Made by a program: the position numbers and the translations under genes. Shown here piece by piece: positions 1-64,000 of a stretch of DNA of 64,000 nt; position 1 is the first letter of the stretch, and each line of letters opens with the position of its first letter. Below the pieces are notes generated by a model that made no database searches, was not told the DNA's origin, and saw only the letters and a program-made list of their open reading frames with translations. Source of the DNA: Candidatus Multivoradales bacterium (GTDB lineage: Bacteria > Acidobacteriota > Thermoanaerobaculia > Multivoradales > Multivoraceae); NCBI GenBank assembly GCA_965223325.1, contig CBDCWI010000001.1, positions 1,376,001 through 1,440,000 on the forward strand, written 5' to 3'.

Positions 1-945
1 ACTGGCGTAAGAGGTGCCGGGCGGAGCCGCCCACACGCCGGGACCGTCGGGTTCTTCGAGGTAGAGACCGTAGCCCGGGAAGACGGCGTTCGAAGTCTCG
101 GGGCTGTAGCTGTTTTCGGCGGTCGATCCGGTGGCACCGAAGCTCGAAACATCGAGATTGCCCACCGCAAGCACCGCGGGCGCGCGCGCCGGATACAACA
201 GTTGACCGTGGTTGCCAGCTGCCGCAACGCCAATAGTGCCGAAACGGTCGCGCATGTCAGCGAGCACCTCCTCGACCTCACACTCCAGACTGTCTTCGGC
301 TCCCGGGCCACATCCTGAGCCGTCGAGATCAAGCCGCCCGAAGCTCATGTTCACCGCCGCCGGTCCAACGCCGCGCACGTCGTTGTGAATGTGGCATAGC
401 TGCGCGAGCACATGAGCGTCCGAAACCTCGGGGCGGGCCGCAATCAGCTCGACCTCGGGAATCTCGAGATCGTAGAGAAGAACCGCGAGGGGATCTCCCG
501 TCATGTCGGAAGCGGCATGCTGAATCGTTCCGGCCACCGTGTGCCCATGGCTGTCATCCCAATCGATGACCGCTGCCCACTTCCCATCCGGCACATCTTC
601 TGAGAAGCAAGATCCCCCAGCGCACGGAACATAGGCAGGTGCCACGAGCGCCGGCAACTGCAGCGCCGCGGGGTCCTGAACCCCGGTGCCGAGCAGCTCA
701 CAGTTCCCACCGCGTTGCAGGTGGGAACGGTTCGGATCGAAGAAGATGTACGTGCCGAAGTCGCCGCAGGCCAGAACGTTGGGGCCGGTGACTCCGCAGC
801 GCGGTTCGAGCAACTCCCAACCGAGGTCCTGTGCAGCCGCGGGCTGGACAGAGGCCAAGGCGAAGAAGAGCGCCACACCGACCACGGGCAAGGTTGCCTG
901 AGTCGGTTTGGTCGAGCTAGTCGTTTTTGGGTTGCGCCTGGGCAT
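1..945 (-). CDS. Secreted S8 (subtilase) family serine peptidase; 3' end runs off the window; absent from the supplied ORF track
   Basis: Manual translation from ATG at 945 is open to base 1: signal peptide (VVGVALFFALASVQPAAAQ), AVID (catalytic Asp), HGHTVAG (His), VNMSFG, VAAAGN (oxyanion Asn), YPA, GTSYAS (Ser). Confidence 0.88.
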   Translation of the reverse strand, partial: MPRRNPKTTSSTKPTQATLPVVGVALFFALASVQPAAAQDLGWELLEPRCGVTGPNVLACGDFGTYIFFDPNRSHLQRGGNCELLGTGVQDPAALQLPALVAPAYVPCAGGSCFSEDVPDGKWAAVIDWDDSHGHTVAGTIQHAASDMTGDPLAVLLYDLEIPEVELIAARPEVSDAHVLAQLCHIHNDVRGVGPAAVNMSFGRLDLDGSGCGPGAEDSLECEVEEVLADMRDRFGTIGVAAAGNHGQLLYPARAPAVLAVGNLDVSSFGATGSTAENSYSPETSNAVFPGYGLYLEEPDGPGVWAAPPGTSYAS

Positions 946-1013
946 GAGGATCGTCTTGGGAAAGAAGGGGGCGGGCGGATAGAGACCGCGCCGCCGCCCG
1001 GGGGTTTCGGCTA

Positions 1014-1919
1014 CTACCGGGCGTCGACCATTTCACTCGCCGGGCCGACGATGGTGACGTCGACCGGGTAGACCAGGCGTTGCCCGTTGTCTGCCAACAG
1101 CTCGGCGGCCTCGGCGCCCTCGGCATCCAGCGCCTGAGGCAGCTTGCCCTCGCGAGCGACAGCGACCCACAGGCGACGAGTTCCGGGTTCCGAACCGATC
1201 AGGTCGGCTGCGATGACCTCGAAGCGTGCCGCGCCGCGGTCGACGGCCGCGCGGGCCGAGGAGCGCACCAGGCTGTTGCCTTCGAGGGTGTAGAGACCGA
1301 AGTCGAGGTCGCGAGTCACCATTCCTTCTGGCAGCGCCTCGAGACGAAGCAGTGTCTCCGGTTCGGCCTCCAGGCTGGTCGTGGCAACGACTTCTTCGCC
1401 GCGCACCTGGGCAAGACCCGTCGCACGCACGTCGTAGTGGACGCCCTGCGGCATGCCCGTGTTGCCGCGCGGAACCAGGACCACTGCCAGCAAGAGCGCT
1501 GCGGCAATCGCAAGTGGCACGGCGAACTGGCGAACACGAGTAGAGAATGGAATGACCTTCGCAGCCTCTTCCGTCATTGCGGCCTGCGTGCCGGTCTCGA
1601 TGGCAGAAAGAACGCGATCGCGCGTGCCCTCGGGAAGTTCGGTGTGATCGAGGCCGACAATGTTCGCCAGCGTACGACGCGCCTGAGTGCTCGAAGCAAG
1701 AGCGCGCTCGACGCTCTGTGCCTGACGTTCGGGAAGACTCCCGTCACGGTAAGCCGCCAAGATTTCGTCCTCGATATCGATTCCGAGGTCCTCGGCGGAG
1801 GCCAGGATGCGTTCGTCATCCTGACGGCTCAAGTTCCACAAGAGGCTGCTCTGGGCGCGGCTCAGGTCGCGATCGGTTTCGAGGTCGGGGCGGACGTCTT
1901 TTTCGTTGTTCTCGTTCAT
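1014..1919 (-). CDS. Anti-sigma-factor-like single-pass membrane protein (degenerate zf-HC2-like N-terminal domain, TM, extracytoplasmic domain)
   Basis: EILAAYRDGSLPERQAQSVERALASSTQAR resembles zf-HC2 with the His/Cys ligands replaced; KVIPF then a hydrophobic TM (FAVPLAIAAALLLAVVLV); ATG at 1919 follows a GAGGAG RBS. Confidence 0.65.
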   Translation of the reverse strand: MNENNEKDVRPDLETDRDLSRAQSSLLWNLSRQDDERILASAEDLGIDIEDEILAAYRDGSLPERQAQSVERALASSTQARRTLANIVGLDHTELPEGTRDRVLSAIETGTQAAMTEEAAKVIPFSTRVRQFAVPLAIAAALLLAVVLVPRGNTGMPQGVHYDVRATGLAQVRGEEVVATTSLEAEPETLLRLEALPEGMVTRDLDFGLYTLEGNSLVRSSARAAVDRGAARFEVIAADLIGSEPGTRRLWVAVAREGKLPQALDAEGAEAAELLADNGQRLVYPVDVTIVGPASEMVDAR

Positions 1920-2136
1920 GATTCTGCTCTCCTCGACTTCTTGGGAGTCTCCCTCGAAGGAGTTTTCCCCCCCTCCACCCAAAAAAGATGGAAATCTCTG
2001 GTTTCAGGCCCAGAAACGGCCAGGTTCTATAGCCCGCGATCGAATGACTTGACGGCTCTGGCGCCCACTCTATGCGCTCTCACACCTGAATCGTCAGGGA
2101 GCGGGTCACAGAGGCCGCGCGGCTGGGTGCAGGCGG

Positions 2137-5091
2137 TCAGGAAGAGCCGGCAGAACGCAGGAGCATGAGGCCGCCCCAGACCGAAGCGGGTTGGTCCTTC
2201 CGCAGCTCCGCGAGGGCTGCCGAGTATGCCTGTGGTGGCGATTCCCCGGCTGCAATCTGGCGATAGAACGCCCGGTTGAAGGTCACCGCGACCTGGTTGT
2301 CCAGCTTGCCGCGACTTGCGATCACCCAGCGGGCGCCGAGTCGGGCCAGGAGCCCCCCAAGTCCGAAAGAACCCGCATCAGCCGTGGTCGGCCAGAGGCC
2401 GCTCTCACAGGCGCTCAGATTGGCAAAGTCGAGGCTGACCGACTGGTCGGCGATCTCGATCCAGCTCAACGATCCGTCGGCGAGGCGCAGCGACGAAAGC
2501 TCTGGGAACGCTGGATCGTGCACGGCATGCGCGTCGGCGTGGAAGAAGGCGGCTGCCCCGAGTGCCGAGGAGAAGCTCTTGCGACTCGCCTCTTCACCGG
2601 CCAAGATGGTGGCATCGGGAAAGAGCGAGGCGTAGTACGTCTGCAGCTCCCGAGAACCGCGCAGGTTGCGCTCGGGATCGACGATGAAGAGTGCCGGTCC
2701 CATCTCGTTCGTGGCACCTGCAGCGACCGCCCCAGAGGGCCAGAAGGCGGCGGTGGTGTACTCGGCAAGCCACTCGCGGCCCGCTCCGCCCACCGGCAAG
2801 GCCCCGACCGGCACCCGTTGCAAACGACCGTGCAGTGCATAGGTCGTCACCGGTCCGAGCGACTTCAGATCCTCGGGCAAGAGCGCCTCGGCCAGGGTCT
2901 CGAGAGTCGCCGACCATTCGGAATCGCTGATCTCGACGCTCGGATCCAGTACCTTCTCCATCAGGCGCTCGGCATCCTGCAGATCGCGCGCGCTGATCGC
3001 GGTTCGCCGCGCAACGCTGGTCCGACCGGCCTCTCGACGGAGTAGAAAGATCTCGTCATCGACCCAGAAGGCGCGCAGGTCGACCTGGTCGTCCGAACGC
3101 ACGACGCCGCGCTCACACCCTGGCCATTCGCGCCACAGGTCACGCAGTCTTTCCTTGATGCGCTCGTGGTCGGCGCGGCCCTGCCCGATCGAGCGCTCGT
3201 CTTCTGCTAGCTGGCCGAGAAGCGTCGCCGACTCGCGGTCGAGCTCGTTCCAGCGTTCCCAGGCGGCGGAACCAGGCTTGGCCTGCTGCCGGCAATGCTG
3301 GCGCTCGGCTTCAACCCGGGCACCCTGGTCGAGGCGCAGCATCTGTGCCCAGGCGGTGGCCCCGTCACCTCTGGCAATCGCCAGTCGTGCCAAACGTGCG
3401 TAGTCGACCGAGCTCTGGCCGGGGCCGATTCCTCGACGCTCTTCCACCGCATCACTGGTGAACTGCTGCAACAGAATGGCGCGCTCGTAGTCGGCTGCGG
3501 CACCGCTCGAGTCGCCCAGCTGTTCTCGCGCCCGCCCGACACAGCTCGACGCCGCCGCGGCCAACTGGCCGTCGTCGGACGACGTCAACAGGCGGCAACG
3601 GTCGAGGGCCTTCTGGGATTCGGCGAGTCGTAGATGCTCGAGCCCTTCAGTCAACCTCACCCAGCCCGAGAGCACCGCCGCGCGACCGGTACCCTCGGCA
3701 GCATCGAGAATCTCCTCGGCCTCCTCGAGGAGGCTCTGTGGACCGACGCCGCGCCGAATACCGAGAAACGCTCCGTTGATCAGGCGATTGGCGCGTTCGA
3801 GCGGATCTTCGGTCTCCTGCTCGAGGATGACGGTCAAGAACTGCTTGGCGAGATCGAGGTCTGCCGGACTAGCCTCGGGATCGAGGAGCGTTTGCCACAG
3901 CAGCTGGTTGCGCGCATGATCGGCATACCAGGCATCCAGCGACACCGCCGCCTGCTCCTCGCTGAGCTCCCGAATGCGTGCTTCCGCCGCCTCCAGTTCG
4001 ACGCGCAGCCGGCGTGAAGCTTCACGAAGAGCGCCCATGCCGGCGAGAATGTCGGCCTGGCCGAGTACTGCCGGCATCGTCGACTCGGCAACCCGAGCGA
4101 GCAGATCCTCGGCTCGCTTGAGGTCGGTCCAAGCGTTCGAAACGCGCCCCTCCGACAGTTCGAAGGCGGCACGCTGATAGGCCGCAATCCCACCGAAGTA
4201 GCTCATCACCGGTTCGTCGAGCCAGCCGGGAAGGGCGTCGAGCCGCCGGCGGGCTTCCTCCTTGCCCTCGCCGGCAACGGTCAGGAAGTGCACTGCCGAG
4301 AGCTCGATCTGAATCGCAAGGCCGAGGTAGCCAGCGTCAGCAGCGCGCGCCGAAAGTTCATCGAACTCTGCGATCTGTTCAGAAAGGGTGGCCTCACTCG
4401 CCCGGCTGTGGAGCTCCTCGACTTCTGCCTCGAGACTGGCGTGGGTCTCATCCTTGGCGCGATAGATGAACGGCAGGCAGGAAATCTCGCGCCGCGTCTC
4501 TTCATAGGTATCGACGAGAGTCGCGCACAGCTCGTGTGTCGCATCACTCTCGAGGTTGAGAGGCGGCGACCACTCGAAGCACGCAAATCTCGCGCTGCGT
4601 GAAGTCGGCGAGACTCCTGCCTTCGCCGCCGCGTCGCCGACCGACGGCTCGAGCAACCAGCTGCGGGTGTCGGCATCCCCTGACGCCTCGATGCACAAGC
4701 CGAGCTGGGTGGGAGCGATGTAGAGCGGCAAGCGTTCGCCGCTCCGTTCGCCTGGAGTCACGTCGATGTGCTTGTTGGCGACCACGAGACCCTCGAACGG
4801 TGGATCGCTGCCACTGCACGCCAGAAGCGCCAGACAGGAGAGACACGCCAGGAAGAAGGCCAGGGTACGAAGAACCCGGTACTGCGCACCTAGAAAAAGG
4901 GGGCCCGGCGTTTCCACCGAGCCCCGAAATGGGGGAAAGAAAACTCGACCGAGCAGATCCCTAAGGACCGCCGATCGAAGTGTGGCTGTCCATTCCGGAG
5001 TCGCGACAGCGGCGCTTTGCCGCGGCGAAATAGCTGCGTTTTCTGGGGTCGCCTGGCTTTGCGCCCGGTGCGCCTGGCTTCTCTGCCTCAT
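2137..5091 (-). CDS. CHAT-domain (caspase-like, clan CD) protease with helical TPR-like region; possible lipoprotein
   Basis: C-terminal HADAHA (His) and LSACESG (Cys) dyad, plus LQRVPVGAL and WGGLML; internal lipobox-like LALLAC; start overlaps the rsmE stop (ATGA), but the true start may be further downstream. Confidence 0.85.
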   Translation of the reverse strand: MRQRSQAHRAQSQATPENAAISPRQSAAVATPEWTATLRSAVLRDLLGRVFFPPFRGSVETPGPLFLGAQYRVLRTLAFFLACLSCLALLACSGSDPPFEGLVVANKHIDVTPGERSGERLPLYIAPTQLGLCIEASGDADTRSWLLEPSVGDAAAKAGVSPTSRSARFACFEWSPPLNLESDATHELCATLVDTYEETRREISCLPFIYRAKDETHASLEAEVEELHSRASEATLSEQIAEFDELSARAADAGYLGLAIQIELSAVHFLTVAGEGKEEARRRLDALPGWLDEPVMSYFGGIAAYQRAAFELSEGRVSNAWTDLKRAEDLLARVAESTMPAVLGQADILAGMGALREASRRLRVELEAAEARIRELSEEQAAVSLDAWYADHARNQLLWQTLLDPEASPADLDLAKQFLTVILEQETEDPLERANRLINGAFLGIRRGVGPQSLLEEAEEILDAAEGTGRAAVLSGWVRLTEGLEHLRLAESQKALDRCRLLTSSDDGQLAAAASSCVGRAREQLGDSSGAAADYERAILLQQFTSDAVEERRGIGPGQSSVDYARLARLAIARGDGATAWAQMLRLDQGARVEAERQHCRQQAKPGSAAWERWNELDRESATLLGQLAEDERSIGQGRADHERIKERLRDLWREWPGCERGVVRSDDQVDLRAFWVDDEIFLLRREAGRTSVARRTAISARDLQDAERLMEKVLDPSVEISDSEWSATLETLAEALLPEDLKSLGPVTTYALHGRLQRVPVGALPVGGAGREWLAEYTTAAFWPSGAVAAGATNEMGPALFIVDPERNLRGSRELQTYYASLFPDATILAGEEASRKSFSSALGAAAFFHADAHAVHDPAFPELSSLRLADGSLSWIEIADQSVSLDFANLSACESGLWPTTADAGSFGLGGLLARLGARWVIASRGKLDNQVAVTFNRAFYRQIAAGESPPQAYSAALAELRKDQPASVWGGLMLLRSAGSS

Positions 5092-5819
5092 GCTGTCCGC
5101 CCCAGAAGCGCCAGAAGAGCAATCGTCGCGTGCTCGACTCGCAAGATGCGCTGACCGAGGCCAACGCCGCGAAGTCCCGCCGTCTCGAGCAACCCGAGTT
5201 CGAAGGGTACGAAGCCACCCTCGGGGCCGACGACCATCACGGCCGGTCCGATCTCGCCCACCCGCGGACAGGGGGCATCGAAACTCGGGTCGGCCACCAG
5301 CCCTTCGCGACCCGCCAGGAGCTCGGGCAGCCGATCTTCCACAAAAGGACGAAAGCGCCTCGCGAGCTCGACTTCGGGTGGAACGGTGTCGACCGCTTGT
5401 TCGAGCCCCAACCGCAGGTGGCGCTCGATCGCCTCCGGTGCCAGGACATGACTCTGCCAGTAACTCTTCTCGACCCGCGCCGAATGCAGGAGCACGATGC
5501 GCTTGACCCCCATCGCACTGCTCGCCTCGAGGATCCGGCGCAGCATCGGAGGGCGTGGCAAGGCCAGGACCAGATCGACTTCGAGAGCCCCTGGCGGTGG
5601 CTGGTCGAAGACCCCCGCAAGCGTCACCTGCTGCTGGTCGAGACTCTCGATCTCGGCGGTGCCGAGTGCTCCCCCGAGCAGGCCGACCCGCAACTCCTGC
5701 CCGACCTCGGCGCCCAGAACCGAGCGCAGGTGATTGAGCCGATCGTCGGCCAGCGAAGCACGGAACCTGGGGCCGTCGACCTCAGCCAGTTCGCGCCCTT
5801 CGAGCAGGAGAAGGTTCAA
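5088..5819 (-). CDS. rsmE: 16S rRNA (uracil1498-N3)-methyltransferase
   Basis: HLRSVL, LALPRP, EQAVDT, VGPEGGF and LGQRILRVEHA SPOUT motifs; TTG start. Confidence 0.92.
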   Translation of the reverse strand: MNLLLLEGRELAEVDGPRFRASLADDRLNHLRSVLGAEVGQELRVGLLGGALGTAEIESLDQQQVTLAGVFDQPPPGALEVDLVLALPRPPMLRRILEASSAMGVKRIVLLHSARVEKSYWQSHVLAPEAIERHLRLGLEQAVDTVPPEVELARRFRPFVEDRLPELLAGREGLVADPSFDAPCPRVGEIGPAVMVVGPEGGFVPFELGLLETAGLRGVGLGQRILRVEHATIALLALLGRTA

Positions 5820-5925
5820 GGGTGGAGCGCCTCAGGAGGGGGATAGCGAGAACAAGGGCGGCGACGCGCCGCCAATCTAGGAATTCTTGCAAATCCGCCC
5901 CACAAACCGAAGCGAAAGCCACCCA

Positions 5926-5960
5926 GGGCCCGGGTAGGGACCCGGGTGGGGACGTGGGAC
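5926..5960 (+). repeat. Intergenic G-rich tandem 12-bp unit (GGGACCCGGGTG-like), copy A
   Basis: gggcccgggta gggacccgggtg gggacgtgggac; the 15-mer GGGACCCGGGTGGGG at 5937-5951 recurs at 14213-14227. Confidence 0.55.
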
Positions 5961-7553
5961 TCAGGCGTCGGCGCGGGAGCCGTCCCACTCGGTCTTGCGA
6001 CCGTTAGCGGTCATGACGGTCTTGATCGATCCGGACTCCGGATTGACTTCGCCTTCGAGTGGCAACGGGCCCCAGGGTGACAGGAGCTGACCCGAGAACT
6101 GGTTCCCGTCCCAGACCAGATCCGAGATGGTCGAGGCCATTAGACCGCGGTCGCCCCAAATGACCCAGAAGGTACCGTCACCTTCTGCTGGAAGATGGAT
6201 CGGCGCCCAGGCTTCCGGGTCGTCTCGCTTCTCCGGTTCGCGACCCGAGACCTTCCACACCTCACCGGGGTGTTCTTTCGCTACTTCCGAGACCAGTCGG
6301 CCACGAATCTGGAAAGGCGTTAGCGGCGCCACGCCTTCGTCGACGATGAAGTCGAGGAAACCGATCATCATTTCGTCGTACGACTCATCGCCGAAGGTCA
6401 CGTCAATCGTTGGATCGGGGTTGTCCGGGTTGCCGGCTGAGTTGTCGTAGTGCGCGATCACTTCGACCCGCGTACCGGCTGTCACTGGGATCGGATCCTC
6501 GAGCTTGTAGTTGGTCTGCCAGTTGAAGTCGTAGTCAAGGACCTTGAGCGGCTCGATCGTACGACCGTCCGGATAGTGCACGCGGTAGACGAACTTCTTT
6601 CCGCGGTAGTGCATGTGGGGTGCAAAGGCCATGATGCGGCCGTCCTGCCAGAACAGGCGTTCGGCACGAACCTCGTGATCGCTGGCGCCAGCCGGAATCT
6701 TGAAGTTGTCGTTCATGATCCAGATGTTGGTGAGTTCTTTGGCCGGCGGTTGATCGGCAAAATGCAGGCCGATCCGCGTGATGTCCTTCTGCTCGGTGTC
6801 GGTGGGGTGGTAGTGCATGTCACCGATGAGGTTGGAACCCTTCTCGAGCAGCCGCCCGGTACCCTCGGCAAACACCATCGGGTCGGTGCCCGCTGCCCAG
6901 GCACCCAACCAACCACCGACGGGATCGACGTCGAAGCCCTTGACGGCAAAGGTAATGACGTGGTGTACGACGGTCGAGTTGCCCGGCAGGATCTCGACGG
7001 CGGTCACCCACTTGTCTTCGTCGAGTCCTAGCTGGCCGACCAGGTTGTGGAACTGGTCCGGTCCTCCGGCGGGAACGGTGACCTCGGGCAGCTCGACGAT
7101 GTGATCAGGCTCGCCGAGCCTCCATTTCCCGGTTGGGAACTCCGGCGCTGCTGGTTCTTTCGAAAGATCTCCAGCCGGCGCGCCTCCCTTGGCCCAACGC
7201 ACGATGGTGTCGATCTCAGACTCTTCGAGACTGCGATCGTTGCTGAAGCCAGCGCTCCCCGGAGCGGCATGCCAGGGCGGCATCTCGCCCGTCTCGACCT
7301 TGCGGGCAATCGACTTCGCCCATGGCCGCACCTCGTTGTAGGAACGCAGCGACATTGGTGCACCCTGTCCCGGACGGTGGCAACTGGTGCACTTGGAGTG
7401 AACGATCGGCGCCACATCGGACGCCCACTGCGGCAGGTCGGCCGCGTTGTTGTTCGGCGCCGGTTCGCTCGCTCCTACCAGCGAGGCAGCAACAGAAAGA
7501 ATGACGGCGAGTGACAGAGCCTCGGCAAGGCGTGGAGCGGGAGTCTTGAACAT
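5961..7553 (-). CDS. Secreted c-type heme + copper type II (PHM/DBH-like) monooxygenase domain protein
   Basis: Signal peptide; CTSCH heme motif; MPPW; CuH ligands VVHHVI and MHYHP; CuM ligands HMH and DEM; YDFNWQ. Confidence 0.82.
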   Translation of the reverse strand: MFKTPAPRLAEALSLAVILSVAASLVGASEPAPNNNAADLPQWASDVAPIVHSKCTSCHRPGQGAPMSLRSYNEVRPWAKSIARKVETGEMPPWHAAPGSAGFSNDRSLEESEIDTIVRWAKGGAPAGDLSKEPAAPEFPTGKWRLGEPDHIVELPEVTVPAGGPDQFHNLVGQLGLDEDKWVTAVEILPGNSTVVHHVITFAVKGFDVDPVGGWLGAWAAGTDPMVFAEGTGRLLEKGSNLIGDMHYHPTDTEQKDITRIGLHFADQPPAKELTNIWIMNDNFKIPAGASDHEVRAERLFWQDGRIMAFAPHMHYRGKKFVYRVHYPDGRTIEPLKVLDYDFNWQTNYKLEDPIPVTAGTRVEVIAHYDNSAGNPDNPDPTIDVTFGDESYDEMMIGFLDFIVDEGVAPLTPFQIRGRLVSEVAKEHPGEVWKVSGREPEKRDDPEAWAPIHLPAEGDGTFWVIWGDRGLMASTISDLVWDGNQFSGQLLSPWGPLPLEGEVNPESGSIKTVMTANGRKTEWDGSRADA

Positions 7554-7671
7554 GGAGAGGCCTCCGAGAGGGGTTTGCGACGTCGGCGGTACGTCTGAGG
7601 GACGGTGTTGGGACGTCTCGGGGATCGAAGAACCTCGGTTCTCCGCGAGGGGTCTCGATCGATTCCTTTTC

Positions 7672-7706
7672 TACGACTGAGACGCCTCGTCAGTTTCACC
7701 GTTACA
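7672..7706 (-). promoter_or_regulatory. Candidate ECF-sigma promoter(s) upstream of the heme/copper protein
   Basis: Minus strand reads TGTAAC-N16-CGTCT, overlapped by TGAAAC-N17-CGTA; both match generic ECF -35 AAC / -10 CGT consensus. Confidence 0.45.
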
Positions 7707-7744
7707 CCGAACAGCGGCACGGATGGCGAGCGGAACGAGGGCGC

Positions 7745-10423
7745 TCAGGGTTCGCAAGCTACCTCGACCACCACCCGGCGGTAGACCCCGTTCGACTCGA
7801 CCGCCCACTTCCCGTCCCAGAAGTTCAGACTTGCGTAGTCGTGGCTCTCTGAGTTCGTGCTGCAGCAACTCGCAAAGTTTTCGAAGGAGAGCGGTGTCCC
7901 GTCGACCCACACAAACGTTCCCTCCGTCGCACTGTCGGTGAGGCCCAGCCACACGCTTTCGCTGGTGTTGTCGAGGATGAACCGGTTCTTGGCCGGGCTA
8001 TCTACCACCACCGGGCTCGCGTCGACGGATTGGGCAAGCGCCAACTGCTCGGTCCAGGGAGCCTTCTGATCACTCAGGAAATACTCGTTGCCGTCGAACT
8101 CACCGAGACTCGTAAAGCCTGAAAGGCTCTCGGGACAGCTCGGCTCTGCCGGTTCACACGCCAGCTCGAGAACCGCATGGCGCCACACCAACTCGCTATC
8201 GAAGCTCCACGACCCTCCCCAGAAGTTGGCTACCGCGTAGTCCCGCGACTCGCTATTGCCACTGCTGTTGTCATAGGTCACGGCGTCGCCGTTCGACCAG
8301 CGGAGTATGCCCTCCTCTCCTTCATCGTTGAGCCCAATGAACGCCATCGTGCCAGAGGACGCAAGCTGTCCGGCCAGCCAACTGTCCTGTGTGGCGGAGT
8401 GGATCGAAGCGAGATCGCCACCGGCCGCGAGCGCTCGACTGCGGGCCACCGGCCAGGTGCGTTTGTCGTCCGAGAGAAAGAAGTGTCTTTGGCCAAACGC
8501 TCCAAGAAAGGAATAACCATCGACCGCTTCGGGGCACGGACCGGTCGCAGGCTCGTAGAGTTCGAGGACCGCACTCAGCTGATCATCCGCCATCCGAATC
8601 TCCGGCAGAAAGCGGTTGCGCGAAAGACTCATCAAAGTATCCCGCCAACCAATCGCTTCGAGTGCAGATGACTCGTTGAGGTACGAAAGGATGCGGTTGT
8701 CCAGCCCCCCTGACGATGTCTGATCGCTCGAGCGCCGAAGCACGTAGCTGCCGACATGACCAACCGCCAGGTCGTGCTCGAATCGCCACGCCACGTGGGC
8801 GATCTCGTGGGTGGTGATACTGGTCGCGAGGCGTCGATCGTTCGACGTGTCCCAGACGGTACTCGGAGCATGCACCGTTGGGCGACCCCAGAGACCGCTT
8901 CGCTGGTAGTCGATCGAAAAGAGCGGCTGTCGAAAGGCGGTCTGAATCTCGACATCGCTCTGGCCGGCGCCCGACCCGGAGCTCGTCGCCCAGGTCATGT
9001 ACACCGTGAGGTCTTCGCCGGCACTTCGCGTCGGCCGCAGTGCTTCGAGCTCGGCAGCGACCTCGAAACGGTTTTCGGTTGCGTAGATCTGGCGGATCAG
9101 CTCGAGGTCCCCCTGGTCCCCAGGATCGAGCGCCCGCGTCGGATCATGGGCGAGGCCATTCCACCAGTCGAGATAGTCGATCGGAAGATCCGCCAGCGGC
9201 ACCTCTTCCATCGTGACCTCGAGGGTGAACCACTCCTTGGTAGCAAAATGAAAGTAGTCCTCGACGTCCTCGGCGAACGCGGCATAACGTGTGCTTCCGA
9301 GACCGAGGTCGGGAAAAACGATACGGACATCAAAACTCTCGAGCACCTCGCCGGAGCTGACCGGTACGGTCCCAGCGGGAGAATCTAAGAGGGTGAGCAG
9401 TGTCGAAGCCGCGCCGCCTACCGTTGGCCCGCTCGGGTCGCTCGGTTCGGTCCCCGGCGGCAGCGGTAGCAACCCTTCGTCCCAGTGGGTGAACGTCGCC
9501 GTTGCCCGAAGGGTGCCCGAAAGATCGACCGACAGGAGATCGGGCGGGAGGTGAAAGAACTGGACGAGCACCGGTCCCGCCTGTTGCTGGATCGTCGATG
9601 CCGCGACGGCTTCGCCAGCGGCGACCCAGGCGGCGGCCGGATAAACCTCCAACCACGGGAACTCGCCGCCACCGGTCATGAGTGCCAGGTCGAGGGTCAC
9701 GCGGTTGTCGAGGTCCGCCATTCCGGATGTGTTGATCGCCAACGCCACCGGCTGACCAGTCGTCGCCGAAGCGGTCGCCGAGAGGGGCTGTCCACTCATG
9801 TCGTAGAGACGAACGACGGCCGGCGACGCCCCGGTCATCTCCGACTCGATGGCCTCGACCAGCGCCGAGATCGTCGCCTGGCTCGACGAAGGCGGCAGCA
9901 GATCGTCACTCAGCCCCTCTGCGATCGTGATCACGTTGCTCGAAAGAAACAGCGCGCCGCCCTGTGAATCCGTCAGTACATCGCCTACTTCGTCGTAGAA
10001 CAACCCCACCAAACGGTAGTCACCCGGGGCGAGGCCGAGGGTCGTCCACTCAAACGAGGTGGTCTTGTCCGCGTCGAAATAGACCCGGCGAACGAAGGCG
10101 TGGGCATTCGAACCGTCGTTCAGTTCAGGAGTGACCGTGCGCGCCAGGTTGGTCACCCAGCCGTCTGGCTGTGGAAGTGGAGACTGCACACGCAGGGCGC
10201 GCCCGATGCGATCACCCGGATGAGAAACCACATCGACCGTCAATCGGGCTCCGGACGGTACGACGATGCTGCTGCCGGCGGGCTGGCCCGGGGCGCTGAT
10301 CGAGATTTGCGACTGCTGCGCGATGCCTGGGCTGCCGATCGCCACAGCGATCGCAAGAGCAATCAGCGTGAACAGGGCGAGACGTGAACCTTTCAGTGCA
10401 CAACATTTTCGGATGGCGGGCAT
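7745..10423 (-). CDS. Secreted zincin-like metallopeptidase-motif protein with two C-terminal C-type lectin domains
   Basis: Signal peptide from ATG 10423; THEIAHVAWRFEH and a downstream LMS Met-turn-like motif; two CTLD repeats (FIGLNDEGEEGILRWSNG, WLGLTDSATEGTFVWVDG). Confidence 0.75.
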   Translation of the reverse strand: MPAIRKCCALKGSRLALFTLIALAIAVAIGSPGIAQQSQISISAPGQPAGSSIVVPSGARLTVDVVSHPGDRIGRALRVQSPLPQPDGWVTNLARTVTPELNDGSNAHAFVRRVYFDADKTTSFEWTTLGLAPGDYRLVGLFYDEVGDVLTDSQGGALFLSSNVITIAEGLSDDLLPPSSSQATISALVEAIESEMTGASPAVVRLYDMSGQPLSATASATTGQPVALAINTSGMADLDNRVTLDLALMTGGGEFPWLEVYPAAAWVAAGEAVAASTIQQQAGPVLVQFFHLPPDLLSVDLSGTLRATATFTHWDEGLLPLPPGTEPSDPSGPTVGGAASTLLTLLDSPAGTVPVSSGEVLESFDVRIVFPDLGLGSTRYAAFAEDVEDYFHFATKEWFTLEVTMEEVPLADLPIDYLDWWNGLAHDPTRALDPGDQGDLELIRQIYATENRFEVAAELEALRPTRSAGEDLTVYMTWATSSGSGAGQSDVEIQTAFRQPLFSIDYQRSGLWGRPTVHAPSTVWDTSNDRRLATSITTHEIAHVAWRFEHDLAVGHVGSYVLRRSSDQTSSGGLDNRILSYLNESSALEAIGWRDTLMSLSRNRFLPEIRMADDQLSAVLELYEPATGPCPEAVDGYSFLGAFGQRHFFLSDDKRTWPVARSRALAAGGDLASIHSATQDSWLAGQLASSGTMAFIGLNDEGEEGILRWSNGDAVTYDNSSGNSESRDYAVANFWGGSWSFDSELVWRHAVLELACEPAEPSCPESLSGFTSLGEFDGNEYFLSDQKAPWTEQLALAQSVDASPVVVDSPAKNRFILDNTSESVWLGLTDSATEGTFVWVDGTPLSFENFASCCSTNSESHDYASLNFWDGKWAVESNGVYRRVVVEVACEP

Positions 10424-10708
10424 GGAGAATCTCCACTCGAGTGATGACAGTGAATCCACCCCCACCGGTCGACGCGACGACGTGACCCGGACTTCACGCG
10501 CTTGACTTTGCGGCGCCAAAAACCGCGCCCCGCCAATCAACGGATCCGCTGATCGAAATGGGAGCGAGGGCTCATCGGACAGACTATCGGGCGTGGAAGG
10601 CCATCGATTCTACCAAGCGATCTGCGCTCGCCTTCGCCCTCGAGTCGCCTCGACTCTGGCTGACCGGGCCCAGCGAGCGCTGCCTCCAACCTCCTCGCGT
10701 CGCGAGGT

Positions 10709-11794
10709 TCAGCCAGAAATGGCTTGCTGGCGGAGGGCGTGATCGGCGAGAACAAGGAGGACCATGGCCTCCCCCATCGGCACGAAGCGCGGTAGGAGGC
10801 AGGGGTCGTGACGGCCGACGACGGTGATCTCGGTCGCCTCGCCAGCAGAATCGACGGTGCCCTGAGTACGGGGGATGCTCGAGGTCGGCTTGACAGCGCA
10901 GCGCAGCACGATGGGCATGCCCGAAGAGATGCCTCCGAGCATTCCGCCGTGGCGATTGGTTTCAGTTCGAATCTCTGAGCCGGCACGCATGAAGCGATCG
11001 TTGTTCTCGCTTCCACGGCTGGTTGCAACGCTCCAGCCAGCGCCATACTCGACCCCAACGACCGCCGGCAAACTGAAAAGGGCCTTGCCGAGATCTGCCT
11101 TGAGCTTGTCGAACACTGGTTCACCCCAGCCCGCCGGCACGCCGGTGGCGACGATCTGGGAGACACCGCCGATCGAGTCACCGTCGTCGCGCAGGTTTTC
11201 GATCAGGTCGATCATGTGCTCGGCAGCCTGCGGGTCAGGACAGCGCACGATGTTGGCCTCGACCTGTTCCAGGCTCACCGACGCTGGATCGGCGACGCTC
11301 GCTTCGATCTCACCGACCTGTTGCACCCAGCCGACCACCGCGACACCAAAGCGTTCGCTCAGGAACTTGCGCGCAATCGCTCCGGCGGCGACTCGAACTG
11401 CGGTCTCGCGAGCACTCGCCCGACCACCGCCACGGTGATCACGGCGGCCGAACTTGGCGTCGAAGGTGAAATCGGCATGGCCGGGACGGTAGGCGTCCTC
11501 CAGGTTGCCGTAGTCGCGCGAGCGCTGATCGGCGTTCCTGATCAGGATCCCGATCGGAGTGCCCGTGGTCTGACCGTCGAAGACCCCCGACAGGATCTCG
11601 GGAGCGTCGGCCTCATCGCGCTGGGTGGTGACCTTCGACTGCCCTGGCCGGCGGCGCTCGAGATCGGGAATCAGGTCTTCCACGGACAGCGCGAGGCCTG
11701 GCGGTATGCCATCGACGATGGCGACGTAGCCGGGGCCATGGCTCTCGCCGGCGGTCGTGACGCGGAAACTGTGGCCAAAGGTGCTACCGGGCAT
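10709..11794 (-). CDS. aroC: Chorismate synthase
   Basis: TTAGESHG, RPGHAD, GGGRASARET, GGISSG, KPTSSI, GRHDPC. Confidence 0.97.
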   Translation of the reverse strand: MPGSTFGHSFRVTTAGESHGPGYVAIVDGIPPGLALSVEDLIPDLERRRPGQSKVTTQRDEADAPEILSGVFDGQTTGTPIGILIRNADQRSRDYGNLEDAYRPGHADFTFDAKFGRRDHRGGGRASARETAVRVAAGAIARKFLSERFGVAVVGWVQQVGEIEASVADPASVSLEQVEANIVRCPDPQAAEHMIDLIENLRDDGDSIGGVSQIVATGVPAGWGEPVFDKLKADLGKALFSLPAVVGVEYGAGWSVATSRGSENNDRFMRAGSEIRTETNRHGGMLGGISSGMPIVLRCAVKPTSSIPRTQGTVDSAGEATEITVVGRHDPCLLPRFVPMGEAMVLLVLADHALRQQAISG

Positions 11795-11875
11795 GCTGGG
11801 GATTATCCATGATCGAGCGAATCCTCGGAGGCGAGAGCCGCACGCGGCAGGCGTCAGGCCTTAGTCTAGGGAGCA

Positions 11876-14179
11876 ATGAAGCATCCAGACAGCGCGACGC
11901 GGGAACTCGTCCTGGTCGGCGGCGGACACACCCATGTCCAGGTCCTGCGCCGGCTGGCCATGGCTCCGATCGATGACCTCGGGGTCACGGTGGTGCTCGA
12001 CGTGCCGGTAGCGGTCTACTCCGGCATGGTGCCGGGGTTCGTTGCTGGCCAGTATGACCGCCGCGAGCTCGAGATCGACGTCGTACCGCTGGCGCGCCGA
12101 GCCGGTGCGCGGGTGGTGCTCTCGGCGGCCACCGCGATCGACGCGGCTGCCAAACAGATCCACCTCGAGAACCGGGCTCCAATCTCCTATGACGTGGCGT
12201 CATTAGACGTCGGCTCGACGGTCGCTGGCCTGGAAACTCCCGGCGTGCGCCAGTTCGCTTTGCCCACTCGGCCAGTCGCGCGCCTCATCGAGCACATCGA
12301 TCGCTACCTGGCGCACAAGATCAACGCCGACACCGAGGAGCCGCCGCGCATCGCCGTCGTTGGCGCCGGTGCAGGTGGGGTCGAGTTGGCCTTCGCGATC
12401 AGGAATCGCCTCGCCAATGCCGGCCGCGGCTCACTCGTTTCCCTGGTGTTTGCAACCACACGCCCGCTTCCATCGTACCGCGAGAGCGTCGCCGCCAAGA
12501 TCATCAAAGAGGCAAAGCGCCAGCAGATAGCGCTCGTGCCCGCCAGCCGCGTCGTTGCCGTTTCCGCCACTGGCTTGGAGCTGGAGAGTGGCGAGCGCAT
12601 CGCCGCAGAAGCCGTCATCTGGGTGGCAGGCGCTGCTCCGCCAGCGGTGATTCGGGACTCTGACCTCCCCAAGGACGACCTGGGTTTCGTGCGCATCGAC
12701 GATTCGTTACGCGTCATCGGTCACCGCGACCTGTTCGCCGCCGGCGACTGCGCCAGCTTGGCGGCCGACCCGCCGGTTCCCAAGGCCGGCGTGTACGCGG
12801 TGCGCCAGGGGCCGGTGCTGGCTGAGAACCTGACCGCCCGGTTGACCGGCGGACGCCTGCGCTCCTATCGGCCGCAGCGCGACTTTCTCACCCTCCTCAA
12901 CCTCGGCGACGGACGGGCGCTGGGAACCAAGTGGGGTCAGAGCGCGCTCGGGCCTTACATGATGCGCCTGAAAGACCGTATCGACCGCGAGTTCATGCGG
13001 CGCTTCCAGGTCCTCCAGGAGGACGGGCAACTGACCGACGAGTTCGCCTCGGCACCTGCGATGACAGACGATTCCGAAGAAATGCGGTGTGGCGGCTGCG
13101 CCGCCAAGGTCGGCCAGAGCGAACTGGCACGTGCCCTGGCACGGGTCGGTGACCTGGCAGGCGACGTGGCAGCTAGCACCAACCAGCAACTCACAGCGAC
13201 CAAGCGTGCGATCCAGATCAGCGGTCCGCTCGGTCGTTCGCTGCTCGGTGTCCGCGGGGGCGATGACGCCTCTGCCTGGCAGACGCCCTCGGGCGATGTC
13301 GTGGTCACCAGCGTCGACGCCTTCAGTGCCTTCACTCGCGACCACTGGCTGGTCGGCCGGGTGGCGGCGGTGAACGCAGCCTCTGATCTGCATGCCAAGG
13401 GCGTCGAGCCAAAGGTGGCGCTGGCGATCGTTTCGTTGCCCGAGGAGCTCGAGGGTCAGAGCGCCGAAGAGGCCCTCTTTCAGATTCTCGCCGGTGCCCG
13501 AGCGACCTTCGACCCTCTTGGCGTCGTGCTGCTCGGCGGCCACACCACGGCAGGACCAGATCTCCGCGTCGGCTTTCAGGTCGAGGGCACTCTCGACCGA
13601 ACCCGCTCCGCGTTACCCGTTGAAGGTCTCGAACCAGGACACGCCGTAGTCCTCAGCGCGCCGCTGGGCACCGGAGTCATCTTCCATGCCGACATGAAGG
13701 GTCGCTGTCGCGGCCCGTGGCTCGAAGCCGCGATCGACTCGATGGTGCGCGGCAACCGGAGCGCCGCAGCCCTCGCCCGCCAACACAACGTCTCAGCCTC
13801 GACCGACGTCTCGGGCTTCGGACTCGCCGGTCACGCAGCAGAAATGGCCTACCACTCGGGAGTCGACATCGAACTGCACACCGGGCAGATCCCCGCCCTC
13901 CCCGGGGCGCTCGAACTGCTCGAGCTCGGAGAGCGCTCGACATTTCACGACCGCATTGCCCGCATCCGTCGCGGCCTGCGCATCGACGGAGGCATCGAGC
14001 GAGCGCGGTTGGAGTTGATCTTCGATCCCCAGACGGCCGGCGGGCTCCTGCTCGGGTGTGCAGCCCTTGGAGCAGAGGAGCTGGTCGAGGCACTGCGGGC
14101 CGACGGCCGGCAAGCGGCCATCGTCGGCCAGGCAAAAAGGCCCGATTCAGCAAGCGGCAACCTCCACATCACCACCTAG
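11876..14179 (+). CDS. selD: Selenide, water dikinase fused to an N-terminal pyridine nucleotide-disulfide oxidoreductase domain
   Basis: N-terminal LVLVGGGHTH, YSGMVPG, GAGAGG, AAGDC, PKAGVYAVRQG; C-terminal CGGCAAK, DDA, NAASDLHAKG, GGHT, TDVSGFGLAGH, DPQTAGGLL. Confidence 0.92.
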   Translation: MKHPDSATRELVLVGGGHTHVQVLRRLAMAPIDDLGVTVVLDVPVAVYSGMVPGFVAGQYDRRELEIDVVPLARRAGARVVLSAATAIDAAAKQIHLENRAPISYDVASLDVGSTVAGLETPGVRQFALPTRPVARLIEHIDRYLAHKINADTEEPPRIAVVGAGAGGVELAFAIRNRLANAGRGSLVSLVFATTRPLPSYRESVAAKIIKEAKRQQIALVPASRVVAVSATGLELESGERIAAEAVIWVAGAAPPAVIRDSDLPKDDLGFVRIDDSLRVIGHRDLFAAGDCASLAADPPVPKAGVYAVRQGPVLAENLTARLTGGRLRSYRPQRDFLTLLNLGDGRALGTKWGQSALGPYMMRLKDRIDREFMRRFQVLQEDGQLTDEFASAPAMTDDSEEMRCGGCAAKVGQSELARALARVGDLAGDVAASTNQQLTATKRAIQISGPLGRSLLGVRGGDDASAWQTPSGDVVVTSVDAFSAFTRDHWLVGRVAAVNAASDLHAKGVEPKVALAIVSLPEELEGQSAEEALFQILAGARATFDPLGVVLLGGHTTAGPDLRVGFQVEGTLDRTRSALPVEGLEPGHAVVLSAPLGTGVIFHADMKGRCRGPWLEAAIDSMVRGNRSAAALARQHNVSASTDVSGFGLAGHAAEMAYHSGVDIELHTGQIPALPGALELLELGERSTFHDRIARIRRGLRIDGGIERARLELIFDPQTAGGLLLGCAALGAEELVEALRADGRQAAIVGQAKRPDSASGNLHITT

Positions 14180-14200
14180 CGCGGACCCCCGGCGGGCGCC

Positions 14201-14228
14201 GGGACCCAGGTGGGGACCCGGGTGGGGG
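14201..14228 (+). repeat. Intergenic G-rich tandem 12-bp unit, copy B
   Basis: gggacccaggtg gggacccgggtg gggg; lies just upstream of a TATACT -10 element (14237-14242). Confidence 0.55.
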
Positions 14229-14249
14229 CGGCCACCTATACTCGCCCGC

Positions 14250-15269
14250 ATGACGGAAACCGAGTCAACCTCTCCGCCGGGTCCAGGTGCGCCGCTCACC
14301 ATCGCGGTGATGGCGGCCGGGATTGGCTCGCGCTATGCGAGCGGTAACGCCGGCGGCGCGCTCAAGCAGCTCGAATCGGTCGGCCCGGACAGGGCCACGA
14401 TTACCGACTACATCGTCTTCGACGCCTGGCGCGCCGGCTTCGAAGAAGCTGTATTCGTGGTTCGGCCCGAGATCGAAGCAGACTTCCGCGAACGGATCGG
14501 TGATCGCATCGCTCGTCACCTGCCGGTGCGCTACGTTCATCAGACGGTTGAGAGTTTCGTGGCGCCCGCGACCCTCGAGGCGATCGAAGCCACCGCCGGC
14601 GCGCCACGCACGAAACCCTGGGGCACCGCCCATGCCGCGCTCTGTGCCGCCGCGACCATCGACGGCCCCTTCGCGCTCGTCAACGCCGACGACTGGTACG
14701 GGCCGCAGGCGTTCGGACATCTCGCGCGCGAGCTCACGAACCCAGCGGCAAGCAAGAGCGATCACGCCCTGGTGGGCTATCCGATCCGCGAGACTCTCTC
14801 GGACGAGGGTCCGGTTTCGAGAGGAGTTTGCGTGCTCGACGACGCCGGTGCTCTCACCGGGCTCTTGATCACGCCAGCCATCGAGCCCGACGGCGACAAC
14901 GCGGTCTACGAAGGCGAAGACGGCGAGCGCCACGCGGTTCCAGGCGGCGCCCTCGCATCGATGAACTGCTGGGGGTTCCGCGGCGGAATCCTGCCGGAGC
15001 TACGCACTGCCTTCGCCGACTTCATCGACAAGGTCGCCTCCGATCCATCGCCTCTTTCGGCTGAGATCGGTTTGCCCAACGTCGTGCTGACGGCGATCAG
15101 GGAGGGTCGAGCCCGGGTCAAATCGCTCCGTACAGACGATCGTTGGCTGGGCCTGACCCATCCCGGCGATCTCGAGCCCGCTCGCTCGAGCATCCGACGC
15201 TTCATCGACGCTGGCAGCTACCCGGAAACTCTCTGGCCAAGCGGTAGCACGCGGGAGGCGAGAGACTGA
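14250..15269 (+). CDS. Sugar-1-phosphate nucleotidyltransferase family protein
   Basis: VMAAGIGSRY, LKQLESVGP, RTKPWGTAHA, VNADDWYG, SMNCWGF, WLGLT; ATG at 14250 follows TATACT. Confidence 0.88.
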   Translation: MTETESTSPPGPGAPLTIAVMAAGIGSRYASGNAGGALKQLESVGPDRATITDYIVFDAWRAGFEEAVFVVRPEIEADFRERIGDRIARHLPVRYVHQTVESFVAPATLEAIEATAGAPRTKPWGTAHAALCAAATIDGPFALVNADDWYGPQAFGHLARELTNPAASKSDHALVGYPIRETLSDEGPVSRGVCVLDDAGALTGLLITPAIEPDGDNAVYEGEDGERHAVPGGALASMNCWGFRGGILPELRTAFADFIDKVASDPSPLSAEIGLPNVVLTAIREGRARVKSLRTDDRWLGLTHPGDLEPARSSIRRFIDAGSYPETLWPSGSTREARD

Positions 15270-16417
15270 ACACCAGGGAAAGAAGTAGCAGGGAAGAACG
15301 CGATCGGCAGGCGCTCGAAGAAGCCCGAACGGGGCTCAGGGCCTGGGGCATCGACCGGGAAACCGCAGCGATCTCCCCGATCGGCCACGGGCACATTCAC
15401 GAGACCTGGGAAGTTCGCGATCCGTCCGGCGAACGCTATGTCTTGCAGTGGCTCAACGGCAGCGTGTTCCCGGATCTCGAAGCGGTGGCCCAGAACATCG
15501 CAGTCGTCAGCGCGCACTTGCGACGAGCGGCCGAGCGCCGCGGCGAGGACCTCGGGCGCCGCGCTCTCGAAGTCCTCCCCGCCCGCGACGGCTCCAGCTG
15601 GATACCGCTCGAGCGCTCTCTCGACCAACCCCCCGCCGGCCTCAGGCTCTTGCGCTACATCGAAGGCTCGCGAGCGGTCGCCGAAGCCCGCAGCATCGAA
15701 GACGTGCGTGAAGTCGGGCTCACGGTGGCGCGGTTTCAGGCAGACCTCGAGGAGTTGTCGGTCGATGAACTCGCCGAAACCCTGCCAGGTTTCCATGACA
15801 CGCCGAGCCGCTTCGACGCTCTCGAAAGGTCCGCGGCCCGCGACCCCCTCGGACGCCTCGCCGAGTGTCGGGATGTTCTAGACGCCTACCGCACCCGCCG
15901 TGAGAGCGCCGGCCGCCTGCTCGAAGCGGCCGAACGCGGCGACATCCCGTGGCGGGTGGTCCACAACGACGCCAAGATCGCCAATGTGCTCTTCGACGAA
16001 ACCAGCGGAGAGGGCCTGTGCATGATCGACTTCGACACCGTCATGCCGGGGCTCAGGCTCTGGGACTACGGCGAGATGGTGCGCTCGATGGCCTCGCGGG
16101 TGCCCGAAGACGGTCGCGGGCCCGAGGGGCAGCGACTCGAGGTCACGATCGAAGCGCAGCGGCTCGACGTCCTGCGAGACGCCTATCTGGAAGTCCTCGG
16201 AGATCTCCTGACCCCGACCGAGCACATCATGCTCGAGCATGCCGGCGAGCTCCTCACCGCCGAGAACGGCGTGCGGTTTCTCGCCGACCACATCGAAGGC
16301 GATCCCTACTACCCGGTCTCACGCCCCGGCCACAACCTCGACCGGGCCCGCACCCAGCTGGCACTGCTCGAAGCTCTCGAGCGCTACCGCCTGGGCCGCC
16401 GGAAGGGGCGCCGCTAG
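15266..16417 (+). CDS. Aminoglycoside-phosphotransferase-fold sugar kinase (N-acetylhexosamine 1-kinase-like); probable CTG start
   Basis: GHGHIHETW (upstream of the track start at 15443), YVLQWLN, TLPGFHDT, HNDAKIANVLFD, IDFDT, RFLADHIEGDPYY. Confidence 0.85.
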   Translation: MNTRERSSREERDRQALEEARTGLRAWGIDRETAAISPIGHGHIHETWEVRDPSGERYVLQWLNGSVFPDLEAVAQNIAVVSAHLRRAAERRGEDLGRRALEVLPARDGSSWIPLERSLDQPPAGLRLLRYIEGSRAVAEARSIEDVREVGLTVARFQADLEELSVDELAETLPGFHDTPSRFDALERSAARDPLGRLAECRDVLDAYRTRRESAGRLLEAAERGDIPWRVVHNDAKIANVLFDETSGEGLCMIDFDTVMPGLRLWDYGEMVRSMASRVPEDGRGPEGQRLEVTIEAQRLDVLRDAYLEVLGDLLTPTEHIMLEHAGELLTAENGVRFLADHIEGDPYYPVSRPGHNLDRARTQLALLEALERYRLGRRKGRR

Positions 16418-16430
16418 GACCGGTTGTCGC

Positions 16431-17135
16431 TCAGTTGGCGGTGCACAGTCGCATCGGCGCAAGAAACTCCGCGATCCGCGCCGCGTCACCCACCGAACCG
16501 CTGAGATCGATCGCATCGGCAGAAGCCTCGGGTTGCGGGTCCGGCCCCCACCAGATCGCCGTGCGCCGACCGCCCTTTTCAGCGCAGCGAAACATCACCA
16601 CTGTGTTGAGCCCGTCGCGCGAGTCCTGGAGCACATCAACCTCGCCGCGATGAGTGACCCACAGGGCCTTACCACCGGCAATGTCGACTTCGCCGCGGCC
16701 CACCCGTTCGTCGAGGCGCAGGTTGATTCCGGCTTGTTCGAGAGCCTTGTCGTCCTCGGTGCGCCCTTCGAAGAAGTCGAGCAGTCGATCCTCCCCACCG
16801 ATCTTGAGTGTTCGGGTGTAGAGGAAGCCGTGCTCGCCACGAAACTGTGGGCGGCGCACGTCACCATCAGGGGCCGCTTCGCCATCGGTCAGGATCACGG
16901 TGTCGAGAACCATCGGGATGCCCATCGCAACCCCAACCTGGTAGCCCTCGGGGAGCTGGTCGAGGCCGAGCAGTTCTTCTGCCTTCTCAGCCCGCCGATC
17001 GGCGCTCTTCATGTCTTCTTGAAGGTTCCGCGCCCAGAGGGCGAGCAGGATCGAACCGGCGACGCCAACGGCGATCATGAAGAGACAGCCACAGCCGACG
17101 TAGAACCAGGGGGAACGTCCACTCTCTTGGGTCAT
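16431..17135 (-). CDS. Hypothetical N-terminally membrane-anchored protein
   Basis: PWFYVGCGCLFMIAVGVAGSILLALW N-terminal TM; GGAG RBS. Confidence 0.65.
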   Translation of the reverse strand: MTQESGRSPWFYVGCGCLFMIAVGVAGSILLALWARNLQEDMKSADRRAEKAEELLGLDQLPEGYQVGVAMGIPMVLDTVILTDGEAAPDGDVRRPQFRGEHGFLYTRTLKIGGEDRLLDFFEGRTEDDKALEQAGINLRLDERVGRGEVDIAGGKALWVTHRGEVDVLQDSRDGLNTVVMFRCAEKGGRRTAIWWGPDPQPEASADAIDLSGSVGDAARIAEFLAPMRLCTAN

Positions 17136-17249
17136 CAGGGATTCTCCGAGCGCTTTGTTCTGTCATGCTAACCGCGTCCGTCTACGAGAAGCAGCTACGG
17201 CTGCGGGCGAAACGCTATTCACCGCTCAGTCACCCCTGAGTCACCGCAC

Positions 17250-17609
17250 ATGCACGAGCACCCTGAAACAGTCGACCGCCAACCCGGTGGCCCCGTCGAG
17301 ACCGAGATCCGCCAACTGCTCGCCTCCGCGATCGACTGCACACATCTCGAAGTGTGGAACGAGAGCTCCAACCACTCGGTGCCGCCCGGATCCGAAAGTC
17401 ACTTCCGGGTTCTCGTTGTGTCTCCGTCGTTCGAAGGTGAGAAGCGCCTCGCTCGTCATCGACGCATCCACCGGGTTCTGGCGACACCGCTAGCTGGCCC
17501 GGTGCACGCCCTTGCGATCGAAGCGCACACCCCAGCCGAGTGGCAAGCAAGGGGCGGAGCCGTGGCCATCTCACCAGACTGCCTGGGTGGCTCGAAGAAC
17601 GACGCCTGA
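17250..17609 (+). CDS. bolA: BolA family protein
   Basis: NESSNHSVPPGSESHFRVLVVS, RHRRIH, VHALAIEAHTP, SPDCLGG. Confidence 0.93.
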   Translation: MHEHPETVDRQPGGPVETEIRQLLASAIDCTHLEVWNESSNHSVPPGSESHFRVLVVSPSFEGEKRLARHRRIHRVLATPLAGPVHALAIEAHTPAEWQARGGAVAISPDCLGGSKNDA

Positions 17610-17654
17610 GGCCCGCTCCCCTGAAGACGCTGACGCGATCGTCGGGCTCGAGAC

Positions 17655-18356
17655 CTACCAGGGCAAAGACTCGCCCTTGTAGTCGAAGAAGCGCCCATTG
17701 AGCGACGTCGCGGGACGCGCGAGAACTTCCTTGAGGCCTGCCGCACTCTCCTCCGGTGTGATCGCCGCACTCGGCCCACCCATGCGAGTCTGGACCCAGC
17801 CGGGATGGAGCGCTACGACGGCCACCCCGTACTTCGCGAGATCAACGGACAGGCTCTTGACCACAGCGTTGGCCGCTGCCTTCGATGATCGGTAGGCATA
17901 GTGCCGCCCGTCACCGTGAGCAATCGAACCCATGATGCTCGAGATCACCGCTACACGACCATCGCGACTCCGCCGGATGTTGTCGAGCAAGGCCTCGGTA
18001 ACTCGCGCAGGTCCGAGCACGTTGATGTCCAGGACCTCGCGCCAGGACTCGTAGTCGAGCGAGCCGATATCTTGGCCACCGCTGTCGCCGGCCGGTCCGT
18101 AGACTCCGGCGTTGTTGATCAGGAGGTCGACCGGCGTTCCAGCCAGAGCGTCTGGCAGACCAGCCAACGAGTCCGCGTTGGTGACCTCCAGGGTGTTGAT
18201 GTTGAGACTAGCCTCTGCGCTTGCCAGCTCCTGGAGCTCGGTCGCGTCGGAGGGTTCTCGGCAACAGGCATGGACCGTCCATCCGTCAGCGGCATAGGCG
18301 CGAGCAAGCGCCAGGCCGATTCCACGGTTCGCTCCGGTGATAACAGTTGTGGGCAT
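17655..18356 (-). CDS. Short-chain dehydrogenase/reductase (C-factor/CsgA-like subfamily)
   Basis: VITGANRGIG, LINNAG, YRSSKAA, LHPGWVQTRMGG, ESLPW; ATG at 18356 follows AAGGA. Confidence 0.92.
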   Translation of the reverse strand: MPTTVITGANRGIGLALARAYAADGWTVHACCREPSDATELQELASAEASLNINTLEVTNADSLAGLPDALAGTPVDLLINNAGVYGPAGDSGGQDIGSLDYESWREVLDINVLGPARVTEALLDNIRRSRDGRVAVISSIMGSIAHGDGRHYAYRSSKAAANAVVKSLSVDLAKYGVAVVALHPGWVQTRMGGPSAAITPEESAAGLKEVLARPATSLNGRFFDYKGESLPW

Positions 18357-18572
18357 GTTTGTCCTTGGGCCTTTCTCTTCGGGACCGTCGTTCTGTTGGC
18401 GGAGAGCCAGCGCAACAGGCCGTCTGCCTTTCGCGTACACAGGGCAAAGGGCGGTTCGGCTCAGATCGCTGGTCAATCTTTGGGATCAGTGCGAATGCTA
18501 TCCAAAGCTCTACGTACTAGAAGGGCCACTCCTAAGATACCGTCGCAAAACAAGAACCAAGGACCTGGAACC

Positions 18573-20357
18573 ATGAGACCACGCCTTGCCATGCTGTCGG
18601 TCGTTGCCTGCGCCCTGTGCGCAAGCGCACTCACGGCCGAGATCACCGCTATCGAGAACGTACGTCTTTTCGACGGCGAAACCGTTCGAGAAAACGCCAC
18701 GATCGTTTTCGATACCCACGTCATCGCGGTCGGAACGAGCGCCGATATCGAGATTCCCGGCGGCGCAAAACGCGTCGACGGTAAGGGCAAGACGGTGCTC
18801 CCTGGTCTGATCGATGCCCACACCCACGTCTTCGGCGCGGTTCTTGCGGACGCGCTCAACTTCGGCGTCACCAGCTGCCTCGACATGTTCACCCACCCCC
18901 AGATGGCCAAGGGCATGCGAGCACAACAGAAGGACGGTGGACCCGCCAACCGCGCCGACCTGTTCTCGGCAGGCTTTCTGGTCACCGCAACTGGCGGCCA
19001 CGGCACGCAGTTTGGGCTCGAAGTCCCAACCCTCGACGACCCGGAGGAAGCCGAGGAGTTCGTCGCCGCGCGGGTGGCCGAGGGTTCTGACTACATCAAG
19101 CTGATCTACGAGGGCGGCGAGAATATCGGCCGCCCGTTGCCCACCCTTTCCTACGAAGCGCTCGAAAAGGCGATTGCGGCGGCGCACGCTCACGGGAAGC
19201 TCGCCGTGGTCCACGTCAGTACGCTCGAACGCGCCAAAGAAGCCGTGGCGGCAGGTGCCGACGGCCTGGTCCACATCTTCTACGACCAGGAAACCGACGA
19301 CGCCTTCGTGGAGGCCGCGCGCGAGAGAGGGATCTTCATCGTCCCAACCCTGGCGATCACCGAAAGCGTGCTCGGCAATGGAGAGGGCAAGAAACTGGCC
19401 GAAGACGAGGCCATTGCGGCGCATGCGACGCGCGAGCAGATCCTCAACCTCGGCCGCTCTTTCCCGGCCCGCGAGGGTTTTTCGATCGATGCCGTTCTCG
19501 CGTCGGTCGGGCGCCTCGATGAAGCAGGCATTCCAATGCTCGCCGGCACCGACGCCCCCAACCCGGGCACCGCCTTCGGCATTTCGATGCACCGCGACCT
19601 CGAGCTGCTGGTCGAGGCAGGTGTGGCGCCGATCGCGGCACTTAGAGGCGCAACCGCTCAGACCGCCGCCGCCTTCCAGCTCGAAGACCGCGGCACGTTG
19701 GTTCCCGGCAAGTTGGCGCACGTAGTTCTCGTCGATGGCGACCCAACGACGGACATCAAGCGAACCCGCAACATCGCCGGCATCTGGAAGGGCGGCGAAC
19801 GGTTCGAACGCGAAGTAGCCGAGCCCCAGACCGAACACCCCTCCCATGCCGCCGGCCTGGTCACCGACTTCGAAAGCGACGAGGCAGGCGAATCGCCCGA
19901 AGCGGCTAGCTGGGGCGGCACCTGGACCGTCTCGACCGACAAGATGATGGGCGGTGGTTCGACCGGGACAATGCACATCGTTACCGAGAACGGCAACAAC
20001 GTCCTCGAGGTCTCAGGCGAAATGAAGCCGGGCGCCCCGAACATGTGGTCAGGCCCCATGCTGGGAGCGGCGGCACAGATGATGACTCGACGCAGTCTCG
20101 AGGGCGACCGTTTCCGCATCCGCCTCAAAGGCGAAGAAGCCGGACAGGTCTACCTCTATGTGTTCGCCGAGTCGCTCGGCTTCATGCCCTCGATCCACCC
20201 GGTCTCAGTGACCACAGACTGGACGATCGTCGAAGTGCCATTCGATGACTTCTCAGGCTTCGACGCCTCCGGCTTTCAGGCGATTCTGTTCTCGGGGCCA
20301 CCGCAAGAAGGCACGTTTCGCTTCTGGATGGACGACTTCGAAGTGGTTGCGGACTGA
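18573..20357 (+). CDS. Secreted amidohydrolase family protein with C-terminal CIA30-like carbohydrate-binding domain
   Basis: Signal peptide; PGLIDAHTH, IK, VVH, DGLVH, AGTDAPNPG; C-terminal STDKMMGGGS...FWMDDF. Confidence 0.88.
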   Translation: MRPRLAMLSVVACALCASALTAEITAIENVRLFDGETVRENATIVFDTHVIAVGTSADIEIPGGAKRVDGKGKTVLPGLIDAHTHVFGAVLADALNFGVTSCLDMFTHPQMAKGMRAQQKDGGPANRADLFSAGFLVTATGGHGTQFGLEVPTLDDPEEAEEFVAARVAEGSDYIKLIYEGGENIGRPLPTLSYEALEKAIAAAHAHGKLAVVHVSTLERAKEAVAAGADGLVHIFYDQETDDAFVEAARERGIFIVPTLAITESVLGNGEGKKLAEDEAIAAHATREQILNLGRSFPAREGFSIDAVLASVGRLDEAGIPMLAGTDAPNPGTAFGISMHRDLELLVEAGVAPIAALRGATAQTAAAFQLEDRGTLVPGKLAHVVLVDGDPTTDIKRTRNIAGIWKGGERFEREVAEPQTEHPSHAAGLVTDFESDEAGESPEAASWGGTWTVSTDKMMGGGSTGTMHIVTENGNNVLEVSGEMKPGAPNMWSGPMLGAAAQMMTRRSLEGDRFRIRLKGEEAGQVYLYVFAESLGFMPSIHPVSVTTDWTIVEVPFDDFSGFDASGFQAILFSGPPQEGTFRFWMDDFEVVAD

Positions 20358-20428
20358 GACAGGACTACGCTCACCCTCGCGATGAATGAGAACGAAGCCC
20401 ACAGGTCGCCCACGTTGGGGTCACCGCC

Positions 20429-20746
20429 CTACTCGTCCGGAACGACGAATCGTCCTGTCGGTGTTGGCCTGGGGTTCCTGCGCAGATCATCGTCGATCTT
20501 TTTCCAGGATTCTGGATAGTCCTCGCGCGAAGGGCGCGCCCAGAGGGGAGGCCAGTTGTCGATGTCGCCGACCTGCTCGCCGTCGACGAAGACGGTCCAC
20601 ATCGGCTCCGCGGGGAAGTCGTTCAACCTCAACCGGATCTCATGGTCTTCCAAAAGGCAGATCATCGGATAGTCGACGTCCTCGAAGTACTCGAAGACCA
20701 GTTGCCTCTCCTGCAATGCGCTCAAGGTTACCTTCGGCATACTCAA
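20429..20746 (-). CDS. Putative immunity protein for toxin A
   Basis: 105 aa; TTG start overlaps the toxin stop (TTGA); RLNDFPAEPMWT and DIDNWPPLW motifs; paralogue at 23177-23494. Confidence 0.7.
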   Translation of the reverse strand: MSMPKVTLSALQERQLVFEYFEDVDYPMICLLEDHEIRLRLNDFPAEPMWTVFVDGEQVGDIDNWPPLWARPSREDYPESWKKIDDDLRRNPRPTPTGRFVVPDE

Positions 20747-22902
20747 CTCACCTTCTTGGTCACGGCCGCGTTGGTCTTCGAAGACGTTCCTATGATCCTC
20801 TCATAGGCTTCTTGAGGGGAGTGGCCAGCATCTAGGTACTTCCCGACGAGTTCGGCGAACGACGGTCCGTCGGAGTAGCCATGGTGGAAGAGGTCCCGAT
20901 GCTGAAGAAGCAGAACGTCTCTGGCGGATCCCATCATCGCGCGAGCCTCGAGCCGTGCCTGATGGCGTACTGTCCAGGCCCTGAAAGCGCGCTCCTCAAC
21001 GCCTAGCCCACTCGCAAGCCAGTCATGGTTGAGGCGCTCGACAGAGCCCGCCTGGCGGTTGTACCAATCCCGGATGACCGACGGGTCAAGATCTCCGACG
21101 GGTCGAGGGCTCAGGATAGGTTTCCAACGCGCGTCCAGGCGCCACTCTAATCCCTCGTTGGCGGCGCGATAGGCAAGCCGATCAAGTGAGCGTTGGTCTC
21201 CGAGACTCCGGACTTCTCTGGTCAGACTCGAGACTTCGGACCACGAGATCTGACCAAGCATGAGCCCATCGAGCTCAGCCGAAAGCCTCGCGAGCTCATC
21301 GGGTGACGCGGAGGAGGCGATGTCACGAAGCCGTGCTGCGTTGTGCGAGGGTGCAAGGTCGAACACCCTCCCGAGAGCGGTCGCGCGAGCGGCACTGAGG
21401 CCGGCCCGCACACTCTGCTTTGCAACGCTTGCTCCTGCTCCGCCGGCGGCGCTGGCGAAGGCGTCGAAGGTCACTCTGCCTGCGGCTTCTGACATGTAAC
21501 GGGCGGTGGTGCCGGTTCGCTTGGCTTCTTGCCAGCCGTCGCGTAAGGTCTCCCAGGCCATTTGTGCACCGAGTAGAAGCTCGGCCTGTGCGTCGGACTG
21601 GGCCTCGGGATCGACGACGCCAACGCCGAGGTTGGTCGCTTTGACGACTGTGGTTCCCAGGGCGCCCAGGTCTTTCCAGGTCTGGGCGCGGAAGAGGGAC
21701 TTGAAGGCTTCCACCGCCTCGACCCCACCTTCGGCCATTCCCTCGACGTAGCCGTACCCGACCTGCTCGAGCACTGGCTCGAGGTACTCAATCGTGGAGC
21801 CGCCCAGGTTGTGGATCTGCTCCTGAACGAGTTCTCGGTAGCGGGGATCGAGAGAGGTCATGAGCTCCTCGTCGAGGGCCATCTTGCGCAGCGCTTCGAT
21901 GAGGGCCGGCCCTTCGCCCGGGCCGGCGCTGGCGATGGCCTTGCGAATCTCGACCACCTTCGCCATCTCGGTGCCGCTGCTCTCTAAGGCGGCGTGGATG
22001 CGCTCGGCGGCGGTGTAGGCGTTGGCGTGTCCTCTTACGTTGACGGTTTCGCCGTGCGTCCAGGCCGGGACGGCGAGCGTCTGGCCGATCTGGAGAACGC
22101 TTTCTCGGGTGATGTCGGGGTTGACCGCGAGTAGATCGTCGACGGTCACGCCGAGCGACTGGGCAAGCGCCGAGAGGCTATCGCCCTGTTCGATGGTGAG
22201 CTGGAAACCCGGGGCGTCGGGGTTGGGTTCGAGAGCCGGGTCGCGAAACACCGGCGCCCAGGATGACTCGACGCCTGCTTCGCCGAGGCCATGGAACCAG
22301 GCCGCATCATCGAGGTTGAAGTCCCCGCCTGCCTCGAAGTCATTGGTGAAGGAGAAACCGCCGAAGTCGACGCTCGCTTCCGGCCAGGCGTCGTCTTGCT
22401 GCGGCAGACCGCCCCAGAGGCTGAACTCTGCAGGCTCGGTGTCAAAGCCTGGGGCATCCCAGTTCCATTCGAAGTCGTCGAGCCCCAACCCCAGCTCCTG
22501 ATCTTCGGTGGTGCCGATGTCCCAACCGAAGTCCCAGCCGAGGTCGAACTCTCGCGGTTCTTCGTGGAGGTTGGAAGTGCCGAAATCGTAGGGCGACCGG
22601 TCGAGACTCCAGTCGGCACCGAACGGATCGCCATAGGAGAAGTCGGAGCCGGTGTTCCAGAGATTCTCGGCGTTGGCGCCGAAGTCAGTGCCGAAGTCCG
22701 CATCGAACTCGAACCCGAGGTCGAAGGTCGCGGGCGGCTTTGTGTTCGAGTCGAAGAGTGAGCCGAAGCCACCCGAAGCTGACGGTTCGTAGCTGTCGTG
22801 CCCGAGGCTCGGCGAGGTCCCGAAACCGCCGTCAGTGCCTCCGAAGGTGTCACCCAGGTCGAGGCTGAAACCCGAGGGGTTGTCGTTTCTGATGTCGGTC
22901 AT
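20743..22902 (-). CDS. Putative polymorphic toxin A: acidic D/F/G/W-rich N-terminus, LysM, helical/hydrophobic linker, C-terminal putative toxin domain
   Basis: N-terminus shared with 24069-25838; LysM TIEQGDSLSALA...LLAVNPDI...LQIGQTLAVP; unique C-terminus IRDWY...ARLEARAMM...GPSFAEL...IIGTSSKTN; coupled small downstream gene. Confidence 0.75.
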   Translation of the reverse strand: MTDIRNDNPSGFSLDLGDTFGGTDGGFGTSPSLGHDSYEPSASGGFGSLFDSNTKPPATFDLGFEFDADFGTDFGANAENLWNTGSDFSYGDPFGADWSLDRSPYDFGTSNLHEEPREFDLGWDFGWDIGTTEDQELGLGLDDFEWNWDAPGFDTEPAEFSLWGGLPQQDDAWPEASVDFGGFSFTNDFEAGGDFNLDDAAWFHGLGEAGVESSWAPVFRDPALEPNPDAPGFQLTIEQGDSLSALAQSLGVTVDDLLAVNPDITRESVLQIGQTLAVPAWTHGETVNVRGHANAYTAAERIHAALESSGTEMAKVVEIRKAIASAGPGEGPALIEALRKMALDEELMTSLDPRYRELVQEQIHNLGGSTIEYLEPVLEQVGYGYVEGMAEGGVEAVEAFKSLFRAQTWKDLGALGTTVVKATNLGVGVVDPEAQSDAQAELLLGAQMAWETLRDGWQEAKRTGTTARYMSEAAGRVTFDAFASAAGGAGASVAKQSVRAGLSAARATALGRVFDLAPSHNAARLRDIASSASPDELARLSAELDGLMLGQISWSEVSSLTREVRSLGDQRSLDRLAYRAANEGLEWRLDARWKPILSPRPVGDLDPSVIRDWYNRQAGSVERLNHDWLASGLGVEERAFRAWTVRHQARLEARAMMGSARDVLLLQHRDLFHHGYSDGPSFAELVGKYLDAGHSPQEAYERIIGTSSKTNAAVTKKVS

Positions 22903-23003
22903 GGCGCGGGGCTCCGGAAGGCAGGGGTGAGCTGTCAATCGCCTTCTTCCGACATCGAGCGACGTTGTTACCGGCCAACGGAGCGGGCCATTGCGCCCGA
23001 AAC
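22236..23003. repeat. Direct repeat copy 1 (about 770 bp): toxin upstream region plus N-terminal coding region
   Basis: Aligns to 25172-25939 at offset 2936; near-identical over about 22327-22925 and more diverged at both ends. Confidence 0.95.
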
Positions 23004-23176
23004 CAGTGGGAGTCCAATCGGGCTCTCGCCCTTGTGTCGCTCTGGATCATCGCCCGCCTTGTCCAGCACACCGAACATCAAGGCGACCGGCGCGAATAGC
23101 GGAGGAGGACGCCGGAGTGCTCTCTCGGTGGGGTGCAGTTGGAGTTCGCAGGCCCCCGCGCTGGGGAGCTAACGTG

Positions 23177-23494
23177 CTATTCGTCCGGAACGACGAATCG
23201 TCCGCTCGGTGTTGGTCTGGGGTTCTTGCGCAGATCGTGGTCGATCTTTCTCCAGGACTCTGGATAGTCCTCCCGCGAAGGGCGCGCCCAGAGGGGAGGC
23301 CAGTTGTCGATGTCGCCGATCCGCTCGTCGTTGACGAAGACGGTCCACATCGGCTCCGCGGGGAAGTCGTTCAACCTCATCCGGACCTCCTGGTCTTCCA
23401 GTTGGCAGATCATCGGATAGTCGACGTCCTCGAAGTACTCGAAGACCAGCTGCCTCTCCTGCAATGCGTTCAGGGTTACCTTCGGCACCTTCAA
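23177..23494 (-). CDS. Orphan immunity-like protein, paralogue of 20429-20746
   Basis: 90/105 residues identical by manual alignment; same TTGA start overlap. Confidence 0.75.
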   Translation of the reverse strand: MKVPKVTLNALQERQLVFEYFEDVDYPMICQLEDQEVRMRLNDFPAEPMWTVFVNDERIGDIDNWPPLWARPSREDYPESWRKIDHDLRKNPRPTPSGRFVVPDE

Positions 23495-23550
23495 GTCACT
23501 CTCTTGTTCACGGCCCCGTTGGTCCTCGAGACGTTTCGATGATCTTCGCG
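23491..23550 (-). pseudogene. Frameshifted remnant of a toxin-A-type C-terminal tip
   Basis: KIIET[S]/SRTNGAVNKRVT* versus toxin A RIIGTSSKTNAAVTKKVS*; 1-nt deletion (tct tcg to tc tcg). Confidence 0.8.
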
Positions 23551-23619
23551 GTTCTTTTGGGTCCCTGGGCAGTGCCGAAGTCGCAAGGCGAAAGACCGAG
23601 ACGCCAGAGCCCGAACGCG

Positions 23620-24072
23620 TCAGGTCTCGGTCTCAACGAAGGACGCGATCTTGATCTCATCGCGGTCCAGGCCCTCGTGGTCCATGAGAACGGCGCGGAC
23701 CTTGCCGTCTCGCGAAATCCAATCCCACTGGCTTGGGCCCGGATGCGCTCCTGGCGTAACAGCGTCGCAATCGAGGGTGCGGCACAGAGCCTTGGCGAAC
23801 TCCTCGAAGATGGCGGTGTTCTCGGCGTCGTTGGTTCCAAGGCCAAGTCCCTCCTCCACTTCGTCGAAAACATCCGTCGAAAGCTGTAGCGGGTAGTCGC
23901 CGTAGCGCGGATAGCGGATGAGAATGACGGAATGCTCCCTCGGTGGGTGCAGTTCGTCGAGGTCTCGAAAGATCCCAACGCGTTCCGGCGGCACTTCGCA
24001 CACCTCGGCTACGGCGGCGCGCAGCGTCTCGTCGTCATAGCACTTGTCGAGCAGGATCTCATTCCAGATCAT
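23620..24072 (-). CDS. Putative immunity protein for toxin B
   Basis: 150 aa, acidic; ATGA overlap with the toxin B stop; unrelated to the other immunity pair. Confidence 0.68.
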   Translation of the reverse strand: MIWNEILLDKCYDDETLRAAVAEVCEVPPERVGIFRDLDELHPPREHSVILIRYPRYGDYPLQLSTDVFDEVEEGLGLGTNDAENTAIFEEFAKALCRTLDCDAVTPGAHPGPSQWDWISRDGKVRAVLMDHEGLDRDEIKIASFVETET

Positions 24073-25838
24073 TGCAGTCGCTCCCAGACCTGCAGGGCCT
24101 TCTGGCGTTCTGCCTGGCCGACCTTTCTCAGGTCAAGAATCTTGTTCGCCCAGGCGGTGTTGCCGAACTTATTGTAGACGCCCAGGGCACCGTACTCAGC
24201 CCGTGTGAGAGGGTGCAGGCCCAACCCCGAGACAGGAAAGAAGCTCGAGTTGTGGACGCCGTAGATCCGCCCGTTCACCAGGAACTGGTCTCCCACGCGT
24301 ACGGCTCTCCCGGCGCGAATGGCCTGCACGTCTGCCGGCATGTTGACCCACGGTTCAGCCACTGTGTTCGCGTCCTTCTTCACTGACCCCTGGCTCACCT
24401 TCTCCGCTCGATGGCGAACGCCGGGGTTCCCGTAACGTCCCCAACGCTCGACGTCGTAGTTGGGCCGCGAGGCAGAACTGTTCGACGGTGCCACCCGCTC
24501 GGCCTGGAGCGGTGCCGAGCCGCGCGGGGTGAAACGGCCAAGCCATCGCTGCCCCATCGCACCCATTCCCATCATCGCCAGGTAGGAGGTGAGTTGAAGC
24601 GCCTTCTCCCCCTGGTTGACCCTGGTGCCCTTGACGGGTTCCGTCCCCGTAGCTGCGGCGATGCCGGTCTCTGTCAGGAAGTGTGCCGGGTTGAGGCCCT
24701 TGACGAACTCGTACGTCATGTCGATGTTCTTCCGCCAGGCGTCGTTGCCGAAGAGCAGGACATACTTGGCTCGCCTTTCGTTCTTCACGGCTGCATCAGG
24801 GCCGCTAGCGATCTCCCAGGCATCTTGCTGCCCCAGGATGGCGATCGCCTCTTCCTCAGTGAGCCGTATGCTTCCGATCTCGTTGGCCGTGAGGTTGCCG
24901 TCTCCCAGCGCACGGTAGAGTTCTGTCGTGGGCAGTGCCGGCTGCCGGGACGCCGGGACGGTTCGTTGGGCCGAGTCGGTGTTGGCTTCCTGACTGACTC
25001 GGCCCGGGACCGTAACGCGTTGGCCGATCTGGAGCCTGGTCGGGTCGACATCGGCATTGGCTTCTAGAAGATCCTCGGTCCTCATGCCGAGCGAGTTCGC
25101 GAGGGCGTCTATGGTGTCGCCGTCCTGAATGACGACTTCGAAGCCTGAGCCGGCCTCGGATAGGACGAGAACCGGGTCGCGAAACACCGGCGTCCAGGAT
25201 GTCTCTCCCTCTGCTTCGCTGAGGCCGTGGAACCAAGCCGCGTCATCGAGGCTGAAGTCTCGGCCTGCCTCGAAGTCATTGGTGAAGGAGAAACCGCCGA
25301 AGTCGACGCTCGCTTCCGGCCAGGCGTCGTCTTGCTGCGGCAGACCGCCCCAGAGGCTGAACTCTGCAGGCTCGGTGTCAAAGCCTGGGGCATCCCAGTT
25401 CCATTCGAAGTCGTCGAGCCCCAACCCCAGCTCCTGATCTTCGGTGGTGCCGATGTCCCAACCGAAGTCCCAGCCGAGGTCGAACTCTCGCGGTTCTTCG
25501 TGGAGGTTGGAAGTGCCGAAATCGTAGGGCGACCGGTCGAGACTCCAGTCGGCACCGAACGGATCGCCATAGGAGAAGTCGGAGCCGGTGTTCCAGAGAT
25601 TCTCGGCGTTGGCGCCGAAGTCAGTGCCGAAGTCCGCATCGAACTCGAACCCGAGGTCGAAGGTCGCGGGCGGCTTTGTGTTCGAGTCGAAGAGTGAGCC
25701 GAAGCCACCCGAAGCTGACGGTTCGTAGCTGTCGTGCCCGAGGCTCGGCGAGGTCCCGAAACCGCCGTCAGTGCCTCCGAAGGTGTCACCCAGGTTGAGG
25801 CTGAAACCCGAGGGGTTGTCGTTTCTGATGTCGGTCAT
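24069..25838 (-). CDS. Putative polymorphic toxin B: same acidic N-terminus, LysM, pre-toxin-like segment, different basic C-terminal domain
   Basis: First ~192 aa identical to toxin A except one D/N; LysM VIQDGDTIDALA...LLEAN...LQIGQRVTVP; AAATGTEPVKG resembles a pre-toxin TG motif; C-terminus VNGRIYGVH...FPVSG. Confidence 0.75.
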   Translation of the reverse strand: MTDIRNDNPSGFSLNLGDTFGGTDGGFGTSPSLGHDSYEPSASGGFGSLFDSNTKPPATFDLGFEFDADFGTDFGANAENLWNTGSDFSYGDPFGADWSLDRSPYDFGTSNLHEEPREFDLGWDFGWDIGTTEDQELGLGLDDFEWNWDAPGFDTEPAEFSLWGGLPQQDDAWPEASVDFGGFSFTNDFEAGRDFSLDDAAWFHGLSEAEGETSWTPVFRDPVLVLSEAGSGFEVVIQDGDTIDALANSLGMRTEDLLEANADVDPTRLQIGQRVTVPGRVSQEANTDSAQRTVPASRQPALPTTELYRALGDGNLTANEIGSIRLTEEEAIAILGQQDAWEIASGPDAAVKNERRAKYVLLFGNDAWRKNIDMTYEFVKGLNPAHFLTETGIAAATGTEPVKGTRVNQGEKALQLTSYLAMMGMGAMGQRWLGRFTPRGSAPLQAERVAPSNSSASRPNYDVERWGRYGNPGVRHRAEKVSQGSVKKDANTVAEPWVNMPADVQAIRAGRAVRVGDQFLVNGRIYGVHNSSFFPVSGLGLHPLTRAEYGALGVYNKFGNTAWANKILDLRKVGQAERQKALQVWERLQ

Positions 25839-25939
25839 GGCGCGGGGCTCCGGAAGGCAGGGGTGCGCTGTCTATCGCCTTCTTCCGAAATCGAGCGACG
25901 TTGTTACCGGCCAACGGAGTGGGCCATTGCGCCTGAAAC
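25172..25939. repeat. Direct repeat copy 2 (about 770 bp)
   Basis: Aligns to 22236-23003. Confidence 0.95.
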
Positions 25940-26096
25940 GACTGAGATGCCCGTCGAGACCTCGCCTCGTTTCGCCTGGATCAACCCACGGCAACCGGCT
26001 TCGAGCCCCTGGAGACCCGCCCTGAGCGGCCGGACCTCTGGCTGCACAGGTCAAAGCGCACCATTTTCGGGGCAATTCTCACGTTTTTCAGCCTAA

Positions 26097-26130
26097 AAAT
26101 GTGCAGATCATCACATAAAACTCCTATAAT
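26097..26130 (+). promoter_or_regulatory. CRP/FNR-family-like palindrome and perfect -10 (TATAAT) upstream of the ATPase
   Basis: AAATGTGCAGATCATCACATAA (TGTGc-N6-TCACA) at 26097-26118; TATAAT at 26125-26130, 6 nt before the ATG. Confidence 0.55.
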
Positions 26131-26136
26131 GAATGC

Positions 26137-27444
26137 ATGAACAGGAGCCTCTACGCTGAGCTGGTGGCCTGGAAGGCCTCACAGCGCCGGAAGCCTCTCC
26201 TCCTCCGCGGTGCGCGCCAGACGGGCAAGACGTTCCTTCTTCGCGATTTCGCCGCGCGCGAGTACGAGCGGGTCGTCTATCTCGACTTCGAGGAAGACCC
26301 CGCACTCGAGGGTTTCTTCGAGCGCGACCTCGACCCTCACCGCATCGTGTCTGAGTTGTCGGTCTACCAGGGCGTCGACATCGAGCCCGGGAGGCACCTC
26401 CTGGTCTTCGACGAGATCCAGGTCTCCAACCGGGCTCTCACCTCCCTCAAGTACTTCCACGAACAAGCCGCCTCCTTCCACGTCGCTGCGGCCGGTTCTC
26501 TTCTCGGCGTGAAGATGTCTGAGCCTGGCTCGTTCCCGGTCGGCAAGGTGAACCTGCTCGATTTGTATCCCCTCAGCTTCTCGGAGTTCCTGGCCGCGAT
26601 GGGAGAGGGCCGCTACGCCTCGCTGCTCTCAGGGCTCGAGGGGCCGGAGCCGCTTCCCCCACCGATCCATGCGGACCTCATCGCTCTGCTGCGCGCGTAC
26701 TACTTCGTCGGTGGCATGCCCGAAGCGGTGGCGCACTACGCTCAGTCGCGGAACGCGCGAGAGACTCGGAAGATACAGGCCGAAATCGTCGAGTCCTACG
26801 TCTTGGACTTCGCCAAGCACGCCGCGCCCACAGACATTCCGAAACTGAGCCTGATCTGGAGTTCGCTGCCTCGGCACCTGGCCAAGGAGAACAAGAAGTT
26901 CATGTTCTCGGCGGTCCGCAAGGGCGCCCGTGCTAGGGAGTACGAAAACGCTCTTTCATGGCTTCGCGACGCCGGCCTGATTCACTACTGCCATGCGGTT
27001 TCGGCGAGTCGGTCGCCGCTTTCGCACTACGCGGAGCGCAGCATCTTCAAGGTCTACGCGCTCGATGTGGGTCTGCTCGGTGCCATGGCGCGCACGCCCA
27101 TCGAGCTTGGAGTCCAGGGTGAGCGCCTCTTTACCGAGTATCGCGGCGCGCTAGCCGAAAACTATGTAGCGCAGGAGCTGGTGGCGAGAGGTCAACCGGA
27201 GCTCCACTACTGGCGGAGCCGGGGCGGACGAGCAGAGCTCGACTTCCTGTGTCAGCTCGGAGATGCCATCGTTCCGGTCGAGGTCAAGGCAGGTGAAAGT
27301 CGCCGTAGTCGGAGCCTGCACTCCTATGACCAGCAATTCGAACCGGACACGATGGTTCGGGCCAGCCTTCGGAATCTGAAGAAGGACGGGAAGATCTGTA
27401 ACGTTCCGCTGTATGCGGTCTCTGAGCTGGAACGTCTCGTCTGA
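26137..27444 (+). CDS. AAA_14 ATPase with DUF4143 and C-terminal PD-(D/E)XK-like motif
   Basis: GARQTGKT Walker A, FDEIQ Walker B, AAGSLLG, GGMPEAV, KVYALDVGLL, AELDF...PVEVK. Confidence 0.92.
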   Translation: MNRSLYAELVAWKASQRRKPLLLRGARQTGKTFLLRDFAAREYERVVYLDFEEDPALEGFFERDLDPHRIVSELSVYQGVDIEPGRHLLVFDEIQVSNRALTSLKYFHEQAASFHVAAAGSLLGVKMSEPGSFPVGKVNLLDLYPLSFSEFLAAMGEGRYASLLSGLEGPEPLPPPIHADLIALLRAYYFVGGMPEAVAHYAQSRNARETRKIQAEIVESYVLDFAKHAAPTDIPKLSLIWSSLPRHLAKENKKFMFSAVRKGARAREYENALSWLRDAGLIHYCHAVSASRSPLSHYAERSIFKVYALDVGLLGAMARTPIELGVQGERLFTEYRGALAENYVAQELVARGQPELHYWRSRGGRAELDFLCQLGDAIVPVEVKAGESRRSRSLHSYDQQFEPDTMVRASLRNLKKDGKICNVPLYAVSELERLV

Positions 27445-27523
27445 CGGCGGTGGCGCGCCACTCCAGAGTGGGTCCATCGGTTGGCGGGCAGTCTGCCGCA
27501 AGCGTCGAAGCACCCAGCTTCGG

Positions 27524-27572
27524 GTCATCGAGGTTGACGTCTCGGCCCGCCTCGAGGTCGTCGGCGAGGGCG
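27524..27572 (-). pseudogene. Short third remnant of the toxin N-terminal region
   Basis: 40/49 nt identical to 25242-25290; encodes DDLEAGRDVNLDD versus NDFEAGRDFSLDD. Confidence 0.6.
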
Positions 27573-27646
27573 CCCTCTCCTCGAGCCCCGTGTCGAGTTA
27601 ATCTGTCTCACTCACTGACTATGATTGTCTGATACTATTCTTTGTA

Positions 27647-28150
27647 ATGTCTGCCATTGATCTCGAAGCGTCTCTCGAGAAGGCCCAGGAGAGGCTGGGC
27701 TCCGACAAACCGCGTCGCCCACGCAGCGACCGGGGCGAGCCGCGCCTGGACCCTGCGATTCGCCAGGAGATCCAGCGACTGTTGCTTGCTCAGGAGCGGC
27801 CAGCGGTCAAGGCGATGCAGGCTGAACTCGAAGCGTTCTGCAGGCAGCGAGGAAAGAAGATGCCCGCGCGGTCCACGCTCTATCTGGCCATGGCGTCGTT
27901 TCCCGCTCACGCCTACCGGATCGAGGACCTCCCGCCTGGCCCGCGCCGCGCCCTCTACAACCTTCCGACGACAGGAGAGGTGCCGGGGCACCAGCTGGCG
28001 TTCTACTGCCTCAACTACGGCGACCTCGAAGCGATCAGCTTCGCCGGCGGTATGCCCTGGCTGGCGCTCTACCAGGCAGCTCGCATGCGGGGCTGGCGCG
28101 AGCGCAGTCGTGGCCTTCTCGATGCGATCTGCCGTGTCCGCCGCATCTAG
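27647..28150 (+). CDS. Putative antitoxin/DNA-binding partner of the AbiEii-type toxin
   Basis: Basic N-terminus RRPRSDRG and HTH-like PARSTLY; directly upstream of the AbiEii-like gene. Confidence 0.55.
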   Translation: MSAIDLEASLEKAQERLGSDKPRRPRSDRGEPRLDPAIRQEIQRLLLAQERPAVKAMQAELEAFCRQRGKKMPARSTLYLAMASFPAHAYRIEDLPPGPRRALYNLPTTGEVPGHQLAFYCLNYGDLEAISFAGGMPWLALYQAARMRGWRERSRGLLDAICRVRRI

Positions 28151-28162
28151 GGAAGCCTGAAG

Positions 28163-28828
28163 GTGAGTCGCTACAAGCCGGAGCAGGTCATCCCAGGCGC
28201 GATTCGACCGGTTGTCGAACCTCTTCCCTACTGGTTCGTCATCGGCGGCCACGCCGTACGCTGCTTCTGCCCTTATCGCCCGACCCGCGATGTCGACTTC
28301 GGGGTGCGCGAGGCGCCTTCGATCGAGGCCCTGCTCGGCGCGCTCGAAGAAAGCGGCACGACCGAGGTTCTCGACAAGAGCGCCGACACGGTGCATCTCA
28401 CCTGGAACGGCATCGGGGTATCGATCTTCCTGCTCGAGGAGATCGGCCGCTACACCGAGGAGCGCCGCCTGGACGTCAAGGGCATCCTCGCCACCAAGGT
28501 GCACGCCATCATCGACCGCGGCACACGTCGCGACTTCTTCGATCTCTACGTGACGCTCCAGGACCAGCAACTGGGGATCGCCGAGGCGTTGGTCGCGCTG
28601 CGTACGGTCTACGCCCAGGAGATCAACGACTCGCTGGTGCTGCGCGCGCTGACCTGGTTCGAGGACGCTGAGCGCGAGGCCCCACTGCCCGGAGAGGGCG
28701 GGAAAGACTGGCAGAAGGTCCAGGACTTCTTTCTGACGCGCGTTGGCTCGCTGATCGTGCCGCCTTCTCATGTCCTCGAGATCCAGCGTCTGCTGGTCGA
28801 TGTCGATGGAGAACCATCCAGCCCCTGA
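28163..28828 (+). CDS. AbiEii/AbiGii-family nucleotidyltransferase (type IV TA toxin-like)
   Basis: IGGHAV...RPTRDVDF, ATKVHAIIDR, RDFFDL, ALTWFEDAE. Confidence 0.85.
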   Translation: MSRYKPEQVIPGAIRPVVEPLPYWFVIGGHAVRCFCPYRPTRDVDFGVREAPSIEALLGALEESGTTEVLDKSADTVHLTWNGIGVSIFLLEEIGRYTEERRLDVKGILATKVHAIIDRGTRRDFFDLYVTLQDQQLGIAEALVALRTVYAQEINDSLVLRALTWFEDAEREAPLPGEGGKDWQKVQDFFLTRVGSLIVPPSHVLEIQRLLVDVDGEPSSP

Positions 28829-28899
28829 GGCCGCCTGGAAAGAGCCGCCACCCGACCACCGTCCCGGACCGACCGCCTTCCTGGCGGTAGACTCAGCCC

Positions 28900-29835
28900 A
28901 TGTCCCAAGCTGCCTCGATCCCATGGGCGCCTGTCGCCAGCATTTCCGACGTTCCTCCCTCGCCACCTGTCGATCAGGTGGGAGCTGACGAACGTGCCGC
29001 GCGGCTGGGGACGCGCTCGATCAAGAAGGAAAGCAAGCGCGAGGCGCTTCACCTTGTTCTTTCAATGATCGACCTGACGACCCTCGAGGGCGCCGACTCG
29101 GAGGGCAAGGTCAAACGGCTGTGCGCGAAGGCAAAGAACCTGCATAGTGCGCTCCCCGGCCTGCCGCACGTCGGCGCGGTGTGCGTCTATCCCAACTGGG
29201 TGAAAACGGCAGTGGCACAACTCGAAGGCACCGGCATCGGCATCGCTTCGGTGGCCAGCGGCTTTCCCAGCGGTCAGATTCCGCTCGAACTGCGTATCGA
29301 AGAAACCTCCCGCGCAGCCGCAGACGGAGCAACCGAGATCGACATGGTCATCTCGCGCGGTCGTTTCCTGGCTGGCGATCATGACTACGTTTTCGAGGAA
29401 GTTCAGGCGCTCAAGGAAGCCTGCGGCGACGCGCACCTCAAGGTCATCCTCGAGACCGGCGAACTCGAGACCTACGACAACGTGCGGCGCGCGAGCGATG
29501 TGGCAATGTACGCCGGCGCCGACTTCATCAAGACCTCGACCGGCAAGGTCAAACCCGCAGCCACCCTACCGGTCACGCTGGTGATGCTCGAGGCCATTCG
29601 TGACTTCTGGTACGCCACCGGTCACCGGGTCGGGATGAAACCGGCGGGCGGCATCTCGAACTCCAAGCTGGCCATCAAGTATCTGGTCATGCTCCAGGAG
29701 ACTCTCGGGCGCGACTGGATGAACCCCGAGCTCTTCCGCTTCGGCGCATCGTCGCTTGCTAACGACGTGTTGATGCAGATCGCCAAACAAGAGACCGGCC
29801 ACTACCAGTCTCCCGACTACTTCTCTCTGGGTTGA
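28900..29835 (+). CDS. deoC: Deoxyribose-phosphate aldolase
   Basis: IDLTTL, AVCVYP, EIDMVI, LKVILETGEL, FIKTSTGK, KPAGG, FRFGAS. Confidence 0.96.
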   Translation: MSQAASIPWAPVASISDVPPSPPVDQVGADERAARLGTRSIKKESKREALHLVLSMIDLTTLEGADSEGKVKRLCAKAKNLHSALPGLPHVGAVCVYPNWVKTAVAQLEGTGIGIASVASGFPSGQIPLELRIEETSRAAADGATEIDMVISRGRFLAGDHDYVFEEVQALKEACGDAHLKVILETGELETYDNVRRASDVAMYAGADFIKTSTGKVKPAATLPVTLVMLEAIRDFWYATGHRVGMKPAGGISNSKLAIKYLVMLQETLGRDWMNPELFRFGASSLANDVLMQIAKQETGHYQSPDYFSLG

Positions 29836-29843
29836 ACCGCGCT

Positions 29844-31376
29844 ATGTCTGAAACCACTTCGAACGGCTTCGCAAGCCGCCGCCTGAACCTCGGCGGCCTC
29901 GCCTACGCGCCCGCACCCGAGAACACCGAGCCGATCAACCTCCGTGAGCGCTACGGTGTGTTCATCGACGGCGAATTGCGCGAACCCCGTTCTGGGCAAT
30001 GGTTCAAAACCATCGACCCCGCGACCGAGAAACCCCTCGCCGAAGTCGCCGAGGCCGGCGAAAGAGACGTCGACGCGGCGGTCGCCGCAGCGCGTCGTGC
30101 CTTCGACGGCGAATGGTCGGCCATGCCGGCGCGAGAGCGCGGCAAGGTACTTTTTCGCGTCGCGCGGCTCATTCAGGAGCGGGCGCGCGAGCTGGCCGTG
30201 GTCGAGTCGATGGATGGTGGCAAGCCAATTCGCGAGTCCCGAGACGTCGACATTCCGCTGGTGGCTGCCCACTTCTTCTACTACGCCGGCTGGGCCGACA
30301 AGCTGGCCTGGGCCGCACCGGGGGCATCAACGAAGCCGCTGGGCGTCGCCGGGCAGGTCATTCCGTGGAACTTTCCACTCCTGATGGCGGCCTGGAAGTT
30401 GGCGCCCGCGCTGGCGGCCGGCAACACGGTGGTTCTCAAACCAGCCGAGACCACTCCCCTCACCGCCATGCTGCTCGCCGAGATCCTCACCGACGCAGGC
30501 CTCCCGGCCGGCGCAGTCAACATCGTTCCAGGGGCCGGCGCCACCGGCGCCGCTTTGGTGGGTCACCCGGGAGTCGACAAGGTGGCCTTCACCGGCTCGA
30601 CCGAAGTCGGCAAAGAGGTCCTACGCACGCTCGCACCGACCGAGAAGCGCTACACCCTCGAGCTCGGCGGCAAGGCCGCCAACCTCGTGTTCGAAGACGC
30701 CGCCATCGACCAGGCCGTCGAAGGCATCGTCAACGGCATCTTCTTCAACCAGGGGCACGTGTGTTGTGCCGGATCGCGGCTTCTGGTGCAAGAAGGCATT
30801 GCCGATGTGATCGTGCAGAAGCTCCAGGACCGCATGGACACCCTGATCGTCGGCGACCCGCTGGACAAGAACACCGATATCGGTGCGATCAACTCAAAAG
30901 AGCAGCTCGAGCGCATCGAGGGCTATCTCGAGATCGGCCGGGACGAGGGCGCGGGCATCTACCAAACGTCGTGTGCCGTCCCCGAATCCGGCTACTGGTG
31001 CCGGCCGACGCTCTTCCTCAACGCCAGCCCAGCACATCGCGTCGTCCAGGAGGAGATCTTCGGCCCGGTTCTCAGCGTCCAGACCTTCCGTACCGTCGAC
31101 GAAGGGATCAAACTTGCCAACAACACGCCGTACGGTTTGTCCGGTGGCGTGTGGACCGACAAGGGCGCCCGCGCCTTCCGCGTTTCGAACAAGATCCGAG
31201 CCGGCGTCCTGTGGGCGAACACCTACAACAAGTTCGACCCCACCTCGCCGTTCGGCGGCTACAAGGAAAGCGGCAGCGGTCGTGAGGGCGGGTTGCACGG
31301 TCTCGCCGAGTACCTCGACATGACTCCCCTGGGAACGCCCGAAAGTTCATCGGTATCCCAAGGAGGTGCAGCATGA
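29844..31376 (+). CDS. NAD-dependent aldehyde dehydrogenase (probable acetaldehyde oxidation with deoC)
   Basis: PWNFP, KPAE, FTGSTEVG, LELGGK, NQGHVCCAG, EEIFGPV, PFGGYKESG. Confidence 0.95.
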   Translation: MSETTSNGFASRRLNLGGLAYAPAPENTEPINLRERYGVFIDGELREPRSGQWFKTIDPATEKPLAEVAEAGERDVDAAVAAARRAFDGEWSAMPARERGKVLFRVARLIQERARELAVVESMDGGKPIRESRDVDIPLVAAHFFYYAGWADKLAWAAPGASTKPLGVAGQVIPWNFPLLMAAWKLAPALAAGNTVVLKPAETTPLTAMLLAEILTDAGLPAGAVNIVPGAGATGAALVGHPGVDKVAFTGSTEVGKEVLRTLAPTEKRYTLELGGKAANLVFEDAAIDQAVEGIVNGIFFNQGHVCCAGSRLLVQEGIADVIVQKLQDRMDTLIVGDPLDKNTDIGAINSKEQLERIEGYLEIGRDEGAGIYQTSCAVPESGYWCRPTLFLNASPAHRVVQEEIFGPVLSVQTFRTVDEGIKLANNTPYGLSGGVWTDKGARAFRVSNKIRAGVLWANTYNKFDPTSPFGGYKESGSGREGGLHGLAEYLDMTPLGTPESSSVSQGGAA

Positions 31377-32335
31377 GCATCGCCCCCGAAAAGGAAGCCA
31401 GAGACCGCCCAGCAGTCGACCTGGACGGCCTGGATCAGACACAGGGCGCCTCGAAACGCCAGCGGCTCGCGGTTTCAAAAACCTACAAGCTCTACATCGG
31501 GGGCGCCTTCCCGCGTACCGAGTCGGGGCGCTACGACCGCGCCGCGAACCCCAAAGGCGAGCTGTTGGCAAACGTCTGCCGAGCGTCGCGCAAAGACTTT
31601 AGGGAAGCAGTCGTTGCAGCGCGCGCCGCCCAACCAGGCTGGGCCCAGCGCTCGGCCTACAATCGCGCGCAGATCCTCTACCGCATCGCCGAGATGCTCG
31701 AAGGCCGCGGCGAGCAGTTCGAAGCCGAGCTGCGTGCTCACGGTGCGTCGGCGAAAGACGCGCGGCGCGAGGTCGAAGCCACCGTCGACCGGCTGGTCTA
31801 TTACGCCGGCTGGGCAGACAAGTACCAGCAGGTCTTCGGGTCGGTGAACCCGGTCGCCTCGTCGCACTTCAACTTCTCGCTCCTCGAACCGATGGGCGTG
31901 ATCGCGCAGATCGCCCCCGAGGCAAGTGCCCTGCTCGGCCTGGTGTCGCAGATCGCACCCGCGATCGTAGGCGGCAACACCGTTGTTGCGCTCGCGTCAC
32001 GCTCGAAACCGCTTCCCGCCATCTCCTTCGGTGAGGTGCTGCACTCCTCCGACGTACCGGGAGGGGTCGTGAACCTGCTCACCGGGCGGGCCGACGAGCT
32101 GCTCGAGCACTTCGCCTCCCATATGGACGTCAATGCGCTGGTCCTCGCGCGTCGCGGTGACTCAGAAGCCGTAGATCTGGCCACCGCCAGAACGCTCGCC
32201 GCCTCAAACCTCAAGCGGGTCCGGGCAACCTCCGCGGAGTCTCTTGCCGACTTCCTCGAAGACACAGCCCAGGGCCCCTGGTCGATTCGCGACCTGCAAG
32301 AAGTCAAGACCACCTGGCACCCAATCGGGTCTTAG
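31373..32335 (+). CDS. Short aldehyde-dehydrogenase-like protein lacking the catalytic domain
   Basis: NAD-binding-domain motifs (YYAGWADK, EPMGV, PGGVVNLLTG) and EVKTTWHP end; no ELGGK or catalytic Cys segment; ATGA-coupled. Confidence 0.85.
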   Translation: MSIAPEKEARDRPAVDLDGLDQTQGASKRQRLAVSKTYKLYIGGAFPRTESGRYDRAANPKGELLANVCRASRKDFREAVVAARAAQPGWAQRSAYNRAQILYRIAEMLEGRGEQFEAELRAHGASAKDARREVEATVDRLVYYAGWADKYQQVFGSVNPVASSHFNFSLLEPMGVIAQIAPEASALLGLVSQIAPAIVGGNTVVALASRSKPLPAISFGEVLHSSDVPGGVVNLLTGRADELLEHFASHMDVNALVLARRGDSEAVDLATARTLAASNLKRVRATSAESLADFLEDTAQGPWSIRDLQEVKTTWHPIGS

Positions 32336-32341
32336 CCGCTC

Positions 32342-34273
32342 GTGTGCCGGGTCGGAGCCGCGAGCCCGCCGCTGCTGGCTGCAACACTGACGGCCGTCAT
32401 GCTCCTGGCCGCGCCGCAACAGTCGGCGTTGGCTGCCAGCGAGGTGACCTGGGCGCGCGACGTGGCGCCAATTCTCCAGCGCTCGTGTGTAGCGTGCCAT
32501 CGACCCGACGGCGCGGCTCCCTTTTCGCTCCAAGGGCCCAGCGACGCAAAGAAGCGCGCTCGCCTGCTCGCCGAAGTGACGACAACCAGAACCATGCCGC
32601 CGTGGCTGGCCTCCGGGGACTACGCCTTCACCGGCGACCGGCGCCTTTCTCGCGAGGAGATCGAGACCATTGCGCGCTGGGCCAACGACGGCGCACCACT
32701 CGGTGACCTCGATCAGGCCCCAGAGCCGACCTCCCCCTCGGTTGGCTGGCAGCTCGGCACTCCCGACTTGACTGCGCGCTCGCCCAGCTGGCGGGTTCCA
32801 GCGGACGGAAGCGACGTCTTTAGAAACTTCATCCTCGAGTGGGACGGTGACAAAGAACTCCAAACCAGGCGCCGAATTCGCGCTGTCGAGATCCGCCCAA
32901 CCAACCCACGCCCGCTCCATCATGCGGTGCTCACCGTCGATCACACCGGCTCTTCACGCCGGCTCGACCGGGCCGACCCCGAGCCGGGGTGGAACGGTAT
33001 GGAAAGTGCGTCCCGGGCGTTTAGCCCAGAGGGTCTGTTCCTGGGCTGGACTCCCGGGAAGGCCGCCTTCCCTGGCTACCCCGACCTGACCTGGGAACTC
33101 GCACCGCGCGATGACCTGGTCGTGCTTGCTCATCTACTGCCGACCGGCCGCAGCGAGCCGTTTTCTATCGAAGTCGGCCTCTTCTTTGAGGAGACCGGCA
33201 GCGCCAGGCAACCGTCACGGCGAGCCACTGCGCTGCGGCTCGGCTCGCAGGTTCTCGACATCCCGGCGGGCGGCGAGTTCGAAATCACCGATCGCTTCGT
33301 CCTGCCGGTCGATGCCGAGCTGCGCAGCGTCTACCCCCACGCGCACTATCTCGGCAAGTCCTTCTCGCTCACCTCGACCACTGCCGCCGGTGATCAGAAG
33401 ACCATCCTTGTGATCGAGCGCTGGAACTTCGAATGGCAGGACGAGTACCGCCTCGAAGAGGCGCTGGTGCTGCCCGCCGGCACGACCCTCGAAGGACGCA
33501 TTCGCTGGGACAACAGTGCGGAGAACCCGCACAACCCTTCCGACCCGCCGCAGAGAGTTCGGTTCGGACCCGGTTCCGAAGACGAGATGGGTGATCTCTG
33601 GGTTCTGCTCGTCGCTCGTGACCCTGAAACCGAGCAGCGGCTTGCTGAAGCGGCCACGAGCCATGCGCTGGGACTGCGCGAAGCGGGCCTCGAAGCACGG
33701 CTGGCACGGGACCCGGGTGACCTTGAAGCGCGCCGAGGCAAAGCCGACATTCGCATCGCCAAAGGCGACTTCGAGGCCGGCGAGCTCGGTTTACGTACGG
33801 TGCTCACTGAAGACCCGAACGACGCGCTCGCAAACGGCAACCTGGGAAACGTGTTGATGGCCACCGGCAGACACGACGAAGCGGTCGCCCACTTCGAACG
33901 CGCCGCCACCCTCGAGCCCTGGCGAGCCGAGGCCTGGTTCAACCTCGCGAACGGTCGCGCCGCCAACGGCCGGTTCGAAGAAGCACTTGCAGACCACCAA
34001 CGCGCTCTCACCATCGACGCCGATGATCCAGCGATCTGGCTCAACCGGGGCATCGTGCTCAACAGCCTGGCGCGACACAAAGAAGAGCGAGCATCCTACG
34101 AACGAGCACTCAGCCTCGATCGTCGCTACGCACCGGCCTGGTACAACCTTGCCCTGGCGCTCATTCGTTCCGGCGAGCCCGACCGAGCGCTCGAAGTGCT
34201 TGACCAGGCTCTCGGCGAGATTCCTGATCAGCCACGGCTGCGGGCGTTGCGACAGGAACTCGACAACCGCTGA
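32342..34273 (+). CDS. Secreted heme-c + PHM-like copper monooxygenase domain + TPR protein
   Basis: Signal peptide; CVACH; MPPW; LHHA, AHLLP, PHAHY, WNFEWQ, DEMG; C-terminal TPRs. Confidence 0.82.
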   Translation: MCRVGAASPPLLAATLTAVMLLAAPQQSALAASEVTWARDVAPILQRSCVACHRPDGAAPFSLQGPSDAKKRARLLAEVTTTRTMPPWLASGDYAFTGDRRLSREEIETIARWANDGAPLGDLDQAPEPTSPSVGWQLGTPDLTARSPSWRVPADGSDVFRNFILEWDGDKELQTRRRIRAVEIRPTNPRPLHHAVLTVDHTGSSRRLDRADPEPGWNGMESASRAFSPEGLFLGWTPGKAAFPGYPDLTWELAPRDDLVVLAHLLPTGRSEPFSIEVGLFFEETGSARQPSRRATALRLGSQVLDIPAGGEFEITDRFVLPVDAELRSVYPHAHYLGKSFSLTSTTAAGDQKTILVIERWNFEWQDEYRLEEALVLPAGTTLEGRIRWDNSAENPHNPSDPPQRVRFGPGSEDEMGDLWVLLVARDPETEQRLAEAATSHALGLREAGLEARLARDPGDLEARRGKADIRIAKGDFEAGELGLRTVLTEDPNDALANGNLGNVLMATGRHDEAVAHFERAATLEPWRAEAWFNLANGRAANGRFEEALADHQRALTIDADDPAIWLNRGIVLNSLARHKEERASYERALSLDRRYAPAWYNLALALIRSGEPDRALEVLDQALGEIPDQPRLRALRQELDNR

Positions 34274-34363
34274 TCGCCAGCCCAATCGGGAGGTCGCGCA
34301 GGTGGTGCAATGATGAGGCCTGCACTGCACTTCGTTTCTCGAACCAGGAGGCACGCCTTGACC

Positions 34364-35320
34364 ATGTCGAGCCTGACCCATGCATCTCGTCACCTGACCA
34401 GCACACCCCTCGCCGCTCTCATCGCCACACTCACCGTTGTCGTTCTGGTACAGAGCCTCTCTGCCCAGGATGCGCCGCCCTCGACCGACATCTTCGTCGT
34501 GTCCTGGCAAAGCACCGACGGCGAAGTACCGATGGTTGGAAGCGTCACCCGGGTGACCGACCGCGACGGCTACGACAATCAACCAGCCTTCCTGCCACCG
34601 GTAGGCGATCAGGCACCAGAGCTCGCCTTCACCTCGGCGAACGCGAGCGGGTCCACCGAGATCCTCGTCCATTCGCTCGAGGACGGCGCCACTGACACTC
34701 TGATCTCCACTCCCCAGAAGGAATACTCGCCGACTCAGGTTCCGGGCAGCACGGCCATCTCGGTGATCCGCGACTACGGCAACCAGCGCCAGGAGCTATG
34801 GCGATTCGACATCTCGGGCGAGCTTCCAGCGCGCGATGGTGCGGGCGCGAAGCACCTGCTTCCGGACATCAACCCGATTGGCTACCACGTCTGGACGACC
34901 GACGGTCGTCTGCTGCTGTTCGTTCTGGGCGATCCCCCCACGCTGCGCCTGGCGAAACCAGGTCCCGGAAGCGGCACTGTCCTGGCGGAAAACCCGGGCC
35001 GCGCACTCAAGCGCATTCCAGGTTCTGACCGGTTGGCGTTCGTTCACAAAGTCGCGGCCAACGAATGGTGGATCACCTCTGTGGACCTCGAGTCGCGCAA
35101 GCTCGAGCGCCTCTTCACAACGGTCGAGGGAAGCGAAGATTTCGCGATCGCGCCCGACGGGGCCTTCTGGATGGCGAAAGACAGCCACCTCTACCGCCGC
35201 TCACCCGGTGACGACGCCTGGCAGACGGTCGCGGACCTGGCGGCTTCAGGAATTGGAGGGATTACCCGTCTGGCGTGGGACCAGAAGGGCGAACGCCTGG
35301 CCGTCGTGGCAGCGCGCTAG
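34364..35320 (+). CDS. Secreted TolB/PD40-like beta-propeller protein
   Basis: Signal peptide; GYDNQPAF, EYSPT, PIGYHVW, ITRLAWD; AGGAGG RBS. Confidence 0.7.
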   Translation: MSSLTHASRHLTSTPLAALIATLTVVVLVQSLSAQDAPPSTDIFVVSWQSTDGEVPMVGSVTRVTDRDGYDNQPAFLPPVGDQAPELAFTSANASGSTEILVHSLEDGATDTLISTPQKEYSPTQVPGSTAISVIRDYGNQRQELWRFDISGELPARDGAGAKHLLPDINPIGYHVWTTDGRLLLFVLGDPPTLRLAKPGPGSGTVLAENPGRALKRIPGSDRLAFVHKVAANEWWITSVDLESRKLERLFTTVEGSEDFAIAPDGAFWMAKDSHLYRRSPGDDAWQTVADLAASGIGGITRLAWDQKGERLAVVAAR

Positions 35321-37185
35321 CCAGAGGCCGCTAGCTGCCGCTCGAGAGCCGCGCGATTGGCAGCTGCTTCGGCGTAGCTCGGATCGATTTGGCTTGCCTT
35401 TCGAAAGTGCATCAACGCCTCCCTCGCTCGCGACGGGCTGGGAGATTGCTGCATGATCACCACGCCAAGAGCGTTCCAGCTCGGCGCGTGACCAACACGC
35501 GCAGCGACGGCTCGGCGCAGCGTGACTTCAGCGCGCTCGAGTTCACCGAGTTCGACCAGCACGATGCCCAACCGGTAGAGCAGCTCGCCGTCCTCTTTGG
35601 CTGGGTTGCGTGAGAAGAACTCGTCGATCGCCTGGCGGGCACGTTCGATTTCGCCGGCCTCGAGCAGCGCACCAGAGAGATCGTGGATCGCCTGCAGCTG
35701 ACCGGGGCGGAGCCGGGCAGCCTCTTCGAATAGCGGCAGGGCCTCACCCTGGCGACCGCTCTCCGCCAAAAGAACCGCCAGGTTGCCCATCGCTTCGGCG
35801 TCGTCGGGTTGGAACACAAGCGCCTTTTCAAACGACTCGATCGCCGCTTGCCGCTGGCCGTGATTCTTCTGCGTCAGGCCGAGGTTGTAGAACGCCCAGA
35901 AGCTCCCTCCTCGCGCTTCGGCGGCCCGTGTGTATAGGCTCAAGTCGTCGCGCCAGGTCTGGGCCTGGCGCCACGTCAAAACAGACATCACACCCACGAT
36001 AGGGAGAAGGGCCAGCACCGCCACGCGCGGTGCCAGTGCTCGCTGCTTCAAACCGGCCGCTCCCTCCGACAGCCATTTCCAAGAGCCCCAGAACAGTGCG
36101 AGCGAAAGACCGACACTCGGCAGGTAGGTATAGCGATCGGCGTGACCCTGGAGGCCAACCTGGACGATCCCGATCATCGGAACCAACATGCCAACGAACC
36201 ACAGCCAGCCGACCAACCACCACGGCTCGCGGTGCCGAACGCGCCAGGCAGCTGCCGCGATGAGCACCACCAGAACTGCCGCCGGGATCGCCATCGCGAG
36301 AGAGGGTGGTTCGAAGCGGTAGAAGACGGCGAGATCGTGCGGCCACAGGAGCATACTCAGGTAGCGCGGGATCGAAACCGCAGCGTTCGCCAGGCGATCA
36401 GTGAGCGGAAACACATCGAGGCTCTGCACAACCGCGTGCTGCGCCCGGAGCGTCATGGCGATCGACCCCACAACAAGAGCGAAGAAGGGCACCTTCTCAA
36501 GTACCAGGCGCCGCCACAGAGGAGCCTTGCCAGAGCGCATGCGGTCAAGCGGCCAGAGGTCGATGAGGAGTAACACGAACGGCACCGTCACCAGGACCGG
36601 CTTGGTCATCAGCCCGCACGCAAACAAGGCGAGTGCCAGAAGGTAGCGCGCCGTTCCGGGCTTGCTCGCGTACCAGAGCCAGGCCAGCAACAAGAGAGCA
36701 AAGAACAGCGCCGAAAGTGTGTCCTTGCGTTCTGATAACCATGCCACCGACTCGACGTGCAGCGGATGGAGCAGAAAAACGGCCGCAACCGCAACAGCTG
36801 GCCAGAGCGCTCTGGTCGCCAGCCAGGCGAAGACCAGGAAACCGACTCCAGCCGCCGCGTGCAATCCCACCGACACAAGATGGTGCTTGCCCCATTGGTC
36901 GCCAAACAGGTCGACGTCGAGCATGTGCGAGATCCACGTCAATGGATGCCAGTTGTTCGAGTGGGTCTCGAGAAAGGCCCACCGAATGCTGTCTGCAGTC
37001 AGACCGGCAAGGACTGCCGGATTGGTAGTGACGTAGGCGGGGTCATCGAAGCTCACCGGGCCGTGGTTGCGCACCGGGGCGTAGGCCGCGAAGGTGAGAA
37101 CGACGAGTACAACCGCCGCAAGGAACAACGCACGGAGGGCGGGGGACTCCATCCGCTCCGGGCTCCCCTTCTTCGGCTTGCTCAT
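35317..37185 (-). CDS. TMTC-like GT-C membrane glycosyltransferase with C-terminal TPRs
   Basis: FDDPAYV, WHPLT, LHPLHVESVAWLSERKD, LEK, ADRYTYLP, TPRs. Confidence 0.88.
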   Translation of the reverse strand: MSKPKKGSPERMESPALRALFLAAVVLVVLTFAAYAPVRNHGPVSFDDPAYVTTNPAVLAGLTADSIRWAFLETHSNNWHPLTWISHMLDVDLFGDQWGKHHLVSVGLHAAAGVGFLVFAWLATRALWPAVAVAAVFLLHPLHVESVAWLSERKDTLSALFFALLLLAWLWYASKPGTARYLLALALFACGLMTKPVLVTVPFVLLLIDLWPLDRMRSGKAPLWRRLVLEKVPFFALVVGSIAMTLRAQHAVVQSLDVFPLTDRLANAAVSIPRYLSMLLWPHDLAVFYRFEPPSLAMAIPAAVLVVLIAAAAWRVRHREPWWLVGWLWFVGMLVPMIGIVQVGLQGHADRYTYLPSVGLSLALFWGSWKWLSEGAAGLKQRALAPRVAVLALLPIVGVMSVLTWRQAQTWRDDLSLYTRAAEARGGSFWAFYNLGLTQKNHGQRQAAIESFEKALVFQPDDAEAMGNLAVLLAESGRQGEALPLFEEAARLRPGQLQAIHDLSGALLEAGEIERARQAIDEFFSRNPAKEDGELLYRLGIVLVELGELERAEVTLRRAVAARVGHAPSWNALGVVIMQQSPSPSRAREALMHFRKASQIDPSYAEAAANRAALERQLAASG

Positions 37186-37285
37186 CGTGTGCCGGATATC
37201 TACCTTCTGGTCAAGCACAAAAGAGGGGACCATCTGGTCCCCCCTTGCATCATCTAGCGGCTGCTGCCGGCACGGCGACGACTAG

Positions 37286-40200
37286 CTAGAAACGAACCGA
37301 AGCCAACAGACGATACTTCCGCGGCTGCTGGAAGGAACGACGGGAGCGCAACGGAAAACCAGTGCGCGAACTCGTCGAGACCTGCTCCTGCTCCATCGTC
37401 AGGTTGGTGACCTCGAAGCGCAGGCGTCCCTGGACACGGTCGCTCAAGGGGAACGTCCAGGCGGCGCTGGTGTTCAGCCAGTAGTGGTCGTCGTTCTCGA
37501 AGGTCCCGCGCGGCGTCAGGTAGAGGTTGATGCCGGTGTTGCGGGCGTTGTCGAGCAACGACACAGCCGGGTTGGCGGCACCCACCGTCTTCTGCCAGGG
37601 CGAGCCCGACTGGAAGGTGAAGCTACCGCCGACGTTGAGGCTGTGCTTGCCGAAGTTCCAGACCTTGAAGCCGTACGACTTGAAAATGACCGGCCGGTCG
37701 ACCGGCATTTCGCCTTCACGGTTGATCGTCGACAGCGGCTGGCCGATGAACTGCACCATGTCATCGATGCATGAAGCACTGAGTCCCTGGGCGGTGCAGA
37801 AATCGGTGACTTCCCCGGTCGGCAAGGTGACCGGATTGTTGCGCCAGGCCTCGATGATCTGGTCGGTCAAGACGGCGTCCATATTGCGACCGTAGTCATC
37901 GTCGAGGTTGTTGAAGGCGCCGAGGTCGTTGTTGCCGTTACCACCACCGTAGGTGCGGCCTTCGACCTTCGAGAAAGTGATGTTGTTGAACCACGCCCAG
38001 TTGTTGCGGAAGCGGCGGTTGAGCTGCAGCTGCAAGGCCTGGTAGTTGCGGTCGTCGTCCTGGAAGTTGTTGAGGATCTCCTCAGCCATCGCCTCGGTTG
38101 CTGGCGCCCCATTGAACGTCGAGTTGGCGTTCGTGGTGACGAAGTTCTGTGCGAAGTTCGTCGCCCGCAGATTGCCGGCATAGTCGTCGTAGTTGGCAAC
38201 CATCAGGTAGAGGTTGCCGTTGTTGTCGCGCTGAAGAGTCGAGCCAATGAGGTTGTCGACCTCCCAGAAGATGCCCTTCGCGTCGAATGCCCAGTTGTCG
38301 GCGAACTGCCACTCCCACCCGATCACCAGCTCGTCGCGGTGGTAAGGGGAAATGTCGGTGCGATAGAAGCCTTCGTCATTGAGCTCCCACATGCGACCGG
38401 GGCGAACCTCGCCAAGCCGGAAACAATAGTCACCGTGGCCAGGGTTACTCGAGATGGGCAGCCCGAGACTCCCCAGAATCGAACAAATGATTGGCGGTGG
38501 CAACGCCCCGAAGGCGGCACTGTTGACACTCGAGGCGTGCATCAAGAGGTCGTAGGCATTCGATGCCCCGGTCCAGTCCTCCTGCAGATTGGCGTTGACC
38601 AGGAACTGCGGCGTCTGGTTGAAGAAGCGCCCGACGTTCAGGGTCAAGAGCGAACGGCCGTCGCCCTTCATGTCATAGACCGCGTTGAGGCGCGGTGACA
38701 GGTCATCGCTATCGATGACGGTACGACCACGGTCGTTCTTGAGCTCCTGCTGCTCCAGGCGCAGGCCGATGTTGAAGGTGAAGTGATCACCGACACTGAA
38801 ACGATCGCGTACATAGAACCCGAAGTTCTCACCGTCAGACTCACCCGAGCCTTTGGTCAGACCATGGTTGTTGTAGTCGACCAGGAAGCAGCGGGTCTCC
38901 TCACCGAAATTGGCCGGATCGTTGGCTTGACCAATGCAGTTGGTGCTCGACCCGTAGCGGGTGCCGAGCTGGAAGTCGTACGCCTGCTGGATGTTGGGGC
39001 GCTGAACCTCCTGCTCCCAGGCCACCTGCTGCGCGTCGACGCCGTACTTGAACTCGTGGTTGGCACCGGCAAACTGCGTGGCGGCGATGTTGAGCTGCTC
39101 GCGCGGAAAATCGTTTTGGCCGTAGCCCTGGGCAAAGATCCAACCGTTGTGCCAGCTGTTGTCGAAGGCCTGCACGAAGGCGTTGTCGTTGTTGTTCGGC
39201 GATAGTGCACCGAGGCTGGCGTCAGGTGCATAGCGCGGGTCCTGGGCCTTCTGCTCAGGAGTGAAGGGACGACGACGGTTCTCGGTCGAAACCTGGCGGG
39301 CAATCTTGGCTTCGAGGAAGAGCTTCTGGCTGATCGACCAGTTCCACGACAGCGAGTTCACGTCGCCAGAGAGGTCAAAGAAGGTGGCGTTGTAGCGGTC
39401 ACCCATCGCCGGCAGCAGGAAGATGCGATCGACCGGAGCGTCGATATAGGTGTAGGCGATGCTGTGCTCGAAGCTCGGTTGGAAGTTGAGCTTGCCAATG
39501 GTTGCGAACAGCTCGGAGCTGTTGTTGAAAACATGGCCATCGAGGGTCTTGTCGAGCTGGTTGGTCGAGGTCTCACCACGAGCGGCGAACCACCAGGCTT
39601 TGTCCTTCTTGAACCAACCGCCCAGCGAGGCTTCGACGTTGACGTTGTCGCCACCCTGCTCTCCCGGTCCGTAGACCGTCCAGTTGGTCGCTGTCTGAAT
39701 CGCCTGGTCGCGGGTCTGCCCCTGATCGATGAACGTGCGCACCAGGCGTTCGTCCTGCGCCAGGGCCGGCTGCGGATCGTAGTTCTCGTTCCAGCTGTTG
39801 TTGCTGTAGACACCAGCGAGATCGCCATGGAACTTGTTCGAGCCCGACTTGACGATCAGGTTGGTGTGCGAGCCGACGTTGCGGCCGTACTCGGCCGAGC
39901 CGCCGCCGGCTTCGAGGTTGACCTGTTGAAGCGCCGACGTGGGCAGAAAGACGCGGGTTCCGCCGCCACGCATCGAGTACGTGGTGTCGACACCATCGAC
40001 GTAGACGTTCGACTCCTGCCACAGCGCACCGTTGACGGTGGGTCGCGAAGACGAAAGATCAGCCGATTCGGCGTCGTTGGTGACGCCGGGCAGAACCTGG
40101 AGCGCGCCGTAGAAAGAACGCACACTGGCCGAAATCTCGCCGGCCGTCTCGGCTTCCATGGTGGCACCGGCGGTGACGTTGTACTTGTCGACCATCGGTG

Positions 40201-40570
40201 CTTCGGAAGTGACGGTGATCTCTTCCGAGGTCGCGGCCACGCCGAGGCGCAGCTCGACGACATGGCGACCGCCTGCGTCGACCTTGGCAGCACCGAGCGC
40301 CGGCTCCATTCCTTCGAGCTCGGCGCGCAGCTGGTACTCACCCGGCCTGACGAGCCCAAAACGATACGCGCCGGTGTCATCGCTGATGACGCTCTGCTCG
40401 CCGCGCTCACCCACGAGGGTGATGGTGACGCCGGGTAGCGGCGAGCCGTCGGCTGCCGTCACGGTGCCGGTGATGTTGCCGGTCTCGGGACCATCGGCCA
40501 GGGCTGGAGCTGCCGCTACGGCCAGGAGAGCCATCGCCAGCAGGAAGATGAAGGGGATCCTGTATCGCAT
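37286..40570 (-). CDS. TonB-dependent receptor (Oar-like, N-terminal carboxypeptidase-regulatory-like domain)
   Basis: Signal peptide; ITGTVT...PLPGVTITL; LPGV; VDGVD; SAEYG; KSGSNKFHG; C-terminal Phe; GGAGG RBS before ATG 40570. Confidence 0.93.
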   Translation of the reverse strand: MRYRIPFIFLLAMALLAVAAAPALADGPETGNITGTVTAADGSPLPGVTITLVGERGEQSVISDDTGAYRFGLVRPGEYQLRAELEGMEPALGAAKVDAGGRHVVELRLGVAATSEEITVTSEAPMVDKYNVTAGATMEAETAGEISASVRSFYGALQVLPGVTNDAESADLSSSRPTVNGALWQESNVYVDGVDTTYSMRGGGTRVFLPTSALQQVNLEAGGGSAEYGRNVGSHTNLIVKSGSNKFHGDLAGVYSNNSWNENYDPQPALAQDERLVRTFIDQGQTRDQAIQTATNWTVYGPGEQGGDNVNVEASLGGWFKKDKAWWFAARGETSTNQLDKTLDGHVFNNSSELFATIGKLNFQPSFEHSIAYTYIDAPVDRIFLLPAMGDRYNATFFDLSGDVNSLSWNWSISQKLFLEAKIARQVSTENRRRPFTPEQKAQDPRYAPDASLGALSPNNNDNAFVQAFDNSWHNGWIFAQGYGQNDFPREQLNIAATQFAGANHEFKYGVDAQQVAWEQEVQRPNIQQAYDFQLGTRYGSSTNCIGQANDPANFGEETRCFLVDYNNHGLTKGSGESDGENFGFYVRDRFSVGDHFTFNIGLRLEQQELKNDRGRTVIDSDDLSPRLNAVYDMKGDGRSLLTLNVGRFFNQTPQFLVNANLQEDWTGASNAYDLLMHASSVNSAAFGALPPPIICSILGSLGLPISSNPGHGDYCFRLGEVRPGRMWELNDEGFYRTDISPYHRDELVIGWEWQFADNWAFDAKGIFWEVDNLIGSTLQRDNNGNLYLMVANYDDYAGNLRATNFAQNFVTTNANSTFNGAPATEAMAEEILNNFQDDDRNYQALQLQLNRRFRNNWAWFNNITFSKVEGRTYGGGNGNNDLGAFNNLDDDYGRNMDAVLTDQIIEAWRNNPVTLPTGEVTDFCTAQGLSASCIDDMVQFIGQPLSTINREGEMPVDRPVIFKSYGFKVWNFGKHSLNVGGSFTFQSGSPWQKTVGAANPAVSLLDNARNTGINLYLTPRGTFENDDHYWLNTSAAWTFPLSDRVQGRLRFEVTNLTMEQEQVSTSSRTGFPLRSRRSFQQPRKYRLLASVRF

Positions 40571-40777
40571 TCGAGTCAACCTCCGATTCGTGTGCCGGTT
40601 CGTGGGTCGAGATGCCGGCGGGTTTCGGTCCGGGTGTGGTTCTGGTTCTCTAGCAGCTTGAAAGATTCGCCGAGACTACAGCATCGAACACTCGTTCAAG
40701 GGCCTACTGGTCCCGGGAACAGAAACTTCTACCGTCCGGTCGGTCGGGGCGCAATGCGCGCGAGCGCCTCGCGTTTT

Positions 40778-41212
40778 TCAGTCCTGCCCCTTGATCTCCT
40801 CATCCTCGCGACGGTCCGGCCGCGCCTTGACGGTCGAGTAACGCCTGAGGTTGACGGTTCCTGGCGGCGCACCACGCGGCTTGCTGACATCGGCACCGCG
40901 GGCCATGTGAATGTCGACCTGGCCGCCAGCGCGAGCACCCGAGTAGCCGGCCGCCAGGCCAGCAGCAAAACGTTCGGTCTCGCGCGGCAGACGATCGACT
41001 CCGTCAGGGTTTCGAATGACCACATGCGAACCCGATTGCGCAGCAACATGCATCCAGAAGTCTTTGGGGGAGGCGAGTTTGATCGATAGCACGTCGTTGT
41101 CGCGCGCACTCCTTCCTACGAGCACAATGAAACCGTCAGGCGAGAGGAAGCGCCGAGCGATACTTTTGCCACGAAAGATGCCGCGGTCGCGATCGGTCAG
41201 GGGCTGGTTCAT
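40778..41212 (-). CDS. Stand-alone NFACT RNA-binding (DUF814) domain protein
   Basis: VLVGRSARDND, DFWMH, GSHVVI, AAGYS, KPRGAPPGTV. Confidence 0.88.
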   Translation of the reverse strand: MNQPLTDRDRGIFRGKSIARRFLSPDGFIVLVGRSARDNDVLSIKLASPKDFWMHVAAQSGSHVVIRNPDGVDRLPRETERFAAGLAAGYSGARAGGQVDIHMARGADVSKPRGAPPGTVNLRRYSTVKARPDRREDEEIKGQD

Positions 41213-41219
41213 AGGACGC

Positions 41220-43652
41220 ATGGTGTCATTCTCCGGCAACCTACGAACTTCTGGACCGCTTCCTTTGTTCTCCTCGCTGTTTCTCCCCTCGGCTCGAATC
41301 CGTCCGCGCACGACATTGCCGCTCATCGCGAGTGCCATTGTCCTGGCTGCGGCATGTCAGAGCCACGACACCGACAGCTCAGAGAGGGAAGCGCAAACCC
41401 GAGAGGCCAACGCCGAGGTTCCCGAGCAGCCGACCTTTCACCGCGACGTCGCGCCAATCCTCAACGAGCACTGCGTGAGCTGTCACCGACCGAACGCCTT
41501 CGCACCTTTCGCCCTGGTCTCCCATGACGACGCCCAGCGACGCGCAAAGCTGATTGCGACTGTCACCAGAGAGCGGCGCATGCCGCCCTGGCTACCCAGC
41601 GCCAGTGATGGCTCGGTACCGGTGTTTCGTGGCGCCCGCCACCTCAGCAATCGCGACCTCGAGGTCCTCGACCGCTGGGCCACCACCGGCGGCCTGCCTG
41701 GCGATCCTGCCGACGCACCGCCGACGCCCGAGTACTCGACCGGCTGGCAGCTTGGCGAGCCCGACCTGATCCTTACGATGGAGGAATTCACCCTGGCAGC
41801 CGAGGGTGGCGACGAGATTCGGAACTTCGTTTTGCCGCGCGCCCCCCTCGAAGGTCGCTACGTCAGCGCCATCGAGTTCCTGCCCCAGAACCCGCGTGTC
41901 ATCCATCACGCCAACGTCCTCGCCGACACCACCGGCCAGGCCAGGCTGCTCGACAAACGCGATCCCGACCCAGGCTATCGCGGCATGGTGGCAGCGATTG
42001 CTCCCGGTGGTCACTTCATGGGCTGGACGGCGGGCCGCACGGCACGGCCGTTCGAGGAAGGCACCGCCTGGCAGGTCGAGGCCGGCACCGACCTGGTCGT
42101 ACAGCTCCATCTCTTTCCGAGCGGCCGCACCGAGGAGGTCCAACCGTCGGTAGGCCTCTGGTTCACCGACGACCCACCAGAGCGTCAACCAGCGTCTGTT
42201 CATCTAGGAACGACCGCGATCGATCTTGCGGCCGGCGAAGAGGCCTACGAACTCACCGACTCGTGGACGCTGCCCTTCGACGTGCAAGCAGTCGCGATCT
42301 ATCCTCACCAGCACTACCTGGGACGGGCGGTCAAAGTCACCGCAACTGCACCGGAAGGCACTCCCGAGCCCACGGTCCGCACTCTTCTCGAGATCACCGA
42401 CTGGTCGTTTGACTGGCAGGACGAGTACGCCTGGACCGAGTCGGTCACCCTCCGCGCCGGCACCCGACTGGAGGCGCGCTTCGTGTGGGACAACTCGGCA
42501 TCCAACCCGCAGAACCCGCACGACCCTCCCCAGGCTGTGCGCTGGGGCCCGGGTTCGTTGGATGAGATGGGTGATGTGTGGATCGAGGTTCTACCGCTCG
42601 ACTCTCGTGACCTCGTTCCGCTGCGCGCTGCGATCTGGCGACGTGATCTCGAGCTGTCGCTCGCGGCTTTCGAGATCGCGCGGGTCAAACGCCCCGGCGA
42701 CTGGCTTCCTCATGCGCGCAGCGCGCAGGTCCTCTTGTCGTTGGAGCGCTTCGAAGATGCACTGGCACCGCTTCACCAGGCGCTGGCAAGAGACCCAGAC
42801 GACCCCTGGCACCTGCACTACAACCTCGGCCTCGCTCTTTCCGGCTCGGGTCGCTACGAGGAGGCCACTCTGGCGTTTCGCCAGGCTACCCGTGGCCAGC
42901 CCTCCTACGCGCCGGCCTGGGGCAACCTCGCCAACTGCCGGTTGCAGCTGGGTGCACTCGATGAAGCTGCCCAGTTCTGGCAGCGCGCGCTCGAGCTCGA
43001 TCCGAAGGACCCGACGCACCGCACGAACCTGGCGGTGCTCGAGGCAAAACGAGGGCACGAAGAGCGCGCCGAGGCGCTTTACCTCGAGGTCCTGGCCGAG
43101 CATCCGCGGTCGTCGCGAGCGCACGGCAATCTGGCAACTCTGTTGGCCAAGCGCGGCGACCTCGGGCGCGCCACCGCGCATCTCGAAGAAGCGCTGACGA
43201 TCGACCCCAACTATGTCGAGGCGCACAAGAACCTCGCCACCATCGCCGTTGGCCGGGGCGATCTGCCAGGTGCCATCGGGCACCTCGAGAAAGCCGTCGA
43301 GATCGCACCGCGCGACGATGGCGCTCTGGCGCTCCTGGGATTGGCCTACAGCCAGAGCGGCGATCTGGGTCGGGCCCGCACGACGCTCGAGCGCGGGCTC
43401 GAGGTCGCACCACGAGACGGCGGGTTGCACTGGACGCTCGCCGACGTTTTGGCCCTCGAGCAGCGACACGGCGAGGCCATCGAACACTACCGAGCCGCCG
43501 GCGAACTCCTGCGGCCCAACCCAGACCTGGCCTGGAGCACCGCCCAGGCATTGACACGCGCCGGGCGCAGTCGCGAAGCGCTCGCCGCTGTCCGCCGAGC
43601 GGCGGCGCTCGGCCACCCAGAAGCGGAGCGCCTGCTGGCGGGTACGCAGTAG
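41220..43652 (+). CDS. Lipoprotein with heme-c + PHM-like copper monooxygenase domain and extended TPR array (start uncertain)
   Basis: Lipobox LAAAC; CVSCH; MPPW; IHHA, LHLFP, PHQHY, WSFDWQ, DEMG; many TPRs. Confidence 0.82.
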   Translation: MVSFSGNLRTSGPLPLFSSLFLPSARIRPRTTLPLIASAIVLAAACQSHDTDSSEREAQTREANAEVPEQPTFHRDVAPILNEHCVSCHRPNAFAPFALVSHDDAQRRAKLIATVTRERRMPPWLPSASDGSVPVFRGARHLSNRDLEVLDRWATTGGLPGDPADAPPTPEYSTGWQLGEPDLILTMEEFTLAAEGGDEIRNFVLPRAPLEGRYVSAIEFLPQNPRVIHHANVLADTTGQARLLDKRDPDPGYRGMVAAIAPGGHFMGWTAGRTARPFEEGTAWQVEAGTDLVVQLHLFPSGRTEEVQPSVGLWFTDDPPERQPASVHLGTTAIDLAAGEEAYELTDSWTLPFDVQAVAIYPHQHYLGRAVKVTATAPEGTPEPTVRTLLEITDWSFDWQDEYAWTESVTLRAGTRLEARFVWDNSASNPQNPHDPPQAVRWGPGSLDEMGDVWIEVLPLDSRDLVPLRAAIWRRDLELSLAAFEIARVKRPGDWLPHARSAQVLLSLERFEDALAPLHQALARDPDDPWHLHYNLGLALSGSGRYEEATLAFRQATRGQPSYAPAWGNLANCRLQLGALDEAAQFWQRALELDPKDPTHRTNLAVLEAKRGHEERAEALYLEVLAEHPRSSRAHGNLATLLAKRGDLGRATAHLEEALTIDPNYVEAHKNLATIAVGRGDLPGAIGHLEKAVEIAPRDDGALALLGLAYSQSGDLGRARTTLERGLEVAPRDGGLHWTLADVLALEQRHGEAIEHYRAAGELLRPNPDLAWSTAQALTRAGRSREALAAVRRAAALGHPEAERLLAGTQ

Positions 43653-43693
43653 CGGGGCCAGCCGCTAGGATCAGATGCTCCTCTAGGTCGTTG

Positions 43694-44914
43694 CTACCAG
43701 AGGTCGAAGATCAGGATGCGGGCGTCGAGAGGCCCGCTGCGGACCGGAATCCTGCGCGTTGGTTTGAGGCCGACCGCCTTGCCGCGACTCTCGTCACCAG
43801 CCAGAACGACTGCGCGCCAACCCTTGTAGCGTTTCTTGAACAGGTCACCGAGCCGCTTCCAACCCTCGCCTGGGTTCTCGAGCCGCATTCCCCAGGCGGG
43901 ATTCACCGCCACGATGCCCTCACCCGGCGGCGGCGCGGTCGTGAAGGCGTCACCCTCGAGCACTACTGAGCGGTCGGCGAGGCCCGCCAACTCGAGATGC
44001 TCGCGGGCAGCGTAAACGGCCCCGGCATCCTGGTCGACTCCAAGGATGAAGGCCTCGGGATCTGGCGTCGGGATCTCCTCTCTGCGGACCGCTGCGAACC
44101 GTTCTTCATCAAAGCCCGGCAGCCGCTCGAAGGCCCAGCGCTCGCGCAGCACTCCTGGAATGATCCCGCCGCCGATCCAGCCCGCTTCGATCAGAAGGGT
44201 GCCAGAGCCACACATCGGGTCGACGATCGGACCCTTGCCGTCCCAGCCACTGGCGAGAATGCAGGCTGCCGCCAGCTGTTCGCGCAGGGGCGCGGCAATC
44301 GAGGTCTTGCGATAGCCCCGTCGATCGAGCGGCGTCTGGGAGGTGTCGAGCAAGAGCGTCGCCTGGTCGTTCTTGAGCAGGAGGCGCAGCGGGGTCTCGG
44401 CGTGTCGCTTGTCGACCCAGGCGCGGCGACCAAAACGATCGCGCTGGCCATCGACGATGCCATCTTTCGTGCGCAGCGCAATCCACCGGGTATCGCGTTC
44501 CTCCGAGCGGCTCGAGGTCGCCTGGATCGAGAGCGAGCGATGGGGCGCGAACAGCTCTTCGGTGTTCACGCCATCCCACGACTTCTTTCCTGCTGCAACC
44601 AGTTCCCTGGCCCCTTGCGCGAGCGCATCGCCGTCGCCACCAAACCAGCGATCGAGAACCACCAGAACTCGATTGGCGGTCCGCAATCGCAGGTTGGCCC
44701 GCCACACATCCGGCCAGCGCCCGCGAAAGGTGACTGCTCCGCGCTCTTGCTGGCACTCGAGCCCGAGGGCTTTGACCTCACCGGCGAGGATCTCCTCGAT
44801 CCCGAGGCCGCAGATGGCCACGATTTCGAGTGGCCTCGGCGCACGCGAGTGTTTTCTGCCCGAATCGCTAGAATCGAGCGGAGCCGATTGACCTCTGGCC
44901 GAAGGAGTCTTCAT
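43694..44914 (-). CDS. THUMP-domain RNA guanine methyltransferase (RlmL-N-like)
   Basis: GIEEILAGE, NLRLRTANRV, RRGYR, APLREQLAA, DPMCGSGT, NPAWG. Confidence 0.9.
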   Translation of the reverse strand: MKTPSARGQSAPLDSSDSGRKHSRAPRPLEIVAICGLGIEEILAGEVKALGLECQQERGAVTFRGRWPDVWRANLRLRTANRVLVVLDRWFGGDGDALAQGARELVAAGKKSWDGVNTEELFAPHRSLSIQATSSRSEERDTRWIALRTKDGIVDGQRDRFGRRAWVDKRHAETPLRLLLKNDQATLLLDTSQTPLDRRGYRKTSIAAPLREQLAAACILASGWDGKGPIVDPMCGSGTLLIEAGWIGGGIIPGVLRERWAFERLPGFDEERFAAVRREEIPTPDPEAFILGVDQDAGAVYAAREHLELAGLADRSVVLEGDAFTTAPPPGEGIVAVNPAWGMRLENPGEGWKRLGDLFKKRYKGWRAVVLAGDESRGKAVGLKPTRRIPVRSGPLDARILIFDLW

Positions 44915-45371
44915 GAAAGGGTTCGTACGTTGGGCGTTGTTGGCAGCGGTGCTGTGGGGAGCGTGGGCCTACGGTTGGCCGCTGGTCACCGACAAGCTCG
45001 ATGAAATGGCAGGCCGCCAACGTACCAAGGGTGTCACCGAAGGCGCCATCTGCGTGCGTTTTCTCGAGCGAGCCCTGCACGAGTACGAGAGTGTGGCGAG
45101 AAAGTATGAAGCCGGCGACGACACCGCCAAGCTGGCCCGAGCGCTCGCCAAGCCTCTCGAGAGCCTGGACACCGCGCGCACTGAGTGCGGCTGTAACAGC
45201 AGTGCCTGCCGGCGCTCGAAGTCTGCTCGGACTTCCATCGAGGTCGAGATCAAGCGCCTCAAGGCCGCTGCGGCGGACGGTAACCCCTACGATCCGAAGC
45301 GCGGGGTGTCGAACATCAATACGTTGCTCGACGAGATCCGCGACCTGGCGCTAGAAGAGAATCCGCTGTAG
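44913..45371 (+). CDS. Hypothetical membrane-anchored Cys-containing protein
   Basis: GAAGGAG RBS; N-terminal TM; CGCNSSAC. Confidence 0.65.
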   Translation: MKGFVRWALLAAVLWGAWAYGWPLVTDKLDEMAGRQRTKGVTEGAICVRFLERALHEYESVARKYEAGDDTAKLARALAKPLESLDTARTECGCNSSACRRSKSARTSIEVEIKRLKAAAADGNPYDPKRGVSNINTLLDEIRDLALEENPL

Positions 45372-45439
45372 CGTCCGCGCATATTCCCGGCCGGCTTGGA
45401 CTCGATTCAGCCAATCAGATCGTCGAAGCTAGACGCCGA

Positions 45440-46606
45440 CTACTCTTCAAACTGCGACGCGTCGAGACCCGGAACGATCGCCAGCGCGTTCTTGTAGTAG
45501 ATCTTTCGGAGCACCTCGTCGGGTACGCCGAGGCCGTACATCTTCCAGTGGGCGTGGCGCTTGCGGTAGTAGTCGAAGTACTCGTCTTCGGTCTCGAGAA
45601 CCCGGAAGTAGACGAAGTACTCGGACGGGTTCCAGGAGTCTTTGCCGAACAGGACGCGGTCCTGGTAGTCGATCAAGAATTGGCGCGCGCGGCGGGGCTG
45701 GCGGCCGAGCTCGGCGAGGACGGCGCCGATTTCGGTGTACATGTTGGGTATCTCGTCGAGCAACTTGCCGAGGCGATCGAGGTCGTTGCCCATCCAACCC
45801 AGATGCGCGTTGATGAACTTCGTTCCCGGGTGCTTGCGAAAAATGTTGAGCTGCTCGTTCATCGTTTGCTCGAACGATGCGAAGCGCTCGGGGTCGTCGC
45901 GACGGCGGTTGGGGAACTGTTTGAGCTCGAGCCACCGCTCGTTGTGGAGATCCCAGGGCGACCAGAACGGCGACGGTTCACCGACGTGAATGAGAACCGG
46001 AATGCCCAGTTCTCCCGCCTTCGCCCACACCGGATCGATCCGCGGGTCGTCGGCCGGGACGCGACCGTTACTGTCGGTGACGAACATGCCGAGGTTCTTG
46101 TAGATCTTGAGGCCGACGGCACCGTTGGCGACGTCTTGCTCGAGTTGCGCCGCCGAACGCTCGCCCCAACCGTCGTCTTCGAGGTTCCTGAAGTCGACAT
46201 TGGCAAAGTTGACGAAACGACCGTCGTGCCGACCGCGCGTTTCTTCATCAATGCTCTTGAAACGGTCGCCGGACGTGCCGCTGAGATTGACGAAGACCGC
46301 CATGTTCATGGCGTCCATGTCGCGGACCATCTGGTCGATGGTCTCGGCACTGGCGCCGCGCAGATGGCCGTGAACATCGACGAACGGGAACTTCGAGCGT
46401 TCCCTCGGGTGTTCCGGAACGACCAGGGTCGACCGAGGCTCGTAGTCTTCAACCGACATCGTAGCCTCGGCGGCACCGCTGCCCGCCTGGCCGGCTGCTG
46501 GCGCGGCCACAATCCAGAATGGCCAGAGCAACAGAGCAACGAGAGCCCTCTCCATCCATGGAGAGGCGCTGAAACTGCGGTCTTCGTGGTGACGAATCTG
46601 AAGCAT
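45440..46606 (-). CDS. Secreted amidohydrolase_2 family protein
   Basis: DVHGH, GLKIYK, PVLIH, NAHLG, LFGKD; AAGGAG RBS before ATG 46606. Confidence 0.88.
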   Translation of the reverse strand: MLQIRHHEDRSFSASPWMERALVALLLWPFWIVAAPAAGQAGSGAAEATMSVEDYEPRSTLVVPEHPRERSKFPFVDVHGHLRGASAETIDQMVRDMDAMNMAVFVNLSGTSGDRFKSIDEETRGRHDGRFVNFANVDFRNLEDDGWGERSAAQLEQDVANGAVGLKIYKNLGMFVTDSNGRVPADDPRIDPVWAKAGELGIPVLIHVGEPSPFWSPWDLHNERWLELKQFPNRRRDDPERFASFEQTMNEQLNIFRKHPGTKFINAHLGWMGNDLDRLGKLLDEIPNMYTEIGAVLAELGRQPRRARQFLIDYQDRVLFGKDSWNPSEYFVYFRVLETEDEYFDYYRKRHAHWKMYGLGVPDEVLRKIYYKNALAIVPGLDASQFEE

Positions 46607-46953
46607 GCTCGGGACTCCTTGAAAGAGGACAGCGGCCTGCGATCTTTCCACATCTGCCCACTAGCCGGTGGGACGACCGTCGGGCACACATTCCCACCGG
46701 CGACAAGAAAACCTTCGCCCAATGCATCCCTCCAGCGCTTCCCCCGCGTACATCTCAACAGCCTGTGGGTGGTCCTCCTCCTCATTCGAGTCTCCGACGC
46801 CTCGGACGTTTCTCGACGCCACCCGCAGGCTTCTATCGTTGGCCGTCGTGGCGCCTCGCACATCCAGCCCAGTACCATGAACACTCCTCCCCGCCCGCCA
46901 TCGGGAGCGGCCCTCGAAAGATCGACTGAGCAAGAGAGTCTCTGGAGAGTCTG

Positions 46954-47814
46954 ATGAACGGAATTGTCTCCTCAAGCCAAGAACGCGCCACCGCGCGACG
47001 TCGCGGCCTGCCGCTTGTCCTTTTGTGCGGCCTTCTTCTCGTCATCGGCTGCGCACCGAAGGCCGAGCCCGCAAAAGGCCCGATCGCCGACGAAGTGAGA
47101 GCGGCGCTGGCCTCCGGCACGCAGTCGTTCGATCATTCGCTTCTCGACCAGCTGCTTCGTGACACGGTTCGCGATGGGCTCCTGGACTACGACCAGGTCG
47201 CGAGCCAGCGCGAACTTCTCGACCGCTATCTCGAGCAAGTCAGTACGGCCTCACTCGCAGAGCTCAGCCCTCCTCATCTCAAGGCGCTCCTCATCAACGC
47301 CTACAACGCCTACACGATTCGCTCGATCCTCGACCACCCCGATGTGGCCTCGATCAAGGAGATCGACGGTGTCTGGGACACCGCACTGCACTCTGTTGGT
47401 GGGCACCAGATCACGCTCGACGGCATCGAGCACAACCTGCTGCGGCCCTTCTACAAAGACCCCCGCATTCACGTGGCCGTCAACTGCGCCTCGATGTCGT
47501 GCGCACCGCTCACACCCTGGGCCTGGAGCGGCGAAGCTGTCGACGAACAGCTCGAAGAAGAAACCCGTCGCTTCTTCAACAACCCGAAGTACACCAGCGT
47601 CGAGGGCTCAGTGGTCTCTGTCTCAAGACTGCTCGACTGGTACGGCGACGACTTCACAGCCCCGGACGCAATGCCGCGCGCCGACTCGATTGCGCTCTTC
47701 GTGGCGCGCTACGTGCCGGCTGTCTCCGCAATCGAGAACCCTCAAATCGCTTTCAAGGACTACGACTGGGCGCTCAACCGCGCTCCTGTCGGTCTCTCCT
47801 GGAACAGCCTCTAG
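46954..47814 (+). CDS. DUF547 domain lipoprotein
   Basis: Lipobox LVIGC; INAYNA, TLDGIEH, DPRIHVAVNCASMSC, YDWALN. Confidence 0.9.
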   Translation: MNGIVSSSQERATARRRGLPLVLLCGLLLVIGCAPKAEPAKGPIADEVRAALASGTQSFDHSLLDQLLRDTVRDGLLDYDQVASQRELLDRYLEQVSTASLAELSPPHLKALLINAYNAYTIRSILDHPDVASIKEIDGVWDTALHSVGGHQITLDGIEHNLLRPFYKDPRIHVAVNCASMSCAPLTPWAWSGEAVDEQLEEETRRFFNNPKYTSVEGSVVSVSRLLDWYGDDFTAPDAMPRADSIALFVARYVPAVSAIENPQIAFKDYDWALNRAPVGLSWNSL

Positions 47815-47852
47815 CTTGCGCGCCTCCGCCTCGCTGCAGGTAGGGTGTCGCT

Positions 47853-49955
47853 ATGCGCAACCGTTGGTTCCACGCCCCTCGCCTGCATAGCCCAGGCCCG
47901 GGCGAAGAAAAGCGTGTCGGCTGGATCGAGCTGTTCTACGACCTGGTCTACGTCGCAGCGATCATTCAGCTCGGCAACGGCCTCAGCTACCACCCGGATC
48001 TCTACGGCTTTTTGGGTTTCGCCGCCTTGTTCGCGGCGATCTGGTACGCCTGGACCAGCTTCACGTTCTACTCGAACCGCTTCGACGTCGACGACCTGCT
48101 GCACCGGGTGCTGGTGTTCGTCAAGATGTTCGGGATCGCCTCGATGGCCGTTCTGGCGCCGGGAGTTTTCGAAGGGCGCACCCAGGGGTTCGCGCTCGCC
48201 TACACGCTGGTGCGGGTTACCGTTATCGCCTTCTACGTGCGCGCCTACCTGCACGCCGATCGCGGGCGGGCGCTTTCGGGGCGCTATGCCATTGGCTTTT
48301 CAATTGGGGCGCTCTTCTGGCTGGCATCGGCATTCGCGCCCAAACCCTGGGTGTGGGTGCTGTGGGTGGCGGGGTTTGCGATCGAGCTCAGCGCTCCGAT
48401 CACCGGCAAGGCCCGTGAGCTCAACTACCAACACCCACCCGATGCCGCCCACCTCTCGGAGCGCTTCGGTCTCTTGACCATCATCGTGCTCGGCGAGTCG
48501 TTCGTGAAGGTGCTCACCGACCTCGCCGCAGCCTCTGAGGTGGCCGGCTGGGAAACCGCCGCCATGGGAGGGGTGGCGCTCCTCGTCACCTGCAGCGTGT
48601 GGTGGATCTACTTCGATGACGTCGTCCACTCGCGCATTCGCCAACGCCCCGCCGCCAGGCTGCTCTGGCTCTACGCCCATTTGCCGCTGGCCATCGGCGT
48701 CACCTCGCTGGGTGTCGGCATCAAGAAGGCAGTGGCTGCAAACCCCGACGTCGCCCTCGAGACCGCGCGTTGGATTTTGGGGGGTTCCCTGGGGTTGGTT
48801 TTCCTGGCGGTTGCCGTTCTCGATTGGGTGACCGAGCGCGACGAGTCGACCCTCGACGATGCCGCACGAGTGTGGATGCGACTGGGTTCGGCCGCTGCCA
48901 TCCTGGCCCTGACGGCGGCCGGCGATCTGATCCCGAACTGGCTGTTCCTGACTCTCATTGCGACAGTCTCTGTGGCTCAGGTCGTCGCCGACCTGATGAT
49001 CGCACCGCTCGCCGCACAGGAAGTCGACCACAGCCACTTGCAATCGGCTTTCGACCGCCCGCTCGAGTTGACACCCGAGGAGATCGAAGCCAACGCCCAA
49101 CGGCAGCGGCGTGACCCGCTCGAGGCCGTCCGCGTCGGCACACCGTCAGGACTGCGGCGCGGGCTCTACTTCTTCTTCATGCACGGCTCCTGGATGCGCC
49201 TCCTGTTCGCGGCGATCGCCTCGTTCCTGATCATCAACCTGATCTTCGCCGTGCTCTACCTGTTCGACCCGGGAGCGGTCTCGGGTGCCACGCCCGACTC
49301 TCTTCGCGATGCGTTCGCCTTCAGCGTGCAGACCATCTCGACGATTGGCTACGGCACGCTTTCGCCCGGCTCTGCGTACGGAGACCTGCTGGTGGTCGTC
49401 GAGGCGATCATCGGCGTCTTGTTCACGGCCTTCTTCACCGGCCTGGTTTTCGCCAAGGCGTCGCGCCCCGAAGCGAGTGTTCTGTTTAGCGAGCCGATCG
49501 TGGTAACTCAGTTCGAAGGCACCCCAGCGCTCATGTTTCGGTTGGCCAACGCGCGCGGCAACGAGATCGTCCAAGCGACCATTCAGGTCAGCACCGCGCT
49601 CGAGGAAGAGACCACCGAAGGTCACCGCATGCGACGCATTCGCGACCTCGAGCTGGTTCGCGACAACCAGCCTCTGTTCAGCCTCACCTGGACGGTCGTT
49701 CACCGGATCGACGAGAAGAGTCCCTTCTACGGCCTCGACGAAGCCGCGGTGCGCGAATGCAATGCAGGAATCATCGCCTCGATGACCGGCTACGACGCGA
49801 CCTACGCTCAAACGGTGCATGCGCGCAACATCTGGTACGCCGACGACATGCGCTGGGGTGAACGTCTCGTTGACGTGCTTTCCGAGCTCGACGACGGCCG
49901 GATGTCGATCGACTACCGCCGGTTCCATCACACCGAAAGCCAACCGGCGGGCTGA
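47853..49955 (+). CDS. Fusion of LtrA (low-temperature requirement A) membrane domain and KirBac inward-rectifier K+ channel
   Basis: WIELFYDLVYV, ERFGLLTIIVLGE, WWIYF (LtrA); FSVQTISTIGYG filter, LMFRLANAR, WTVVHRIDEKSP (Kir); one continuous ORF. Confidence 0.9.
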   Translation: MRNRWFHAPRLHSPGPGEEKRVGWIELFYDLVYVAAIIQLGNGLSYHPDLYGFLGFAALFAAIWYAWTSFTFYSNRFDVDDLLHRVLVFVKMFGIASMAVLAPGVFEGRTQGFALAYTLVRVTVIAFYVRAYLHADRGRALSGRYAIGFSIGALFWLASAFAPKPWVWVLWVAGFAIELSAPITGKARELNYQHPPDAAHLSERFGLLTIIVLGESFVKVLTDLAAASEVAGWETAAMGGVALLVTCSVWWIYFDDVVHSRIRQRPAARLLWLYAHLPLAIGVTSLGVGIKKAVAANPDVALETARWILGGSLGLVFLAVAVLDWVTERDESTLDDAARVWMRLGSAAAILALTAAGDLIPNWLFLTLIATVSVAQVVADLMIAPLAAQEVDHSHLQSAFDRPLELTPEEIEANAQRQRRDPLEAVRVGTPSGLRRGLYFFFMHGSWMRLLFAAIASFLIINLIFAVLYLFDPGAVSGATPDSLRDAFAFSVQTISTIGYGTLSPGSAYGDLLVVVEAIIGVLFTAFFTGLVFAKASRPEASVLFSEPIVVTQFEGTPALMFRLANARGNEIVQATIQVSTALEEETTEGHRMRRIRDLELVRDNQPLFSLTWTVVHRIDEKSPFYGLDEAAVRECNAGIIASMTGYDATYAQTVHARNIWYADDMRWGERLVDVLSELDDGRMSIDYRRFHHTESQPAG

Positions 49956-49962
49956 CCACGAG

Positions 49963-50676
49963 ATGACTTCGGCGATGACTTCGACGAACGGTGGCCTGAT
50001 CGCGCTGGACGCCGACCTTTGGGTTGTGTCGCGCCCCCTGGCGCTCGCGGTTGGCGATGTCGGCTGTCGAATGACCGTCGTGCGCCTCCCAGACGGTGGT
50101 CTCGTCTTGCATTCGCCGGTTGCGAACCAGGAGGGCCTGGCCGAGAAGGTCCAGACACTCGGCGAACCGCGCTACCTCGTCGCGCCCAATCTGGTGCATC
50201 ATCTCTTCCTTGATGATTGGACCACGCAGTTTCCCGAGGCAAAGGTCTGCGCGCCTCTGGCGCTGGCTCGGAAACACAAGGGGCTCGCCATCGCCCACGA
50301 GCTCGGTGCCAGCGACCCACCATCGTGGGCGGGCGCGCTTGCCACGCAGAAGATCAGGGGCGCACCACTCATGCAGGAGACGGCGCTCCTACACCGCCCG
50401 AGCCGCACGCTGATCGTCGCCGACTTGACCTTCAACGTGGTCTCCGGCAAGACCGAAGGCGGCAGCTTTTTCTGGCGCCTGGTCGGAGCACGAGACCGTT
50501 TCGGTCCGCACCGGCTCATCCGTCTGGGGTTCAGAGACCAGCACAAGATCAGCCAGTCACTCGAAGCGATCATGCAATGGGACTTCGACCGCATCATCAT
50601 GAGCCATGGCGAAGTCATCGACAGTGGCGGCAAGGACCTGATGGCAGAGGCCTTTGAAAGGTGGCTGCCGGCCTAG
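49963..50676 (+). CDS. DUF4336 domain protein (metallo-beta-lactamase-like fold)
   Basis: RMTVVRL, LHSPV, APNLVHHLF, HRPSRTLIVAD, WDFDRIIMSHG. Confidence 0.88.
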   Translation: MTSAMTSTNGGLIALDADLWVVSRPLALAVGDVGCRMTVVRLPDGGLVLHSPVANQEGLAEKVQTLGEPRYLVAPNLVHHLFLDDWTTQFPEAKVCAPLALARKHKGLAIAHELGASDPPSWAGALATQKIRGAPLMQETALLHRPSRTLIVADLTFNVVSGKTEGGSFFWRLVGARDRFGPHRLIRLGFRDQHKISQSLEAIMQWDFDRIIMSHGEVIDSGGKDLMAEAFERWLPA

Positions 50677-50683
50677 ACCCCCG

Positions 50684-51991
50684 CTAGTCCGGGGCAGCCG
50701 CCAACTCTTCCTCGAGCTTGCGTGACGCCAAGAAGAAGTGCAGCACCGACCAGGCCATCACCGCGGGCAGCACATAGAGCATCGCGATCCGCAGTGACTC
50801 GACGCCGTGTGCGCCGGCCAACTGATCGCTGAGGAAGCCCACGAACCACGGGCCCATCCCAAGGCCGATCAGGTTGAGGATAAAGAACAGGATCGCCGAG
50901 GCGAGGGCGCGCATACGCAGGCCAACCAGGCCGTGGGTCATCGCCAGGGTGTTGCCGAGGTAGACGTTGAACAGAATGCTGGGAATGATGCCCATGATCA
51001 GCGCCTGGTAGCCGGTTCCCACCAGATACGTCGCCACCATGAACGGCAGGCAGATGATGCCGGTGATCGTCGGTAGCCACATGTACCAACGCACGTCGCG
51101 AACCGCCAGTCGCTGCGCCAGGAGACCACCCCCGAGCACTCCGATCGCTCCACCGGCGCCCATCGAGAGCGCCAGCCAGGTTCCGAGCTCGCCGGTGCTC
51201 ATGTCGTGGCTGCGAATGATGAACGACGCCGTCCAGCTACTGCTGCTGTAGCCCGCAAAGGCGTTGAGGGCCGCGCCGAACGCCATGTGCCGGAACGACG
51301 AGCGGCTGGCGAGCAGTGAAAGGACTGACCCGAACGGCGCTGTTTCACCGGCAGCGCGATTCTCGGCGAGTCCGCGTGGTGGCTCCTTGACCGTTAGCCA
51401 AACGACGAACGCCAGCAGAATGCCGGGCGCGCCAACCACCATGAATGCCACGCGCCAGCTGAAGAACTCGTTGAGCCAGCCGCCGAAGAGAAAGCCGAAC
51501 AGGATCCCGAAGTTCACACCCATCGAGTAGATCGACAGTGCACCAGCACGTTTGTTGGCGGGGAAAATGTCCGAGATCATCGAATGCGCTGGAGGGCTTC
51601 CGCCGGCCTCACCGATTCCGACCCCCACGCGTGCCATCAAGAGATGAAAGTAGGTCTGAACGAAACCGCTGATCGCGGTCATGAAGCTCCAAATACCAAC
51701 CGCCAACGCCACGATGTTGCGGCGGTTGCCGCGGTCGGCCCATCGCGCGATCGGAATCCCGGCCGAAACGTAGAAGAGCGCGAACGCGAAGCCGGTAAGC
51801 AGTCCCAACTGGGTGTCTGTGAGATCGAGGTCGACCTTGATCGATTCCTGCAGAATGGCCAGCAGCTGGCGGTCAATGAAGTTGAAGGTATAAACGACCG
51901 TCAGGAGACCGAGTACGTAGTAGCGCGTTCGGTTGCCACCGTAGGCATTCGAAGGGGGCGTCTCGGAGGGCTGCGTTCCGTCCTGGCTCAT
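50684..51991 (-). CDS. Spinster-family MFS transporter
   Basis: FNFIDRQ, ADRGNRR, RVGVGIGEA, multiple TM segments. Confidence 0.92.
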   Translation of the reverse strand: MSQDGTQPSETPPSNAYGGNRTRYYVLGLLTVVYTFNFIDRQLLAILQESIKVDLDLTDTQLGLLTGFAFALFYVSAGIPIARWADRGNRRNIVALAVGIWSFMTAISGFVQTYFHLLMARVGVGIGEAGGSPPAHSMISDIFPANKRAGALSIYSMGVNFGILFGFLFGGWLNEFFSWRVAFMVVGAPGILLAFVVWLTVKEPPRGLAENRAAGETAPFGSVLSLLASRSSFRHMAFGAALNAFAGYSSSSWTASFIIRSHDMSTGELGTWLALSMGAGGAIGVLGGGLLAQRLAVRDVRWYMWLPTITGIICLPFMVATYLVGTGYQALIMGIIPSILFNVYLGNTLAMTHGLVGLRMRALASAILFFILNLIGLGMGPWFVGFLSDQLAGAHGVESLRIAMLYVLPAVMAWSVLHFFLASRKLEEELAAAPD

Positions 51992-52125
51992 AACGATTCG
52001 CTTTTCTGGTTGTCTGCGGGTCGCGACAGGGTACACCGCTTCCGCCCCGTGACCCAAAGGCGCCCAGAGGTGGCCGGCAGGGCCCGGCAGCGTATGATGG
52101 CTGGCAGACCCATAGGAGACAGTGG

Positions 52126-53808
52126 ATGGCCGAGAAGACATACGACGCGATCGTCGTCGGTTCGGGTGCAACCGGTGGCTGGGCCGCCAAGGTGATGACC
52201 GAAGCCGGCATGGAAGTCCTGATGCTCGAAGCCGGCACTTCGTTTGACGAAACCAAGGACTATCGCGAGCACACCCTGGCGCACGATCTGCCCCTGCGGG
52301 GTCGCCCTGATCCGCGCAACGAGCTACTCCAGCGACGCCCGGTGCAGACCTATTGCTACGCCTGTACCGAGGTCAACGCCGACTTCTTCATCGACGACAT
52401 CGACAACCCGTACACCACCGCTCCCGGCAAACCGTTCAATTGGATCCAGGGCAACAAGGTCGGTGGGCGCTCACTGATGTGGGCACGGCAGTCGTACCGC
52501 ATGAGCGACTACGACTTCAAAGCCGCCAGTCGCGACGGTTTCGGTATGGATTGGCCCATCAGTTACGCCGACCTCGCGCCCTACTACGACCGCGTCGAGC
52601 GCTACATCGGTGTTTCGGGTCAAAAGGAAGGTCTCGCGGTTCTTCCCGACGGCCAGTTCCTGCCACCGATGCCCTACTCCTGTGGGGAGCGGATGCTGAA
52701 AGAAACCATGGAAGGCAAGTTCGGGGTGCCGATGACCATCGGTCGCACCGCGGTGCTCACCGAGTCACGCGACGGGCGCCTGGCTTGCCACTACTGCGGG
52801 CCATGCCACTACGGCTGCCGCACGCGTTCCTACTTCAACTCGCCGCAGACGACACTCAAAGACTGCGCGGCGACCGGCAAATTCACTCTCGTTCCTGAGG
52901 CAGTCGTCACCACGGTCGACATGAACAACGAGAACCTCGCCGAGGGCGTGACCTACTTCGACAAGACCACCGGCGAACGCCATCAGGCCAGGGCCCGGGT
53001 GGTTTCACTTTGTGCCTCGACCCTCGCCTCGACGCGTATTCTGCTCAACTCCGCCGAAGGTGGGCTGGCGAACTCGAGCGACGTGCTCGGCCGCTACGTC
53101 ATGGACCACATCTACGCCACCGGCGTCGGCGGTCGTCTACCGGCACGAGCCGGTGCCAAGCGCGAGAACGCCAGCCGCCCCAACGGCATCTACGTGCCGC
53201 GCTTCCAAAACCTCGACGATCCCAAGACGCACGACAAGAACTTCCTGCGCGGCTACGGCTTTCAGGGCGGCGAAGGCATCACAGCCTGGGAGCACGCGCT
53301 CTCGAAGAAAGGATTCGGAGCTGCGTTCAAAGACTCGATCCCCGGCGACACCGTCTCGCGCATGTCGCTCGGTGGCTTCGGCGAGATCCTGCCGCGTGCC
53401 GACAACCGCGTCGTGCTCGACCCCGAGGTGCGCGACAAGTGGGGTGTTCCGGTCCTGCGCATGGAGTGTTCGCTGGGAAGCAACGAGCTGGCCATGGTCG
53501 ACGCCCTCCTGACTCGCGGCGCCGAGTTTCTGGAAGCTATGGGTTGCACTGACATCTCGGTTCGCAGCGACCCGGCTCCGATGGGCTCAGGCATTCACGA
53601 GGTCGGCACCGCGCGCATGGGCGACGACCCGAAGACTTCTTACCTGAACGGCTTCCAGCAGTCCCATGAGATCAAGAACCTGTTCGTCATGGACGGTGCG
53701 GGCTACGTCTCGATCGGCTGTGTCAACCCAACGCTCACCATGATGTCGCTCGCCCTGCGCTCGAGCGAGTACCTGGTCGAGCAGATGAAGCGCGGCGAAC
53801 TCTCCTGA
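52126..53808 (+). CDS. GMC family flavoprotein oxidoreductase (glycoside 3-dehydrogenase-like large subunit)
   Basis: VGSGATGG, VGGRSLMW, CHYCGPCHYGC Fe-S motif, HEVGTARMG, NPTLTMM. Confidence 0.92.
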   Translation: MAEKTYDAIVVGSGATGGWAAKVMTEAGMEVLMLEAGTSFDETKDYREHTLAHDLPLRGRPDPRNELLQRRPVQTYCYACTEVNADFFIDDIDNPYTTAPGKPFNWIQGNKVGGRSLMWARQSYRMSDYDFKAASRDGFGMDWPISYADLAPYYDRVERYIGVSGQKEGLAVLPDGQFLPPMPYSCGERMLKETMEGKFGVPMTIGRTAVLTESRDGRLACHYCGPCHYGCRTRSYFNSPQTTLKDCAATGKFTLVPEAVVTTVDMNNENLAEGVTYFDKTTGERHQARARVVSLCASTLASTRILLNSAEGGLANSSDVLGRYVMDHIYATGVGGRLPARAGAKRENASRPNGIYVPRFQNLDDPKTHDKNFLRGYGFQGGEGITAWEHALSKKGFGAAFKDSIPGDTVSRMSLGGFGEILPRADNRVVLDPEVRDKWGVPVLRMECSLGSNELAMVDALLTRGAEFLEAMGCTDISVRSDPAPMGSGIHEVGTARMGDDPKTSYLNGFQQSHEIKNLFVMDGAGYVSIGCVNPTLTMMSLALRSSEYLVEQMKRGELS

Positions 53809-53817
53809 GGAGAAACG

Positions 53818-54405
53818 ATGTCTGAAAATAGGAAACAAGAAACTCCCACCCGATCCGCAGCTCTGTCGAGGCGCACCGTGCTCGGCTCGAGCGTCGGCGC
53901 AGCGGCGGCGACCCTTCTGCCGGCCGCGAAAGCAGCTGCCGCAGCCGCACCCAACTGGTCGCCGAAGTTTCTAAGCGCCGATCAGGGTCAAATGCTCGCC
54001 ACCCTCTGCGATCTCATCCTCCCAAGGACCAACACTCCCAGTGCCACCGAAGCAGGCGTTCACGAGTACATCGATGAGGCGCTCTCGGTAGCACCGAGCG
54101 ACGAGCAGCTCGAGTTCCTGGGTGGGCTCGCCTGGGTCGATCGCTTTGCCCAGGAACGTTTCGGCAATCGGTGGAGCGCTTTGGCTGCCCGTCGGCAGAC
54201 GGAGTTGCTGGGCGACATCGCTGACGATCGTGCCCACAACGAGGACACAGAGCTAGGAGCGGCGTTCTTCAACGACCTCAAGCGTCGCACCCTGTTCGGC
54301 TACTTCACCTCCAGGCGCGGCCGAACTGAGGCTCTCGGTCTGCCCGAAACCGTTCGGCGCGAGACGCTCGATGGCTGCAAGCACGGCGCAGGTGGCCACG
54401 GCTGA
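53818..54405 (+). CDS. Gluconate 2-dehydrogenase subunit 3 family Tat-signal partner
   Basis: SRRTVL Tat motif; LILPRTNTPSA, GYFTS. Confidence 0.88.
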   Translation: MSENRKQETPTRSAALSRRTVLGSSVGAAAATLLPAAKAAAAAAPNWSPKFLSADQGQMLATLCDLILPRTNTPSATEAGVHEYIDEALSVAPSDEQLEFLGGLAWVDRFAQERFGNRWSALAARRQTELLGDIADDRAHNEDTELGAAFFNDLKRRTLFGYFTSRRGRTEALGLPETVRRETLDGCKHGAGGHG

Positions 54406-54447
54406 GCGCGGCGCTTCTCTTCCAGAGACCCCTCCCTCCGAAAGGAT

Positions 54448-54990
54448 TCAGAGCATCGCGAGCAGGCGCTGCACTGTGTTCCAGTTGCGGGCCGTGGCCC
54501 GGACACCGAGGGTTTTCTCGAAGTAGGCGTGCGTCAGCCGTGACTGGTGCGAGCCATTGGGATAGCAGGCGAAGACCTCGCGCCCTTTGACCTCGAAGGT
54601 ATCTGGCGGTGAGCGCTCAGGATCGAGGGCACCGACCTTCGCGGCTGGAGGCTTCTGGTCGAGAAACAAAACGCTCAGGAACTTTGCGTCGATACCTTCG
54701 GCGGCCAGAGGGTGCGCACGTGCCACAGCGCGGAACTGGCGAGCCGTGCGGGTGACGATGTCCGGTGCGAAACCGAAATCCCGCTCGATTCTGCCTGGCA
54801 GGTCCTCGGCCAGCTGCACGACGGCCTGCGGAGTGGCTTTGAAGACGATGTTGCCGGTTTGAATGTAGGTGCGAACGCCGGTGCAATCGAACCCTTCGAA
54901 GAGGACTGTGAGATCCGCCATGGGTAAGCGGTTGCGACCGCCAACGTTGATACCGCGCAGGAGCGCAACGTGGGTTTGGTGCTTCGTCAC
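54448..54990 (-). CDS. DUF1697 domain protein
   Basis: ALLRGINVGG, TYIQTGN, TARNWNTV. Confidence 0.92.
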   Translation of the reverse strand: MTKHQTHVALLRGINVGGRNRLPMADLTVLFEGFDCTGVRTYIQTGNIVFKATPQAVVQLAEDLPGRIERDFGFAPDIVTRTARQFRAVARAHPLAAEGIDAKFLSVLFLDQKPPAAKVGALDPERSPPDTFEVKGREVFACYPNGSHQSRLTHAYFEKTLGVRATARNWNTVQRLLAML

Positions 54991-54999
54991 CGGTGGTCC

Positions 55000-55656
55000 C
55001 TACGCGAGGCCCTCGGGCCTCTTGAACGAACGACGCAACTTCTCGACCTCTTTGCGCCTCCAGCACCCCTCGAGGTGGTCGTTGACAAGCCCCACCGATT
55101 GCATGAACGCGTAGGCCGTGGTCGGGCCAACGAACTTCCAACCTCGCTTGCGCAGGGCCTTCGACAGCGCCGTTGACTCAGCGGTCTTGGCAAGCGCTGC
55201 CATGGCCTTCTTGTCGATTCGTTGCGGCCGTGCGCTCGCCGGCGGTTCGAACTGCCACACGAAAGCCGCGATCGAACCGGCTTCTTCGACCAGATCGAGC
55301 GCCCGCGACGCATTGTGAATGGCGGCTTCGATCTTGCCGCGATGGCGCACGATGCCAGCGTCTCCTAGAAGTCGCTTGGTGTCACGCTTGCCGAATCGCG
55401 CGACCTCCTCGAACTCGAAGTTGGAGAATGCCCTGCGGAAGTTCTCCCGCTTGCGCAGAATCGTCAGCCAGGACAAACCGGACTGAAAGCCTTCCAGGCA
55501 GAGCTTCTCGTAGAGCCGCCGGTCTTCCGCAGTGGGTACGCCCCACTCCTCGTCGTGGTAGGCGCGGTAGTCCTCGTGGTCACCACACCACCAGCAGCGG
55601 TGACGTCGGTCAGGGCCCTTGATCATCCCATCGGGGAGCTTCTTCTTTGCTGCCAC
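55000..55656 (-). CDS. tag: DNA-3-methyladenine glycosylase I
   Basis: RCWW, YHDEEWG, LEGFQSGLSW, FVGPTT, VNDHLEGC. Confidence 0.96.
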   Translation of the reverse strand: MAAKKKLPDGMIKGPDRRHRCWWCGDHEDYRAYHDEEWGVPTAEDRRLYEKLCLEGFQSGLSWLTILRKRENFRRAFSNFEFEEVARFGKRDTKRLLGDAGIVRHRGKIEAAIHNASRALDLVEEAGSIAAFVWQFEPPASARPQRIDKKAMAALAKTAESTALSKALRKRGWKFVGPTTAYAFMQSVGLVNDHLEGCWRRKEVEKLRRSFKRPEGLA

Positions 55657-55671
55657 GAGCGCGCTCCGCAG

Positions 55672-57630
55672 TCAGATGAGGAGAGAATCGGTCAGGACTT
55701 CGACAGTCGCCGGGCCGTCATAGGCCAGAGCCTCTTCGAGCGCGGCATCGAGCTGCTTGGCCTCGCGCACTTGGATGCCAAAGCCACCGCAGTTTTGGAC
55801 GTAGCGCGCGAAGTCGGGATTGACCAGGCCGGTCTGCCACACGTCGAGCTCGATGGCGCGTTGCTCCTTACTGATCTTGCCGAGCTCCCGGTTGTTGAGC
55901 AGGACGTGCGTGATGTTCATCTCGTGCTTCACAGCCGAGGTGACCTCGGCCAGGTACTGGCCGAACCCGCCGTCGCCAGTTACCGCGATGACGGACCGAT
56001 CGGCGAAGGCCGGGTCGCCAGAACGAGTCGCCGCCCAGGCCCCCATCGCAGCAGGGTAGCCGAAACCAATCGACCCCAGGTAGCCCGACATGATGACGCT
56101 GTGCTCGCGGGCCTCGAAGTAGCGACCGAACGAGTAGGTGTTGTTGCCGACATCGACCGCGATGATCGCGTCGTGCGGTATCACGCGATTCATCGCCGCA
56201 AAGACCGCCGCCGAGTTGACACCGTTTCCCCGATCGTCGGGAAGGCGCCGTTCCTTTTCTTCGCGCCAGAGCTTCCAGCGCTCGGCAACTTCTAAGCGTT
56301 GGTCAGACGCCTGGTGCCTGCCCGCGAGGCGTTCGCGCAAGAGCTCGGCGGTGACGCCGATCTCACCCCACATGGGAACGTCGACTCCGTGGAAGCGGCC
56401 AAGCGCCGTTCGCTCGTAGTCAACCTGAATGGTTGGCTTGTAGGTCGTAATGCCAGTGTGATTCGAGAACGATGCGCCGAACACCAACAAGGCGTCGGAT
56501 TCATTCATGAACCAACTCGCGACGGGCGTTCCGCTACGACCAAGCACCCCGCAGCCAAGCGGGTGGTGATCGGAAATCAACCCCTTGGCCTTGAAGGTTG
56601 TAAGGACCGGGGCACCGAGCTCTTCGGCGAGTGCCCGCACGCCGTCCATCGCAAAGCGTGCTCCATGACCAACGATGATCACTGGGCGCTTCGCGTTCTC
56701 GAGCAACGCGGTCGCCTCGGCGAGGGCCCCGGCCGGCGGCGCAATCTCGGCTGCGGCAACCCTACCTTCCGGGGAACCAGCAGTCGCCTCTGGAGCCGGG
56801 ATCGTCTGGACCTCGTCCGGGAAGACCAGGTGCGACACAGAGCGATCGAGCATGGCGCGCTTACAGGCCAGGTTCATCAGCTCAACCGCGCGGCTGTCGC
56901 GGAGAACGGTGTGCGAAAACGGAGCGACCGACGAAAAGGCCGCCGCCAGATCGACCTCCTGGAAGGCTCCTGGCCCCAGCACCTGCGTGTCCACCTGGCC
57001 CGTCAGGGCGAGAATCGGTGCCCGGTCGACGTGCGCGTCCCACATGCCCGTCAAAAGATTGGTCGCCCCCGGACCGGCGATCGTCAGGCAAGCCGCGGGA
57101 CGACCGGTGAGCTTGCCATAGGCCGAAGCCGCAAAGGCGCCGGCGCCTTCGTGACGAATCGATACGAACTCGAGGTCGCCGGCTTCGTCGGCGCGCCGCA
57201 CGGCGTCGGAGAGGCCCAGATTCGAGTGCCCCACCATTCCGAAGACGTGGGTGACTCCCCAATTGGTCATCGTCTTGACCATCACGTCCGTGGTCGTCTG
57301 CTGATGTGAGCCTTCCTCCTCGACCGCCACATAGATCCCGTCATCGCGAATCTCTATCGGATAGGTCGGCACTCGCTCGTCGAAACCCTCCGGAGCCTGA
57401 CCCGAGATCGGGTTGTAGTCCCAACCATGCCAGGGGCAGCGCAGCCAGCCATTTTCGATCGAACCTTCGCCCAACGGACCGCCCTGATGCGGACAACGGT
57501 TGTCGAGCGCACCGTACTCGCCACCGAAGCGAGTCAGGCAGATTGACGCGTGCCCGGCCACCACCGTCTTGACACGCCCTTCAGGCAGTTCATCGGTGTC
57601 CGCAACGCGATGCCAGATGGTCTTCTTCAT
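55672..57630 (-). CDS. Rieske [2Fe-2S] + thiamine-diphosphate-dependent enzyme (pyruvate oxidase/acetolactate synthase family) fusion
   Basis: CPHQGGPL...CPWHGW; RHEGAG, GPGATN, GDGG...NN ThDP motif. Confidence 0.92.
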   Translation of the reverse strand: MKKTIWHRVADTDELPEGRVKTVVAGHASICLTRFGGEYGALDNRCPHQGGPLGEGSIENGWLRCPWHGWDYNPISGQAPEGFDERVPTYPIEIRDDGIYVAVEEEGSHQQTTTDVMVKTMTNWGVTHVFGMVGHSNLGLSDAVRRADEAGDLEFVSIRHEGAGAFAASAYGKLTGRPAACLTIAGPGATNLLTGMWDAHVDRAPILALTGQVDTQVLGPGAFQEVDLAAAFSSVAPFSHTVLRDSRAVELMNLACKRAMLDRSVSHLVFPDEVQTIPAPEATAGSPEGRVAAAEIAPPAGALAEATALLENAKRPVIIVGHGARFAMDGVRALAEELGAPVLTTFKAKGLISDHHPLGCGVLGRSGTPVASWFMNESDALLVFGASFSNHTGITTYKPTIQVDYERTALGRFHGVDVPMWGEIGVTAELLRERLAGRHQASDQRLEVAERWKLWREEKERRLPDDRGNGVNSAAVFAAMNRVIPHDAIIAVDVGNNTYSFGRYFEAREHSVIMSGYLGSIGFGYPAAMGAWAATRSGDPAFADRSVIAVTGDGGFGQYLAEVTSAVKHEMNITHVLLNNRELGKISKEQRAIELDVWQTGLVNPDFARYVQNCGGFGIQVREAKQLDAALEEALAYDGPATVEVLTDSLLI

Positions 57631-57681
57631 GGGTATCAGGCCCTCTTGAGGGGCGGTCGACGTTGATTTCTGGAGGCGGAG

Positions 57682-58932
57682 TCAGTGCTCGGCCTGAAAG
57701 TGTCTCTCGACCAGCGAACGCGAGTACTCGACCACGCCGTCGACACTCGAGAAGTTACACAACGCGCCGGCGACATAAACGCCCGCAATCCCCTGCGCGC
57801 TCTCGAGCCAATCGTAGAAGCCAGCTGCATCGGCACCTGGTGGAAGGTGGGGAAAGAAGTGCACCCGCCTCTGGGCGACAAAGACAGGGTTTTCGACTCC
57901 GAGAGCCAGCAGATCCTCTCGCAGGATCGACTTCACCTCGGCGTCAGACTTGCCGTCTACAACCGTATAGACCATGAGCATCTCACGCTCCTTGTCCGGG
58001 CGCACGATGACATGAACCCGTCCACGACGCTTGGACTCGAAGTTCTGCGGAAAGACCGCGGACCGCCCCTTGTAGCCCGGCGCCTCAACCAGACAGGTCA
58101 TGTACTCGACGGTCTGGACCCGCGCGAGGTGTGCCCGAGCGGTTTCGTCGTAGTGTGTTGGAACGACCCCGCCCGTCGGCGGAAACGTGATGACGACGGC
58201 ATCGAACAGCGAGCTTCCGCTAGCAGTTCGGACCCGTGGCGGTGAACCGGGAGCGCTCTCGATCGCCAGGACCTGCTGGTCGCAGCGCACATCGAAGTCA
58301 GAGGCGAGACGACGGAAAAAACTACCAAAACCACCCTCGAGGTAGCGCACCTCGCCGGTCGCAAAGCAACCATGACGGGTCTCCTTGTCCATGTACTTGA
58401 GCACATAGGCCGTCGGCGTCTCATCGAAGTAGCCGTAGCCGAAGCCGGTCACGAAGGGCTCGAGGAGTCGCCTAAGGTCCGGCAAGTCGTACTTCTTGAC
58501 GAACTCAGAAAAGGACAACCAGAGATCTGGATGTAAGCCCGCAAAGCCCGGATCGCTGAGGCTGTTGTAGCCAGTGTCGAGATCGATCGCCGCAAGTCGC
58601 TCTTCGATTGGCCCGAGGATCGCCGGACCTGCAAAGGGAGGCTCGGAGTGCCCGTCGACGATCGGGGGAAAACCGCCAGTGCGTTCACCGAGAGCTCCTC
58701 CCGCTTCGTCGAGCAGCTGACGAAGCGATTGAAACGAATCGACCGCGAAGACTGCACCGAGGTCGTAACACTCGCCTCCAATCTCGACGTCGTAACAAAG
58801 ACCACCGGGCTCGCTAGCCGACTCCAGAACGACGACGTCTTCGTAGCCGGCCTTCTTCAAGTACCACGCGCAAGAAAGTCCTGCCGCACCTGCTCCGAGA
58901 ATCCCTACGCGCAATCGCTCGTCCTCCCCCAC
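57682..58932 (-). CDS. FAD-dependent oxidoreductase resembling polyunsaturated fatty acid isomerase (PAI)
   Basis: GAGAAG Rossmann motif; YDLGA; GFGYGYFDETPTAYVLKY; FFPH; FYDWLESAQG; YSRSLVERHF C-terminus. Confidence 0.75.
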   Translation of the reverse strand: MGEDERLRVGILGAGAAGLSCAWYLKKAGYEDVVVLESASEPGGLCYDVEIGGECYDLGAVFAVDSFQSLRQLLDEAGGALGERTGGFPPIVDGHSEPPFAGPAILGPIEERLAAIDLDTGYNSLSDPGFAGLHPDLWLSFSEFVKKYDLPDLRRLLEPFVTGFGYGYFDETPTAYVLKYMDKETRHGCFATGEVRYLEGGFGSFFRRLASDFDVRCDQQVLAIESAPGSPPRVRTASGSSLFDAVVITFPPTGGVVPTHYDETARAHLARVQTVEYMTCLVEAPGYKGRSAVFPQNFESKRRGRVHVIVRPDKEREMLMVYTVVDGKSDAEVKSILREDLLALGVENPVFVAQRRVHFFPHLPPGADAAGFYDWLESAQGIAGVYVAGALCNFSSVDGVVEYSRSLVERHFQAEH

Positions 58933-58954
58933 TCACTCGCGCGCTCCATCGTCG

Positions 58955-60589
58955 TCAAGGCCGGCCAACTCCCCCATAGCGAACCCCGGCCAGAGCAGCG
59001 ATCTCGCTCTTCCAGGAGGTCAGGTCGCGCACCTCGAAGTCACTGAGCTGGGAATGCCCACAGGCACGCGCCAGAACCTGCATGAGTTCCACCGACGCGC
59101 GCAGGAAACGATCCAGCCGTTCGGCCGACGGGTCAATGACCAGACGCTCGCGCAGGTGGGGCTTCTGAGTGGCGATTCCCACCGGGCAGTTGTTCGAGTG
59201 ACAAGCGCGCATGGCGACGCAGCCGATCGCCTGCATTGCAGAATTCGAGACTGCCACCGCGTCGGCGCCCAGCGCCAAGGCTTTGACAAAGTCGGGTGCC
59301 ACACGCAAGCCGCCGGTCACAACCAGGGTGATGTCTGCGGCGTTCGATCGGTCGAAATGGGCACGGGCACGCGCCAGAGCTGCGATGGTCGGCACGGAAA
59401 TGTGATCGCGAAACAAGAGAGGCGCCGCACCCGTACCACCGCCGCGGCCATCGAGGATCACATAGTCGGCGCTCGCTTCGAGCGCGAAGTCGAGGTCGTC
59501 TTCGATGTGCTGGGCCGAGAGTTTGAAGCCGACCGGGATGCCGCCCGTTGCTTCTCGCACCTCGTCGGCCACGGCGCGAAAATCCGCCGGCGAGTGTAGG
59601 TCAGGGAAAGTTGCCGGGCTGATCGCAGCCTGGCCCGCTTCGAGGCCTCTCACCTGGGCGATTTCCTCGGAGACCTTGGTCCCGGGGAGGTGCCCACCGG
59701 TTCCGGTCTTGGCACCTTGCCCGCCCTTGAAATGGAAGGCCTGGCAGCGCTTGACCTTGTCGAGTGACCAGCCAAAACGCGCCGAAGCGAGCTCATAGAA
59801 GTAGCGGCTGTTGGCGGTCTGTTCGTCAGGCAACATGCCACCCTCCCCCGAACAGATGCCAGTGCCAGCCAGTTCGGCGCCCTTTGCCAGGGCGACTTTG
59901 GCTTCGCGTGACAGCGCGCCGAAACTCATGTCTGAGACGAACAGGGGAATCTCGAGCCGGAGTGGCTTGTTCGCCCGCGGGCCGATCACCACCCCGGTCT
60001 CGACCGGCGCATCGTCGAGAAGCGGTTGCCTGGCAAGCTGGGCGGTCACGATCTGGATGTCGTCCCAACCCGGCAGCTGGGAGCGGGGCACTCCCATCGC
60101 ATCGGTCGGCCCGTGGTGCCCTAGCCTGGAGAGTCCCTCGCGTGCGAGCCGCTGAATGAGGGCGTTGTGCGGCTCATCTGAAATGCCGTGCGGGTCCTGG
60201 TAGGCCCCAAGGTACTCATCGCGGCTCCAGGGTTGCGGGTGAAGACGCCCCCAGGCAGCGACTTCGTCCTCGTCGACCTCGACGCGGCCGTCCTCGACGA
60301 ACACCGAGAAGCGCTCGAGGGACTCTTCGTTGTTGTACTCACTGACCCCGGTGTCGTAGCGATAGTCCCAGCCGTGCACACCACAGATGAGGTTCTTGCC
60401 GTCGATGTGACCATCGGCGAGCAGCGCACCCCGGTGGTGGCAGCGACCGTAGAGCACCGAGACCTGGTCGTCACCCTCACCACTGGGATCAGCAAACCGG
60501 GTAACCACCAGGTCGACGCCGGCCACCAATGCATGCTTCGGTACGAGCCGTTCGAGCTCGCTGAGTTGTGCAACGACAATTCGATTCAT
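58955..60589 (-). CDS. Rieske [2Fe-2S] + FMN-binding glutamate-synthase-like domain fusion
   Basis: CHHRG...CGVHGW; DMSFGALS, SGEGG, GQGAKTGTGGHLPG, DGRGGGTGA, CVAMRACHSNNCPVG; no glutamine amidotransferase domain. Confidence 0.92.
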   Translation of the reverse strand: MNRIVVAQLSELERLVPKHALVAGVDLVVTRFADPSGEGDDQVSVLYGRCHHRGALLADGHIDGKNLICGVHGWDYRYDTGVSEYNNEESLERFSVFVEDGRVEVDEDEVAAWGRLHPQPWSRDEYLGAYQDPHGISDEPHNALIQRLAREGLSRLGHHGPTDAMGVPRSQLPGWDDIQIVTAQLARQPLLDDAPVETGVVIGPRANKPLRLEIPLFVSDMSFGALSREAKVALAKGAELAGTGICSGEGGMLPDEQTANSRYFYELASARFGWSLDKVKRCQAFHFKGGQGAKTGTGGHLPGTKVSEEIAQVRGLEAGQAAISPATFPDLHSPADFRAVADEVREATGGIPVGFKLSAQHIEDDLDFALEASADYVILDGRGGGTGAAPLLFRDHISVPTIAALARARAHFDRSNAADITLVVTGGLRVAPDFVKALALGADAVAVSNSAMQAIGCVAMRACHSNNCPVGIATQKPHLRERLVIDPSAERLDRFLRASVELMQVLARACGHSQLSDFEVRDLTSWKSEIAALAGVRYGGVGRP

Positions 60590-60599
60590 GGCTCGCAGA

Positions 60600-60846
60600 T
60601 TACACGCTGCCGAGCGCGTGTACCTGGACCTTCGCTCTGTTCGCCGACGCCGCCGGCATCGACTGGGCGGTGCTCCGCCGCTCTTTCGGGCTGTCCGCTC
60701 GCCTCCTCTTGGTCTCCACACCGCTCCAGATCGACCTTGGCACACTGCTGGCCTTGGATCTCCTGCCAGGCCCAGACTGGGGGAAGGCGCCCTGCTGGCG
60801 AGTGTGCTCGCAACGGGCGAAGCGGCGCGCGGACACCTTCTTCTAA
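60600..60846 (+). pseudogene. Frameshifted fragment of a CPA1 (NhaP-like) cation:proton antiporter
   Basis: FALFADAAGIDWAVLRRSFGLSARLLLVSTPLQIDLGTLLALDLLPGPDW, then after a frameshift EGALLASVLATGEAA, matching the typical LFxDA...RLL...ALLAAxLAPTDAA segment. Confidence 0.65.
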
Positions 60847-60929
60847 ATCATTCTTCATCGCCTCGCCGCGCACCCGGTGATCGGCTGGATAACATCCGGC
60901 CATCCAGTAACCGGAGAAGGGATCGATCA

Positions 60930-61247
60930 ATGGCCCAGGCATTGACCCAGACTTCACAGGCGGAGTCGGTCACCCCCTGGCATCTCACCGCAGAACTTCT
61001 TGTCAACGCTGCGACGCTGTACGTCGCCGTCGGCCTCCTCTTTGCCATCCTCTACGCGTCCTTCGGTGCTCCGAGGCTCGACCCAGCGGCAGAAAAAGGC
61101 ACCTGGGGCTTCCGCCTGCTGAGCATTCCAGGCACCGTCGCCCTCTGGCCGCTCCTCGCCTGGCGGTGGCTGCGACGAGAGGGACCACCGATCGAGGACA
61201 ATGCCCACCGGCGCGCGGCACGATCGGGCGGAGGATCCAACTCGTGA
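60930..61247 (+). CDS. Small two-TM membrane protein
   Basis: YVAVGLLFAI...DPAA..GTWGFRLL..PG..ALWPLL; GGAG RBS; GTGA-coupled to the next gene. Confidence 0.7.
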   Translation: MAQALTQTSQAESVTPWHLTAELLVNAATLYVAVGLLFAILYASFGAPRLDPAAEKGTWGFRLLSIPGTVALWPLLAWRWLRREGPPIEDNAHRRAARSGGGSNS

Positions 61248-61411
61248 TTGCCCGCCTACGTCGTCGCCATCGTTTGATCTGGCTCGTTCTGCTGGTTCTG
61301 GTACCTGTCATGCTGGTGATTGCCCTCAGTCTGCGGCCGCCGGCGCCGGAACTAGAAACCCTTCCAGCTGCTCTCGAGCAGCTCGCAACAGAAACGAGCG
61401 AGGCGCCATGA
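61244..61411 (+). CDS. Small single-TM protein (55 aa)
   Basis: GTG start overlaps the upstream TGA; RRRHRLIWLVLLVLVPVMLVIAL; its stop overlaps the next ATG (ATGA). Confidence 0.65.
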   Translation: MIARLRRRHRLIWLVLLVLVPVMLVIALSLRPPAPELETLPAALEQLATETSEAP

Positions 61412-63204
61412 GCGCCTCCTACCGAGCCGTCCAGTGGACGCCGCACAAGAAGCGCTACGACCTGGTGTTGCTTGCGGCCGTTCTTAGCTACCTGGTGATT
61501 TTCGTCGCGGTCGGTATGCTCAGCCACCCGCAGACGACGATCGAAACCCAGCTCATTCGTGCCCTGGGGACATGCAGCTTCTTGATGCTGTACGTCATCC
61601 TACTGATCGGCCCGCTGGCGCGACTCGACCCTCGATTCCTGCCCCTGCTCTACAACCGGAGGCACTTCGGCGTCGCCATGTTCTTGGTGGCGGCGGCGCA
61701 CGGCGTGTTTTCGATCGTGCAGTTCCATGCCCTCGGCGACATCAACCCGCTCTTCAGCGTTCTGGTTTCGGGCACCGAGAGCATGCCGTCAATCGTCTGG
61801 CTGCCTTTTCAACCCTTCGGCTTCCTGGCTCTGGTGATTCTGTTCGTCATGGCCGCCACCAGCCACGACTTCTGGCTGGTCAACCTCACGGCGCCGGTGT
61901 GGAAGGCGCTACACATGTCGGTCTACCTGGCGTGGGTACTGCTGGTTCTCCATGTCGCCCTGGGTGGTCTGCAAAGCGAGCGCAGTGTCTTCTACGCCTT
62001 CCTCGTTGCGGCTGGGGTGGCGCTGGTCACCGGGCTCCACGTCGTGGCCGCCCTGCGAGAGCGCTCCGGGGCCGCGACCGCGAATCGTTCGCCCGACGAT
62101 CAGGGCTTCGTGGCCGTCGCCAAGGTGTCCGAGATTGCCGAGGACCGAGCCATCACCGTCGAGCTCTCGGGCGAGCGTGTGGCGGTCTTTCGCTACAACG
62201 GCAAGATCAGCGCGATCTCCAACGTCTGCCGCCATCAGAACGGCCCGCTCGGCGAAGGCAAGATTGTCGACGGCTGCATCACGTGCCCCTGGCACGGCTG
62301 GCAGTATCGTCCGGAAGACGGCGCATCGCCGCCGCCATTTGACGAGAGCGTCCCCACCTTTCGTGTGCGCCTCCTGGGCGACCAGGTTCTCGCTCACCCG
62401 ACTCCACTGCCTGCGGGCACCCACGTCGAACCAGCGACCATCGAAGGAGAAGCGCTCCAAGGGCCGCCAGGCGAAGCCTTCTTCATCGGCTGGAGCGCCG
62501 ACATACCCAGCGACATCGGCCGCTTCACCCGCAGCGCGGTCTTGGCTATCACGACCCTCGGCGTGGCGCTGGCGGTGATCCTCCCTCTTCTCCAGAACCG
62601 CTTCGACCCCGGCTCTTTCGACTTTGGAAACACCACAGTCGTCGAGGGTGAGCTGGTCACTGAGCCCTACCCAGCTCTGCACACCGATGACCTCGACTCG
62701 ACAAGTGATCCCCTCCTGGTCGCGACCGGCAAGCGTGGCGCCGAAGGACTCCTCGCCGCCCTCGAGAGCGGCAGCTGGGTAGAAGTCGAGGGAACGAAGA
62801 TCGACGCCCCGGCGGCCACCATGATCGAGATCACCAGAGCAGCTCCGGCCGACTCTCCCCGGACGGTCCAAAGCGCGAACTCGATCGACTTCGGCGAGTT
62901 CGAGCTCGCCGGCGAGATCGTCGACAGCAAGTGCTTCCTCGGCGTCATGAAACCCGGGCGCTCCCGAGGCCACCGTGCCTGCGCCATCCGTTGTATATCC
63001 GGCGGAGTCCCCCCAGCCCTTCTCGTCACCTCCAAAGACAAGACCCTGCTCCTTCTGCTGGCCGACCAGAACGGCAAGCGTGTCGCTGCCGCCACCGCGG
63101 CGCCACTCGCCGCGCAACCGTTGACCATCCGTGGTCGAGTCGGCCTGCGTAACGGCCACCTGACCCTCGAATCAGACCCTCTAACCTGGGCGCTCCTCGA
63201 CTGA
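61408..63204 (+). CDS. Ferric-reductase-like (MsrQ-type heme b) membrane domain + Rieske + TM + Cys-containing extracytoplasmic domain
   Basis: NRRHFG, AAHG, AATS, WKALH..VY, LHV; CRHQNGPL...CPWHGW; C-terminal GEIVDSKC...HRACAIRCISGG. Confidence 0.85.
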   Translation: MSASYRAVQWTPHKKRYDLVLLAAVLSYLVIFVAVGMLSHPQTTIETQLIRALGTCSFLMLYVILLIGPLARLDPRFLPLLYNRRHFGVAMFLVAAAHGVFSIVQFHALGDINPLFSVLVSGTESMPSIVWLPFQPFGFLALVILFVMAATSHDFWLVNLTAPVWKALHMSVYLAWVLLVLHVALGGLQSERSVFYAFLVAAGVALVTGLHVVAALRERSGAATANRSPDDQGFVAVAKVSEIAEDRAITVELSGERVAVFRYNGKISAISNVCRHQNGPLGEGKIVDGCITCPWHGWQYRPEDGASPPPFDESVPTFRVRLLGDQVLAHPTPLPAGTHVEPATIEGEALQGPPGEAFFIGWSADIPSDIGRFTRSAVLAITTLGVALAVILPLLQNRFDPGSFDFGNTTVVEGELVTEPYPALHTDDLDSTSDPLLVATGKRGAEGLLAALESGSWVEVEGTKIDAPAATMIEITRAAPADSPRTVQSANSIDFGEFELAGEIVDSKCFLGVMKPGRSRGHRACAIRCISGGVPPALLVTSKDKTLLLLLADQNGKRVAAATAAPLAAQPLTIRGRVGLRNGHLTLESDPLTWALLD

Positions 63205-63250
63205 GAAACCGAAGCGCGATCCAGAAGCAGAGAAGCGCCGACCCCTCTTC

Positions 63251-64000
63251 TCAGTCGAGAGGCGCCAGAAGCTCGGGTGCGGTGACCAGCTCGCGGACAC
63301 CGTGGGACTTCGTCTCATGGAAGACGTTGCCAGCGGCGGCCCACGCGTGCAGAGAACCGATGTCAAGACGGGCGCACTCGGGACGCACGCTCCATGTCAC
63401 TTTCATCGGTGAGCAATTCACCTGGTCATAGCTTGGCCCAGTCGTTGAGCCTCGAAAAACAACGGGCGTGCCGGTGTCTGACGGGATCTCCTTGGCCTGG
63501 TGCAGCCCAGAGCGCACGGTGCCACCGTAGGCCATCTCGCGAAAGTCCAGCGCCTCGCTGTCGTTGACCACCAGAAAAACCTGCGCCTCGACGCGGAGGA
63601 GGGGGTCACTGCAGGTTTCCGTAAGGCACGAGCCCAGACCCTCGCCCGGGGAAACGTCACAGGACGTGTGAACCCAATGCACTTCGATCGTGTCTCCAGG
63701 CACAGCACCTTTGAAGGCGCCCTCGCCGGCAAACGGATCGCGGAGCTCTTCGTCGGTCAGGGCATCGCGGTCGTTGCAGGCATAGCCGCCATGCTCACCT
63801 GGGCCAGCGAAAACTGCAAAACCCGGCCCCTTGTGCTCGGCGTTGGTATGCGTGTGAATGTTGCACAGGTTCATCTCGGCAGCCGGCGGTGCCAACTCGA
63901 AGGCCATGGTGTTCAGACCGGTCGGGCTCGAAATGTCGCGTGGTGTCTGCGGTCCCATGTCGACACAGAGGTTTGTTGCGGCGTCGGCCTGTCCCTCGCC
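63251..64000 (-). CDS. Delta-class carbonic anhydrase; 5' end lies beyond the window
   Basis: GPQTPRDI, NLCNIHTHTNAEHK, GDTIEVHWVH, LRVEAQVF, GSTTGPSY, VTWSVRP; frame is open to base 64000. Confidence 0.88.
   Translation of the reverse strand, partial: GEGQADAATNLCVDMGPQTPRDISSPTGLNTMAFELAPPAAEMNLCNIHTHTNAEHKGPGFAVFAGPGEHGGYACNDRDALTDEELRDPFAGEGAFKGAVPGDTIEVHWVHTSCDVSPGEGLGSCLTETCSDPLLRVEAQVFLVVNDSEALDFREMAYGGTVRSGLHQAKEIPSDTGTPVVFRGSTTGPSYDQVNCSPMKVTWSVRPECARLDIGSLHAWAAAGNVFHETKSHGVRELVTAPELLAPLD

Follow-up and report, generated by a model that had tools for sequence, protein, structure and literature searches.

Recent gene conversion between neighbouring toxin-like genes in a polymorphic-toxin family of an acidobacterium

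Two neighbouring genes of Candidatus Multivoradales bacterium, here called tox1 and tox2, begin with nearly the same DNA and end in unrelated coding sequence, which raises the question of how the two beginnings came to be so alike and what the shared part of the protein may do. Both genes lie in a window of 64,000 nucleotides (GenBank assembly GCA_965223325.1, contig CBDCWI010000001.1, positions 1,376,001 to 1,440,000), and their parts are collected in Table 1. An initial annotation of this window had described about 575 nt as near-identical between the copies and had offered recent gene conversion, a hotspot for swapping of toxin tips, or strong selection on a secretion or loading signal as explanations. 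The overall reading favoured here, to which a probability of about three in four is given, is that of a conversion tract within a polymorphic-toxin family whose head is probably a disordered trafficking module.

Table 1. Features of the tox1/tox2 locus, in window coordinates.
Feature	Position	Strand	Remarks
tox1	20743-22902	minus	ORF, 719 aa: head, LysM, helical middle domain, orphan tail; ATG 22902, stop 20743
tox2	24069-25838	minus	ORF, 589 aa: head, diverged LysM, unrelated orphan tail
tox1 head (N-domain), residues 1-232	22207-22902	minus	acidic, Gly/aromatic-rich, two FDLG-phi-[DE] motifs
tox2 head, residues 1-232	25143-25838	minus	differs from tox1 at residue 15 and at 15 positions in 193-231
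Tract copy in tox1	22327-22929	minus	final 27 nt of 5' leader plus codons 1-192
Tract copy in tox2	25263-25865	minus	from blastn and global alignment with the tox1 copy
tox1 LysM, residues 236-279	22066-22197	minus	PF01476, E 1.2e-9; matches PDB LysM chains
tox2 LysM, residues 236-278	25005-25133	minus	PF01476, E 3.7e-8; pLDDT 70-78 in single-sequence fold
tox1 middle domain, residues 286-500	21403-22047	minus	80% identical to tox3, 45% to tox5
tox1 variable tail, residues ~501-719	20746-21402	minus	putative toxin; P0002 has EndoU at this position
imm1	20429-20746	minus	105 aa acidic ORF (possible ATG 20740), overlaps tox1 stop; candidate immunity gene
imm2	23620-24072	minus	150 aa acidic ORF, ATG overlaps tox2 stop (ATGA); candidate immunity gene
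Orphan cassette	23177-23549	minus	tox1-type tail remnant plus intact imm1' (23177-23494)
Conserved 5' leader	22903-22980	minus	possible hairpin, 3' arm abutting GGAG ribosome-binding site
Twin 5' leader of tox2	25839-25916	minus	counterpart of tox1 leader

The near-identity proves to be slightly longer than first described, extending over 603 nt in a global alignment with a single mismatch, a G/A difference at position 22860 that exchanges Asp15 for Asn; its longest uninterrupted stretch is 533 nt (22327-22859). It sets in 27 nt 5' of the ATG, slightly past the span noted earlier (22327-22902, that is tox1 codons 1-192, with 25263-25838 as the tox2 counterpart). By blastn the two loci are 95.9% identical over 820 nt (23049-22230 versus 25983-25166), and only one of the 34 mismatches in these 820 columns falls inside 22327-22929. 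The flanks within the same block of homology are mismatched in 33 of 217 columns (about 15%), the 5' flank in 19 of its 120 nt and the 3' flank in 14 of its 97. At that rate the probability of at most one mismatch in 603 nt is 7e-42, and at the rate of the co-duplicated candidate immunity genes, in which 26 of 318 nt are mismatched, it is 2.5e-21. Codons 1-192 hold no synonymous and one non-synonymous change, as against a dS of 0.43 in the 40 codons past the tract (193-232), and the LysM part that follows is indeed clearly diverged, as first noted (57% DNA identity, dS about 1.0, dN 0.44).

The lack of silent change in codons 1-192, set against the dS downstream, argues for conversion and not for selection at the level of the protein, and strong selection on a signal, one of the causes originally proposed for the identity, is not supported, silent sites being equally identical. 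The 603-nt identity is a recent gene-conversion tract between neighbouring toxin-like genes, set inside older homology of 84-86% identity, and the first of the original proposals therefore holds. Homology of the constant parts would enable two tandem heads to overwrite one another. The tox2 orthologue of a related strain, P0006, has tox1-type residues at 193-222, so that its conversion tract ends further 3', and contigs from two short-read runs (X3 and X4) carry the P0006-type junction at 22230.

It is very improbable that the identity stems instead from a fresh duplication of the head before a foreign gene, or from one head having been written over the other, as an artefact, during assembly or polishing. 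Such an origin has in its favour that the exact 603-nt repeat exceeds the length of short reads, that none of four short-read runs (X1-X4, from one study, with the source sample possibly among them) yields a contig bridging the tract, and that the G/A difference at 22860 is not detected as a variant in any of the four. It is at odds with the diverged yet homologous sequence on both sides of the tract, which is unlike a fresh insertion, and with the read graph, in which one tract sequence joins four distinct flanks and no second, diverged tract contig appears in the four runs. Moreover, P0002 and P0006, which were assembled independently, match the window heads identically over long stretches. 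In run X1 the tract forms a contig of its own that ends exactly at 22327 and 22929 and overlaps the four flank contigs; it reaches a depth of 17.1, as compared with 10.7, 9.35 and 8.7 in three flanks, but the fourth stands at 18.3, so the twofold tract depth is not clean in this run. The corresponding depths are 409 against 151-184 in X2, 12.6 against 8.1-8.8 in X3 and 30.1 against 11.6-17.8 in X4. Read depth was set aside as a measure of copy number, being roughly twofold in the four runs but for the X1 flank; contig depth is a single figure per contig, and short-read contigs do not phase flanks across the tract. One tract contig, four flanks and the extra depth nonetheless speak against the assembly collapse of which the initial annotation had been wary.

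The two genes belong to a larger set, consisting in this genome of five full paralogues and a 45-codon fragment, with proteins of 589-764 aa in which head, LysM and variable tail are followed by a small downstream ORF. Each member comprises a conserved 5' leader, a constant head whose length is about 170-240 aa, as a rule a LysM, in some cases a helical middle domain, and a variable tail, with the small acidic ORF after the tail as a candidate immunity gene. The leader is kept upstream of all five head-bearing copies aligned, and its predicted hairpin shows covariation in 1 of 17 predicted pairs. LysM is the sole family that Pfam recognises in tox1, and it scores 38.3 bits in tox1, 33.6 in tox2, 43.9 in tox3 and 31.6 in tox5 (PF01476 cut-off 20.9); tox4 gives no LysM match. 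The middle domain is common to tox1, tox3, tox5, P0002 and P0005. The C-terminus of tox3 is an EndoU domain (PF14436, E 5.6e-16), and precomputed Pfam annotation places toxin-domain tails in P0002 (EndoU) and P0005. The tails of tox1, tox2, tox4 and tox5 match no known toxin domain; those of tox1 and tox2 match no family, solved structure or protein outside the family, the tox2 tail having P0006 as its single relative, and imm1 and imm2 match no known immunity family. An Rfam scan of 20000-26500 gave one match at chance level, a promoter scan gave no sigma-70-like site, and the interval from imm1 to the adjacent amidohydrolase gene contains no further ORF that could serve as a lysis or release gene.

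Exchange of tails on a constant head, which the initial annotation had raised as a function of the identical region, has left traces of several kinds. P0002 is a mosaic, tox1-like to about residue 425 and tox3-like beyond, and the point at which tails diverge lies at residues ~205-232 in tox2 and tox4 but at ~425-500 when tox1 is compared with tox3 and P0002; the paralogues show three different break points. The orphan cassette at 23177-23549, which lies downstream of imm2, is 90% identical at the nucleotide level to 20429-20800; it retains approximately the last 55 nt of a tail, frameshifted by a 1-nt deletion, and its imm1' agrees with imm1 at 91 of 106 aligned positions, the shared stop counted. 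In the reading favoured here, homologous recombination within the constant portions, head and middle domain, moves tails between loci and leaves orphan tail and immunity remnants behind. Architecture and tail swapping, both read from the sequence, show tox1 and tox2 to be members of a lineage-restricted polymorphic-toxin family, and we infer a toxin activity for their tails and an immunity role for the downstream ORFs. No accessory gene is common to the five loci, which share IS and repeat fragments alone. A comparison with a genome of the same genus (G002) was given up, since the flanking genes are 53-70% identical and megabases apart there and no empty site is definable.

The restriction to this lineage is most marked for the head. 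Beyond this species, three proteins of ENA metagenomes are the sole relatives of the head that emerged from 5.8 billion clustered proteins, 1.8 billion representatives and about 185,000 species genomes. P0002, P0005 and P0006 are encoded on ENA contigs of 39,417 and 25,514 nt. Pattern searches returned 227 matches in genome contigs and 313 in JGI metagenome contigs, none of which was confirmed as a head homologue. Within a sample of 201 genomes of the order, the head occurs in one and the middle domain in two (G000 and one weak match, E 6.8e-4).

The initial annotation had described the head as a low-complexity, aromatic-acidic repeat with very few basic residues. The last point is amply confirmed: residues 1-232 contain 49 Asp and Glu against 5 Lys and Arg, for a net charge of -44, and are made up of 14.7% Gly, 14.2% Asp, 10.8% Phe and 4.3% Trp. 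Aromatic residues amount to 16%, which is unusual in a disordered chain. Complexity is only mildly reduced, the entropy of 40-aa windows being 3.3-3.8 bits as compared with 3.1-3.8 in the rest of the protein. The repetition is real at the level of motifs and does not extend to the domain as a whole. [FW]DxG occurs four times against 0.7 in shuffled sequences, 7 of 2000 of which reach four, and FG nine times against 3.7, with 9 of 2000 shuffles reaching nine. Two or more [FL]DLG-phi-[DE] motifs in one frame are limited to five family members (41 motif matches genome-wide). An internal tandem duplication of the head was considered and dismissed as not significant, the self-alignment score being 55 against 43.8 +/- 7.2, a value that 17 of 200 shuffles reach. 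Between older paralogues the head is under purifying selection, to judge from dN/dS values of 0.21-0.33. Six aligned heads share 87 invariant columns, with conserved Trp, Phe, Asp and Gly and a D-T-F-G-G-[TS]-D stretch present in all six, and tox1 and tox3 are 80% identical over the first 40 residues as against 58-67% in the next three windows of 40 columns.

On predictive evidence the head is most likely a disordered, strongly acidic chain studded with short aromatic motifs, namely FDLG-phi-[DE], G-x-D-W-[SW]-L-D and conserved Trp. From an alignment of six rows, AlphaFold2 places 229 of 232 residues below a pLDDT of 50 (mean 38.9) with no secondary structure, and the five models have mean values of 25-39 and no strands; mean hydropathy is 0.432, under the charge-hydropathy boundary of 0.481 and so on the disordered side. 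These figures are consistent with the intrinsically disordered leader originally suggested and fall short of demonstrating it: in a single-sequence fold of tox2 residues 225-589 the LysM alone is confident and the tail, which is presumably folded, also stays below 50, so that the low pLDDT of the head is weak evidence of disorder. Pfam and NCBIfam give no match within residues 1-232, and an ESM Atlas features search with the head returned no usable match. A head that folds, alone or with Ca2+, as a repetitive, beta-rich domain for surface anchoring or self-association would account for the high aromatic content and for the 87 columns that do not vary among paralogues of 60-70% identity, and the insertions and deletions do sit between conserved blocks; a six-row AlphaFold2 alignment, given the failure of the tox2 tail, also weighs little against a fold. 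Such a domain is nevertheless rather improbable, as all five models lack strands, no internal repeat is significant, and 5 basic residues beside a charge of -44 disfavour compaction in the absence of counter-ions.

What a disordered head might do is suggested by analogy. The N-terminal and central parts of such toxins generally serve trafficking, as described in PMC3482391, and the head is probably likewise a trafficking module, the part that would be recognised by a delivery or uptake machine. A signal peptide is missing from it, and hydrophobic runs in its first 60 residues do not exceed 2 aa. The genome, which is 98.2% complete, yielded no match to VipB, Phage_sheath_1 or PAAR, which would mark a T6SS or eCIS, or to the type IV secretion marker VirB4. 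No secretion gene lies near any of the five toxin loci. These absences would suit diffusible bacteriocins of the colicin or pyocin kind, released without a dedicated secretion system, with the disordered head acting as a translocation domain: the head would thread a target outer-membrane protein, its aromatic-acidic motifs would capture periplasmic Tol or Ton proteins, and the LysM would then grip peptidoglycan. Translational coupling of the downstream ORFs and the RNase-type (EndoU) tail of one paralogue, which needs access to the target cytoplasm, fit such an import route, as does a TolB/TolA-like pair encoded in the genome, which would be common to related cells. In nuclease bacteriocins the N-terminus is commonly a disordered translocation region, which attaches to a porin and to TolB (PMC5536347), but the head, at about 230 aa, is far longer and more acidic than the regions of about 90 residues described there. 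Binding of the head to Tol or Ton proteins is putative, and neither a colicin or pyocin domain (LysM is the sole Pfam match at E up to 0.1) nor a lysis gene or promoter-like site was found, so that import of this kind is possible but on the whole unlikely.

Export by a machine of the cell's own is harder still to credit, though two candidates exist. About 1.105-1.122 Mb on contig C2 lies a cluster similar to those for type III secretion systems (T3SSs), with an SctN-type ATPase, YscO-like, FliK-like and FliMN_C proteins, FliO/P/Q/R, FlhB, FlhA, a YscJ/FliF-like protein and FHA proteins, and flagellin was not found in the genome. The head could be an uncleaved N-terminal signal together with a region binding a chaperone or sorting platform of this flagellin-less apparatus, and the first 40 residues are the best conserved of its first 160. 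Among 57 genomes of the family, the only one with the FHIPEP gate is also the only one with the head; across the order sample the gate occurs in 9 of 201 (G181 included). This co-occurrence comes from one genome, however, with a chance of 9 in 201; the head is absent from the 8 other FHIPEP-positive genomes, the cluster is far from every toxin locus, and we know of no type III substrate with an immunity gene, which together make the route improbable. The T3SS* of Myxococcus, as PMC12075869 presents it, has no secretin, needle or translocon, and its effectors are not identified. It is a speculative extension, and quite improbable, that the head feeds interbacterial toxins into a flagellin-less, possibly needleless apparatus of this type while the LysM holds them until contact-dependent delivery; if true, these proteins would be the first identified substrate class of T3SS* machines. 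The second candidate is a single PCAT-type type I operon encoding an outer-membrane factor, HlyD, a C39-ABC transporter and a second ABC protein. For this exporter residues 1-22, with Gly-Gly as their last two, would be a double-glycine leader, and the acidic, Gly/Asp-rich region would stay unfolded in the cell and fold with Ca2+ outside, in the manner of RTX proteins. The invariant D-T-F-G-G-[TS]-D stretch and the Gly and Asp content agree with this, but a chain with 15% Gly would contain Gly-Gly by chance. Known double-glycine leaders form an amphipathic helix before the Gly-Gly, and the hydrophobic spacing here (F12, L14, L16, F20) is strand-like instead; known PCAT cargos are small peptides, the N-terminus is not kept in tox5, and the operon, whose C39-ABC transporter is encoded at about 1.768 Mb on contig C1, is 370 kb from the window locus. 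Export through it is highly improbable.

Whatever the route, the disordered trafficking module envisaged here can be set beside several described systems. Like the polymorphic toxins CdiA-CT/CdiI and Rhs (PMC3482391), the family combines a constant N-terminus with variable tails and a small downstream gene. Recombination in the constant part swaps tails, the remains of a displaced tail lie downstream together with an intact immunity gene, and one paralogue has an EndoU tail, all as in CdiA and Rhs systems. It differs in lacking RHS or filamentous repeats and a signal peptide and in its size of 589-764 aa, and the trafficking domains that PMC3482391 lists (TPS, PAAR/VgrG, PVC peptidase, WXG/LXG, PrsW, MuF) have no counterpart in the head. 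With E-type colicins and S-type pyocins, as presented in PMC5536347, the proteins share a leaderless, Gly-rich N-terminus that is disordered (here by prediction) and carries short motifs. A central domain, a C-terminal toxin (putative here), an adjoining immunity gene and recombined killing domains complete that likeness; the differences are the absence of a colicin or pyocin Pfam domain and a lysis gene, the very acidic head of about 230 aa, the LysM, and the chromosomal, multi-copy genes. A LysM upstream of a polymorphic antibacterial tail also occurs in Vibrio type VI effectors with LysM and MIX (PMC5536347), but this genome yielded neither a T6SS sheath nor a PAAR gene. The needleless T3SS* of Myxococcus (PMC12075869) resembles the present case in a cluster for export apparatus and sorting platform without flagellin and in belonging, as here, to a soil bacterium, but the link between cluster and toxins is here a co-occurrence in one genome.

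That gene conversion makes toxin heads evolve in concert is textbook knowledge on polymorphic toxins and is the ordinary part of these findings. The unusual part is a head of about 230 aa with no relatives beyond this species and three ENA metagenome proteins, outside the catalogued trafficking domains and in a genome without the machines that leaderless antibacterial toxins usually rely on. Interbacterial weaponry in Acidobacteria has, to our knowledge, barely been studied. Finding what reads the head could enlarge the catalogue of polymorphic toxins by a new delivery route, or alternatively could extend to the Acidobacteria the colicin-like kind of uptake, which relies on a disordered domain to capture a periplasmic partner; and should delivery run through the type III-like cluster, the substrates of needleless type III systems would become approachable.

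The two tandem toxin-like genes of the window (C1:1376001-1440000), tox1 and tox2, lie 2.9 kb apart in a 6.69-Mb genome assembled in two contigs (C1 and C2; completeness 98.2%), and share an acidic, aromatic-rich N-terminal head (residues 1-232). In a blastn alignment of 820 nt, 23049-22230 and 25983-25166 are 95.9% identical. The 34 differences in the 820 columns of the global alignment are very unevenly spread. Inside a tract of 603 nt (22327-22929), which starts 27 nt before the ATG, there is a single difference (22860, G/A, Asp15Asn) and a longest perfect run of 533 nt, against 19 differences in 120 nt of the 5' flank and 14 in 97 nt of the 3' flank. A tract of this length with no more than one difference has a probability of 7e-42 at the flank rate, and of 2.5e-21 if the duplicated candidate immunity genes nearby (26/318 nt) set the rate. 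Beyond 22230 the LysM-coding parts share 57% identity, after which the two genes are unrelated. The initial annotation, which had flagged codons 1-192 of tox1 (22327-22902) as nearly identical DNA followed by a diverged LysM, thus described the locus correctly.

Head-bearing genes, neighbouring genes and possible export loci, with coordinates
Feature	Location	Strand	Description
tox1	window 20743-22902	minus	719 aa from ATG; head, LysM, middle domain, orphan tail
tox2	window 24069-25838	minus	589 aa; head, diverged LysM, unrelated tail
tox3	C2:3698739	plus	764 aa; EndoU tail
tox4	C2:4451799	minus	610 aa; without LysM match
tox5	C1: ~1702497-1704542		681 aa counted from likely start; head divergent (39% identical in alignment)
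Head fragment	C2:4464672		45 codons; next to genes for IS200-like transposases
IS-rich locus L008	C2:4458000-4477999		surrounds head fragment
Tract	window 22327-22929 / 25263-25865		603 nt, near-identical
Leader	window 22903-22980 and 25839-25916	minus	GTAACAA box
ATPase gene	window 26137-27444		DUF4143/AAA_14; beside toxin pair
AbiEii-type gene	window 28163-28828		nucleotidyltransferase toxin; preceded by 167-aa ORF
AbiEii gene	L006:3261-3938		near tox3
Four-gene row	window 1-10540	minus	subtilase (cut by window end), 984-aa CHAT-domain protein, 530-aa ORF without family, 931-aa protein with C-terminal C-type lectin domains
Aldehyde-dehydrogenase-family ORFs	window 29832-32335		adjoining; 514 aa and 320 aa
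PCAT-type T1SS operon	C1, ~1.765-1.774 Mb (~1,764,800-1,773,760; L016:4817-13759)		outer-membrane factor, HlyD, C39-peptidase ABC transporter, FHA-fused ABC protein
Type III export-apparatus cluster	C2, ~1,105,500-1,122,100 (L024-L027)		SctN-type ATPase, YscO-like, FliK-like, FliMN_C, FliO/P/Q/R, FlhB, FlhA, YscJ/FliF-like, FHA proteins

Assembly collapse, raised at the outset as a possible source of the identity, is not borne out by four public sequencing runs (X1-X4), all from one study and kept as short-read contigs, in which the stretch is present. Eight X1 contigs match the window with 0 differences, and the tract itself forms one 603-nt contig that ends exactly at 22327 and 22929 and overlaps four distinct flank contigs by ~30 nt apiece; no second, diverged version of the tract is found in any of the four runs. 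Tract depth is about twice that of most flanks (17.1 vs 10.7, 9.35 and 8.7 in X1, where one further flank reaches 18.3; 409 vs 151-184 in X2; 12.6 vs 8.1-8.8 in X3; 30.1 vs 11.6-17.8 in X4). No contig in the four runs bridges the repeat, leaving the locus unphased by short reads, and the short-read contigs speak against collapse or copying error.

In codons 1-192, tox1 and tox2 show 0 synonymous differences and one non-synonymous difference, as compared to a dS of 0.43 in the following 40 codons. Strong selection on a secretion or loading signal, which had been offered as one cause of the identity, fails on this evidence, because the silent sites, whose differences such selection cannot remove, are equally identical; the identity therefore reflects recent DNA copying. 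With older homology of 84-86% identity on both sides of the tract, and 8% divergence in the co-duplicated small downstream genes, the simplest account of these sequences is another of the causes proposed, namely recent gene conversion between tandem paralogues rather than fresh insertion. Conversion appears to be recurrent, with differing end points. P0006, the tox2 orthologue in a related ENA metagenome assembly, is tox1-type at residues 193-222, where tox2 of the source genome has diverged, and contigs of X3 and X4 join tox2-type to tox1-type sequence at 22230. Strain variants in the population sampled by X3 and X4 also include a second allele upstream of tox2 (25912-26053), which differs at 6 of 142 nt.

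The source genome carries the head six times, in five genes and one fragment. The tox5 gene was detected through its middle domain, and retains the landmark motifs in its head. For tox2 and tox4, divergence from the paralogues begins after the head, whereas tox3 departs from tox1 only past a common LysM and helical middle domain (dS 0.5-0.7, dN/dS 0.16-0.29), and carries a bacterial EndoU nuclease domain at its C-terminus (PF14436, E 5.6e-16). These differing break points uphold the suggestion that tips are swapped on a constant head, as do two further traces. P0002, a metagenome protein of a related strain, matches tox1 at 95-100% identity across most of the head and at 90-98% across the LysM and middle domain, then switches at about residue 425-465 to 82-88% identity with the tox3 EndoU tail; it thus records an exchange of tails between strains. 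An orphan cassette downstream of tox2 and of imm2, the ORF coupled to it, consists of the last ~55 nt of a tox1-type tail, in which 1 nt is deleted, and an intact copy of imm1, the small ORF directly 3' of tox1 (91 of 106 aligned positions match, the shared stop included). This cassette is the second trace of tail swapping, and CDI and Rhs loci show the same arrangement (PMC3482391). tox1, tox2 and their downstream ORFs are candidate toxins and immunity proteins.

The surroundings of the toxin loci resemble defence islands, and include GmrSD and Schlafen/AlbA_2 genes as well as the ATPase and AbiEii genes tabulated. The four-gene row may form a further module for conflict or signalling, and the 320-aa aldehyde-dehydrogenase-family ORF aligns with just the N-terminal half of the Pfam profile. 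Around the head fragment lie four or more genes for IS200-like Y1 transposases (323-347 aa) and many repeated fragments, and an IS fragment, 95-100% identical, sits beside both tox3 and tox4.

The head is narrowly distributed. A word-indexed search of 5.8 billion clusters returned six proteins, of which P0002, P0005 and P0006 come from ENA metagenomes and the others are copies of the source genome itself, and an exhaustive phmmer search of 1.84 billion representatives gave four. The head profile matches one of 57 family genomes, a same-genus genome (G002) being without it, and one of 201 genomes sampled from the order; pattern scans of species-genome and JGI metagenome collections yielded 0 confirmed relatives. 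The tox1 and tox2 tails are as isolated in database searches, and among solved structures only the LysM part was matched.

Head residues 1-232 are rich in Gly (14.7%), Asp (14.2%), Phe (10.8%) and Trp (4.3%), carry 49 acidic against 5 basic residues, and contain no signal-peptide-like hydrophobic stretch. The (F/W)-D-x-G units noticed initially do recur, four being present where 0.7 are expected (7 of 2000 shuffles reach four), while the description as a low-complexity repeat holds only in that complexity is mildly low, internal duplication not being significant. More distinctive is FDLG with a hydrophobic and an acidic residue next in order; the six-frame translation of the genome contains 41 matches in all, and only the five family members have at least two FDLG-type motifs per reading frame. 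Six aligned heads, 60-93% identical, share 87 invariant columns, eight Trp among them, with indels located between conserved blocks. Because dN/dS between older paralogues is 0.21-0.33, the head sequence is constrained and not a mere spacer. AlphaFold2 on a 6-row alignment gives a mean pLDDT of 38.9, places 229 of the 232 residues under 50 and predicts no secondary structure, but the tox2 tail likewise failed to fold from single sequence, making structure prediction alone weak evidence for disorder; a charge-hydropathy measure also places the head on the disordered side. The head is probably intrinsically disordered with embedded binding motifs. Because conservation extends ~75 nt upstream of the ATG in each of the five aligned head-bearing copies, the constant cassette comprises leader and head. 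A possible leader hairpin (CCGGAAG...CTTCCGG), whose 3' arm abuts a GGAG ribosome-binding site, shows covariation in one of 17 pairs only.

Presumably the head serves trafficking. No secretion gene lies within ~10 kb at any of the five loci, which have only IS fragments in common, and the genome gives 0 matches to T6SS sheath (VipB), phage-type sheath, PAAR, VirB4 or flagellin. A TolB/TolA-like pair is present, as are a lone PCAT-type operon and a type III cluster. Among named routes, the least improbable, though still doubtful, is that the head acts on the target side with no export machine, serving entry in the manner of colicins; it would then resemble the disordered translocation domains of nuclease bacteriocins (PMC5536347). 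Delivery through a type III-like system is unlikely. FHIPEP, the type III gate family, has matches in one of 57 family genomes, the head-bearing one, and in nine of 201 in the order sample (the unpublished G181 counted), of which the eight others lack the head. The co-occurrence is a single case, expected by chance in 9/201, and amounts to a lead only. The cluster may resemble the 'needleless' T3SS* that Myxococcus uses in prey lysis and whose effectors are reported as yet to be identified (PMC12075869). Delivery by the PCAT system is very improbable, the remaining probability going to other routes or to several at once. In kind, the locus belongs to a polymorphic toxin system whose head is of a new type, and the near-identity of its two heads is ordinary concerted evolution.
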